A DNA stretch of 64,000 nucleotides from Chlorokybus atmophyticus (GCA_009103225.1 RHPI01001037.1:1484551-1548550), one strand, 5' to 3'. Numbered from the stretch's first letter, positions 1 to 64,000 are shown. Notes: generated by a model from the letters alone, not told the origin. Program-made: numbers and translations.

Positions 1-268
1 CCCCCCCCCTCCCGCACATGCGCAGAGGTTGCGCACAAACATGTAAATGCATGCTGCAAGCATCTCCAGCAACAGTAGTCAAGTTTCTGTAACCAGCTCA
101 CAGGCATTGTGTTGCACGTCGTGTGCAAGTGGTTCATGCAAGCTTGCGAGTGCTAGTGCTGGTTTTTCTGCGACGGGAGTTGCGTGCGCGGGGCCGCCCG
201 GGTGATGGCATGGCCGGGTGGGGCCATGGCAAGTGTGCAGGTCGTTGATTACACGTGGTTTCATACAG

Positions 269-1060
269 TGGCATGATACCTATCTACTCCGGAGAAGTAG
301 CAGAAGACATTGCACATTACCTCGTTGACAGTGAGCAGGTAAGAACCGCATCCGACTGTCATTTTGCGAGTCCAGGACATGTGACTGTGCCGTATAGTGG
401 TTGATGGTCTGCTGCACAGGTCAACTCCGCTGTTGGGCTTGGGGTTGTTATAGACAAGTTTTGCGCTGTTGAAGCAGCGGGAGGCTACATGGTGCAGGTG
501 TGTTGATAACATACACCTCCTCTGTTGGTATGTTGGTAGCTTAACTTCCACTGCCCCAGGTGCTGCCCTTCGCCTCTGAAAGCACTCTACAAGCGCTGGA
601 GACAACTCTCATGTCTTTGCCAAGTCCATCAGATATGGTCAGGGATGGCATGACTGCAGATGATATTGCACATCGCATTCTGGAAGGGGTTGGGGTCGGC
701 GACATTGTTGTTGAGGTAAGGCTATTGAATATTTGCCAGTCCTTTGTGCACATTTTTAGCCGTTAACGTTCTTACGGTCCAGATGACGCCAAGCTATGGT
801 CCCTGTGAGCCTGTGGCACTGCAAAAACGCATGCTGCGCGCCATAGCAACGCTGGGTCAAAAGGACATTAAGGACATGTTGGCTGAGCAAGGTAGAACAG
901 TATGCTGTGTCATCAGTTGCATGTGTTCTTGACAGCCCTGCGTTTCAGCTGACCTAACATTGTTGCCTTCCTTGCAGGCCATGTGGAGGTAATCTGCGAG
1001 TTTTGCCAAGATAAGGTGGTGTTTGAAGAACATGATTTGGCACCGCTGCTGCAGGACTGA
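269..1060 (+). CDS. HSP33: Hsp33 (HslO-family) redox chaperone, algal type; 3' exons only, 5' end not resolved
   Basis: Exons ~269-338, 420-497, 560-715, 783-891 and 978-1060 splice in frame at GT-AG sites. They give GMIPIYSGEVAEDIAHYLVDSEQ|VNSAVGLGVV...AAGGYMVQ|VLPFASESTLQALE...|MTPSYGPC...LGQKDIKDMLAEQG|HVEVICEFCQDKVVF...*, which contains the Hsp33 motifs GEIAED..YL..SEQ, AGG...Q.LP and EV.C.FC. Confidence 0.92.
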
Positions 1061-3083
1061 GCCTTGTTCATTATTGTTGGGGTTGGTGGCTGTTGTATGT
1101 AGGCCATTGCATTGCAATTGGACACATTGTCTACTATAGAGGGTGATAAGTATTGCGCCTCAACAGATGGTGTGGCTACAACCTTGTTTTATGCTCGCAT
1201 TGCCACTTGCGTTGTAGTGCGTGCACAATAACACACACCATCTACCACATGCGCGCCCACAGGCTGATAGTCCAAATCAAATCGCCGCGGAAACGTGAGG
1301 TTTAACGAATAAGGTTGGTATAGTAGCATCTCAATTGCGCATGTCACCCGGTAGTGGCATATTGTATGCACATGCTACCACAATATTCAGCATGAGCATG
1401 TTGTAAAACATCTATTTGAGTAAGACAAAGGAGTGGCTACTCAACTCCATGGTGCACATCATATAGCTATTCTTTAACCGTATCACATAATGCGACACGC
1501 GCTATATAACATCAACCTCTTTAAGGGCTCTTATAGTCGAACATGTACTTCATGCGGTTAAATGCAAAGTTTCATTGTATATATCATGATATGTTATTAC
1601 ACTTGCGTCTTTTCGCTTGTGGTTACGCGCGCATGAGCCCCCTGAGACGCGCGAGATGTCGTAAACTCTTGTACAAATCTTAAGCACAGTAAATGTCAAA
1701 TATGGGTCTAAAGTCTTGAGCTTTATATGTATACATATGTGTATAGTATGTGCAATAATCCTTGACCAATCGCTTTTAAAGTGGCATTCGTAGTTGGAAT
1801 TCCACTTAAGAATTGTTGGGGTCTGTTTTTACAATGTCTCTATTTGCAACAACGGTATCATCATTCATGACCACAAAGAGGTAATATTGCTCAAAATGCT
1901 TTCCGCACTGATAACATATAGCACAATATAATTAAGCCCGGCTATAATGGCTTTTTGTTGACAACAATCACTTGTTGGTTAATTTTACGTGAACATATAT
2001 AAATTGATTATACGATGTTATAAAAACATGCACAAACTGCACACGGATGTGCTCTACCTGCTTGTTGCCTAGATATTAGCAATCAAACCAATTCACCCAA
2101 CTTGATAATAACCATGCAGTTCTGTTGTTGTTAGTAAAGAATGTTCCGCTTTGCACCCGCCTTTTTATATTGTTGTGATTAACTCGTGTCGTGGCATTTA
2201 TTGCAGGTTTTGCAATTTGCTGTTTGCCCCCTCCCCCCCCCCCTTTGCTTTATGATGGATTGTTTGGTGTATGTTGTGTAGATATTACACTTCGCGCTTA
2301 TGCATTAACAAAACCATACTCATAACCGAGTGTACTGCATACAAGAGCAAGATTAAGCAGGGAAATGCATACCAATATTGCATTGAAGCATGTGTAATCA
2401 GAATAAGTTCTCGGCATGAAAATCATGCATATTATCATATTATCGATTGTGCTTATAATTGATGATTCTTGAAAAGCTTACACTCATTCAGATCGCTGAT
2501 TGCAATGCATGTAATGCCAAGGTACATTAGAATAAGAAAACGTCACAGCATTGGTCGGATGACCACAACGTCTCATTCGCAATGCACATGCGGGTACTCT
2601 TATGTATGTCACACCGCATGGCATGTGTAGCCTACATGTTATAGGTGCGCACAAGCTTGCGACGTGGCGCGTTGTTACTGGAAGCACTGTGGGTCACGAG
2701 GGGCACAAGGGCAGTTGCCGGAAGTTAGCCCCCAAACGCCTCCAGCCGCAGGGCAGGGCTGCAGGGCTCGCGCGCGCGCGTGTTGGCGGGCGCTAACGCA
2801 CGGAAAAGTTTTCAGCAATCAATTCTCCGGGCAATCTCGCCTCCGAGGGGGACCCCATTTGGTTGACACACTTCACCACCTCAGTTGCAAACCAATTATG
2901 CATCACGTGAGCCACACGGTGCGCGGCGCGATGACCAGCCTGCTCCCGCGCCGGGGCATCTTCCGACCGATGGGACAACGTTTCGCGCCCGGACTCCGTA
3001 GAGTCACGAAAGCGACAATTGCGGGGTTTGGGGGGTCGCATAAGGGATGATTCATGAGAATCGGGACTTGGGCCCCGAGGTGG

Positions 3084-3142
3084 TTAGGGTTGGAACTCCT
3101 GTAGTAAGGCTCGCAGTTAGTTGCTTGCCGGGTGGTTAGGGT
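3084..3142. promoter_or_regulatory. Two telo-box-like motifs (TTAGGGTT 3084-3091, TTAGGGT 3136-3142) with nearby TGGGCC site-II-like motifs, upstream of the giant gene
   Basis: Motifs are directly visible 170-225 bp upstream of ATG 3309. Function is inferred from the plant telo-box/site II association. Confidence 0.35.
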
Positions 3143-3308
3143 GGGCCAAGGTCGGCGGGCGGGGCGGCGGTGGTGGAAGCGGCGGCGGCGGTGGAGGCGT
3201 GGCTGGAGTGCTGGGATTAAGGGGAGTAAGCCCCCCCCTCCACTGAACTCCGTTTCTGTCAATGGGTTATCGGTGGAGGTGGTAAGGAGAGCTAGGCCCC
3301 CGACGCCG

Positions 3309-3914
3309 ATGACCCGGCGGCGGGGAGCGCCGCTGGCCATGGCGCAGCATGCGCCTGCTGCTGGAGCGGGGCCGCCGCTCCTGAGAGTGCTGCTTGTTTT
3401 CTCCCTATTATCATTTGCTGCAGGTATGCGAACACTCAATTCCAACCCTAAATAATCTCCAACAGTGCCTCCGATCCCACTGCTTAACCAATATGCCAAT
3501 GCACTTCGCCAGCATCGCTAGGGTTGCACAGCGCTTGCCTTTTGCTAGCATGTAGCGCACTGTAAACGATTCCCCATTGAAGACGGCAAACATGTTTGAT
3601 TTGAGAGGGGGGAGAGCAGGGGAGAGGAGGGGAGGGCACCTCCCCTCTCCCCCCTTCCCCTAATTGGGTAAAAAGGGGCGGGGGAGGGGGGGGGGNNNNN
3701 NNNNNNNNNNNNNNNNNNNNNNNNNNNNNNNNNNNNNNNNNNNNNNNNNNNNNNNNNNNNNNNNNNNNNNNNNNNNNNNNNNNNNNNNNNNNNNNNNNNN
3801 NNNNNNNNNNNNNNNNNNNNNNNNNNNNNNNNNNNNNNNNNNNNNNNNNNNNNNNNNNNNNNNNNNNNNNNNNNNNNNNNNNNNNNNNNNNNNNNNNNNN
3901 NNNNNNNNNNNNNN

Positions 3915-3949
<35 letters not shown>

Positions 3950-6900
3950 GTGAAGGTTTGATTAGCCAGGTCGTATGATGCGCTGTCGATGTATTTTTTT
4001 ATTCAATCCAGTCCACCACTGCCGGGTAGCGGGGGGGTAAGGGGTGGGTGGGTGTTGGAACACAGCAGAGAAGAGCTCTAGTGCTTACATGTCGTAGCAG
4101 TAGTTGTCGTTGTTGTCGTCATTTTCGATGTCCAAGCCGGTTTGCAGTCCGCCGCTGGTGCCAGCTCTACGCATGGTAAACACGTGTCAGCATCTCAACT
4201 TGCACTCAACTATGTTGCCATCCAAATGGCAGGTTCACATTTCCGTTACGGTACCATATCATGGGAGCCTGAACCGGTAGCCGGGAAGCCGTATCAAGTA
4301 TCGTTCACCATCAACCTGGCGTTCAGGCGTGATTACGATTGGGGTAGATACTTTGGAGAAAAGTGGTCTTCCAATGGTGGAACCTCATTCAACACGCTTG
4401 TGGGTGGCGTAGCTAACACGTGGTTTCACTTCGACCAAACGGCCGGTGTGGACTACACCAGCGGGCAATGGATGCTCCGATTTCCAGCCGGTATGGGCAC
4501 CACCTACACCGCCATCTCAACGACCAGCAGTAACAATCTCTGCCAGTACCCTGAGGAAACCGGTATGTTTCAATTCACAATGCAACACTACTAGTAGGCA
4601 ATCTACCAGGCCCATTTGCACAAGGTTGCAGTGCTAGCTGCACTGAGTGCGAGTTTGCATGCACGAGCAGCAGCTCATGCATGCAAACTGCATGAGCTGC
4701 TGCTCATGCAGTTTACATGGCTACGAGTGATGCACGCATTGTAGCAATCATCCACGTAGTGCCCTAAGACACAACACAAGATCCATGCATCCATGAGGTG
4801 CTCACTGGGGCGCATGCAACAGGTATCAGCCCATTGTGCCCTGGTGGCACGCCTGCGGGGACTCTGGTACAGGCACCGACCTTGGTGAACTCACAGGGCC
4901 AGCTTCTGTATCCCGGCGGTGAGTTATACATCTGGTGGTGGAACAATCGCTGCCTTCTGTAATGCATGGTCGACAACTCAACATTAAAATGTTCTACAGG
5001 TTTGGCTTGCAAGGCAGCTGTCACAGGAACACCAGACTACTGCGCCCCGTGGTCCGCTACCTATGGTTTCTTCTTTGGAGATGGCCAGTACACCACAACC
5101 ACCATCACTATTGGCACAGGTTGGGTGCTGATGTTTACAATGCTGCCGCCGAGTTACTATAACTAGATTGCATTACTCCTAACGTTTGCTGGTGATGTTT
5201 GTGCGGACAGTAAACTTCGTGAACAATGCTTTGGGCAACTACGTCCGCGGTGGAACAACGTTCCTTTACACCTACGCGGCCGCCAATGCCGGAGGCGGGC
5301 ACCCATGGACTGCGTTTTTCACTGGAGGCAACAGGATTTACGCACTCAACAACAACCGAGAGGGTCGTTTCCGACTTGAAGCGCAGGTAATGCATGGGTC
5401 TGATTAGCAAACCATGCTGTTCTAATCTATCTGATCTGCGAGTGAGCACATCCTGACGAGAACTTTGCTGCAGGTTGCTATATGGGGCACCAACAAGTCA
5501 CCGGTTGCTACCAACATTCCCGTGCTACCTGTCCCGTATACAGGCCGCGCACAGATGTCGCAGTATGGGAACATGGCTACCTTCCAGGTGAGGTCACGAC
5601 ATTTACAGTCACACAAAAGCGGTTCTACTGCCATTGGGGTGCTCATTGAATGGTTTCTTGGCAGATCGCGGCCTACGACCCCGATATCGAGGGTGCTAGC
5701 GAGCAGCAAGTGTACTACAGACTCGGTAACAGACGAGAGATGGGTTACTTGCTGGCAAACTCGTTTCCTTATGCTGGCAACAGCCAGACGTGGCAAAAGG
5801 CTGCCTACACAAGCAAGCGCAGCGACCTCATCACCGGGCTGTGCGGTGGCAACTGCAACAACTGCCCTGCAGTTCACAGCCCACCCGCCACTGGCGACTT
5901 CAGCTGCACACTGTTCCCAGCTTGGGATGATAGTGTCAACTACGCATTTGCTCCACCCGACCTCACCATCAGGACAGCTGACGGTGTTGTCACCTGGGAA
6001 ACCGGCATCAGCCCATTCGATGTCGATACAGCTCCTTATGTCCTCAACGGAGTCCAGTATGCGCCCGCTCCGTCCCCTGCCAAGAGTCCTAAGCCCTCGG
6101 GTTTTTACAACTTGGTGGTGATGATTTTTAGCGATTCAAATGATCCAGCAGTAGGCAACATCTCTGTGCCACTTGATTTCTTAATTTACCTCTACCCCCC
6201 GATGAGGTACTGCGGCCTGGATTGCCAGAACACACTTGCTGGTGTCTCCACATTCCGTGATCAGGTGAGACATGTAACACATAATAGCGTTTGCTTGCAT
6301 TGGTGTCAGAATGGCTAAACTGACAAGGACTGCACTGTTTGCAGGGACTGTACGGTGCGGCTAAAACCTCAACGGATCAATACACCGGAGCCAACGGGGC
6401 CCAGCTGGCATATGGCAGGTACTACTACAATGGTGCTGGCACGGGCATGTGCACGCTCTGTGGTGGAGGTGAGACCCTCGGCTCCATGAGCAACTACACG
6501 GTGTGCCAGCCGGTTGCAGATGGATGCGTGGACGGATGTCCCGGTTACGGCATTGACGCTAACGGGCAGTACACCTCCGTGGACAACTTCTGTGACCCAG
6601 TGGATTCGCCGTCCAATCTTCCAGCCGTGAGCATCGTGCCCACATCGGGCTCTTGCAAGATTAACCACGCCCCTGTGTGGGTGAACGATGGCACAACCAC
6701 CCACCCCAATGGTGACACGCCGTTGAAGACTTACACGGGCAGAATGGGTTTCCCCCTCACATTTGATCTAGTGGCTTTTGATCAGGATGAGTGTGTTGAG
6801 CTGCTCATTGACACCACGGGTCTGTTTGACACCATGCAACTTGGACCTCTTGCCTGGGACCCAACCAGTATGTCACTGGACGGCAAAGTTGGCAAACAGG

Positions 6901-9900
6901 TACAAGAGCTGTGAATCTTCTAATGATGTGAATGTGCATCAATCTAACTCAACTACCATGCAGGTGCGCCTCACCTTTAGTTGGAACCCACATGACAGCA
7001 ATGGACTTGCCACCAACGTTCCTGAGGATGATGCCCGTCCTGGAGCTGTCACTGTTTGCTTCTACGCCTTTGATGGATATATCGTCAGCACATTCCGCTG
7101 CATCCGTATCACACTGGTGCTAGAAAGGAATATTGTTTGGATGGACCAGCGACCAGCCCTGCTGCCTCTGCGCACTGGTCCTACGCCCGTCAACAACACC
7201 GCATTCTATGTGGCCGTCAACAACACCATGTCTTTCGCCATGGCAGCCTACCAGGGGTCTGGTTTCAGCCCTTTGAGCATCTACCTCACACAGGGCCAGC
7301 TACCGGAAGGTGCCACTCTCACACTGCGGCCAACCGCTCCAGACGCAAATTGGGACCCTGCCATTGTGGATTTCGAGTGGACGCCAGAGATTGGCCAGGA
7401 GTGTAGGTATCAGATCTGCTTCTTGGCCAAGAACAATAGACCGGGTGCAACCCAGTACTCTTCTGACCCTGTTGATGGCTCCATTCTTGATGAGCGCTGC
7501 TACACCATCATTGTGACAGAGACGGTCCTCAACTTTGACAATGTTGGCTATGCCAATGCTGTTGATGTGTCCCCACAGCTCACAGGAGGTTGCGGTATGA
7601 CCCTCAGCGCCTGGGTGTACCCAAGGACTGACCTTGGAAGCACCATCATGCCTATCATGACAGCCGGCTACACCGAGAAGCAGGCAACACTTGAGACAGC
7701 CGTGCACCAGCTGAAGTGGTACACAGTCTCCCCTGTCATGTTCAATGACAGCGCGAATGTGCAGAGGTCTGGCAGGCACTACCAGGTGGCTTACAGCAAT
7801 GGCACCAGCGATTTGCTTGTGACCGACCCCGTCCACTGCGATGCACAATGGCACCACATTGCACTGACCATAGATACAGAGGGCGTGGCCATTCTGTATG
7901 TTGACGGCGTGGCACGGTCGCGCTTCTCTGCTGATTCTCGCGACTTCTTCCAGCCTTCTGTGCTCAGCCTCAATGTGACTCGCGACGATCTGCAGATACC
8001 GTTGGTTGGCAACGTGCTCCCAGCAGATGCTACGGACTTCTTCTACATTGGAGGCTTCCAGGTAAGCATACAACTACAGTCCTTGTGTTATTACTTCAAA
8101 CCTCCTTGTTTGTGACTGTTCGGTCTGGCATGAACTGTGTCTGATGACATTGCTTGTTGCAGAATGACACCTTTGATGGTATGATGGATGAAGTCCGCGT
8201 GTATTCCCGTGCGTTGACGGCAGACGAGATTGGCGCCAAGATGTTTGTGCCATTGGTGCCGTCAGACGAGGAGAAGCTGGTAGCTTATTATAAGTTCAAT
8301 GAAGGCACGCAGGACGACCATGGCTTCAACAAGTACCCTCCCAATGCGGACGGAACTGGCGCTACCGCACCGTTTGCAGGCGAAGTGGCCGCTGCAGCTA
8401 ACCAGCCGCTGCTCGACTACTCTGGGAACGGGCACGACGCTATTCTCTCAAGTGTGTTTCATGCTAACGCTGAGAACTTTGTTGTAACCAGTTTCTGTCT
8501 TTGCTTATCCTGCAACGCTGATCACTTGCCATGCTGCATGCAACAGGCGTTGCTTCCTTTGAGATAACGGCGACCCCAACCATTGGGACTTGTCCGGAAG
8601 ACTTGGTGCCAAACACCGTGCACGTGCATGGTGGGCAGACCGTAGCTGTGAAGGGTGTGAACTTCGCTCAGAGTCAATGGCTACAGTGCTCATTCAGTGA
8701 TGAAGTTGTACCCGCAACCTGGATTAGCACGGAAGAGATACACTGCACGGCTCCAGGCCACCCTGCACCTTGCTCTGTGCCTGTGGAAGTCTCAAACGAT
8801 GCATCCTTATTCTCTGGAAACAAAATCTCATTGTATTACATGGAGATGGCGTTGGAGTTTGATGGCGAGAAGCAGTATGCAGTCTCTGGTGTGGCTGACA
8901 TCCACACGCGCACTGTTGCACCAGGCGTCTGCGATGACATCCACGGGCATGATACTGGATACTCTGTTGGTGGTTGGGTGTACCCTGACGCAAGCGTGAT
9001 GTCCGACCGCATTGTCTTTATGTTCCCCTCCTTCATTCCCATCCCTTACACCATCCCGAGCCCGCCACCACCCAGTCCACCACCTCCATCACCACCACCA
9101 CCTCCTCCACCTTCACCACCATCACCACCTCCTCCACCACCTCCTTCACCACCCCCTCATCCCCCACCGCCACCCCCCGAAGATGGTGGAGGTCGCAAGC
9201 TGCTGTCAACGCTCAGTTACCTGGATTTTCCCGGCATTGGCGTCTTTTACGATGGAACCAACTTCATCTACAGTGACCTGGACGATCACGGCGATGGTGT
9301 CATTGTTGAGGGAGAGGTTGTCGCCAAGCCTGATGAGTGGCACCACATTCTCTTGACGGTGTCACCAGATGGCCTTGGCACCCTTTTTGTTGACGGCCAG
9401 CAGGATGTCAGCTTCAACGTGACTTTGATGCCTGATGACATGGCGACCTGCCAGTTCCACATGGCCTGCTCGCACATTGCACAAGCTCCTCCACCACCCC
9501 CACCAAACCCGCCGCCACCAAGCCCACCCCCGCCTCCCAGCCCGCCACCGCCTTCACCGCCTCCCCCGCAGCCATCTCCGCCTCCTCCAACCCCACCACC
9601 TCCTTCCCCTCCGCCCCCAAGCCCACNNNNNNNNNNNNNNNNNNNNNNNNNNNNCCACCCCCACCACCGTCACCCCCGCCTCCGGATATTGGAGGAGGCC
9701 GGCGCCTGCTCAGCGACTCATCTGGTCACTGCTTCAAGGGTCTCATGGATGAGGTGTCCGTGTGGAGCCGCCAGCTGACGGCTTGCGAGGTCAGTCAGCT
9801 TATGTGGGGCAACATGACCCAGCCGCAGCTGCTCCCTGTTGGTCAAGGGCACGCAATTAATCCGTCAGAGGGTCTCGTGGGCTACTACACTTTCAACATG

Positions 9901-12900
9901 TTCACCGGAAATCTTGTTGATGACTATTCCGGGAGGCAGCACACATCGGTCGTGTGGGATGCTGGCATCCATGCCGCACCAACAGTGGCACCCATGTGGC
10001 AGTACTCAACCATCCCTTTCCTCCCTGCTTGTGTTGACACAGCTGTGTCCCTGCGCAAGACCTGTGCGCCAACAAATCTCTACACGCCTGGACCAGGACA
10101 GCTCATGGAACCCAGGCCTTTGCCCAATAAGTGCACTGCCTTCCACGAGCACCTTGTGGACGACACCATCCCCATTGATGGCGCTGAACAAGTCCGTGTG
10201 CTTGGTTTTGGCTTTGCCAAGTCGCAATGGCTCAACTGCGAAGTCAGCGGCGAGTTGGTACCTGCCACTTTCGTGGACTTCGACATGGTTACTTGCAATG
10301 TTCCCGGATTCGACATTCCTGGAAAGCATGAGCTTGCTGTTTCCAACCAAGCAGGTCAGGAGAACTTCCCGGCGCCTGCATGCGATATGAAAAACTCTAC
10401 AGGAGCGGAGCCATACATGGCGGCTGATGTAGGCAGCGAGTTGCAAGTGATGGAGATGTCCATGTACTTCGATGGCCAGGTGGATTACATCGAGTCGCCG
10501 ATCATCGCCTCGCGGTCCATGGCAGGCGACTTTGAGGGCCTGACACTCGGCGCATGGTTCTATCCTACCGACCCTGACCCATGCCACGAGCAGCCCATTA
10601 TCTGTTACTCTGCGTGCGGAGGCCCACCACCCTCACCACCCCCACCCCCGAGTCCACCCCCACCGAGCCCCAGCCCTCCGCCACCACGTCCTCCACCTCC
10701 AGTGGTGTACACCCCACCGCCTCCTTCACCACCTCCGCCAGAAGTTGGAGGTCGCAAGCTACTCCAAGTCTCCATCGCCAGCTTTGAGAGCCATGCTCAG
10801 ATCTGCATCATGTACAAGGACCAGCGTGTGTACCTCCACAGTGAGGACCCACTCAACTATGGCCGCCTAGACTTCAACCTCACTCTCAGTGCTCCTGCTC
10901 CCATCAATGAGTGGCATTATGCTGAGGTTGTCATTGAGCCGCTGGACTTGGAGCTGGTTGACCCAACCGATCCAATGCTCGCTGGCTACAAGACCAGGTT
11001 CATGGTTGACGGACGCAATGTCTCCGGCTTCGACTCAGAGGTGCGCACACCTACCGTGCCATCTGCATACAGCCACTTCTTTGTGGGTGGTATCTTCTGC
11101 GGTGTGCCTCCCCCGCCACCTCCTTCACCACCNNNNNNNNNNNNNNNNNNNNNNNNNNNNNNNNNNNNNNNNNNNNNNNNNNNNNNNNNNNNNNNNNNNN
11201 NNNNNNNNNNNNNNNNNNNNNNNNNNNNNNNNNNNNNNNNNNNNNNNNNNNNNNNNNNNNNNNNNNNNNNNNNNNNNNNNNNNNNNNNNNNNNNNNNNNN
11301 NNNNNNNNNNNNNNNNNNNNNNNNNNNNNNNNNNNNNNNNNNNNNNNNNNNNNNNNNNNNNNNNNNNNNNNNNNNNNNNNNNNNNNNNNNNNNNNNNNNN
11401 NNNNNNNNNNNNNNNNNNNNNNNNNNNNNNNNNNNNNNNNNNNNNNNNNNNNNNNNNNNNNNNNNNNNNNNNNNNNNNNNNNNNNNNNNNNNNNNNNNNN
11501 NNNNNNNNNNNNNNNNNNNNNNNNNNNNNNNNNNNNNNNNNNNNNNNNNNNNNNNNNNNNNNNNNNNNNNNNNNNNNNNNNNNNNNNNNNNNNNNNNNNN
11601 NNNNNNNNNNNNNNNNNNNNNNNNNNNNNNNNNNNNNNNNNNNNNNNNNNNNNNNNNNNNNNNNNNNNNNNNNNNNNNNNNNNNNNNNNNNNNNNNNNNN
11701 NNNNNNNNNNNNNNNNNNNNNNNNNNNNNNNNNNNNNNNNNNNNNNNNNNNNNNNNNNNNNNCACGCCCCCCACCACCCCCTCCACCTCCGCCGCCAACT
11801 CCACCACCGTCCCCGCCTCCACCCGAGGGCGGAGGGCGCCGCCTGCTGGACGCTGGCTGTGCATCGTCCTTTGCACGGTTCTTTGAGGGGTACATTGACG
11901 AGGTCCGTGTCATCAAGTCCGCGATGCCATTGCCAATGTTCGACCGCCTCCCTGACGTAGAGAACATTACCAACCCCATTGCGTACTGGCGTTTCAATCC
12001 AGCTGATGCTCCGAGCGCTGTCCCAACCATGTATGCCCCTGCGCCATACACTGTTGAAGACAGCTTTGGGCTTGGTGCCTATGGTCACGTGTGGGCCGGC
12101 ACCGTACAGAGCCCCATGCCTATCAGCAGGCCAGCCAACCTTGACTATGTAACAGCGCCTTGGGAGCCGGCAACGCTGTATGCATTGGATGCATCATCAG
12201 TCAACATTGATGGCAGGGTGGAAGTGACCGCGATTGGCTGGAACCTCGCTGAGAGCCAGTGGTTGCGATGCGCTTTTGGTGCAGAACCCATGTTGCCACC
12301 TACTCTGACAGATGCCATCCTCAGTGCATCCACTGATGTCACCCGTTACTTCATGCCGTCTCGCACACAAGTCAGTGGTACAGAGATGACTTGCCGCGCG
12401 GCATCTTTGCCGGTGCCGGCTGTTGTCAATGTCCTGGCTGCAAACCCAGGAAGTGCAGACGGTGTGACAGTGCTGTACCGGGAAGTGGCAATGACATTTG
12501 AGGGTGACGCGTCGACCAAATCCAAGCTCGTCGGTGACAGCATCAACGAAGGAGATGAGCTGGAGCTGACGTGCCCTGAGGGTATGCGCATTGAGGACTT
12601 TGTCTTTGCCAATTTTGGCAAACCAGCTGGCAGGTGCACTCACAAGGTGAGCATTACTTGCGACGGCACTGAGACAGAGGCTGAATGTGATGTCGCGGCC
12701 TTTGAGCTCAACCCGCGCTGTCAAAGCAATGACACAGACGTGTTCTCTGCGCTCCGCGACGATTGCATCGGCAGAGCATCCTGCACCATTCCAGCCACTA
12801 CGGACATGTTTGGCCGGCCATGTGCCGGAGACAAGTGGCTGTCTGCTTCAATCATGTGCTCAGACAGGTGGTCAACCAAGGACTTCATGATTGTCAATGG

Positions 12901-15900
12901 CATTCCAGACCTGCTGGATGCAGCACCAGAGTACTCTGTTGGCGCCTGGCTGCACCCATACCAGAAGGATGGAGGTTCCATGACAGTCTTTGCCTTTGGA
13001 ACCAGTGACAGGGACAGTTCTAAGCTCCTCTGGACAAGCAATGCAAACCAGCTTGGGCTGTTTGTCTACTGGGACGATTGCATCATGGACGTGCCCATGC
13101 GACGGAAGAACGGCGAGCTGCTGTGGCTAGCCCCAGATCAGTGGTACAACGTGTTCTTGACCGTTGATGCGGACAACAACGCACACCTGTACCTCAACGG
13201 TGTCGAGACAGCTACCTTCTCCACCAGCTGCCGTCCGGCTTCCCCTGACTTCTTGGTGTTCGGCATGAACACTAAGCAGACCGAGCAGCCACACGAGTTC
13301 TTCGCTGGTCTCATGGATGAAGTCTCAATCTACAACCGTAGCCTGTCAGCAGAAGAGGTGCTGGGCAACACTTGCGGCACACTCTCTGTGGATCCTCAGG
13401 TGCCAAACCTCCTTGCATACTACCGCTTCAACGAGGAGAGCGGCATAGCTGTGCCCAATGCTGTCGCCACTGCCAACACGGATGGTGTGTTGGCATACTC
13501 CTCAGCAGACATCTGGAACCAGGCCACCCTCTCCTATGAGGTGGATGGCCTGGTGGTTGACATCCATCCCACCTACACCTACATCGGAGTCCCCTGGTCT
13601 TTGCCAGTCATCACTCTGATCAAGCCAGACAGCGGCCCTGTCCTCCCTGGCATGCCAGCAGTCATCTCTGGACTGAACTTTGTGCCTCGCTCAACAGTTT
13701 TGTTGCACAATGGAGAGCCTCTGGACTACACTTTTGTCAGCGACCTTGAGCTGGAGATTGAAGTGCCTGAAGGTTCTGCTGATTCAGTGTCGGAGATCAG
13801 CGTTGTACAAGGATTGGAGTCCGCTAATGACTCGTGCAGTGACGTGCCACCAAGCAAGGTCACGTACACTCAGGAGCTGACCATGGTGGACTTCACTGAC
13901 CGCTTGTGCGCTTACTACCCGCTGTATCGTGATGCTCGGGACTTCAGCAACCATGGATATGATGGCAGGCTTCTCGGCAACCCGAACATCACTGCCGATC
14001 GCAATGGTTTCCCGTCACAGGCATTTGTGTTCAGTGCCGAGGACAGCATATCAGTGTCAGTCTGTGACGGTGCTGTCTCCATCGCAATGTGGGTCAACTT
14101 TGCTGACGAGCCTGTGCGCGAGTACAGCGGTTGCGCTGGCTTTACCACAGCAGGCAACTGCCAGGTTGAAGATGTTGGCGCCACAGTCAACCTCGCTTGG
14201 AAGTTTGTTGCCATCACCGAGAACGACAACGGCGGTCGCATTGCTTACCTCAACGCTGAAAGGATTGATTTCGACTCCTCTTATCTCGCACCAGTGTTTT
14301 CTGCCTTCAATGGTACCATTGGCGGCATGGACATTCTCATTGATGATGTCTTCGTGTACTCGCGCCCTCTCAGCCCAGCGGACATCATGCAGCTCTATCA
14401 AGTACGCGAGTATGCGTTAGACTGCAGCACAGGCGCTTACGCTTATGCTCCACGCATTGTTGCCAATCCTCTTGGCACTGAGGGTCTCCACATCACGTAC
14501 TACGGCAACAGCAAGCAAGTCACTGACGTGATCTCCACGATTGAACTCGACTGGGAAGATGAAGGTCCTCTGGGCCTCGAGGTCAATGATGGATGGAGTG
14601 TGGTGATTGAAGGCTTCCTGTACTCGCCCTACGAGGACGAGTACACATTCTCTCTCACTGCGGATGATAGCATTGGGCTCTGGATCAACGGCGTGGCACT
14701 GGTCAACAACACCAACAATACTGGCGGTCCCATGACTTACAGCAAAACGTTGTCGCTGGACGACAGGACTTGGTACCCCATCAAGCTGATGTACACCGAC
14801 CGATCTGGTCCCGCAGCTGTCAACCTGAAGTGGAAGACAGACAGCAAGACCATTCAGCTGCAGACCATTAGGCAGGAGTTCCTGCGCTCCGGTGTGTCTC
14901 CTTTCACTGTGGAGGCTTGGGTTTATCCCTTCACTGTCGAAGGCTCCCAGACCATCATCGGCAAGCGTCTTGACGACGGCACCAATGGCCTTGGTGTTGG
15001 CATTGAAGACGGCGGTGTGAGTGTCTCAATCTTTGTTGATTGCGACTGCGAGGGTAGCACCAAGTGCACCAAGTACCGCGACATCCACAGCTGGAAGTCC
15101 AAGGTGGTCCCCATGCAATGGCAGCACATTGCTGCATCGTATGACGGCCTCACCTGGGCAATCTACATTGACGGAGTTCTCACCGATTGGTTCACGTATG
15201 ATAGCATCAAGTTCTTCCCTGAGAGCGACCGCCCGCTTCTCGTGGGTCTCGAGTCTGATGACATTGTCAAGTCTCCAGATGATGTCAGGCCATTCAATGG
15301 CCTGATCAAGTCCATCAGCCTGTATGACGTTGCTAATGCAACAGCCGCTGACTTTGCTGAAGGCATGGTGTGCCCGATCAAGGAGCCACGCCCGCATCGC
15401 ATCTACCACTTGGCACTCAATGAAGGCATCGGCAGTGTTGCATTGGACTCCAGCAAGTGGGTGTCTGACCTCACAGAGGACCCCAGCTCGCTCCCTCGCT
15501 ACGCTGATGCTGTCATTGTTCCCGGACCTGTTGGAGACAGGCCAACACCTGCTTGGGCGTTTGTTGAAGGCACTGAGTATGAAACGGACCCTGCCAACGT
15601 CACAGTGTATGGTACTGTCCTTCACGAGACCATTGTTGGCCAGTGCAGTGCGTTCACCATTGTTGCATATGACTCCTGCGGTTACATGAAGCGCAACGGA
15701 GGAGATGACCTGAAGGCGAAGATCATCGGTCCCATGCATCTGCACAGTGAGATTGATACATTGACTGTGGGCGACGGCATTGTTGACCATGATGATGGCA
15801 GCTACACTGTCAGCTTCAACAGGACAGTGGCAGGGTACTACTTCATTGACGTCCTGCTTGGTGAAGACACTCTTTACCACAACAAGACCTACATCCATCC

Positions 15901-18900
15901 AGAAGCAACAGATCCCACCATGACTTACCTGTATGACTCTGATGAGGATGGCTTCAGCCTCGATGCATTGACTGTTTCACATGCTGGCATCCCTGTTAGC
16001 TTCAAGGTGCAGACTGTTGATGTGTACAGCAACCTGAGGACATCCGGTGGAGATACAGAATGGTCCATCATCTTCAATGGGCCATATGACTTTGCCGGCA
16101 ACTGGACTGACAACGGTGATGGCACCTACACCATCAGCTACAACGCGCAAGTGGCCGGCCAGTATGAGATGTTCATCTCGCTGTGCGGGCAGCCCATCTG
16201 CCTTTTCGGTGGTGCAGACTGCTGCGGGAAACAAAAGTCCTCCCGGGCGGCTTGCAGTCTGCTGTCGGTGTCACCGCCAGCTGGCGCAACCGGCGCTTGC
16301 CCATACTGCCTCAATGTTACTGAGGGTGACTCCTTCGCCACAGCACAGGATGGCATCAGCGCAGTGTTCCCCGACACCGATGCCTTAGACTTGGAGGGTC
16401 CTTTCACAATCGAGGCATGGGTCCACAAGGAAGAACCCATTGTCGGTGCTCCTGTTGCAGTGGAGAAGCAGTTTGTTGTCAGCAAGCAGTCTGAGAGCAG
16501 CGGCAAGGGCTACTGGCTTGCACTGGTGCCGACCGTCGATGCGAGCGTGTTCACCGTCGAGGCTGGCATTTACATCGGCGCTGAGGAGTTCCGAGACATC
16601 TCGTTTGACGCACCCATTGTAGGATGGAACAACCTGGCTGTGACTTACAATGGCACTGAGTTTAACCTCTACCTGAACGCCGAGCTTGTCAACACCACCT
16701 CATGGAACTACACTATCATCGAGTACCAGCGGAGGAACAACCAGGCCGTCAGAGTGGGTCGTGGCTTTGAGGGTGCAATCGACGAGGTCAAGATCTTCAC
16801 CTCTGTCAAGTCGCCGTCAACAATTGCATCCCGCTTCGCATGCCCTCTCAATGTCGAGGGCGGGATGCTGCAAGACTCCACCCTTGCTGCATACTACAGG
16901 TTCAACGAGGGTGAGGGCATCTTCACCATGGACTCCAGCGCTGAAGGTAAGCCAGGATGGTGTACAGAGGTCACAGCAATTGTGCAGAGTGCATTTGCAC
17001 AACCAATCTGTCGATGCAATTGTGAGCATTGTGAGCAGTGTTAGGGATGTTCAACCTCCATTGTATTTGCAGGCAACCATGGTGTGCTTGGGTTGATCTG
17101 CACAGAGGCAGATGAGGGCAGGTCTGCACGCTTATCATGCCCGACAGGATACATAATCAGCGACATCTTATACGCCAACTATGGCGCCAACCTTGGCAGC
17201 TGCGGTGCATACGAGGTGGATGATTGCGCTGCAGACGACACGGCCTCCGTTGTTAGGGCAGCTTGCATTGGCACTGACCACTGTACTGTTGAGGCCACAA
17301 ACCATGTCTTTGGCAACCCGTGCCGTGGAGTCACCAAGACTCTTGCCATCAACGCTGTTTGCTCGAGTTCTGATCCGAGCAACTCGCCTTGGGCACACGA
17401 AACCGCCCCAACTTATGTTGGCCGAGCCTCTACCCAAGTGAAGCTGCTATGCCCATATGCCGACGCCTTCCCGCTTGCGCTTCAGGCTAATGAGAACCAA
17501 AATTGCTCCACCTGGAGCTTGGACAAGGCTGCTGCTGGCGAACCTCTGGAGCTTGCCATTGTCGCCGTCGACGTGTGCGGCTTCATTGACTATGCCCCCG
17601 TGCAGGTGAGCACTGCACTGCATGCTAAGCCGTGGCTGTACTCTGATCACAGCACATTGCGTAGCTTCACTATGTCATGCACACAGGTTGGGTGCATATT
17701 GTTCAACAGCCAACGTGTCTGCAGGAATCCTTTGAGGCCACAGTCACTTACCCAGGCCACATTGGTGCCATGACCGGAGAAGAGCCTGTCTGCTACCCGA
17801 CATACGACGACGCAGTGACAGAGAGTGCGTCTGTGGCATGGGCAGGATTAAACCCCACGCAATGCGGCCAGTTCCACAATGTGTACCTCCTCTCTTACAC
17901 CCCATCACTTGCGGGCGTGACCACCCTCAACGTCACCCTCCGGGGAGAAGAGGTTTACTCAGGCCCTCTCATGGTGAGAGCAGGGGAGATCGCCGCAAGC
18001 AGCTCTGTCATGGGAGCTGAGGTTGCCATGGTGGGAGTGCCATCCAGACTCATCATCACCGCCAAGGATGCTTTCGGCAATGACATTGCTTTCACGGACG
18101 GCATCGAGAGACTATCAGTCAGCATTGATGGTCCCGCACCTGTCTTGGGAGACATCACCGCAGCACATAACTCAGAGGGAACATACTACCTCACCGTTGC
18201 ATACCCCACAGCCGGCACCTATGAAGTGTCCGTGCTCCTTGACAATCAGCCATTCCGCTCATCAACTGTCAATGTGTACCCTCTCGGCGCAGTCGAGGTG
18301 ACTCCCCTCGAGTCCGAGACCCCGTCTGCAAGGTTTGAACACACTGCGGTTGAGTATAATGGAGACATGTACATCTTCGGAGGTGCTCAGAAGGACAAGA
18401 CCTACTTGTCGGAGACGTGGAAGTTTGCCACCGGTGTGAACGACTCCAAATTCAGTTACAGGGTGCCTATTATCGTCAACGGCGACATTGACAGCGCATA
18501 CAACTTGCAGCTTGGGATCGACACGGCCGCACTGATCACAAATGGCGCCTTGCGGCCTGATTGTGGGGACGTGCGCTTCTTCACTAAGTCTGGTGAAGAG
18601 TTGTCGTATTGGATGGACCTGATGCCTGGCTGCAACACTGCCAACACTCTGTTCTGGGTGAATGTCGAGAGTGACAAAAATTTTTACATGTACTACGGCA
18701 ACCCCGACGCAGAGTCCACAAGCACAAACAGCATCTTTGAGGTGTTTGAAGACTTTGAGTACGAGGGCAGCCCGCTGGACCAGGCCACAAGCCCTCAATG
18801 GAGCCTTGACGCGTATGATGACTGCAATCCAACATACTACATGGCCGGCAAGAAGGAGTCCTTCTACACGACTTCCAATGTGTCGATGCACGGCTCGCGC

Positions 18901-20559
18901 AGCCTCAAGGTCGATGCGACAGCATTCCCTGGCGGCTCAATCAAGCTTGACCTCGCCGCGTACTCCAGCCTGCACGACAACTTTGTTGTCAAGGGCTACA
19001 TGTACGACGGCCATTGTTACGCTGGCAAGCACTGGATCAGCACCGACTTTGATGAGTGTGACGGTGATGCCGTCAGCATCTTTGAAGCACATGGTGCCGG
19101 CATCAACACCGCCGCCAGGGCCGAGAAGTACATCACCACATACCCATGGCAAGCCTCACCTGTCGATAGAGCAGGTAAACTTCTTTCCATGCACCATATG
19201 TGGTTGCACGGTTGGCTGGCATGTTTCTCTCAATCTCTAATTGTGTATCTGTGCGCAGCTGGCTGGCACACTTTCACCATGTACAACGATGGTGAGGCGG
19301 GTGTGGTCATTGCCATTGACGGCGTGGTTGCAAGTCAGTCCAAGTTCAAGTCAACCCTCAAGCAGCTGTTCATCCGAGGCGGGTTGAACTCCACACAACT
19401 GCAAGGCAGCACATACTGGGACGCCATATTTGCAACAGTCCTGCTGCCGAATGTGAATGCGACGGCCAACTTCGATGATGCTGAAGCTGTTTCATACGCA
19501 CCGGGAGTGATGAAGTGGTCACAGGTACTTGCTTCCTATCTGTTGCATGCACACCTTACTTGACCTTTGCAACAACTGTGTACACTGAACCAACGATGCT
19601 GACACACTGTGTCTCTCTCAGGTCACAACCGCATCAAAGCCAAGCGCCCGCCAGGCGCATTCGGCAGTTGTGTACAACGGCTCTATCTTCATCTATGGTG
19701 GCGAACGCAGCGCCTATGAATACTCCGACGTGTGGAAGTTCTCTTGCAAGCATGAAACTTGGGAGTTTGTGCCGACCTTCAGTGAGGTGCCGCCTGCACG
19801 ACACGACCACTCCGCTGTTGTGTACAAGGTACTGCGGACACCTTCTTTACATGCGTGTGCGCGTGCATGTGTGTTGTCCTGTGACATACTGCTGTGCATA
19901 ATGTGTATTGACATACTTTGTTGTTCCAGGGTGGAATGTATGTCTTTGGTGGCCGCAAGCCGCAGCCACTCGGAGACTTCTGGCGCTACGACTTCGCCAC
20001 GAAGAGCTGGTTGGAGATCTCCAACTACACGCAGGGGCTCTCATCACGCTTTGGTCACACCGCGGTCGTGCACGACGACATGATGTACGTGTTCGGTGGC
20101 TACGTCGCCAATGACGGTGCTCTCTCAGACGAGCTATGGACGTTCAACCTCACCTCAAGCAAGTGGAACCTGGTTGGCCCGCGCACGGGACGGTCGCAAG
20201 AGCGGGGCGTGTCCAGCTATGTTGAGGACCCGAGCGAGGCCATCATCTTCCCAATGAAGATCCCCGCCGCGCGCTACTCCCACAACGCGGTGGTTCGATG
20301 CAGTGCAGGACAGACTGCGTGCGCGATGTACATCTTTGGTGGCGCAGGCGGGTCCTCCATGATGCAGCCACTGGATGACGTCTGGAAGTTTGACTTCACG
20401 AGCAAAGCATGGAGTGTGGTCTATGAGACTACTGGCGTCAGCCGGTTCGACGCTGCAGCGGTGCTTGCGGGTGATCATCTGCTATTGTTTGGAGGTCATG
20501 CGGGACGACAGTTCTACAGCGACCTCCAGTCATTATTTATAGCTGACTCAGGGCTGTAG
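3309..20559 (+). CDS. Giant (~4,800-5,000 aa, estimated) extracellular multidomain protein: N-terminal hydrophobic segment, HFRYGTISW domain, cadherin-like repeat, multiple LamG/pentraxin and IPT/TIG units, four Ser-Pro rods, two SUEL lectins, PA14, about four filamin-like repeats, DUF2341 and a Kelch propeller
   Basis: ATG at 3309 (alternative 3339) and TAG at 20559. About 16 GT-AG introns join phase-consistently, e.g. donors at 3424, 4176, 6265, 6900, 8061, 16947, 17607, 19175, 19525 and 19829. Motifs include SHFRYGTISW, FQIAAYDPD, WHHIALT...LYVDG, F.G.MDEV.VYSRAL, YYRFNEG, CPEG..I..ANFG...GRC, DNGDGTYTISY and GG-containing Kelch repeats. Frame breaks occur only at the N gaps 9627-9654 and 11133-11762. 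Confidence 0.88.
3601..3949. repeat. G-rich/poly-G tract flanking an assembly gap (N 3696-3913) in intron 1 of the giant gene
   Basis: GGGGAGAG-type runs precede the gap and a ~36 nt G homopolymer follows it. Confidence 0.8.
4660..4710. repeat. Intronic inverted repeat (22 bp arms, 1 mismatch, 7 nt loop)
   Basis: tgcacgagcagcagctcatgca (4660-4681) pairs with tgcatgagctgctgctcatgca (4689-4710). Confidence 0.85.
9055..11825 (+). repeat. Four extensin-like SPPPP/PPSPP rods within the giant CDS (~9055-9180, ~9487-9685, ~10620-10740, ~11105-11825)
   Basis: CCA/CCT/CCG-rich codon runs translate to PSPPPPSPPPP. Rods 2 and 4 contain N gaps. Confidence 0.9.
12540..12865 (+). other. SUEL/Gal_lectin domain 1 in the giant protein; a second copy lies at ~17100-17365
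   Basis: EGDELELTCPEGMRIEDFVFANFGKPAGRC...DDCIGRASCTIPATTDMFGRPCAGDKWLSASIMC, and EGRSARLSCPTGYIISDILYANYG...CIGTDHCTVEATNHVFGNPCRGVTKTLAINAVC. Confidence 0.85.
14470..14870 (+). other. PA14 domain in the giant protein
   Basis: GLHITYYG...IELDW...WSVVIEGFLYSPYEDEYTFSLTADDSIGLWING...WYPIKLMY...GPAAVNLKW matches the PA14 pattern. Confidence 0.85.
18451..18725 (+). other. DUF2341-like domain in the giant protein
   Basis: FSYRVPIIVNG...LRPDCGDVRFF...ELSYW...LFWVNV...FYMYYGNPDAESTS matches the DUF2341 pattern (YR..I, D..DIRF, L.YW, WV, YMYYGN). Confidence 0.75.
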
Positions 20560-20923
20560 CACTGCTGCTGTACAGAAACCTCGCGTGCGATGGTTTCCCC
20601 TCTCTAGTTTACGCGCACCTCGAGCATCAGGCTCTTATTTGTAGATTGCCATGCAATTGAGCAATTGCTGTATATTTTCTCGAACATTCCAATCCATATT
20701 CAATAACTGGGATTGCCGCAACCACCTTGCTTGTCTGTTACTTGACAGAGAATACCTTGCTCTTGCTACTTACCAAGTATTTTGCATTGGATGCACAGCA
20801 CAGCACCCCTGCCTTGCATCAGCAGCTAGCAGCCAAGATGGTCGTTGCACATACTGGTGCATGCTTTGCAAAAGATCAACCTTCTGTTGACTGATCACAC
20901 ATCTATTTCATACCCTGTATACA

Positions 20924-20988
20924 AGCAAGGTGGACCAAGACTATGACTACCTTGGTCCAAGGTAGTCATAATCTTGGTCCACCTTGCT
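20924..20988. repeat. 65 bp near-perfect palindrome (32 bp arms, 1 mismatch, 1 nt centre)
   Basis: agcaaggtggaccaagactatgactaccttgg-t-ccaaggtagtcataatcttggtccaccttgct. Confidence 0.9.
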
Positions 20989-21787
20989 GCATGATTTGCC
21001 TCAAGGCCGTTCGATGCTTTTTGTGCGTTACCGCACTGCTTGTGCGCGCGCACAAGCTGTTTGTTGCATTGTGATGCAGTTTGCGTGGCCTGGCAGAGGA
21101 GGAGAGGCCGGGCGGGCAGAGGTGCAAGAGCTTGACAGCACTCTCCGCCATGCTGTCCGCCACCGCCTTGCTGGCGCCGCCACCCGCTGCGGCGCTCCTT
21201 CTGCCCGCCGCCTCGCCCGCACGCCGCCTTCGCCAGGTCAGTGCATGCCGTTAGAAGGGGTGTTGTCAACGCTTCCGTGTGATACAACTCATTCATTCTT
21301 CAGCCCACAGCTGTGCATGCATGCAATTTTCAACACGAGCTGTGCTTGTCATGCCAGCTGTCAATGCTCTTCTGTCTGCTTGCAAAGCACATGGCTTCCC
21401 CACCTTGCTGTCAGCGAACGCCCATCAAATGGCATCGACATCATCCGTCATTGGCATCCGTCAGTCTGCGAGAGTTAGCTGTCACAGCAGCTGCTTGCAT
21501 AACAACCACAAACGTTCATGCAGTAGCTTCGTGTAAGATTTAGTGCTCTGCAAGCAGCGCTTAAGACGAGGAGCGTTGCGTTTGTCGTGCATGCATGCCA
21601 GCACATCACGTAAGATCAACGCTTCGCTCAATGTGTCGTCTCCCAGCGCCAACTGCTCCCTTTGCAGAACCAAGTCTACAGCAGCAGCAGCAAGCTCTGG
21701 TCAGGCCGCCCTGTACTATTCTCCCGCACAGCGTCCAGCAAGCTTCAGCATCTGTCTTCTTCGCCAGCAGCCAGCGTCGCCATCACA

Positions 21788-23386
21788 ATGGGCCCGCCGC
21801 TGCCGAAGAAGCCAGTCGGACACGTCACGGGGAAGACGGACTCCACAGTCGAGCTCGCATTCTTCGTGGACTATGTGGTGAGAGTGTGTGTGTGGGTGGG
21901 TGGTGAGTCTCGCATGGACAGCCATAGCAAACACAGCCTGTGTTGGCTATCGCTGTGGCTGTGACATGCATACGTCCATTCATCTTCGCACTCTTTAGCT
22001 TTATGGATCTGCATGTGCGGCTGTACCTTCTTTGCCCTTCTCGTGGTGATGTATTTGGTAGCGGTTTGCTTGCTTGCTCGCTTGTGTGTCGCTTGCTTTC
22101 GTTGATTGTTTGGTTCTGTGTCTTGCCTTTCTGGTTGTCTTCTGCGGTCTATGCATGCCAACAACCTTGTAGAGGGCAGTCCTTGTTGCATGCTTGGTGT
22201 TTGCTGTATGCTTGATTATACATAAATACGTAAGTGGTTGGCTCTGGAGTTGGTTGTGTAGCATGCACCATCCTGTCTCTTACATGTTGCACGCCTCTGT
22301 GACACGCAGTGCCCCTTCAGCAAAAAGGCATACAAGATGTTGACAGAACAGGTGCTCAATCACTGGTTGACCACTGGTGCACATTAGCATCAGGTTATTT
22401 CAAGCCAAATAGCATGATGCCATGTTTTGTGTCTTGGTGCACTACAAACGGTTAGGAAGTGGACTGCTCTCTCTCCACAACTTTCATCACCTGCTTGTGT
22501 CCGCAGGTCATCCCGGAATACAAGGACAAAATCAGGTTCGTCATGTATCATCAGGTGAGGGTGTGATGCGCATAACGTGCTTGCACGCACGCAAGAAAAG
22601 GCTTTTTGCCCCAGATTTGTCGTAGTGCACACCTCTGGTGACAGATTGTGCTAGCGACGGCTTATGTGTCGTGCGCGCAACTGTGACACATGTCCACGCA
22701 ACATGTTGTGTCCCTGCAGGTGCAACCGTGGCATCCGCAGTCTGTGATGACCCATGAAGCGGCGATTGCCGTTGCTGATACAGCAGGTGCTGTGCCTGCC
22801 GCATGCGGCAGTGTTGTCGGTCTTGTTTTGGAGGTTGTGCTACAACATGGCAACAAGGTCACTCTAAAGCAGGCATGTCGTGCACAACCCATTGCAGGTG
22901 AAGAGGCGTTCTGGAAGTACAGCACCGCGCTGTTTGACAATCAAACACAGTTCTTCGATGTTAAAGTCTGGGATAAGACTCGCCCACAGATCTACTCAGA
23001 GTACGTTGTCGGTTTGCAATGTCATATGAACAACAAGTGGCCTCTTGTCATGCGTGAGGCTGCAGTCCATTACAGTATTGTCACATCTCCTTGATGCATG
23101 TTGTTATACGATTGAGTATAATGGGCCATGCAGGCTTGCGGAGTTGGCGGAAAGCTCGGCTGGAGTCAAAGCGGACGCCGTCAAGCAGCTTCTCTCGTTG
23201 AACCCTGCCAATGGCGACAACCCGGGCACCAATGTGATTCAGTCCGTGAAGTTTGCTGTCAAGTACAGCCGCACTCTTGGCGTGCACGTGTCGCCCTCAA
23301 CCTTTGTCAACGGCCTGTTTGCGGACACCAGCAGCGGCTGGACCCTTGATCAGTGGAAGGGCTTCCTTGATCCACTCCTTCAATAA
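21788..23386 (+). CDS. DsbA-like thioredoxin-fold protein with a CPFS (CxxS) active-site motif
   Basis: Six exons (21788-21877, 22310-22351, 22507-22554, 22720-22786, 22898-23000, 23134-23386) join in phase. They give MGPPLPKKPVGHVTG...VELAFFVDYV|CPFSKKAY...|...YHQ|VQPWHPQS...HEAAIAV...FWKYSTALFDNQTQFFD...YSRTLGVHVSPSTFVNG...WTLDQWKGFLDPLLQ*. Confidence 0.9.
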
Positions 23387-24038
23387 ATGTCTTTCGTATG
23401 TTGTTGAGTATGCAGCAGTGTCAAGTAATAGCTGGTGTATGAGATGCAGTTTTGGTGGAGTGAAGTGGATTGACACTTAAGAAGGATGGCAATGGCGGAT
23501 GCTGGAAAAGTCTCCTTCACAAACAAGGAGCACATGGAACATATAAAGTAGGCATAGAACATAATTGCTGTTTGTGACTGACCATGCTTCGACCCAATGG
23601 CAGTGTCCAGTTGCGAACCTGGCAATGGCATCAGACTGCACACCCTCGGGGCATGGTCGGCACTATGTATGCGGGGTATTGGTACTGATCGCCGAGATAA
23701 CTAACTAGCAGGTGCGGTGAGTAGTTTCCAACAAGAACGGTTGAAAACAGCACCAACCAGGAGCTAGGAAAAATTTCATTCAGTCAAGTATGTGATAGCT
23801 CAGTATCAATGCGCATACTACATGGTGCAGCGCTGTAAGAAGGTTTTAAACGTTTTGAGTCAGGAAGCCAACATGCATAACAAGACTTGGAACGTGCATT
23901 CAGTTGATTATCTGTGATATCAATGTATCTCAAAGGAAACACGCAGCAACTAGCCCACAGATAAACACTGTACATACTAGCAGTCACAAAAACTGCCAAC
24001 AGCCGCTACAATATAAGCTACACAAAAATGCACACAAG

Positions 24039-27000
24039 CTAACCTGGTGCGTCTGATACTTCCACCAACAGTTCGCTAACACGCTCAAACGCAGCAAGCG
24101 TGTTTGAATCAAAGCCTCCTGCAAACTGATGCACGCGATATGCAAACCTAACAGCAGATACCATCAACGCGCTGATCCTGTCTTTGGAAGCCTGAGGTCC
24201 ATTCAAACCTGCACACAACAGGTGGTAAGTGAAGGGTCCAAGTTCACGGCAAACCCACTGTTGTTGACGGCAATGTACTTACCAATTGTCTCTGCTTCCT
24301 TTATGACCTTGTTCATGTACGCTGCAGCCATAGAAGCGGTAGACCTTTGTACCCTTAGCAAGGTCTTGTAATCGAAAGGGATGCCTTGCTCCTTGAATTT
24401 CCTCTTCGTACCCTCCTGCGGTATCACACAAAGGGGTCTGTAACTTTGCATAATCTTGCACTGGTAATAGGCCAATCATACCACCCTTGACCCGCAGGCA
24501 TACCTGCCCTCGTTGCAATGCTTCCACTCGGGACTGACACGCTTCAAAACTTGTGACCATCCTGGCGACGACATCCTCGCATTTGGTGCTTCCAAGAGCA
24601 CCTATCATGTTGGCGCCATCTCGCATCTCTGTCTCCTTGGCCTCGAGATCTCGTTGCATTGACACGGCCTCTCGTAGGATATCAGCCTGCGGTGACGACA
24701 CATGTCATTCCTGTGCTACATCCTTACAGCCATGATGCCTTGTGCGTCAACTGGCTAACATGTCCTTACCTTCGCCTCAGGCCACTCAAAGTGTTTCAGC
24801 ACAGCGCGCTCATCTACAAGTACGGACAGCTCCTTGTCCATATAATCCACAAACGCCATGGCCTGCAAGTGATACCAGGCTCGCAACCAGTTGTGGCCGT
24901 GTCAACAGCACGGTCACGGTTGTGACCGTGCTGTTGACACGCCTGTGGCATACTGCACAGGGAACGACTGCACAGGAGATGTCAAGCCACATTCTGAAGG
25001 TGGAAACTGGGACCTCACCTCTACCATGGTAATTGGTTTGAACTTGCGAACTTCTCCGGCTAATTGCATGATCATGTTGGCATATTCCTCCACATCTTTC
25101 TGAACAGCCTGCAACCAAACATACAGCTTGTCATAGACTGACACCGGCCATGGACAGACACCAGATGACCTCTGGCCGGGTTCTAGTCCCTTGCTCCTTT
25201 GTGACTGTGCCATACTGCAAACGCCATACCTTCACATATGCGCTCTTTGCTTCAAGCTCGCCTCTTACATCCGCCTTGGCATCCTATTCATGTGCACAAC
25301 AGCATTAGTGCCTTCTGTTTGATGGAACCATGTGCAGAACAACCAGCAAGGTCTGTACCCCGTTGGTCTGATTTCCTTGTCCAAATTGTGCAGCAGCATT
25401 AACACCGGTTGCATAGCCTTGTGGCCGATTGAGGGCTCTATACAGTTCCAGCACCTGTGACCAATCCATGATCACTTTTACCAGCAACACATGCATGCAA
25501 TGCATGCTCTGCATACCACAGCATGTGCAATCTCGTACCTTATTGGCTTTCTTGAACTCATCTTGTTCGGTCTTCTTCGGCGTTATAATCGGCCCAGGTG
25601 GAGGCACAAAGCCAGGTGCTCCATTGGCAGTGGGTGCCTTTAGTGCGCCTGGCATAGGAGGTGGCGGCGGCGGTGGCGGCGGACCTTTGCCATTGGCTGT
25701 CATGTAAAATCGTCAGTCGTGTGTGCAGAAGCCATGCAGAGATTGTGCACGTAAACAACTCAGCAATCTTGTGCGTCCTGCCAAGTTAGATGCAATGCCA
25801 ACAGACGCGCTCATCTCAAACGGCAGTGATCACACACCACTAGCATGGCCAAGTCTGTTGCAGGGCATAAGCAGCCAACACCAACCACCAGCTTACCAGC
25901 AAAGAATGGTAGACCTCCTGGAGGTGGAGGTGGAGGGGGCGGAGGGGGCGGCCCGCCAGGTTTCAAACTAGGTGCACTGTTGCTCTTGGGCATGCTGCTC
26001 GCATTAGAGTCCAACAAACTACTGGCACTGGCGCTTGACGGCAGCTTGAGAAGCCCTGGAGGAGGCGGTGGTGGAGGTGGGGGCGGCGGTGGACGCGCAC
26101 CTCCGGCAACTGGCTTGAGCAGACCAATGGGAGGAGGAGGCGGTGGTGGTGGTGGAGGTGGAGCCATTGGTGCCAATGGACTGGATGTTTCAGGCTTCGC
26201 TGGCTGCAGTGTTGGCGGCGGTGGGGGAGGCGTGGGAGGAGTTAGGGGAGTGGGTGCTGGAGGGGCCTGTGTGTACGGACTCTCATCGCAAGGAGCTTCA
26301 CGCGGCGTGGAGGGTGCACTGGACTTTGCAGGAGAAGGCCCTTCTTGTGTTTTGCCGACGTACAAATGCAAGGACAGCGGTGGCTGCATTGAAAATGGTG
26401 TTACAACGCTTGCACTGGCCATAGGCGAAGTAGCTATCTCTGTTGTTGCAGGCTTTGGGGGTGCTGGCATGGCTTGTGGCACTGAGTCCACTGCCACCGA
26501 CATGCGCGTCTTGGCAGGCTGAGGTGACTCGCTCGGCAAAGGTGACGGCGGGTCGGATGGCAATTGCTCGGGAAGCGGCCAGCTGTGGATGTCAACGTAC
26601 GGACGCGCAGGTGCTGGCGGTGAAATGTCATCAGCGCTCTGGACATACCGTAAAAGTGAGAACACATGCAGATGCTGGTGCACAAGCTGCAGGAAGGCTA
26701 GTTTCACACTGGCATCATCCATGAGGTTGGGTAATACCGAGGGCAAAGTCAAGGAGCAAGACATAGCAACCACTGTGCAAGCACCTTCAACAGACGTACC
26801 TTCTGCAACGTTAAGCCCTCTGCAGCAAGGTCGGCCAGACGTTGCCGAGTTGCTTTGTCAAGAGCAGGAGATCGTGGAGTTGCAACTGCATCCACAACTG
26901 GAGGTGGCGCTGTCACGAACAATGTAGACATAGCAGGTACTGTAGGAAGTGGTTTCTTGTGGAGTGAAGATGCAGTGGGAGGTTTTGGGCGCCTTGGAGG

Positions 27001-28574
27001 CAAAGTAGCAGCTGGAGGATTTGAAGGTGCAGATGCTTCAGCATCCATGATCAACTGCAGCGCAAGGGCAATCCATTCTCAGAAGGGTTCATGCTCACAA
27101 CATGCACAACTGCGTCACAATTGAAACAGCATCTGACCTGGTTGAAGACAGGGCCAGATATTGAGCGCGATCTGGATCGTGGAGTTGTGGGCTTGCTGTT
27201 CTCCACTGTTGAGTCTTGACTGCGTGGGGACTTCGGCTCTTGCGCTTGCGATGAAGAAAAGAAGGCAGAAGCAGCTGCGCTCTCCACGAGCTCCGAAAAA
27301 GGGTCACTCGGGTGAGCGAGTTTGAACTGTCCAAACCTCATGTGAGAATGCGCTGACCGTGCAGAGGACAGCACTTAACCAAGCTCACAGCAGGTCGAGG
27401 AAAGAAGCTGACCTGCCAAGGGTAAAGAACATCCAGCGCATCTGGTGTGTCACTTCCATCATAGCTGCTAGTGCTGGCTGCATCATCCCCAGTTGCTGCA
27501 GCTGGCGGAGCCAAAGCCGCAACTGGCGGTGACATTGGCTGAGGGGACTGCAATCAACAGAAAGGTTGGTTACAAGCTCCCTGTGTGACTGCAGCGTACT
27601 GCTGGGGCACATGTACCGTTTCAAGGTTCGCTTGCAATGAAGCTGCTATGGCACGTTTCAACGCATTCTGCTCCTCAATCTTTGCACGTCTACGCATGTC
27701 TGCTTCATGTCTCTGCAGTGCACAAGGATGCTTAGTGCTAAGCAACCCAGTTGGAAACAAAGCTTTACTGGAGGCTCACCGCTTCCAGCTGAGAAAGATT
27801 GACCGCATGCGCTAAACTGCCATTGGTGTCAGGTGCGGGAGCAGCCCCAGCTGGCTCCCGCTCAGGCAGTTGCGCAAATATGCCATGATATGCAGGTGCT
27901 CGTTGCTCCTTCTTAGATTTTTCCAGGGCAATCTGAAGCAGAGAATGATAAGCACCTTCCCGAATGACAAATACATCAGCTTGATCTTTGACGCCTCTAT
28001 ACCAACCTGCAGCTCTTCTTCTTCTGTTAAAGCTGTCTTGAACTTGGAAAGATCAGCGGGTGTGCCCTGCACAAAAAAGCATGAAGCAACGATTGCTGAT
28101 ATGCAGATTGCAGGACAGCGCCGCACAACAGTATGAGGAACAGTGTATGCTGCACTGTGTGCTCACTTGGCTGCGCACAGAGCTTGCGGGCGACGTCACA
28201 GGTGTAGCTTGGCTGGAGGAGTTCACACTTCCTGAAGGCCAACGCTACAGTCAACCATAACAACTTCAACTGAAGACAAACTACTGTACTGAACACCCAC
28301 AAACCGCGCCCACATCGTGCATAAGAATGTTGCAATGGTATAGATCCGCATACATGCGCACCTTGGTCTGTTCTAGGCGATGAAGTTGCTGGGTACGGGG
28401 CACTCATGCCGTGGAAAGAGTGCATACGAGGTTTGGGTTGTACACCACCCAGCGCTGCCGGCATGAAAAGCGATCCAGTGCTGGGCGTTTGTTGGTATGT
28501 AAACGTGCCCATTGCTGGAGATCTGTACCACAATCGGCTAAGCTTTGCAACACTGGCATAGCTATAGCAACCAT

Positions 28575-28668
<94 letters not shown>

Positions 28669-30807
28669 NTCGGGAAAGAGGCGCAGTTGCTGTCAGCACA
28701 TCATAGTCAGTGCATACGCAGGTGTTCTCAAGAACTACGCAGATTGATAAGTAAGGTACATGCAATACACAAGCCATCACGACACGCAACACAGACTTAT
28801 GGCGCACTCCTTGCAGCTGCTAGCGGGCAACGGTATGGTAATAAGAAGGTTCTAACATATTCCAGCCCCGTCACATGTATGATGGAAGAGGAGGGGGGNN
28901 NNNNNNNNNNNNNNNNNNNNNNNNNNNNNNNNNNNNNNNNNNNNNNNNNNNNNNNNNNNNNNNNNNNNNNNNNNNNNNNNNNNNNNNNNNNNNNNNNNNN
29001 NNNNNNNNNNNNNNNNNNNNNNNNNNNNNNNNNNNNNNNNNNNNNNNNNNNNNNNNNNNNNNNNNNNNNNNNNNNNNNNNNNNGGGGAGGGAGGGGGGGC
29101 AGTTTTTCATTGCTCACATGTGATCTGCAAGCAAACTTACATCTCTGAAGGGCAGTCCAGGGCGCCCTGGTCGTCGGATAAGGGCATGACCTATTGACAA
29201 ACACATCATTGTCAACCATGTCCTGAACGCAGCAAGGGACGGTGGTGTACAAGAGCAGACCACTGCTCACCTTCACGGTTGAGCGAGTTGTACAACTGCA
29301 GAAATCGACGTGAGCAGTCTGTCCCAGACGTGACCGTGGCCCACTCCAACAAGTAGAGCTGCAATTTCTCTGCCGCAACCTGCTCCTGCATCCCTCCCTG
29401 CAGCAGCGAATAACCATAAGCACTACGTGCATATGACCCTGCGTATGGCTAAGCGACAGCTGCAGCTATTATGTTACTGGTGGCAGCCCTGGAACACAAC
29501 AACTGATGAGGTAACACATGACGCCAGCAAAGACCGACAACATACACATCTACACTGCACGCTCCGATGCCCACCCCTTGGGTTGTACTCAAGAATAGGA
29601 AAACACTATCATACTTGCGAGCCAGCAGCCTTCACTAGTGTCTTCAACCTCAGAAGCCATTTCTTGGTTGTGACAGCCTCCCAAAATCGGCAATCAGCTG
29701 TTTTGATAGTGGCGTCAAGAAACTGCACAGTTAACAGTGAGTTCCTCCTGTGCAAATGTGCACTATTTGCGCAGAGTGTACTGAATCACAAGTACACACT
29801 AGGTACCTGTAGCGCCAGCATGCGCTGCTTCACATCCTTTGACTTCAACGGTTTTTTGAGGAACTTCAATGCAATGGTGGGTGCACTGTATAGCAAGTTT
29901 TGATATCAACTAAACAACCAAAGCGCAAACACTGGGCCCTTGCGTGAACCATACAATTGTCCACTTACGCATTCTCCCCATCCCGTACTCGATTTGCAAA
30001 CTCTTGGATCGCCCCTAAGTCGCCCTATCACCCAACATATCAGCCAACCATGACTCTCTAGTCTTAAAATCCTGTGTATGTTATGAATAACCAGATCCAA
30101 TCCTTATATAAAGCCAATTATATGCGTCACTTTGCATGACTGGTCACGTATGTTTGTATGAGTGAACAGCACACAATTGAGCGTGAGCACAACTTTGCAC
30201 GCAACGGTGTGCGCCCAGCCTATGTGTAGCAGCTGAAGTACAGATGCATGTGTCCCTTCCGGCCATGTCGTGCTGTATGTCACTCAGGTTAAAATCTGCG
30301 TACTATGCAAGAACCGCAGTTGGGGCTCCTACACAACCGGAAACGGCTTCTTGCAACTTGCATGCCACACCAACTTGTGGCTCGGTGTGGCACAGTAACA
30401 CCGTGCTGTACTTGTTCAGGTTTATTGATGGGTAGACCAATCTACAGTATGACAACAGTGGCACGCTTTGACACAGTACGTACGACACTGCATCACAACT
30501 GCATTTGATGTACGTTTGCAGTAACCAGCAACATGTGTGTCGTCAGATTTTCGCACGCTGTGCTGATTGCTGTCGCTCTTGAATAAATGAACTGCTGTAG
30601 GATAGTTTTAAGTGTGTCAAATCTGTCGGCGGAATACGTGCATTGATGTTGAAATAGCACATCCGGCTACTTGACGGACTGAAGGATTGTCCAACATCTC
30701 TTTACCTGGCCATGCGCATCCGCAGTGACGGCGAGGTTCACAAGATCTCTAAAGATGGTGCCGTTGACGTTGGCGTTCAGCAGCCGCTGCTTGTCCAAGA
30801 CTCCCAT
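24039..30807 (-). CDS. CHUP1-C-domain protein with N-terminal VHS domain, two UIMs and polyproline (FH1-like) tracts
   Basis: C-terminal exons carry CHUP1 signatures: VLELYRAL, DVRGELEAKSAYVKAVQKDVE, DKELSVLVDERAVLKHFEWPEAKADILREA, FKEQGIPFD, SAVRFAYRVHQFAGGFD. Upstream exons splice in phase through the polyproline region to UIMs TEEEELQ|IALEKSK and EEQNALKRAIAASLQ. Exons at 29270-30807 give a VHS-like domain (ALKFLKKPLKSKD...LALQ|FLDATIK...FWEAVTTKKWLLRLKTLVK...EKLQLYLLEWA...LYNSLNREG). The VHS-to-UIM join crosses a gap and poly-C tract (28577-29100), and one VHS-internal join is unresolved. Confidence 0.75.
28577..29100. repeat. ~90 nt C homopolymer (28577-28668) and a G-flanked assembly gap (N 28899-29083) in introns of the CHUP1-like gene
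   Basis: Directly visible in the sequence. Confidence 0.85.
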
Positions 30808-31186
30808 GCTGCCAGGAGCAGCAGGCCCCTAAGGGCGCTACTGCTACCTCATCGGTTCGGGGTAACCCCTCTAGAGAGCTACCAGGATGAGCACTCAAAC
30901 AACCCTTAGGACCCTAGTTCCAAATGACCAGCAGCAGCAACAGCACGTAAGCAGTCCCCAACAACCACACAGCCTGCTCCTTGTTCTCCAGCCAACTCCA
31001 ACAACCAGGAAGCCTGTGCCACTCTACAATAACCAATCACAGTCACCAAGCCCCCGGGAATGCTGCAGCGTGTCCACGTCAAGCGTGTCGTCCTCGAGAT
31101 CGATGGCGTCAGCAGCGTCGGCGGCAGCGGCGGTGACGGAGATGGTGCCAGCTGGCGGGCTCAAATTAGGGATTTGTCGGACGCGG

Positions 31187-31196
31187 TTTAGGGTTT
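31187..31196 (-). promoter_or_regulatory. Telo-box (AAACCCTAAA) upstream of the VHS-CHUP1 gene
   Basis: Exact motif just upstream of a GC-rich, probably 5'UTR exon (~31040-31150). Confidence 0.4.
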
Positions 31197-33884
31197 GGCG
31201 CCAAATTCAATTTGCGCCGATCGGCGGAAACTCTGTTCGCAGATTCAAGCGTGCCCGCGTGGCAGTGTTAGCGTCAAATGAAGAGGCGACTTTAATCAAG
31301 TTAACCCTAAGCGAGCCCTCATCCAAGCCCCACTAGATACCAGTAAAGTAGTGTAATGACTGACTCACATTACATGGGCAACGCAGTAGTTTGGTGTTAA
31401 GCTACGCAACAAAAAACCACAGAACAACCCGTCTACACTAGGTCATGAGTTGGTGTAGCCGGTCAGTGTACTGGTACAGTGTAGACTCTTGAGAAGTCTC
31501 CCTCGCACATCTCATTCTTATGAACAACACCGCTTGGGTTTAGATCCATAAACTTATATCAATGGTCTGCATATGTTAACTCAGTCGTAAGGATCAATTG
31601 TTATGGTATGGTATGCTATGCAACAAGCACGCGTTACTTGCAAGCACATACATGCTAAATTTATTTATGCAATTGCATGCATCAACATGCGCAGTGCATT
31701 GCTTTATGTGCAGTGTTAATAGTATTTGAATGAAGGGCTACTTGCAGCAGGCGAGCTGTAAAAAATTCGCTTTATCAAATCTTGTTTTGTTACTTGTTAA
31801 ATATGTACAATACTTGAATTAATTGCTTAATTGATGATGGGTCTAAGCATGTGTACATGATAACATCCACTGTTGTGCGTTTGCGAAATCATAATGTCTT
31901 TGTTTGGTCTTATACCCTGGTTCCGGCCGAGCAAACGTTGTAGCACATCAAAACTATTGACTATTTGTGAGCCGCAACGCAATGCATTTATGCACGTGAT
32001 GTGCATTTTATGTAATCATCATACAAGCCAAAACACAACGCATCAACACCTTATACTCTATAATGTCTTAAATGAAATTGTATAAACAATTGCATGTACT
32101 ATAAGCGACGGTAAGCCAAGCGCGTGCAAGTATTGTAATACTGATGATTACCATCGACTTATTATTGCATTATCCATGCACGTGTGATAATGTTACGTAG
32201 GTTGTGATTATTATAATAGTGTCATATGAGTGGGTTGTGATTAATGTGTGAGTAGGTTGTAAGACCAACTTGTGTGAGTAGGTTGTGATTATTATATAAT
32301 GTCATGTTGCAACATAGGCTTTACAATTACGATTTTACGATTCGCGTGAATACATGCACTTCTCAAAAGTTAGCATTTTTATGTTACGCAACAATGACTT
32401 TTGTAAGTTGTACATTCCAATGATATGATACGTAGTGAACACCAACTTGATCAACTCTCATTCATCCCATATTCATGACCATGTATATACATACTATGCA
32501 AATAACAGTGTTGTTGACATGCCATCAACATGATGCTACTAGCTTAGCATGCACAATAAGAAAGGTATTACAAACCTCAAATGTGCATGCTAAGGTAACT
32601 ATCATTCTAGGGATGCGCCATGTTAATAGTAACATGCTAGTAGCATGCAAGGACATAAGTAAATCATCACATGACGGGTTCAACTTCGTGATCTCGTATG
32701 AAGCCTTTTGACTTGACCTGTTACGGCCCTTTGTTGGCCTGCCATGCACTGCATCCGATGCAGTGCGGCACGCACTGTGCATGGTAGGGTAGACGCTGCG
32801 TATTGTGGCTTGCAGGCAAGTGGCGTAAGGTTTGACCTCTTTTCCTGCGCGAACGAGAGCGCAGCAGGCGCTGGCAGCGAGTGCACCGCCTCATGCCTGG
32901 CCACATGCGTATACAAACGTGCACAAGACACATACGCATGAAGTATACCACTCTTGGAGGTAGCCAATTTGCAAGCACACAATCACGTATGCACACAGTC
33001 ACTGAGTCAACACTGTGATGATGTGAGTGCGCGCATGTGACGTTGCGCCGCGGGCTGGTGTTGTGAGCATCATTTGCAGCACCGTGACGAACCTAGTGAT
33101 GTATTTTCTGATGCTTTCAGTTTGGGCATGCAGAAAAGAAGAATTACGACGACTCTTCTTCTCTGCTGACGATTGTCTGGGTAGTCATCAGGAATAAAAA
33201 CATCACATGCACATTGATGGGCAACGCATCACCAACAACTGGCAAACACAACGGGGTCCGTGGCGTTGAAGGCGAAAACTGGATTTGTTAGTGTCACAGT
33301 AACTATGACGGTCATAGAAACCAACACGCAGTCAAGTTAAGGCCCCAAAGAGTAGTAGCCTGCTCCTGAATCACCAACAGTCACTGACTGTGTGGCACAG
33401 CGACGGTAGCTATATTAGCCTAATATGAATACACCGCCTTGGGCAATGTGCAGGTAGCTGCTAGACCAGCAGCTGCCACTCATTCAGAAACATTACAAGC
33501 CTGCAGCCAACCTTGCAGTAGAATGCGTGCACGTGCGTGTCCCTGTGCGTGTTGGCAGATGCAGGCACGTGCAGGACCACTGCAAGGTGGTTTGATTGCT
33601 GGCCAGCTATCACGGCAATGTCAGTAATTACCAGCTACAATGACAATCGAGACCGTGCAAAGGAAAGGACGCTGCGCGTGGGTGCAAAGCCTTGGTTGGT
33701 TCTCCTGCCAATGGTCGTAACAAGAACAACAGGCAATGAGCCATGCAGCACAGAAGTCGTGTGTGCCGCAGGCGGCCTGCGTTGGTGCATGGCGTATGTA
33801 CCTGCGAATGGTAGGTACATAACTGGCATTCAACGCTGAGTTAGCATGGCAAACATGTGTGTGACGTACCGCAGGGCCGGTCCC

Positions 33885-36150
33885 CTACTCAATGGCAATA
33901 TCCGCACAGTTCCAAAACTCCTCAGGGATAGCGTCTCCACCGCATATGGGAAGGTTGGGCAGTAAGTTGCCAGGGGACGTTGTCATGCTCAGCCAAGACT
34001 CCTGGTTGCATCTGCAAACACCAATGGACCGGTGAGTGGCCAATGCTTGCTGCTGCTTGTGCTCCGTCACGACATAGTGGAGAGCGTTCGTGACCCGTTT
34101 GCAGTGATGATTACAGTCACAGTCGCTACCACAACAGCAGCATGTCATGTGGACACGCTGGTGGTGGTAGCGACTGCGACAAGCGTGATAACCTTGTGGT
34201 GATATCCTCGTGTGGCACATGCACGCCCGCCTGCAGTGTGCGTGCGTATGCACGACGCGCATGCGCATGTGTGCCACACACACATGTGGCACAGGTGCAG
34301 TGTGCATGCGTGTGTATGTCTGTGCGTACGTGGGTGCGTGCGTGCGTGAGATGCCTGACCGTCAGCTTGATGGCATCAAGTTTCTGAACGGAGTGTAAGT
34401 CTACCCTCAGTTCACCAAGCCAAAGCAAACTGGAAACGTGGTGTGCAGCATGACACTGCCGCAGTGTCATGTGCTCGACGTGCTGATGCCATCAGTGCCA
34501 CTCAGTGATGGCTCTGCGTTAATGAAGCCTCGTGACGACGGTCAATGCCAGACACTATCATGCCTAGGTCCAGTTGCTTGATCACACGTTGTGCACCTGT
34601 TGCCTGTGTGATGTAGTGCCACTGCAGCACCGCGCGCTTGGCTTTGACGCCATCAGGGAGTCTGTACTGCATGTGCATGCTTGGGTGTGCTCGCGTGTGC
34701 TTGTGCGCCTGTGCTTGCATGCATTGATTGTATTGGTGTGCAACACATCTGGCCCCCTTTTCGCTTGAGCACGCTTTCTAGTAGCTCTATTGTAAGTTAT
34801 GTAGTAAACAGCCTGGGCGTTCAAAGGCTGCGGTGGAAGAAACCACAGCGTGCCGTTGTCATCAGCTCGCTCCAGCACATACTTGTCAAAGCAACCCTGA
34901 ACAGGACATCAACCGGAGCGTGATGAACAACACAGACGCAGTTAAGACCGTAGAGAACCAACAAGCATGTCAGTGTATATAAGGGGTATGGTACGGTGGC
35001 AGCATGCATGGTGTGGACAATGCGAACAAGCATGTCAGTGTATACTGCCAGTGCCAAGTAGTGCACCTGAATTTGAAGTGCGTGAACTTCACTAACTCTG
35101 ACCAGCAGCAAGGCAAGCACAAACTCACACGCACGCCTGTGTAGCATCGCTTTTGAGGCTTGGGTCTGGCAGCGGGCAAGGTGGTACTCAAAGGCCCCTT
35201 GGTGGTGCGTGGTGACCTCAATGTCGACGACCTGTCCTGCTTGAAAGGTGGCTGCGATTATGCCAAGCGCATACTGCCCGCCAGGGCTCTGTACAGCACA
35301 GGCGTTCAGCTCATGTATTGCTAATGGCCACGGCTGTGCCCTCGTATGCACGGTTCTAGGCAAGCCAATATGACTCATAGCAGGCTGCCTGGCACTGCGC
35401 GCATTCGTGCGCGTGTTAGTGCGTGAATGCGTGCATGTGCTGCACCTTGCTGATAGCTACACTTTCAACGCAGCTACGTTCATGATAAGGTACTTACCAT
35501 GTGCAGCTGTGGCTGGTTGTACGGGTCACCGCACAAACCATGTTGACTGGTAGCACCTGTCAGGGAGGCTCCTCCAGCTGCAGTGCCATTGGGCCAGCAG
35601 CCCACACCCGGGTTGAAAGCTCAACTTGCACGAGGAGTAAACATGCTAGCAAGACAAGGTACTGCTGTCTATCGGCAACAATAGACAAACTCGCTGCAAT
35701 GTGATGTTGAACATGAGCAACCGACTCACCGTTGTTGCAGAAACAGCAGTAGTTGGGCACCACCTGCACACGCGAACAGCTTCAGCACACTGCTACTGAT
35801 CTAGCACACTAGCTCTTGTACACCATGCATGGTAACTGCGCATGGTGCAGTGCGTGGTGTAAGCTCAAATCTTTGCAACACTGTGAACTGCGTGCTCAGC
35901 ATGGGCCGCATCCATGGACGTGCACAAGCTAACTTGGCAAGCAGGGAACTGCCAAACACGCTGCAGCGATCGCCCTTCAAACGTACCTTTGGCCAGCCGA
36001 GCCAGTGCATGCAGCCACGAGTGGCGGGAAAAGCCATGTAGCCATGCGCATGCGCACATTGGACTTGCACTGTTGACATCATCATCAGCGCCAAGGACAC
36101 CAAGAGCGCACGCTGTCTGCGCAGTCTACCTAAAGCAGCTGCCTCAGCGT
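33885..36150 (-). pseudogene. Lytic polysaccharide monooxygenase (LPMO_10/chitin-bind-3 fold, AA15/AA10-like), apparently frameshifted
   Basis: A signal-peptide-like segment (ALLVSLALMMM...CAHA) precedes His1 in HGYMAFPATRG (codon 36044-36046). Later motifs are HGLCGDPY, IEVTTHHQGAFEY, CFDKYVLERAD, YRLPDGV...VLQWHYIT and PEEFWNCADIAIE* (stop 33885). Restoring YHLCP needs +1 nt at ~35178 and restoring YITGN(R)C needs -2 nt at ~34605-34610. The start codon was not located. Confidence 0.65.
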
Positions 36151-37635
36151 ACTGCAAACAGCAGACCAGAAGCAGCAGCTTGACAGGCACAGAGACCAGC
36201 CAGACAGTTCCTGGGGTCAGTTAAGCAACCGTCACAGCTGTGTGCATGTTGCTCAATACCTGGCAGCCGCGAAGCTACCACACATGCACACTGCAGCTGC
36301 CAGTGCATCACTTGTACATGTTCTTGCAGGGAACACTGCTTGGCAATAAGCTCACCTTCAAATTGCCGCAGCTGTACTAAAGGTGCTGCGCAACCAGCAA
36401 GTCAGCGCAACCGTGCAGCACAAGTGCCCACTTCACGCACACGGTGGCAGTATGTACAGTGACTTGAAAGCGTATGCATGCTCGTGCATCACATTGGAAT
36501 GCTTGCACTGCACGACGTTCATGATTACAAGGATATTGGGTATAAGCATTACACTTTCGATACCCAACACTGTAAATTGCAGTCTCCTTCTGTTGCGACA
36601 GTAACCATGTACAAACCAGTATGCTTTTGCATGAAACACTGATTAGCACATGTCGCGCATCACAGCCTGCAACCAGGCGCCGTCGGCGCGCAGTTGTTGA
36701 TGGGCTCTCAAGCAGGTAGGTTGAGCTTATCAACAAGCGTCACAGGAAGCTTCATCAGCCTGGCGGCAGGGACAGGCGGGTGGTGTTATTAATGCCGTGC
36801 CAATCACCTGCAGGCGGAGAGAGACGAAATACAGCTAAGGGCCGTAGTCAGCGCCAAGTGACAGTCTGTTAAGGCTTAAGGCTCTACGGGTCTTACCGCA
36901 GCCGCGGCTTTCCGCATGCAGCCATGCAGAATATAGGCTAATTTGAGGCACCTTTCAACTTAGTATGAATATAGGGAGTACGTTGCGTCGTCGTTATTGC
37001 TATGACGCGTGACAAGGGGCTGCGGCGCCGTTATAATACGACAGAGCCTTGCATGGACCCATGCAAGCTGCATGACAGCCCGAAAAGGCGTGGTACCCTG
37101 AGTAAGGCGTGCATGTAGCCATGCACGCGCCCTTTTCGCATTGTGCGAGAGGTGTATGGCACCGTCACCGCAAGGTGAAACTTACAGTTTTGTCTTACAA
37201 CCCATGCCTGTATATGGTACATAAGCATAGCGCATGTAGTCTACCAGTGGCATGCAAACCAGACATGTTGAGCGCTTGCATGAGTCCAGCATGCATGCTT
37301 GAGAGCATGTTGGACTCATGCAAGCTCTATTATGCAACATATAGTCGCAGCCTCACCCAAGCTAAGACCTGTTGAAGGCGGTTTGGCATGTATTAAGTAT
37401 ATCTTTGCTGGGCGCCATAAGATACTGCTGGCGGCGGCGACAGAGGGGGCAGACTTGAGTACATCCGCTGCAGCTCTGGCCTGTCGCAGAGAGGTGATAT
37501 CAAGCAGTATCCCAATATTAAGACCTTGTTCGTTATGTCAACATAACAATCCAAGGGCAAGTGTGCATGCATGAACGCTGCATGCATGCAGGGCAGAACA
37601 CCATTGCATGAGCAGCCGACTTGCATCATGCAATA

Positions 37636-37695
37636 CATGAGTCATGTACTGCATGCACATGCATGCATGCATGCATGCATGAGTGACGACTCATG
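37636..37695. repeat. Self-complementary (CATG/TGCA)n microsatellite flanked by the inverted pair catgagtc/gactcatg
   Basis: Directly visible in the sequence. Confidence 0.75.
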
Positions 37696-38145
37696 CAAAT
37701 GAGAGAGAGCTGTACTGTTGATATCGCAAAAGGCAAGTGGCGGCTTGCGCAAGGCGGCGGCGAACTGGCTGAACTGCATGCTGCAGGCTTGCAGCGGGTG
37801 ATTTAGGATAGCCAGCATGCATTGAGGGCCGCTTGATTCTTGCTGTAGCTATGTGTAGTACTATTGGCAGTGGTAGCGTTAGTTGTACAGCAGGTATTGC
37901 TACTTGAAGCCAGCTCTATGTAGGCGCTACTAGTCTCAAGAGCATGAGGGACGTTCTGCAAGGGTGAGCTACCTTACTTCAAGGGCGGAAGCTGCGGTTG
38001 AGAGGAGAAGAATTGCGGCAAGGGCTGAACCCTTTGCTTCTTGCCTGTCAACAAGCAGCCTGAAGGCTGCCTGAACCCCTAAACAAGGCGAGCTTCCAGT
38101 TCTCTAGACTTGCGGAGCTTCGGCTACTGCCCCCAGCCAGGCAGG

Positions 38146-41100
38146 ATGGCGAGCCCGCCCGCCATGGACGATCTTCAGGCGGCGCTCCACCTGCTGGCGG
38201 AAGCGGTCTCTATAGCGGGACCTCATGCTATGGTAAGAACTTGTGCCGTTTGCTGCTGTGAAGACCCAGTGTGCAGTAAGAACCCTAGCCTTGCATTTCA
38301 ATTCTTCAGTGGAGCTCTCTGCTCTGCTCAGCGAAGCTCGGAGTACATAACACCCGGGCTGGCTCCTCCAAGTCACTTTGCCCTTTGGGGTTAGCCATGT
38401 GGCAATTTGTTTCTGCCCTATCAAGGGCTGCACGACACAGTGTTGAACCCAGCGCCTGCATCGTTACCCCAGCGCAAGCTCCGGCCGACCAGTGTCAATG
38501 TAATAACTGCTTGCCAATTGGGTTCCCAGTGGGTCTGACCTGTTTCAGCTACCAAGTTTGCAGGCAGCAAGTTGTGTAGGGGTAACTGTTGCTCTGGCTA
38601 CTGTCTTGCTGCTTAGTATACATTCTTCCCAAATGCGTTGGGCCCCATGCCAAGCTCAACCACATGCCGTAAGCATCTTCCAAGGGTTTTTACAATCTTT
38701 CTCATGGCTGGCTCAGTATTATCAGATGACTTCGCCCACGCAAGCGACGTGTTACGGTGACAATTTGCCCAGCGCTTTCCCGATTAGCTGATACTGCTTT
38801 ACGCCTTTGCTTGCAGAGGTTTCCTGGAAGAGACGCTCTGAAGAGCGCAGGCCATTCCTGGTAAGAGCGCAGCTGTTGCTCTTTGCTGTGTGACATTACA
38901 ATGTTGGGTAAGCTGTGCTATCTTCTTAAGCAAGCACTTTTGCATCACGCTGGCGTGTCTGCAGGAAGAAGGGCATTAATGTACTGAAGCAGCTCAAGCT
39001 CGCAACAACCGAGCCGTCAAGTGGAACGTACGTGTGCTTGCAATTTCCAGAATAACCGCTAAAGCTGTTCTGTCACAGTAGCTGCTGCTATTGACTTGTG
39101 CAGTGTAGCTGCACTGCAGTAACGAGTCTGTGCGCGTGCTCGTAGTGTGAACAAAACAATACCTGCGGTTGCTTGTAGGTATGTGGCTGAGGGCGTTGAC
39201 GGCTTGGGCGGCGCCAGGGACGTTCTTGCCGCCATCACCGAGCGCTGGCAGGATGGCGGAGACAATCATGAATGGCGAGCAGTCTGCCGCGCTGCAAAGC
39301 AGGTATCATTTGGTTGACAACGCAGCACGTGTAGAGCCTGAACAGAATTGTCCATACATTTCTTCTGCTGCAGAGCTGATGTGATTTGCATGTTTCTAAC
39401 TTGCAATGACCTTGATGTTCCTATCATATGCCAACTGCTGCTTGTGTTGCAGCTTCAAGTGCATGAACAAGATGACACACCGGCACGAGCACATGTGGTG
39501 AAAAAGCACACAGGCGAAATACACCGTCGCATACTTGCATTAAAGGTGAGCACCAGCAAAGCTACTGGAAAACTGCAGCACAGCTGCAAATGCCTATCCA
39601 TGCGCTTACCACCTCCTCTCATGACAGCACGAGGTGCTCGCTGTGGAGTCCGCCATCCCAAGAGCTCTGCTTCCTGCTTGGCGTGTTGGCTCGCGCACAA
39701 GCGCCCGCAGCAAATGGGCAGAAGACACACGAGTCGCCGAAACCATTGCGCAGGTACACACATTGTACCAGCAGTCAACTCTTGACAACTAATGTAATGA
39801 TGTCTTTTGTCATGTCATGTGTCATTACCACCAGGTAGGAGCTTCTGTCGCCACCCTGCAAGAAGCGCTGGCCAATCAGAGCCATGGCGGCTTCATCCAT
39901 GTGGGAGACCTCGACGGTTGGAAGCGTTCAGTGCTTCAGGCCCAGACATTTGCCACAGTAAGTCGCACAATCTCAATGTGACCAACGTGCAACAATTGCA
40001 AGAATGTTTTACACTTGTCCACATAACTGTGCTTGACACAGGTGGAAGCGCGATGGCTAGCTTTGCGGGAGGACATCCGCCAGATGGTGCGACAGCTGCA
40101 CAAAGACATAAATGAAGGACACATGCGCAACGGCGCCGCCACCGCCAGCACGCACGACCTGCGCATGCGGCCTGGACAAGCCAAGATTGCTCTGCCTGAG
40201 GAAGATGACATCGCTGATGAGACGCTCTTGCCACCCGCCGGCTTGCATGCAAGTGAGCAAAGAAAGACCACAACCAACTGCTCTGCTCAAAGCATGCACC
40301 ATTGCAAACCTCTGTAGCTCAGTATTTGCTTCTGTTGTGTGCATGCAGTACCGCGCATCCTCACCGTGTCGCCAAGCGTGCGCTGGTCCCAGGAGCGCCT
40401 CGACGTTGCTGTCGGCGTCGTGTACAATATCCTCTACTCTCTTCCATCCAACCAAGGCCTTGAGCGCCAAGACTTGCGCGACAAAGCCCGCCAGGTGCGA
40501 TGGTGTTCCTTCAACGTCTTTGTAGCAACTGTGATGTGCTCATTAATGTTACACGCATCAAACCTTCAAGGAAATTTTAACTTTTATATGCCAGTATATT
40601 GGAGACACGGGGCTTCTTGACAACGTGTTGAAGAACCTTGTCGGGAAGCGCATCGCGGGGAAGGTTGTTGACCGCAGGCACAGTGCGAAAACCAGCCGGT
40701 GGGAGTACAGGTTGATCGAGGCTGCCGTGGGTGACGCCAATCACAACAATACTGCCGCGAGCGATGATGACAGCAATGACCGCGACGCGGCGCGAAGGAA
40801 TGCGCGGCGCACGAGTGCAGCAGCCAGGAGGAAAGCCTGCAGCAAGGCTGGTAGGCCAGATGAGGATGAGGATGAAAATGAGGATGAGCCGCGCCCGCGT
40901 GCACGCCGGCAACCGCAGCGCAGCACGAAGAAAAGGAACAGTAATCGGAGGGCCTCAGTGCTGTCTTACAGCGATGAAGCTGTTGTCAAGGCCACCCCAA
41001 AGCGCCGCCGCATCCCAGCCTCAGGTGTGAGAGAATATGCTTGCCTGCAAGCAACATGTTGCTGATTGGCATCCTGATTGCCAAGTTGTCATGTGGCTAC

Positions 41101-41904
41101 CGTTGCAACCGTCCCAACTTTACTGAAACTAGAATAACTCAGCTTGTTTGCATCAGGTGATGATGAGGCCTGGTCGCTGCCGGACCCTGAGGCCCTTGTG
41201 CGCGGCGCCAGCAGCTCCGCAGCTCCGACCGCCGCATGCACCCGTCAACGGCTGAGACTGGCCAGGAGGCGGGCACAAAGCTCCGCCGAGTCTGATGATG
41301 AAGCCTCGCAGACACCTCGTTCACATGCACCACGGGTGAGTGTGCCAAAACAAGAACGACAACAACAACATGTTTTACTTGGTATTGTTTCACGCTTATG
41401 TTGGGTTTTGCTGCGCAGAGAAACGGCAGGTCTGCTGCTCAGGTTGAGCGAGAGTGTGAACAGCGTAGCGACAATAACAACGAATCACACTCCAATGAAC
41501 AACAAGGTGGTGACGCCTTCAATGGAGAGCCACAAGTGCACACGCCCGCGTTTCGCTGCGACCGCTACCGCGGCCTCAAGAACAAACAACGGGTATGCAC
41601 ATGGGGTATGTACCACATCAAGATAAGGTGGCTTATATATCAACATGCTGGTTATTGATAGAAAGTTGCTGGTGAGCCTGTGAAGCCATGCCAGCAGGCG
41701 GCTGGCGAGGTCGACGAGGTGGACCTCGACAACAACAATAACAACACCATCAGCGCGTACGTGAACGCGCAGCACGACGGCGCGGCCATGGCGCTCGTGG
41801 CAATGCGCAAAGACCTGTGCAGCAGCGACAACAACTGCGAGTTCGTGCCGCCACCCACACCGGTGCCGCACAACTACTTCCCGCAAAGAGCAGCACCCTC
41901 ATAA
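38146..41904 (+). CDS. Protein with a DYAD/AMEIOTIC1-MMD1/MS1-type winged-helix domain; no PHD finger seen
   Basis: ATG at 38146 and multiple GT-AG exons. The splice 40494/40595 gives RWSQERLDVAVGVVYNIL...LERQDLRDKARQ|YIGDTGLLDNVLKNLVGKRIAGKVVDRRHSAKTSRWEYRL, matching the family signature RWS.ER...R..AR..IGDTGLLD..LK...EY.L. A basic/acidic low-complexity tail follows. Some middle exon boundaries are approximate. Confidence 0.75.
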
Positions 41905-43242
41905 CCAACACTAGGTTCAAAATCATAGCATGCGCGTGCGTGTGACAAGGCTTTTTTTCATGAGGCTGATACGCAAGCATTGCGCATCAGCTTGATAGCC
42001 ATTTGCAGCAGAATACTTGTAGTCACACTGGGAGAAGGGCTTCTCGCAGTGCACATTTGCGTCATTACAGGCTAGTGCTCAGCACAGCACAAAGGCAGCG
42101 CCAATTGGTAGGTGTTAGGTGATTGAAGTTATTTGCTTGCGTGGTAGTGGTGTACAACTACTTCTGTTCAATTGCAGCATGTGTTTGTACATACAATGCG
42201 AAACGGCAATGCACATGCATAGTGGCATGCACAGTCAGCAGCATACAGAGTGACATAGCGCATACCAACAACACCATTGTCAGGTTGACCACCGGGTCCA
42301 TTCACTACCTCACACGCTGCACTATCCCTACCTGTGTTGATAAACTTCATGCCTTGAGTGCCACCAGTGCGCTACAGTGCATGAAGGCGACATCACAGTG
42401 GTACACAGGAAATGCGAGGTGCTAATGCGAACATGCGAACATGCATACGTGCAAGTAAAGTGTTTGCAGTATTTGAACCATGTACACGAAGCAGAATGTG
42501 ACCCAACCATGGCGCTGGTGCAGGCAGCTGCAATGCATGCATGTCTAACAGGGGGGCAGTAGTGATAGGGGTAGGGGTAGTAGGAGGATAGCATGCAAGC
42601 GCATGCCTCGACCCAGTGGTCAAATTGGTTTGTGCTTGTTATGTGGTTGTGGCACTGCGTGTTCATGTAGATTTACATTTGTAAATTGTTTTTTGCGTCT
42701 TATGTACACGCTGAGTGGAGCAAGCTGAACTGAATTGCTGAGCCCTGATCTCACTCCAGATTAAATGCAGTCAGTCCAAATGCATGTTGGTTCAAACCAG
42801 CTTAGCTTGGGCTGGTTGTAGCCCGTATAAACAGACTGCCAGGATTGCGCCATGCATGAGAGCCCGTATCTTCTATGAGTACTGATATGCAGTGGTGTTA
42901 CACGGTAAAGTAAATGTGCGCAGCAAACGCCATTACATGCGCACAGCCGCATGCGCACTCAAGCATACATGTGTTGCACCTAGCATTTTCTGTACACACC
43001 CACGCACACTATGAGCCATGTACACATGTGAGCGAGCACCCCGTACACACACATTGCATGCCTAATTGATGCGAGTTCCTGAGCCCCTACACGATTCAGC
43101 TCGAATTGGCAAGCATCTGACGCGCCTGGCAGTGTGTGGGTTCTCTGTACCATGTCTCTCCGCTACGCTACGCAGGACAATGTTATAAACCACAACGTAC
43201 TGTTATATCTATGTGCTCAGCAAGGACCAACCAATGTCCGCA

Positions 43243-46211
43243 TCAGGAGGCTCTCTTGCGCACGCGAGCGATGAAAAGGCCCCCCGTTCGCGACGTCAAC
43301 GGGTCGAACCGCAGCGTATGAGCGATATCGCCCTGGCGGCAGGGCCAGTGCGCAGCATTTGGGACTGCTTCCAAACCTGAGGAAGAGAGGTTTAAATCAA
43401 CTTGTTGACAAGTATGGCTCTCACATAGTGAAGAGGGGTGGGTGTTATGAGGTGTTCACTGACTTGCGTCTGTACGGGTGTCAAGGAGCCACTGCACGAT
43501 GTCTTCGTTCTGCGCTCGCGTCAGACTGCATCATAGAACAATGAAAGCCGTCCATCAGCAAGTGTTCATGAGAATGATGGATATGTGCGTTTGTGCGTGC
43601 AGTGTGTGCATGTCCGTGTGCGTGCACGTGCGCTTGCGCGCATGTTTCTCACAACCCAACTAGTCACTCAAGATGTGAGCTCCACCTGCACGTGCTGTAC
43701 ACGAGTGTGCCGCCGGGACGCAAAAGCCGAAAACCATTTGCAATCAGCCCGCGCTGCAGCAAGAGCCGACAGTTAAAGAAACGAACAACAAGACATCACT
43801 CATATTGATGTACAGGAAATCCATTGCACACCGATTGGTACATACCTGCAAAGTGCGCAAAGCTGCCAGCCGCTCCGGGCTGAACAGATCAGCGTGCTCG
43901 CGAATGAACCCCTCGTTCATCAGAATGTGCTTGATGGAGCCGTCATTACTGCACTCCGCGTCAACAAGAACCTATGCTGCAGCCGCCACACACATCAGTT
44001 GATAATTGGCTGACTTTCGCATCCGTAACGACTTGAAATGTTGCGACCACAACTCTGTCATTGACTCTCATACCTTATTGAATGAGTGCGGGAGAACAGC
44101 TGTGATCGCTTGAGGCCCGTAAAACAACTGAGGAGTTTGTTGATCCAAAGCAAACCGCCTCAGCAGGTCCTAAAACGACAATAAGTCAATCTCAATTCCT
44201 AAAACCACTTAGTCATACATGGTGTGACTGTCTTCTGATTGTCTATCAGTGTGGTACTCAAAATCCTCAGCATACCTTTTTGGCCTTGTCTTTGAGTCTA
44301 CCTCTCGCCCGCTTCGACAGCTTGTCGTGTTGTTGTTGTGTTGTCACAACAGCACCACCAACATCGCTTTTACTTTTGTTGCCCGTACATACCTTTTCCG
44401 GCTGGAATTTCGTGCCATCGGCCAACACCAGGAAGCAATTGGACAGCCTATGGAAAATGTGAACTGTTCGTTACCCAATCAATGAACTGTTAGATAGATT
44501 TCACAACGTGTGATACCCCCATCAAACACAATTCGCAACAACCTGTACCTGTATTTCTTGAGCATTGTGCGGCAAGCGGCGAGGCGCCTAGGGGCGATAT
44601 CCACTGCGGTGACTGTGCCTGCACTGGCGATAGCGCCAGTGTTAAGGTTATCGGCCGCTGCTTGTGAGGGCGAAAGACAGTCCGCCAACATGCAAAGCTT
44701 CGCCCCTACAAAGGTGTTATGTATGTCACTATCAGTGTCACGACAGTTACATAACAGCACAGCAGCATATGTGTTGATTGAAACACACACATTCTCACCT
44801 GGAGCTGCACACAAGTCGAGAACGTTGTCGCCTGGCCTCACGTCCAAGGCTGTGACGGCCGCGCCCGATGCCGCATCCATCCCGTATATCTGCTCCCAAC
44901 ATGGCAGTTGTTGAGACAATTGACGCAATTGTTTAGACAATTGTGTCAATGCGTGAAGAGTAGAATGCAGAGTGAGTGATTGCATGCAGTCTACTGAGTG
45001 TGTGGCTGTTATGGCAAGGCAATCAGGTGTGCATTGGGCACAGTTGGGTGTAGTTCAGCACATTCTTACCAGCGTACACACCCACGCTCACGCATGCACA
45101 CAAGCGCGCACGAACGCGTGCGCACATGCAGACGCTTGAGCACATACGCACACACACATGCATGCACGGTAACATGCACAAAAACATGCTCGCGTACACA
45201 CCCACGAGATCTGTGTGAGTAGCACACAGAGGCGCACACATGCACACGCGCGTGCGCTGGAGATGGCATGTACACATGCCCACATCATACACGCAAGCAC
45301 GCACACACGCGCGCATGCACAACCGTGCACACACACACGCTCACAGGCACAAGTGCCAGTGCACCTATGCACTCCATTCAAATCCCCCACACAGCACCCC
45401 AAACACCAAAGCTCACCAAGCCCTGCTTGTACGCCGGCAGCCTCGCAATGCCAATCTCCCCATCACAACCAACTTCACCATCATCGCCGCCGCGTTTCAG
45501 AACGTAAAACCCCGGCAGCCATCCCAGCGCGACAAGGCGTGTGTCGCTCAACAGTTGTTGGAATTGGAGTGTCTCGGGCGTTGTGCCGGGCTTCAACCTG
45601 TGAAAGAGTGGTGCTGTCATGCATGGAAGATTTGGTGGCGTGCGCCTGAGAGGCTGGCATTGCATGCTTGATTTATCAGAAACGTGGCATGCATGCGTTG
45701 TGTTCAACCTCGAATGCATGTACAACTGACCAATAACATAGTGACGAAGAACAAACAAGACGCTCTCACGCACGCAACTAACAAATGCACGCGCGAGAAC
45801 AAACAATGACAAAACCATAGGACCAGGAAGCTGGCCTTGGGCCAGCCTTCGGGGCCGTACTATTTGAAGGAGACAGACGAGAAAGCACAGCAACGAGGAA
45901 AGACTCAATGCGCTGACTCATGCAGAGCAGCAGCCAGCCATGACAACCGCCGGAGACCACAGCAGGACTACTATCAACAAACAAACTTCCGGCCTTCAAC
46001 TCAGCAGTTCCAATCGCACCGAATTCAACACAACAATATACCTTGTGTGTCGGGGTGGAGGGCGGCCGTTGTTGAGGTCATACAGGGCAACGTCCACTCC
46101 CTGGGCCTCCAGGAAGCGCCTCAGGCTCTCAGGCAGCAGCGCCGCTTGATGGTTTGCAGGGGCAAACGACGCCGTTTCAGCAGGAGAGAGTGCATTTCCC
46201 TCCTCCTGCAT
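43243..46211 (-). CDS. NOL1/NOP2/Sun (NSUN/RsmB) family SAM-dependent RNA cytosine-5 methyltransferase
   Basis: Exons give LPESLRRFLEAQG, RLKPG...WLPGFY...AYKQG, IYGMDAASGAAV.ALDVRPGDNVLDLCAAPG|AKL, VTAVDIAPRRLAACRTMLKKY, VLVDAECSNDGSIKHI (motif IV), LLRPGGTLVYSTCS|LTRAQNEDIV (motif VI) and LRFDP...GGLFIARVRK*. The start at 46211 (MQEEG) is probable. Confidence 0.9.
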
Positions 46212-46522
46212 GTGTGTAGCAAGGTAACGGACGCTGCCTGGACGCAGGACGCCGGTAATGCCACCGACGCCGCCACCGACGCTGCCGCCGTCTGCGTAGA
46301 ACCTTATCGCTATAGGCCGTGCAGATCTCTGCCTTGCTGTACGCATCTTCTCCGGCGTACTGAGTTTGGGCTGTTTGAGAACATTACTGCAGCTTGCATT
46401 GCATTAGCATCGCTAATTTAGCAAGGCTTTTTCTCTGCATTGTTACCAATATAAATGCAGTGCATAGGGTTTGATTCTAATCATTATAGTTTGTATTCAC
46501 TTATTGTACACAGTGTTTTACA

Positions 46523-46967
46523 TGTTACGAAATGAGAGGTTTCCATTAGGTCACATCAGCAAAAGGCGCTGATGGTTGAGGATTTAGTATGGATTGATGC
46601 TACAATCGTAACATTTACTCCCCCTGAGGATGTGAATGTCCCATTACCATCCAACCCAAAGGGACCTCGACCTACTTTCCGTGTATGGGAACTCACGTCA
46701 TCGACTGCTTTCCTACTCTAGGAATCGGCATTCACACGCGGCATTGCGACATGTCGCGGTGACTAGTGAAGGCTGCTCATTCGTGCTTTTTCTGCCTGCC
46801 TTGGACCAGGCCATGAACTTCTATCTCCCAACGAGAGTCGGACTCATAACCTTCGGCTTGCCAAGCCCCGATACCACTTGTAACGAAATGAGGGGTTTTC
46901 ATTAGGTCACTAGGTCACAGCAACAGGCGCTGATGGTTTAATATGGGTTCATGCTACAATTACAACA
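46523..46967 (-). mobile_element. TRIM (terminal-repeat retrotransposon in miniature), non-autonomous and diverged
   Basis: Two ~90 bp direct repeats lie at 46523-46613 (TGTTACGA...TCGTAACA, perfect terminal inverted repeat) and 46879-46967 (TGTAACGA...ACAACA). On the minus strand the 5' LTR is followed by AG then TGGTATCGGGGC (46876-46865, iMet-tRNA PBS-like), and AGGGGGAG (PPT, within 46614-46629) precedes the 3' LTR. The 265 bp internal region is non-coding. No clean TSD was found. Confidence 0.85.
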
Positions 46968-49346
46968 AGTGTGTACATGCATTGTTCTGAGTGCATTTCA
47001 CAAGATGCTCAAACTTCAATGTGACTTTGGATTGACATATATAGTATGATTGCAAGGTAGATCATCATTTGTAAGAAGGTGAGATTACGGTGTAGATTGA
47101 TTACGACCATTATCATAATCTTATTACTATCACTTGCTTGATTGCAGTATTTGGTGGCACAAAGTTAGCGCGTAATCCAGCCAAGTTGCATTAAGTTCTG
47201 TTATGCACTAAAAAAAAGAGTGCAAAAATAAATTTACTCGAGAAGCGCATACAAGCGTTTGTGTTTAATCATATGCACTTATTCAGTTTAAACCGTATTT
47301 GGGCCGATATTGCATACAATCCTGCAACTTGCATGATCCATGAATTTGTAATCTACAGCTCTACTTTGTGACACATCATCCAACCCATATTATATGAGAG
47401 GAGCCACAAAGCAAGATAGAACACCAGCTGTCACGCCCTTGCGGCTAGCTTGAATCACACTCAGGCCCTTACTTTTGTGGTAATAAGTAAAAAGAAGGAC
47501 TGATGTGAGGATTACATATAGTCATGGTGTGTGTAGCACATGACATACGTGCTCATAAGGTCAGTTTTTATGCACTCAGTATATGAGGACATAGTAGCTA
47601 TAAGAGCACTGTCTCAGACTGTACTAGTGGTGACTACTAATGCAGTAGTACTACCGTACTTCTGTATCAGTAAGTACGCGATTGGTCAGTGTCAAAGCGC
47701 AGATTTACTAAGGCAGAAAAAGTGCTGCATGTGTTTATGTGTCCGAGGGTGGACAAGGTCAGCCTATGTTAACAGGTCAGGCTGTCACATAGGTAAGTCA
47801 ATGCATTGGTGGCGAGGCCTTGTTGGCCTTGAACATGCTATGTGCCAGCTGCAGGTCGGAGAGCAGCGGTAAGAATATTATTACTTATGATAAAGGTGTG
47901 ACTACCACCTTGTGGTGGCAATAAGTTGCTGGCCTTGCAAGACTACTTGTATGTTGGGTGACTGAAGCTTGACTGAAGCTGTTAAAGGGGCTCTCCTTCC
48001 ACTCCCTTCAAGTTGTGGGTGTGGTTTTAGCAGGGGGCTGTTGCAATGTGTGTGGTAAATGTTCCCGAGCTGGGAGAAAGTTTGTGCAAGTAAGTAAGAG
48101 GTAAACGACACGGGTGCAGCAGGGCAGAACTTGTTTTGATTGATTAGCAACAGCACAACAATGCTGCATTATTACAGCTAGTTCAGCCATGGGGGCTACT
48201 TGTTTTGCGATGCCAAGCACTATATAACGCATTGTTTCAATGTGTAGAGCCGAAGGGTTGTAGAATCAAACGCTTAAATATTGTCATGTTTTAGGTTTTG
48301 GTTGGATAGGAAGTGATGGGTGGGGCGAAAAACGTCCAAGGGATTGTGCGTGCCATTAGCTCCCGACGAGGCAATGAATGTTATGGGCCATAACTCTTAT
48401 GACTGTAGCCTGATCTTATGTAGGTAAAGACATTTGGGCTATGCATGTTTCCAACATCCCTGTATTATTAGTTTAATCCACATTGTTGCGCATAAGTGAC
48501 TCGCATGTGCTCTGTCCTTGCCGCTCCGCGTTGTTGTTTGCATATCGTTCTGCAAGCACGGCGAGGGGCTGGTCTAGCGGTGGCGTTGCGTTAAGTGGTT
48601 GTCTTGGTCAGTCAAGGCCGAACCTCTCCCTCTGCCCCTCTGCCGTACTCCGGAGGTAGCTCCACCGCCACTGCTCCTGCTCCTGCCATCAATCCGTTGC
48701 TTTTGCACTGCACTCACATAGGACCCAAACCCCCATAGCTTAGCCTTATGATGCCTTGATTCGTTGATGTTGTTTAGCGATGCTTGCTGCCGCTCAAAAA
48801 GTGTCTTGCTTGTTGCTTTTTGCTATGCTACTAAGGGCACCGTTGCTCTACCATATGCACATAAGCAATAGAGGCTCCTCCTGAACAGCATGCAGCGTGT
48901 AATAACCAAATTATGTCAAGCTGCTTTATACGCAATGTCATGCGTGGCATCATTCACCAAGGCCACAGCTGTCCATCTGCTTGACACCATTCGGCGCTGT
49001 AACCCCATGGAGACATTGGCAATTCATGCGCAGCTGTTTTCCTGAACTCATCAACCGGTTATCCGGTTACCTTGCTCAAGGTCTCTGTTCATCAAATGAT
49101 AGACGATTTTTGTAATCAGCTGCTTACAGAAGGGGAGCTGCACGCATTCGACGACACCCACATCACTAGCTTGGCTACAGCGCAAAGGACGAGTTGGCGC
49201 TTGGAGAAGCCTCTGTCAAACCGGGTGCTTTGACGATCGTCACTGTTGGCCGGTTGCCAGCTGGCACCTGCAGAAGAATGGAACAACTGGTTGCTACACC
49301 TGAAAGAGCTTGCTGCAAGTACTGCATATACGTATGCGTGCAATGC

Positions 49347-52300
49347 TTAGAACGCTCTTACCGCTGGAGCAGGCTGGAATTGCGGCTTGGCTCCTGCAAC
49401 AGTGGGCTGCTTTGCCTGGGCTGAGCCTAGTAATTGAGGCGATGATGCCGATGAAGGCAACAACATCGCTGGCGCCACCGCCGGTGCCGGTGCCGCTGCA
49501 GCAGCCGCAGCGGCTTGTCTTTTTAGCCTATTCTTCTGTGCCTGCTCTTTCTTCTTCTGCTGCTTCTTCTCCTGGCGCTCGGCGGCGGCCTTCTCCTTCT
49601 CCTGCAGCTTCTGCTGCTTCATCTCAGCGCGCTGCTGCTTCACCTCGTCCTTTTTCTGCTGCCGCAAGTCCTTGGCAGCCTGCTTCTGCTGGAGCAACTG
49701 CCCCAACGCAAAACGGCACATAAACACAGGTAGCGATCGTTGTTGTATACATGGTATTCCAGTTGCTGTAAGGTGATCATGGCTTGAGACCCTCATAGCA
49801 GACAGGTGACTGGTGATTATTGCTGTTGTTGCATGTGTGACAAACAATTGCAGGGCAACATACACTGCCGAACCTGGATCTTGCGGGCATGCTTAATGTC
49901 TGGCGACATCATGATCATTGGCGAGGGGTGTGATGAGGGCGTGCTGACAGCAGGAGAAGGCGGCTGCACTAGAAGCTGCTGAACCTGCTGTTGCTGCTGC
50001 TGCTGAGCCAACGAGGCGGCTTTCCGCCCGAGCAGCGTCTTACCGGGCTTCTTGCGCTTGGCAACTTCAACACCTGCGGCTGATGCACACGAGCCCCTTT
50101 TATAGCATTACACAACAACTGCACACATACACTGTCTAGAACCCACTGAATTTTGTCAACTACTACGCACAACGCACCTGTGCTTGCTGCTGGTTTGGGT
50201 TCTGGCAATGAGGTTGCAGCAGCAGGCACTGGTTTGACAGCTGCTGCATCGGGTGAGAAAGCATGTGGCGCGTCATTCGCTACTCCTCCCGAGGCAGCCG
50301 TAGTAGCAGGTGCTGGAGTTTGCTTGACTGCCTCCATGGCAGCACAGCCATCTTGGTACAAGCCTAAACACAAACACATGTTGCTGGTTCGTGCACAGCT
50401 TTGATTACACACCATGGCCAACATAACCAACATGAACAGCATTAACACGCCCAATACCATACCTCCAACAAGAGCCCGCATGCGGTACCGTCGCAGGCAG
50501 TACACGTTGTTGACCAGCGCCAACGCGAGTCCCATCTCGTGGGTGTCCGTCGGGTCTTCAAAGTGATTCTTTGCGGGCCCGTATGTTGCGGCCTTGGAGA
50601 AGCCCGTGCCGGACTGCATCCCGGGGGACTGCCCTGCGCTCTTGGACGCCAGGAGAGCCCTCAACAAGGTACGGAACGGGTAGCGGCGATTCGGGATGGC
50701 TTCTTTCGCCTCGTCGGGATGAAACTTGCATGTGAGCGGCCTGTGAGATGATTGGACACTCCATCAGAAAAGTAGACACGCAACCAACAGACACACAAAC
50801 AACACATGCGCGCTCACGCACACAGTTGCTCACGCACACATAACATGCCTTCGACAATATGTTCCTGCGGTGTGGGTGAGGACTCCGCACACGTAGTCGA
50901 GCTCTTCCACAGAAGGAGGGTCGTACGGGTTGCCAGTAAACTTGACCTTCTTGCGCGGAAAGCCTGCCGTGCGCGCATTAACATGCAAGCACATAATCAA
51001 ACAAGTGCCATTGCTTCTCAACCCGAGCAAGCATGCATGCATGCAGCTGCTCACCTGCACCAGGTAGCTCTGTGCTGGGGGACTCAGCCTTGCCAATGTC
51101 CCCCACCTTCGCAGCTGGGAACCGCTTAACATGAGCCTTGCCTGCTTGCAACTCTTAAAGCAACACAGAAACAGCATATGAGTGTTACCGTACAGGTGTA
51201 CCTGCCTACCATAATCGTAGCAAACAAGTTGCATAGGACTCGTGTACTACAATGCCACCTGTTGGCGAAGGGCCTCCAGCGTTGCTTCCTCCTTCCATCC
51301 ACTGCGTCAATAGGGCACCAGCCGCCGAGGCTGTAGCAAGTGCAACAAGCATTGTTGGGACCATGCACCAACTGCAAAAAGACTGTCAAAGATATGTGTG
51401 TAGCTGGTACCTACGTCTACACTGCTTTTGTGTGGGGTGGGCAAACACAACACGCTGCAGCAGCAATGACTTCCAATCGGCAAGAGACTCATCAACGGCT
51501 GTGCCTCCTACGCAGGGTCATGGCATGGCAAGGAGCAGCGCGGCCATTGGACTCGGCTGACCCATTGGACCTGTGCCGACAACCTGCATCGCCTTGCAAA
51601 CCAAACACTGAGGTTTGATCCACACGCACCGACGCACACATTCACTCTCTGATGTGCAACTAACCTCCATCATAATCGATGCAACTGATTGAAAGTTCAA
51701 CTTCAATAATACCATACCAATAGAATCATCAACCCACTAACCAGGTCCTGCGGCTCCAGCTTTGCGCTTGCCCTTCTTCATCTGCGTCGCTTGTGAGGTT
51801 TGACCATGAGCCTCGTCCTCAGCCGCGGCGCCCAATGTAGTTGCGGCAGCGCTGTCATTCGCTCTATTACTACTCGCAGAGCAAACACCTGTACACAATG
51901 CATGGCCTCCTTGGTTTGAAAGACATGCAATGGAACGCATCAGAGTCACAGGTCCACCAGTTTAGCGCTTACGCTGATGTTCCATGAATCGGCTTGCAAC
52001 AAGCACTCGCCCGCACGCCTTGCAAGTCACCTGATGGGGTGAAAATTTATGTGAGTACACTGTTGGCAGCTTGTACCATCACATGCAAACACTCACCAAG
52101 CGCAATGGTTCTTCTGCTGGATGCTCTCCATATATGTCCATGTCTTCCGGTGGAAGCAAGTTGGGCTCGTCTGCTTCGGCCACTTCGCCCTCAATGCTTT
52201 GCGCAGCCGTATCCATCGCTTGTTCTTCTGTTAGATGAACATGAAGACAACATTCACATACATAGTGAGTTGCTTGCTTGCTATAATGACAACAACCGCA

Positions 52301-52383
52301 AGCAACTGACCTTTGCGCGTTAACAGCTCGGGTGCGGCCGCGCTGGCAATCCGAGCCCATCTGCTGTTTGATGACGGCTGCAT
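49347..52383 (-). CDS. SGF73: SGF73/ataxin-7 family SAGA deubiquitination-module subunit
   Basis: N-terminal zinc finger DMDIYGEHPAEEPLRL|VTCKACGRVLVASRFMEH resembles the ATXN7 FG.CPA.D.F.LV.C..C...V....F..H pattern. SCA7 domain ELDYVCGVLTHTAGTYCRR|PLTCKFH...KEAIPNRRYPFRTLL spans a GC-AG intron (50741-50848). A Q/K-rich coiled-coil tail ends at TAA 49347. The start MQPSSNSRWARIA at 52383 is inferred, with upstream exons read as 5'UTR. Confidence 0.82.
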
Positions 52384-54237
52384 GGCGGATAGTGCCGGTG
52401 AAGGCGGCCTGCATGCAATGCCAGAGTTGTGGTATGGCCACTGCCCTGTCTGAGACTGTAGTGTGGTCATCTTGATGACGATGAATGACGCACTCAGGAC
52501 GAGCACGCTCGCTCACCTTGGAGTCATCAATGAAGATGAAGGACCCAACCGCAATGACTTGTTCGTCGGCCAAAGGGATGGATGCCGTCAACAGGTGGCG
52601 AAGTCCAGCTGCCGGCACAGCTGGACGAAGTAAAAAACACAACAGACAAGCGTTGGTGTCCAAGCAGCACTGGAAGCGTAGACGTTGCAGTCGCTGACAG
52701 TACATCAACAGGCATCAACAAGCGTACTGCTGAGAACTACTCATGTCTGCCAGCTGATCACACCTCACCTCCGGTCTACACCGCGTGGCAGTTGCTTCAA
52801 AAGCTGTTGCAGCAACGACCTTCTCTTTCAACGACTTGGCTGCGTTTGAAGTGCAGACGGCAAGGCGTTTGGCTTGCTAGCCGCCCGCGCTATCTACTAG
52901 CATTTTCGGAGGCAGTTGGTTTCACTGGAAGCAACTGAACGCAAGTTAATTCAAGTCGCGCCAGGTAGCTAGCAACATCGCTTGCTTGCAAAGCTTCAGC
53001 AGCCTAGCACGCTCATGAGCTCAGATCAATTCGGCTTATCACTGCACTTCAATCTGCATATCAATGCATGCTTGCTTGCTTGCTTGATCAAGCTGCTGCT
53101 GCTGCTGCTGCTGCCTGGGAGATCACTTGCTTACACACAATCTTCTACTCTACCTGCACACTCCGCCTCCTCTTTCTGTGCGCGCCCTCACGGCGACAAC
53201 ACCCACAACCACGACACAATGACAACGATCAGCGTTACCGGCAACGACGCCCGCACACGATGTCGGCAGCTACGGCGAAGCCTGCACCACTTTCAGCTCT
53301 GTTGCAGTGCTGCTTATCATGTGCATGCGCAGAGCTGAGCAGGTAGGGTTTTACCCTTGCAGGCGGCGGCGGATGACGGAGGAAGAGGAGCTAGAGGCGG
53401 AGGCGGTAAGTGGTGTATGGAGACGGAGGCGGCAAGTGGTGCGTGGAGTACAAGTTGTGCGTGGCGAGGAGTGTAGCTTGATGGGCCGGCTAGGTAGTTG
53501 GTTGCAAGTGCTGCAGCTGCCACATGCACTTGGTGGGATCAGATTTGACTTTGACGTCATAGCTGGCTGCTTGGTTGGTTGGTTGGTTGCTGTGAAAAAG
53601 TGTGCTTTGCTGGGTGCGCAGCAAGGTTAGTCGCAATCGGGCACCTGATTTGGGCTTCGCTTCTGGCCAGCAGTTAGTATGTAGCTGGTCCGGTTTGGCT
53701 CCTTGGTGTGGATCAGGGTCTCCAGTTAGTCTGCGTGTGGGTGCAACAATTGCAGCTGCCACCCGCGACTGATGTGTCGTCTCAGTGAAAATTTATCTTT
53801 AAGACCAACCCCAAGTTTACCATCTCATAAGGAAATGCTCAATTTGGTAAGTGCGTAGAAGATTTGCCAAACACTGGCGTATTGACATACACTGGCGTAT
53901 AGGGACACAGCAACCGTACGCATATCCAGTATGCACGCATCATGGGAGTTGCATGCCTTGCACAGCTTTTCTAAGAGTGCACTACCTTTCATGCACACAG
54001 CGTTGCGGCAGATGTAACAACTTTGTATATTGTCAAGCATACGCATTGCACTGGCTTGAGGCAGCACATGCAGAGTTGGGCTGAATGAGTGAGAATGAAG
54101 CCGCAACTCCATTAGTCCAATACTTTTGGGATATAATTATGCATATAGCTAAATCTTGACCTACTACTAGCGCGCAATAGCAACGGTTGATTTGTCATGA
54201 AACCACCACTAGCACAAGCCTACAAAACACCACCCGG

Positions 54238-56843
54238 CTACAAGTACTGAATGTCCGCCTGGCTGATTAGAAATGCAGGGACCTCAGCCATCTTCAGCCC
54301 TTGTTCTCTTGCAACCTGCAACATGCATTGTGTGTGTTGGTTTGGTATTGCTGGCGAGATTCGCACATGCGTGCGCACAATTTTGCACTATTTTCTGCCT
54401 TACAACCAACAAACTAAGCTCGTTATGCGGCGGTGCTAAGCTCGCAGTGACAAAGGGATTTGTCCTTACCTCTTCCTGGATCAGGTTCCACGTGAAGTCT
54501 GCTAAAGACTTCTCGCCAAACTTTGCCCAGCTGACTGACTTCACAACCTAAGTAAACGAGAACAAGGAAAGATCTTGTTGGTGAACAATGGCAATCAATG
54601 GTCAGCACTCCAGTCTTAATCAACACATATCAACCCCAAAATCAGCGTGGGCCAGCTGCTGACTGTTACCTTGTCCGTATCCGCACGGGACGTCTCCAGC
54701 AAAACCTTCCTAATCTCCACCAGTGCGGCCTCATCAGACTTGCGCTGAGCTTCAGTTTGGAACGCCGCTTCAAGTGCAGCTCTGCGGCAGCCAGCAAAGT
54801 CACAAATGTCACAAGCAATCGCTCTGCAAGGACACGCAAGATGACATCTTGCGTCATACCACACGGCATGACAACAAACCTCTGCTCTTCCAGCGGGCGC
54901 GAATCAGCCGTGACTAGTTCCTTCTTGGCAATCTCATGCACAGTCAGGGTGAACCGAGCCCTATGTGACATAATCAGACATTGTCACTCTCAGAGTTTTG
55001 CTAATTTGAAGGCGAACAAGATCAAACAATGGGCACTCACTTCATGTTGCGCAGCGCTGGTGCCTTGAAATCTGACGGAAACTGCATAGTAAATGTCTTC
55101 GTCTCTTCCTGTGGGCAATCACACCATACCATGTGGTAAAGGCTCGGGAATCAGTGCACCTTGCCACACAGTTTCTGTACAGGTTTAGGTGTTGGATGCA
55201 AGCAATGACTACAAGTGATGTATCTATCTTGGCCTCTCCTTGGCGGGCAAGCAGGATAGCGAACACTAAACGTTGCTGACCAACCACAAGCTATGGCTGT
55301 CTTGCAAACTACTGCGCACTCACCTGTCCCATACCCTTTTGGACAATGTTCTCTACAAATGACCTCCACGGCTCATCTGTGCGCTCCTGCATTACAGTTG
55401 AGTCACTTGGTGTAGTGTGACTGAGTGCTGGAACTCATCCACCAGAGGCAATGGAAAAACAAATATTAAGCGCGTCGTACCTGTATGTCCAGCTCGTACA
55501 TGTTGGCCTTCGTGCCAGGTATCTCCTGACCTGCCTTCTCGCCTTCAGCGTATACGCCCTTGAAGCTCACTTTCACCTGGTGACAGTTATGGGTTGCAAC
55601 ATAATCAGCTACATACAGCAACACAGTCACAGTAGCATAATCACAAACAGCGAGCGAGGTACTCACCGTGTGACCAATCTTGGCACCGGATCCGGTGAAG
55701 TTGACCCTCACCAAGTTGTACTTCTTGTCCTGTTTGGCCTTGAGCGCCTGCACAAACATGCATAACAAGGTGCGTGACCACCCGAGTGGCATTTTCTGAA
55801 TGTTAGCATGTATCAGGCACAGAACCTTGGTAAGCTGACCTTGTCCACCTCTGCTTGATCAACCTGCAGAGCACAAGTTGCATAGCACTGGTTCAGCAAG
55901 TGCACGCAAATCACGCACTGCCGGGACATCACTGCAACCCTCGTGCTTTGCTAGCCTCATAAACGGTCTGTGTGTGCGCGTGTCTGCCCCATATGTAACG
56001 ACCGACACTGCTTATTGCATGCTTGCCTCCTTTGGCTTTGGGACTCGCACGGTGATGGCCTTGTCAAGATACGGTCCGAGCACAAGCTCCACCTTTTGGG
56101 TAGTCCGGCCACGGGACCATTGGTTCGTCTCCTCCTCCTTCAAGGCAGAGCAGCTCACATGCGCTCTCTCACGCGGTTGCCGCTTGTTGTGTGCATTGCG
56201 AAGCTGCAAAGCGCACACAAACATGGTTCCGTCGTGCACGCACATTCGACCATGCATGTGTGTTGAACATGTACTACGCACACGCGCGGTACCGCATATA
56301 GCCCGTGTGTACTCATAATGTTGTTGCTCGGTGATAAACCTTCCATAACGCAACCTGAGTTTCGCACACACACCGGACGTATCTAGAAACGAAATGAACC
56401 CACGGTCTGTGCATGCATTGCTAGCTCGAGTTCACAAGCAAGGAGAAAGTGCCAGTCTGTGCATGGCGTGACCAAAACCAAGTCTGCGGGATGGCATGCA
56501 GCATGTGAGGACCAGAAAAGCTGTGGTCCACTGCACACATTGGAAAGTTGTTCTGACGGCAATAGGAGCACGGGCATACGATGTTGCAAAGCAGGGTTGA
56601 GCAGCTTCAGCTGGCATGCAGCTGGCATCCTGTCTGATCGTGCATGATTCGGACAGGATGCCAGTCGCATGCTAGTAGTGTGCCGAATGCACCAACCTTG
56701 ACGCTTCGGCTTTCAACCCGGCCGCCAGCTACAATGCCAGCAGCGCTTGCAATGCGGCGACTACTGCTTTCCACCGCATGCCCTGCGGCCCATCCCGGTT
56801 GCGTAGTCCCACCCACCAACACCACCGCCGCCGCCGCCGCCAT
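54238..56843 (-). CDS. Trigger-factor-like protein, probably plastid-targeted: FKBP-type PPIase domain plus short C-terminal part, no ribosome-binding domain seen
   Basis: An Ala/Ser/Arg-rich presequence ending near HVSCSA is followed by in-phase exons VELVLGPYLDKAITVRVPKPKE|VDQAEVDK|ALKAKQDK...AKIGHT|VKVSFKGVY...ANMYELDIQ|...GMGQ|EETKTFTMQFPSDFKAPALRNMK|ARFTLTVHEIAKKEL...|...ADIQYL*. This follows the trigger-factor linker and PPIase pattern. Exon 2 of the presequence is unresolved. Confidence 0.8.
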
Positions 56844-56866
56844 TGCGCCTGCACGCCTCTGCCAGA

Positions 56867-56875
56867 TTAGGGTTT
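56867..56875 (-). promoter_or_regulatory. Telo-box (AAACCCTAA) ~25 nt upstream of the trigger-factor-like ATG
   Basis: Exact motif. A related AAACCCTA lies at 53344-53351 in the SGF73 5' region. Confidence 0.4.
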
Positions 56876-57912
56876 TCTTTGTCAAGTCTATGTAGGCACA
56901 TCGTAACAGGTGGTAAGGGTCCATTCGCCGTTTGTAATTGTTCCCGGTCCTTTTGCTTTGACGGGGGGCTAAGCGGGCAGATATGCCCTCCGTCTCAGCA
57001 ACGGAGGAAAGTTTTACACTCAACCTAACCGTCCGTTACATGTTACAGTCACTGCCCTCACCCACAACGATGCAGTGTAGGTCCGTTTCAAAGCTTCCCG
57101 CTGTTAGACAAACGGGAGGTCTTGGGTTCCGGCTTCTAACGGAGAGCCAAACGGCAAGTGCAAATGCGACTTGCAGTTCAAAAGCTTCCGGTAGAAGGTG
57201 CCTGATAAACGGGATGAAGGCCGGAAAACGGCAAGCGAGTGGGCCATTCAGGTTTGATTAGCATCTGTTTGTTTTGACCAGGGTTCTGGCAAGCACGTGC
57301 GAGGCGCACGTGGCAGCCGGAGGGGAGTCTGCCGGGATGGCAAAGGCTTGTGGTGCGTTGACATGCGCTGAAACGCATGCAGGTCGTGTAGTGCTATCGG
57401 GCGACATTACGGCAGCAAGTTGCTGCCGTAATGTCCAGCCACTGCGCATAAGGGGGGCCAGTCAGTCAGTCGAGGCGTCGCTGTTGTCGTCGTCGTCGTT
57501 GCTGGCATCCACTGATGCTGAGACTTCCGGCCTGACGCCACACCTGAGCAGGTGGTTGCACCTTGGTCTGCCTTGCCCTGTCTCATGCCTGCTTGCCTAC
57601 CTCATATAACCTGCGTGTTTTGGTCGTAGTGCTAGTAGCGTTATCAGTCCTAGCGCTGGTCTGCGCCCCCCCGCCCCCCCCTCCCTCTGTTGTTATACCA
57701 TTGCTCGTGTGTTTGCTTGCACGCCTTTGCACCTTTTGCACTCAATTGCTTTGTATAGCTTGCATGCATGTTCCCAGGTCTGGTAAGTCTGCTGTCTGAG
57801 CAGTCAAGTCTGAGCATGGAGTAAATCTTATGCGTGCGCTTGCACTGTTCTTGTAGAATTGTGGGGGACCGTGGCAACCAAAGAAGCCACGAAGACTGCC
57901 TCCGGACAAAGC

Positions 57913-60072
57913 ATGGTCACCATTGGCGATGTTGTAGATTTTTCAGTGGAACTCATCCTCAAGGTCATCTTCTTGGAGGCATCCTTTTTCGTGCTTGTAG
58001 AGTTCGCTGTGCCTCTCCTCAAGTCGCTCCTTGTGCATTTGGATGCCCTGAGGCTGTCTAAAGCCGCCAGCATACCCCAGCTGGTCGAGCGGCTTAGTTC
58101 CGGCACGGAGTACGGCAAGGCTCGGGCTGCACACGCACTGACCATTCTTTCATACAAAATTGATGCTGAGAGCAGCCGCCTGATCCGCGAGGCCGGCGGC
58201 ATACCCCCGCTAATCGCACTGCTGCGGTCCGGCACGGACGACGGCAAGGCTCATGCTGCATCCGCACTGGCCAATCTTATGCATGATGATGCAGAGAGCA
58301 TGCGCCTAATCCTCGAGGGCGGCGGCATACCCCCGCTGATCGCGCTGCTGCGGTCCGGCACGGATTATGGCAAGGCTCACGCTGCACTTGCACTGGCCAA
58401 TATTGCATCTGTTGCAGAGCATGGACCCCTAATCCGCCAGGCTGGGGGCATACCCCCACTGATCGTGCTGATGCGGTCCAGCACAGCGATTGGTAAGCTT
58501 AAGGCTTGGGCTGCAGGCTCAGCAGCTGATGCTCAGGCTTGGGCTGCAGGCGCACTAGCCAATGTTGCACGCGATGATGTAGAGAGCAGAGACCTGATTC
58601 GCGAGGCCGGTGGTATACCCCTGCTAATCGCACTGCTGCGGTCTGGCACAGACCTTGCCAAGGCTTGGGCTGCAGGCGCACTAATCAGTGTCGCATACGA
58701 CGATCGCATGAGCAAGCACCTGATACGCGAGGCCGGCGGCATACCCCAGCTGGTCGCGCTGCTGCGGTCCGGCACAGACCTTGCCAAGGCTTGTGCTGCA
58801 GCCGCACTGGGCAATGTTGCGATGGAACATGCAGAAAGCAGGCACCTGATCCGCCAGGTTGGCGGCATACCCGCGCTGGTCGCGCTGCTGCGGTCTGGCA
58901 CGGACAATGGCAAGGCTCATGCTGCAGGCGCACTGGCCAATGTTGCAAAAGAAGATGAACACCTGATCCGGCAGGCTGGCGCCATACCCCCACTAGTTGC
59001 GCTGCTGCGGTCCGGCACGGACAATGGCCAGGCTCATGCTGCAGGCGCACTGGCCAATGTTGCAAGGGATGCTCAGGCTTGGGCTGCAGCCGCACTAGGC
59101 AATGTTGCAGACAATGATGTAGAGAGCAGAGGCCTGATCCGCGAGGCCGGTGGTATACCCCTGCTGATCGCGCTGCTGCGGTCCGGCACAGACCTTGCCA
59201 AGGCTTATGCTGCAGGCGCACTGATCAGTGTCGCATATGACGATCGCATAAGCAAGCACCTGATACGCGAGGCCGGCGGCATACCCCTGCTGGTCGCGCT
59301 GCTGCGGTCCGGCACAGACCTTGCCAAGGCTTATGCTGCAGCCGCACTGGGCAATGTTGCAAGGGAACATGCAGAAAGCAGGCACCTGATCCGCCAGGTT
59401 GGCGGCATACCCGCGCTGGTCGCGCTGCTGCGGTCTGGCACGAACAGCGGCAAGGCTTCAGCTGCACATGCATTGTCCATGGTTGCAAAAGAAGATGAAC
59501 ACCTGATCCGACAGGCTGGCGCCATACCTCCACTAGTTGCGCTGCTGCGGTCCGGCACGGACGACGGCAAGGCTCATGCTGCATCCGCACTGGCCAATCT
59601 TATGAATGATGATGCAGAGAGCATGCGTTTAATCCGCGAGGCCGGTGGCATACCCCCGCTGATCGCGCTGCTGCAGTCCGGCACGGATGATGGCAAGGCT
59701 CACGCTGCAGGCGCACTGGCCAATGTTGCAAGGGATGCAGAGAGCACTCACTTGATCCGTGCGGCTGGCGGCATAATCGCGCTAGTCGAGCTGCTTCGTT
59801 CCGGCAGAAATGATGACAAGGAACATGCTGCACTGGCGCCGGCCAGGCTTGCATCTAGCGATACAGAGAGCAGACGCCTGATTCGCGAGGCCGGCGGCAT
59901 ACCTTTGCTGGTTGAGTTAGCTGGAGCTGACACGACATCAATTGCCGCAATGGCATTAAGAATGTTGGCTGTCGACGCGGAATGCCAAGAAGAGATTCAA
60001 GCCTTGTATGCAAGCCTTCTGATTATGGGCTTTGGAATATGTTGTGAGAGGTGGAAGAGAGAGACATTGTGA
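57913..60072 (+). CDS. Armadillo-repeat protein (~15 repeats) with a single coding exon
   Basis: The frame is open from 57859, an acceptor lies at 57856 and the first ATG is 57913. Tandem ~42 aa units read LIREAGGIPPLIALLRSGTD.GKA.AA.ALANVA. The N-terminal segment is hydrophobic, and the stop is TGA 60072. Confidence 0.9.
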   Translation: MVTIGDVVDFSVELILKVIFLEASFFVLVEFAVPLLKSLLVHLDALRLSKAASIPQLVERLSSGTEYGKARAAHALTILSYKIDAESSRLIREAGGIPPLIALLRSGTDDGKAHAASALANLMHDDAESMRLILEGGGIPPLIALLRSGTDYGKAHAALALANIASVAEHGPLIRQAGGIPPLIVLMRSSTAIGKLKAWAAGSAADAQAWAAGALANVARDDVESRDLIREAGGIPLLIALLRSGTDLAKAWAAGALISVAYDDRMSKHLIREAGGIPQLVALLRSGTDLAKACAAAALGNVAMEHAESRHLIRQVGGIPALVALLRSGTDNGKAHAAGALANVAKEDEHLIRQAGAIPPLVALLRSGTDNGQAHAAGALANVARDAQAWAAAALGNVADNDVESRGLIREAGGIPLLIALLRSGTDLAKAYAAGALISVAYDDRISKHLIREAGGIPLLVALLRSGTDLAKAYAAAALGNVAREHAESRHLIRQVGGIPALVALLRSGTNSGKASAAHALSMVAKEDEHLIRQAGAIPPLVALLRSGTDDGKAHAASALANLMNDDAESMRLIREAGGIPPLIALLQSGTDDGKAHAAGALANVARDAESTHLIRAAGGIIALVELLRSGRNDDKEHAALAPARLASSDTESRRLIREAGGIPLLVELAGADTTSIAAMALRMLAVDAECQEEIQALYASLLIMGFGICCERWKRETL
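58528..59600 (+). repeat. Near-identical 540 bp intragenic duplication within the ARM array
   Basis: GATGCTCAGGCTTGGGCTGCAG starts at both 58528 and 59068, with closely matching downstream sequence. The block at ~58220 recurs at ~59540. Confidence 0.85.
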
Positions 60073-60702
60073 GAAGTTCAAGTTGTCGTCAAGCTTTGTG
60101 AACATTCGGCCAAACTACTAGCGGAATAGTTTGCATAGCCATTACACCTAGGTTGGCCGCACCCTTATTGCATAGCAATAATGCACTTGGGTCACGCGCA
60201 AAATCCTCGGAACATCACCTTTGCACTAGCACATGTTGTTGAAGGACACGGTTGCATAAGCATAATTGATGACCTGACTTGAGAGACACAAGGGTTGTGA
60301 GGAACTCTCATGCTAATCCAGCAGCCTACAACAGCTGCACAACCCAACCCGCGCATGGCAGCAGCACGACACGAACCAAAGCCAGCCAACGACCAAGATT
60401 GTCCACAACTTCATTGATGAAAACACTACTTGCTGCCAATGCAAGCAAATACACGTTTTACACACTGTCTAGTCAAACAAAGCACCCAGCATGCCAAAAC
60501 AGCGTACTTGCGCTATGCGCGTTAGAGCAAGGGGTATATACACGACATATTGACAAGCGCAATCGTCTAGGACTAATGGCAAAGCCTCCTGCTTAGATTC
60601 AGATCGCTACCATCCATGCGCATAGATTGACAAAAGTGCGCTTGTGTACCTTCATGAGTCAAGACGGCCACACACACCAACGGAGGGTAAGGGTAAACTG
60701 CC

Positions 60703-61050
60703 TCTATGTTACTGAGTGGTTGGCCTTCCCCTCGAGTCGCTGTTCTCTCCGGCTGGTTCTCCGCGTCCAGCGGCTGTATGTATTGCGACATGATGGCGCA
60801 GGTCTCCGAGTCCATATACTGGCGGAGGCGGTACTTGTACACGGCATAGCCTGCACCGGCCAACACCGCCAGGCAGGCCAGCACAATAGCCGTCACGCCA
60901 ACCGCCCATTCCGCCAGAGTCTGAACCACACTTGTCCTGCCCGACAAAGCAAACAGAGTGAGATTGTAGCTGACAGTTTCAGCAAGTAACGGCTGCAGGC
61001 CATGCTTAACAAGCTGCGATGTTACACTGCTCCGCTCTTGCAGGAACACT
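60703..61050 (-). pseudogene. Duplicated, decayed 3' fragment of the VSR gene (last EGF piece, TM helix and tail)
   Basis: Paralogous to 62950-63290. It shows TAC>TAA in CSCKSGAV*, donor gtaagc>ttaagc, a 2 nt deletion before the TM helix and loss of the stop codon (TAG>GAG). 3'UTR homology continues to ~60290 versus ~62540. Confidence 0.85.
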
Positions 61051-61164
61051 TGATGTGCACCTGCTCAGCAAGCAATCCAATCACTGGCATCCTTCTGGAT
61101 CTGCTTGTCTAACCTCAGGTTTCATAACATTGCAGTACGCCAAGAGACTCTCCATAACAACACT

Positions 61165-62207
61165 GTGCCTGACCTTGTCCACCTCGGCTTGGTCAACCTG
61201 CAGAGCACAACCCTTCGGGCTTGGTTGAGCAGGTGCACATCACGGGTAGGACAAACATCACAACAACCCTCCTGCTCTGCTAGCCTCATTATCAATGTCT
61301 GTGCACGTGTGCGTGTGTGTACGTGTGTCTGCGGGTGCACATGCGTCTAAGGACCAAAAACTGCTTGATTCATGCTTGCCTCCTTTGGCTTGGGGACTCG
61401 CATGGTGATGGCTTTGTCAAGATACGGTCCAAGCACAAGCTCCACCTTCTGGGTAGTCCGGCCGCGGGACCACTGGTTCGTCTCCTCCTCCTTCACGGCG
61501 CAGCTCACCATGAGCGCACCTCTCCCACGCTGTTGTTCGCATTGCGGATCTGCCAACAATTCACACGCGGTTATGACATAGACATGCACAGGCATGCAGT
61601 GCGTGCATGCCTGTACGTCATACGCTCACTCGTGCATGCGTATGCGCTTGCATGCGTCATGGCATCTAGAGTGCGCACATTGAAACACGACCTGAGCAAC
61701 ATTCTCCAAAGACCACCATGCGTCTATCACAGCAAGCACGAACGGTTCGTGCTGTGGTATACATCCGCATTCTTGAAAAGAGCTCTCTGCCACATACAAG
61801 GAGAAGTGCCAGGTCATGCATGGCAGTAGGAAAATCAAGTCCCTGCCGTGGTATGCGGATTGCAAGAAGGGCGGAGGAGCTGTAGCACACTACACGCTGG
61901 CGTCAAATGTTCACTTTGACGTCAGAGCAATGCGCCTGAGATCCAGAAAGCATAGGTAGAATGTTGGCTGCTAGTGCTGGCGTGCGGCTGGCATCCGCTT
62001 TGCAATGTGCATACTGCAGAGAGCATGCCAGCGGCCAGAGTAATGCACCAACCTTAACGCCTCGGCTCTCAACCCGGCGGCCGCCTGCAATGGCAGCAGC
62101 GCTTACAATGCGGCGACTACTGCTTTCCACACCACATGCCCAGCGGCCCACCTCAGCTGCGTAGTCCCACCCACAGACCCCACCGCCGCCGCCGCCGCCG
62201 CCGCCAT
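61165..62207 (-). pseudogene. Duplicated, truncated 5' fragment of the trigger-factor-like gene
   Basis: Paralogous to 55835-56843 (MAAAAAA start at 62207, KEEETNQWSRGRTTQKVELVLG exon, VDQAEVDK exon). A 2 nt insertion in exon 1 gives ...VVAAL*, and no downstream PPIase exons follow. Confidence 0.85.
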
Positions 62208-62949
62208 TGCGGCTATACCCTTCTGCTCTAGATTACAGTTCAGTATGCTACAGTGTTCCTGACAAGGTGGCGCAGGGCAGTGTGCAAGCGATGGTATGCA
62301 AGAATGTGTACTGGGTAGGCAGATACGTGCAGCAGTAGTGGTTGAGAGAGGCGAGGCCTTGTTATTAGCATACCAGCAAGCAAGCCATGCAGCAATGGCG
62401 CTGCCTTCTCCAATCAACTCTTGGCTGTTTATGTCTGTGTGACCGCGCGCGTGTGGCTGTGCACATGCTCGAGTGTGTGGTGAGGTGGACACGCACTGTT
62501 GTCCTTGACAACCGACCAAAGTGAGTATCCTCAAGACGCCCTTGCATCATGGGTTGTGGTGAAATTTCATAACGATCCACAGCCTGAAATAACTGCAAAA
62601 TCTAGCCCGCGCATTGCAACAGCACAACACGATGAAAGCCAGCCAACAGTCATGCTCTACCACTTTATTGTTGGCAACGCTACTTGCTGCCAATGCAAGA
62701 AAGCAATTTCATGATACACACACTGTCTATTCAAACGAAGCACCAAGAGTGCCAGTCCAGCGTCCTTGCGCTACGCGCCTTGAGCAAGGGTATGTACACA
62801 AGATAATGACCGGCACAACTTTCTAGGACTAATGGCAAAGCCTCCTGCTTAGAGACAGCTCTTCACCATCCATGCACATAGCTTCATGAAAGTGCGCTGG
62901 TGTACCTTCATGACGACCACATTAACAATAAAAGCCAAAGGGTCAATGC

Positions 62950-64000
62950 CTATATGTTATTGAGTGGTTGGCCTTCCCCCCGAGTCGCTGTGTTCGCCGG
63001 CTGGTTCTCCGCGTCCAGTGGCATGTATTGCGACATAATGGCGCGGATCTCCGAGTCCATGTACTGGCGAAGGCGGTACTTGTACACGACATAGCCTGCG
63101 CCGGCCAACACCGCCAGACAGGCCAGCACGATGGCCGTCACGCCGACCGCACCCATGCCGCCAGAGTCTGACCCACACGTGTCCTGCCCGACACAATAAT
63201 AGAGTGAGTTTTCGACTGAAAGTTTCAGCAAGTTGCGCGACTGCAGGTTATGCTTACCGAGCTGCGATGGTACACTGCGCCACTCTTGCATGAACACATG
63301 AATGAACCAATGGTGTTCTCGCACTTGCAGTCCCTGCAGCGGCACATGGTTTCGCACTCGTTGATGTCGTTGCAGTTGACGCCGTCACCCTGAAAACCCG
63401 ACGGGCACTCACAGCCAGCATACGCCTCCTAGCAACAGTAAACATCAGTGGGTTGCAGTGACAGCCTACCACCGCCAGGCAGCAGACAACATCTAAGAGG
63501 TAAGAAGCAAAGGCGTGGAGCATTGGCATGCATGCGCACCGGTTTGCATGCAGACCAGGTGGTGTTGCCCTGAGAGAACGACCAGCAACCGCCATTGTTG
63601 AGCTCGCAACGAGTGCCGGTGACTGGCTCACACATGCTGTACCCGTCGCCACGGAAAGTGTAGGGTCCCACGGTCGGGCACTCGCACACCTTGCCACGGA
63701 AGGTGTCCTTGCAGGCAGTAAAGTTGAAGCCAGACCAGCAACCACCATTATTGATCTCGCAATCATTGGTCTGAATATCTGCAGCAACAAATGCTTAGCA
63801 ACACAATTTGACTGACGGCTCAGTCCCAACACCCTGAATCGGTTTTTGGCACTGACCAGGGGTAAGGCAAGCTGGTGGCTCTGTTGTTTCGCTGAAACCA
63901 GCGCATATGGCCTTCTGAACCGGAAGCTTGTCGAGCTGCCCGCGATATTGGTGCTGGTTGATGACGATGGTTGGCAGGATGGTCACATCACTGCGTCCAT
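62950..64000 (-). CDS. VSR: Vacuolar sorting receptor (BP-80/VSR), 3' portion; the gene continues beyond the window
   Basis: [18 protein letters not shown]...[12 protein letters not shown], three EGF-like repeats ([31 protein letters not shown]), a TM helix, and the tail [24 protein letters not shown] with the YMPL sorting motif. Confidence 0.95.

What the first reader, a model, noticed from the sequence alone, without database searches (positions are those of the whole stretch)
24039..30807. Apparent fusion of an ESCRT-0-like ubiquitin-reader head (VHS-UIM-UIM) to a CHUP1-type actin-nucleator tail
Seen: the CHUP1 C-terminal domain (24039-25480) and polyproline tracts (25600-26230) splice in phase to two UIMs (27630-27680; 27906-27932 joined to 28007-28027). 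A VHS-like domain lies upstream (29270-30807), with no stop or promoter-like break between them and a plausible GT-AG path across the gap. Established: land-plant CHUP1 is anchored in the chloroplast outer envelope by an N-terminal hydrophobic segment and polymerises actin through its Pro-rich and FH2-like C-terminal region. VHS plus UIM is the Hrs/STAM (ESCRT-0) cargo-reader layout, which plants lack; they use VHS-GAT TOL proteins. Inference: this protein could nucleate actin on ubiquitinated cargo or endosomes, a combination I do not recognise from any described protein.
Basis: partly seen in the sequence, partly recalled or inferred. Interest (0 to 1): 0.85.

Follow-up and report, generated by a model that had tools for sequence, protein, structure and literature searches.

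The report
VHS-UIM head on CHUP1-type nucleator
This green-alga-type gene most likely joins a ubiquitin-reading head (a VHS-like domain and two ubiquitin-interacting motifs) to the actin-polymerising tail of the plant chloroplast-positioning protein CHUP1. The same layout is one unbroken reading frame in several other green algae, so it looks like an old, undescribed branch of that family and not an assembly accident.

Summary
On the minus strand, 17 clean GT-AG exons (28522-24039) encode 943 aa. They hold two UIM-consensus motifs, five polyproline runs and a full-length CHUP1 C-terminal domain (286 bits against a family profile; exons 19 and 22 match PDB 8WAF/8WAG). Five upstream exons (30807-29141) encode 164 aa with a divergent VHS-like domain.

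Continuity across the gap cannot be proven here. The two best splice sites (29141 to 28522) are out of frame, several other in-frame paths exist, and the same intron holds a second defect (92-base homopolymer plus N).

Comparative evidence supports one gene. The same order (VHS-like, 2-3 UIMs, polyPro, CHUP1_C) occurs in Mesostigma viride models and as single uninterrupted ORFs on marine algal contigs, one of them Prasinoderma-like.

A profile of those N-domains finds Tom1, STAM2 and Hrs VHS structures first. The window's N part matches that profile (17.8 bits; best of 1000 shuffles 7.7).

The tail-only class has been named "CHUC". I found no description of its VHS-UIM head. Function (actin assembly at ubiquitin-marked membranes) is inferred. 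It lacks FYVE, GAT, SH3, P(S/T)AP and a clathrin box, so it is not an ESCRT-0 or TOL member.

The parts
29141..30807 (-). Five exons (30807-30680, 29885-29807, 29722-29615, 29397-29271, 29190-29141) encoding 164 aa: ATG at 30807 and a divergent VHS-like domain
   Evidence: Gene model. It scores 17.8 bits (E 1.4e-7 with Z=1) against a profile of five relatives' N-domains, residues 48-153 matching profile positions 54-167; the best of 1000 shuffles scored 7.7 bits. hhalign P 6e-6 over 153 columns. That profile's top PDB hits are Tom1, STAM2 and Hrs VHS. The exon 1 donor (GTCCGT at 30679) is weak and exon 1 is not supported by homology statistics.
28899..29083 (.). Assembly gap (185 N) inside the intron, or inside a hidden exon, between the VHS part and the rest
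   Evidence: Both flanks are C/T-rich on the coding strand. This could be an intronic pyrimidine tract. It could also be a Pro-rich exon: the flanks score like coding sequence (0.58 bits per codon against at most 0.11 for ORFs in other introns), and the post-gap ORF ends at a GTGACG donor (last base 28875) in the phase that acceptor 28522 needs.
28577..28669 (.). Second sequence defect: one N plus a 92-base homopolymer (C on +, G on -)
   Evidence: It lies about 55 nt upstream of the exon 6 acceptor.
28167..28522 (-). Exons 6-7 (28522-28362, 28231-28167): Ser/Pro/Thr-rich linker
   Evidence: GT-AG sites and frame. Relatives have a non-conserved linker of 68-283 aa at this place.
27906..28027 (-). 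UIM1 (TEEEELQ | IALEKSKKE), split by the intron 28006-27933
   Evidence: Pfam UIM E 0.014 (15.6 bits) and UIM_2 E 0.006 (17.0 bits), below the 21-bit cut-off. The homologous motif is at the same relative place in P0039, P0048, P0060, L007 and L018.
27629..27679 (-). UIM2 (IEEQNALKRAIAASLQA) in exon 10
   Evidence: Pfam UIM E 0.019, 15.2 bits. Motif scan.
26800..27547 (-). Exons 11-13: low-complexity linker
   Evidence: No Pfam hit.
25656..26230 (-). FH1-like region: five polyproline runs of 6-12 Pro (exon 14 3' part and exon 15)
   Evidence: The region is 37% Pro over residues 430-660 of the C part. Relatives have polyPro at the same place.
24051..25577 (-). CHUP1 C-terminal (FH2-like; Pfam PF26700 IPGAL1_C) domain, exons 15-22; stop codon at 24041-24039
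   Evidence: The Arg equivalent to Arabidopsis R820 is conserved (LVDER, within 24820-24776). The F958 equivalent is Tyr (VRFAY, within 24152-24108).
31189..31196 (-). Telo-box-like AAACCCTA(A), about 390 nt upstream of the ATG
   Evidence: It is only a consensus match and is compatible with a promoter region here.

Best explanation
The locus is one gene for a protein of about 1,100 aa or more, belonging to the CHUP1/IPGA1 C-terminal-domain family. It is of the 'CHUC' type: it has no chloroplast anchor.

Shown here:
- An N-terminal divergent VHS-like helical domain, a flexible Ser/Pro linker, two UIMs, a long linker, five polyproline runs and a complete CHUP1 C-terminal domain.
- The same order of parts is conserved in basal streptophytes (Mesostigma) and in marine green-algal contigs, one of them Prasinoderma-like.

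Inferred:
- The tail works as in Arabidopsis CHUP1. The polyPro runs recruit profilin-actin and the dimeric FH2-like domain nucleates or elongates filaments.
- The VHS+UIM head binds ubiquitin (mono- or K63-linked) on membrane cargo. Actin assembly is thereby placed on ubiquitin-marked endosomal, TGN or plasma-membrane sites instead of on the chloroplast envelope.
- The gap lies in an intron or hides a non-conserved, possibly Pro-rich, linker exon.

My confidence in the single-gene architecture is about 0.8. My confidence in the ubiquitin-directed actin mechanism is about 0.4.
For: - Gene model with canonical sites and a continuous C-domain alignment across seven exon junctions.
- Matches to the CHUP1 crystal-structure sequences, with the R820 equivalent kept.
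- UIM consensus present twice.
- The N part matches the relatives' N-domain profile. That profile hits Tom1, STAM2 and Hrs VHS first in PDB, at E 5e-5 to 5e-3.
- The Mesostigma N-domain model (pLDDT 80) superposes on STAM, GGA, Tom1 and Hrs VHS at TM 0.64-0.82 and 2.2-3.0 A.
- The same architecture occurs in single ORFs: L001 176-2881, L002 438-3734, L007 3204-5663, L018 1019-3757. It also occurs in Mesostigma Mv12749.
- UIM motifs appear only in the VHS-bearing members and not in land-plant CHUP1 or in Chlorokybus P0002.
- CHUP1-C biochemistry comes from bioRxiv 10.1101/2020.01.14.905984. VHS and UIM ubiquitin binding in STAM/Hrs comes from PMC12051064.
Against: - There is no transcript evidence, and the gap plus the homopolymer sit exactly between head and tail.
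- The two best splice sites across the gap are out of frame.
- VHS and UIM matches are all below Pfam's curated cut-offs.
- The picoalgal N-domain model (pLDDT 92) matches VHS and CID folds about equally and not significantly.
- The nearest C-domain relative (Chlorokybus P0002) has no VHS or UIM.
- Land-plant relatives IPGA1/IPGAL are microtubule-associated, so actin activity of this tail is not guaranteed.
- The F958 equivalent is Tyr.
- No lipid-binding or ESCRT-I-recruiting element was found.
Confidence: 0.65

Rival explanations
1. Two separate units: a small VHS-only (or truncated TOL-like) gene at 30.8-29.1 kb and an independent UIM-polyPro-CHUP1_C gene starting near 28.5 kb. They would be brought together by scaffolding or simply be neighbours. 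Exon 6 contains an in-frame ATG.
For: - The gap and the homopolymer lie exactly between the two parts.
- The strongest donor and acceptor are out of frame.
- If intron 5 is retained, a stop follows after 8 codons.
- Some database ORF calls of relatives start downstream of the VHS part (P0021, P0047, P0077).
Against: - Five divergent relatives carry both parts in one ORF or model, in the same order and orientation.
- The window's N part resembles specifically those N-domains.
- No GAT or other domain follows the VHS exons.
- The short relatives are truncated calls of the same ORFs.
Confidence: 0.12
2. One gene, but the head is regulatory and does not target the protein. The UIMs would promote the protein's own monoubiquitination or fold back on the tail (autoinhibition, as the regulatory domains do in formins). 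The VHS-like domain would bind a non-ubiquitin partner (an acidic dileucine peptide as for GGA VHS, or a CID-like ligand). The tail may also act on microtubules, as IPGA1 does.
For: - The N-domain is very divergent. The picoalgal model matches VHS and CID folds equally.
- IPGA1, with the same C-domain family, is microtubule-associated.
- No lipid-binding or ESCRT hand-off motifs were found.
Against: - The sequence profile prefers the ubiquitin-binding VHS proteins Tom1, STAM2 and Hrs over GGA.
- VHS followed by UIM is the STAM layout that binds ubiquitinated cargo.
- PolyPro plus a conserved R820 equivalent points to profilin-actin.
Confidence: 0.25
3. A chloroplast function by another route. 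The head would read ubiquitinated outer-envelope proteins (a CHLORAD-type mark) and so tether actin assembly to the plastid in algae that lack the CHUP1 hydrophobic anchor.
For: - Family kinship to CHUP1.
- Ubiquitination of chloroplast proteins is documented in plants (PMC9668298; listed, not read in detail).
Against: - There is no direct evidence.
- Kong et al. argue that small swimming algae with a CHUC gene do not need chloroplast movement.
- VHS+UIM proteins characterised so far act on endosomes.
Confidence: 0.08

Closest known systems
CHUP1 (Arabidopsis AT3G25690; PDB 8WAF/8WAG)
   Same: Pro-rich FH1-like region followed by the FH2-like C-terminal domain. Identity is 33-37% over about 275 aa, the R820 equivalent is conserved, and the same Pfam family (PF26700) applies.
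   Different: No N-terminal hydrophobic envelope anchor, long coiled coil or F-actin-binding region. The head is VHS-like plus two UIMs instead. The F958 equivalent is Tyr. In the C-domain tree it lies outside the land-plant clade.
'CHUC' genes (Kong et al., bioRxiv 10.1101/2020.01.14.905984)
   Same: [quoted passage not shown] The window's gene fits that definition.
   Different: The passages of the preprint that I searched say nothing about what the N-terminus is and state that the function is unresolved. The VHS-like and UIM head shown here is not mentioned there or in any paper found.
IPGA1 / IPGAL1 / IPGAL2 (land plants)
   Same: Same C-terminal domain family, which gave the Pfam family its name.
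   Different: They are coiled-coil, microtubule-associated proteins of land plants, reported as absent from algae, with no VHS or UIM.
STAM / Hrs (ESCRT-0, opisthokonts)
   Same: An N-terminal VHS followed after a linker by UIM(s). STAM2 and Hrs VHS are among the top PDB matches of the family profile and fold.
   Different: No FYVE, SH3, GAT-like heterodimer core, P(S/T)AP or clathrin box. It carries an actin-nucleator tail instead.
TOM1 / plant TOL proteins
   Same: Tom1 VHS is the best sequence-profile match in PDB (1ELK, E 4.7e-5).
   Different: No GAT domain. UIMs take its place, and there is no clathrin box.
Formins (FH1-FH2)
   Same: The same functional logic: polyPro tracts ahead of a dimeric nucleating domain and a variable targeting or regulatory N-terminus.
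   Different: No FH2 sequence similarity. No Pfam FH2 hit on any exon.

Membership tests
CHUP1/IPGA1 C-terminal domain family (Pfam PF26700 IPGAL1_C) | Full-length homology to the CHUP1 756-982 FH2-like domain | tested here: met
   286 bits over profile positions 3-270 of 271. One blastp HSP at 33-44% identity. PDB 8WAF/8WAG hits for exons 19 and 22. The local Pfam copy lacks PF26700, so the Pfam model itself was not run on the window.
CHUP1/IPGA1 C-terminal domain family (Pfam PF26700 IPGAL1_C) | Residues shown to be needed in Arabidopsis: R820 (actin) and F958 (dimer) | tested here: inconclusive
   Arg is conserved (LVDER). The Phe position is Tyr (VRFAY), as in Amborella P0040.
CHUP1 proper (chloroplast-anchored) | N-terminal hydrophobic envelope anchor, long coiled coil and F-actin-binding region | tested here: not met
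   The N-terminus is hydrophilic and VHS-like. Land-plant CHUP1 ORFs L008, L009, L012 and L013 start with the hydrophobic segment. No formal TM or coiled-coil predictor was run.
CHUP1 proper (chloroplast-anchored) | Profilin-dependent actin polymerisation | not testable with these tools
   Only the polyPro runs and domain homology are seen.
VHS domain (Pfam PF00790) | Match to the Pfam model at the gathering score | tested here: not met
   No hit for single exons. Relatives score 18.6 bits (P0039) and 13 bits (P0060) against a cut-off of 29.8. The spliced 164-aa product has no reference and was not scanned.
VHS domain (Pfam PF00790) | Profile-level homology to solved VHS domains | tested here: met
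   The profile of five relatives gives Tom1 4.7e-5, STAM2 6.5e-4, Hrs 5e-3 and GGA 0.36 as the top hits. The window's N part matches that profile. This is an indirect, two-step link.
VHS domain (Pfam PF00790) | Eight-helix right-handed superhelix superposable on VHS structures | tested here: inconclusive
   The Mesostigma model has all 13 top hits on VHS, at TM 0.64-0.82. The L007 model's VHS and CID matches are both about TM 0.6 and not significant. The window's own domain was not folded.
UIM (Pfam PF02809 / PF23625) | Consensus of acidic residues, then hydrophobic-x-x-Ala-x-x-x-Ser-x-x-acidic, in a helix | tested here: met
   Both motifs fit by eye and by regex. Pfam scores of 15.2-17.0 bits (E 0.006-0.019) are below the 21-bit cut-off.
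UIM (Pfam PF02809 / PF23625) | Ubiquitin binding | not testable with these tools
   None.
ESCRT-0 (Hrs/Vps27 and STAM/Hse1) | VHS plus UIM, together with FYVE (Hrs) or SH3 (STAM), the GAT-like core, P(S/T)AP and a clathrin box | tested here: not met
   Only VHS-like plus UIM are present. There are no FYVE, SH3 or GAT Pfam hits. No P[ST]AP or clathrin box is present in the window's protein or conserved among relatives.
TOM1/TOL | VHS followed by a GAT domain | tested here: not met
   No GAT hit on any exon. UIMs follow instead.
Formin | FH2 domain by sequence | tested here: not met
   No FH2 hit.

The most novel reading that the evidence does not exclude
VHS-like, UIM, polyPro, CHUP1_C is the ancestral architecture of the whole CHUP1/IPGA1 family in green plants: a ubiquitin-directed actin nucleator of the endomembrane system. 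It is found on both sides of the chlorophyte/streptophyte split. The chloroplast anchor of CHUP1 and the microtubule-binding heads of IPGA1-like proteins would then be later replacements of that head. Chlorokybus may have swapped in an MIT-like module.
Probability: 0.4. Interest if true: 0.75.

Novelty: new variant of a known kind. Interest (0 to 1): 0.62.

Why it matters
CHUP1 is the only described member of a plant-specific class of actin nucleators, and its origin is called unresolved. A conserved algal form whose targeting head reads ubiquitin instead of inserting into the chloroplast envelope would matter in three ways:
- It gives a concrete and testable origin for CHUP1, by head replacement on an older nucleator.
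- It would be a direct physical link between ubiquitin recognition and actin nucleation in one polypeptide.
- It shows that a STAM-like VHS+UIM layout exists in the green lineage, outside the VHS-GAT TOL proteins.

It also shows that the current Pfam gathering thresholds miss this head, because databases tag these proteins with PF26700 only.

Tried and rejected
- Pfam on single exons gave only one weak UIM hit and no VHS.
- A six-frame scan of the whole window with the N-domain profile found no single exon significant.
- Word-seeded homologue searches returned almost nothing: P0039 whole, P0002 C-domain region, and the full-length alignment A3. No named chlorophyte orthologue (for example Micromonas) was recovered.
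- The Mesostigma genomic locus is not on record, so intron positions could not be compared.
- Exon 20 against PDB gave only a spurious CBS-domain hit (E 0.011).
- Poly(A)-signal scans (TGTAA, AATAAA) were uninformative. There is none in intron 5 and none in the 3' flank either.
- The in-frame GT-AG path across the gap was rejected as evidence, because seven donor-acceptor combinations work.
- P[ST]AP, clathrin-box, NPF and DxF motif scans found nothing conserved.
- The window's spliced products (164 aa and 943 aa) have no reference form. I therefore did not send them to Pfam, structure prediction or the large protein searches, and analysed them only in local scripts.
- The organism was not identified. 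The window is clearly not human: it has plant/alga-type genes and its CHUP1_C domain is nearest Chlorokybus and Mesostigma.


Full report
**What is in the sequence**

The window is eukaryotic, about 52% G+C, with short GT-AG introns. On the minus strand I built a gene model by eye from open frames and splice sites, then checked it in scripts.

- **Tail part.** Seventeen exons from 28522 to 24039 join with canonical sites into one open frame of 943 aa ending at TAG 24041-24039.
- **Weak point of the head model.** With the obvious GTAAAG donor, exon 1 is out of frame with exon 2. Only the weaker donor GTCCGT, 26 nt further on, restores the frame, so the 5' end is the least secure part of the model.
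- **Upstream signal.** A telo-box-like AAACCCTAA lies about 390 nt upstream of the ATG.

**The gap, tested first**

Two defects lie between the head and the tail: the 185-N gap (28899-29083), and a single N followed by a 92-base homopolymer (28669-28577).

- **Frame.** Exon 5 ends on a complete codon at its strong GTAAGT donor. The best acceptor of exon 6 (first base 28522) needs two bases from upstream. The direct join is therefore out of frame.
- **In-frame paths.** They exist: 29141 to 28542; a GTGAGC donor after 29118 to 28522 or to four other acceptors; 29137 to 28514. With that many combinations, an in-frame path is expected by chance and proves nothing.
- **A third possibility.** Both gap flanks are C/T-rich on the coding strand and score like this gene's Pro-rich coding sequence. 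The short ORF after the gap ends at a GTGACG donor (last base 28875) in exactly the phase that acceptor 28522 requires.
  - Two of the window's other gaps lie inside proline-coding blocks of the neighbouring giant gene.
  - The longer Mesostigma isoform has a Pro-rich insert in this same linker.
  - The gap may therefore hide a linker exon.
- **Conclusion.** Continuity and frame cannot be settled from this window.

**The tail**

- Residues 659-940 of the 943-aa part match a profile of seven CHUP1 C-terminal domains over positions 3-270 of 271, at 286 bits.
- They align in single blastp HSPs, across seven exon junctions, to Chlorokybus P0002 (44%, E 2e-69), a picoalgal ORF P0048 (40%), Mesostigma P0039 (36%) and land-plant CHUP1 (33-37%).
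- Exons 19 and 22 alone hit the crystal-structure sequences of Arabidopsis CHUP1 (8WAF/8WAG) at E 2.5e-10 and 1e-7.
- Using those alignments, the Arg equivalent to R820 is conserved and the F958 equivalent is Tyr. Kong et al. found both residues necessary for actin polymerisation.
- Five polyproline runs of 6-12 residues lie just upstream (26230-25656).
- Databases tag relatives with Pfam PF26700, IPGAL1_C. My Pfam copy did not report it.

**The UIMs**

UIM2 (IEEQNALKRAIAASLQA) lies within exon 10. Each scores 15-17 bits (E 0.006-0.019) against Pfam UIM/UIM_2, below the 21-bit cut-off. Motifs of the same form lie at the same relative place in every VHS-bearing relative. None occurs in land-plant CHUP1 or in Chlorokybus P0002.

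**The head**

- Single exons give no Pfam VHS hit.
- A full-library HMMER search with exon 22 found 40 proteins. Among them, Mesostigma viride Mv12749 (P0039, 957 aa; isoform P0041, 1107 aa) has a weak VHS hit (E 0.002, 18.6 bits against a cut-off of 29.8, profile positions 39-134 of 141), a UIM hit, polyPro and the C-domain.
- Cluster look-up and a metagenome scan added single uninterrupted ORFs with an N-domain, 2-3 UIMs, a coiled coil, polyPro and CHUP1_C:
  - L001/P0048, 901 aa.
  - L002-L003/P0060, 1098 aa, from TARA. Its 90% cluster contains a Prasinoderma singulare fragment.
  - L007 and L018.
- A profile of five of these N-domains (A2) finds, in all of PDB, Tom1 VHS (4.7e-5), STAM2 VHS (6.5e-4), Hrs VHS (5e-3) and Tom1 again, then GGA VHS at E 0.36 below two non-VHS chance matches.
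- The Mesostigma domain folds (pLDDT 80, pTM 0.74) into a helical bundle whose 13 best PDB matches are all VHS domains, at TM 0.64-0.82 and 2.2-3.0 A.
- The L007 domain folds with higher confidence (pLDDT 92) into eight helices. It matches GGA3/Hrs VHS and a CID domain about equally (TM about 0.6, not significant). The family is therefore a divergent VHS-type superhelix, and I do not claim more than that.
- The window's spliced N part scores 17.8 bits against A2 (E 1.4e-7 for one target). Residues 48-153 (exons 2-5, which I drew before the profile existed) match profile positions 54-167. The best of 1000 shuffles scored 7.7 bits. hhalign gives P 6e-6 over 153 columns.

**Why I think it is one gene**

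Five divergent relatives carry head and tail in one ORF or model, in the same order. The ORFs on short metagenomic contigs need no splicing inference. A mis-scaffold or a chance neighbour would have to reproduce that order, strand and spacing. I put the single-gene reading at about 0.8.

**Family relations**

A maximum-likelihood tree of 20 C-domains gave three groups:

| Group | Support |
|---|---|
| Window + Chlorokybus | 93/86 |
| The above + Mesostigma | 94/93 |
| Picoalgal and Prasinoderma-like VHS-UIM forms | 94/94 |
| All land-plant CHUP1/IPGA-like sequences | 97/92 |

Branches are long and the root is arbitrary. Even so, the head occurs in two separate algal groups, which suggests it is old. 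The nearest relative, Chlorokybus P0002, lacks the head and has instead a weak MIT-domain hit (E 2e-4).

**What is known**

- Kong et al. named 'CHUC' for CHUP1 C-halves that lack the CHUP1 N-half, in Micromonas, Coccomyxa, Guillardia and land plants, and called their function unresolved.
- IPGA1/IPGAL share the C-domain and are microtubule-associated.
- Full-text searches pairing CHUP1 with VHS or with 'ubiquitin-interacting motif' found no paper. CHUC appears in a relevant sense only in that preprint; the second paper returned is an unrelated wheat transcriptome study.
- A 2025 review confirms that Hrs/STAM are confined to opisthokonts and that plants use VHS-GAT TOLs.
- The window's protein has no FYVE, GAT, SH3, P(S/T)AP or clathrin box. 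It resembles STAM only in its VHS-UIM layout and is not an ESCRT-0 or TOL member.

**Mechanism (inferred)**

The tail recruits profilin-actin through the polyPro runs and nucleates or elongates filaments as a dimer, as shown for CHUP1-C. The head, by analogy with STAM, Hrs and Tom1, binds ubiquitin on membrane cargo and so sets where actin is made. The rivals are two separate genes, a regulatory or autoinhibitory head, a microtubule role, and reading of ubiquitinated plastid-envelope proteins.

**Limits**

- There are no expression data.
- The organism was not identified (it is not human).
- All VHS and UIM scores are below curated cut-offs.
- The link from the window's head to VHS runs through a five-sequence profile.
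- The spliced products could not be sent to Pfam, AlphaFold or the large searches, because they have no reference form.

Noticed in passing
window 5465-20559 (+): A giant, intron-poor gene for a multi-domain, probably extracellular, protein: TIG, several Laminin_G_3, SUEL lectin, PA14/GLEYA, filamin repeats, DUF2341 and Kelch. Extensin-like SPPPP blocks are interspersed. One stop-free stretch is 2051 codons long.
   Followed up: partly
window 9627-9654, 11133-11762, 3696-3948, 28577-28669: Assembly gaps in this window lie inside proline-coding (C-rich) blocks or abut homopolymers (G x34 at 3915-3948; C x92 at 28577-28668). Low-complexity C/G tracts therefore seem to break this assembly, which bears on how to read the gap in the finding.
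   Followed up: partly
window 57859-60069 (+): A 737-aa open frame of armadillo repeats (Pfam Arm, 264 bits) with many near-identical tandem units.
   Followed up: no
P0002 (Chlorokybus atmophyticus Chrsp21S03329), residues 213-238: The closest C-domain relative has no VHS or UIM. It has a weak MIT-domain hit (E 2e-4, 21.9 bits against a cut-off of 30), and MIT is another ESCRT-linked module. This may be a head swap or a gene-model artefact.
   Followed up: partly
P0039 vs P0041 (Mesostigma viride Mv12749 isoforms): The two models differ by a Pro-rich insert of about 150 aa in the VHS-UIM linker and by their first exon. The insert lies where the window has its gap.
   Followed up: partly
window 31189-31196 (-): A telo-box-like AAACCCTA(A) lies about 390 nt upstream of the proposed ATG.
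   Followed up: no
L021, L022 (metagenome contigs): Short CHUP1_C-bearing ORFs (about 300-400 aa) with almost no N-terminal extension. L021 sits on a very long branch in the C-domain tree; L022 covered too little of the domain to be included. They may be non-green (for example cryptophyte-type) CHUC genes.
   Followed up: no
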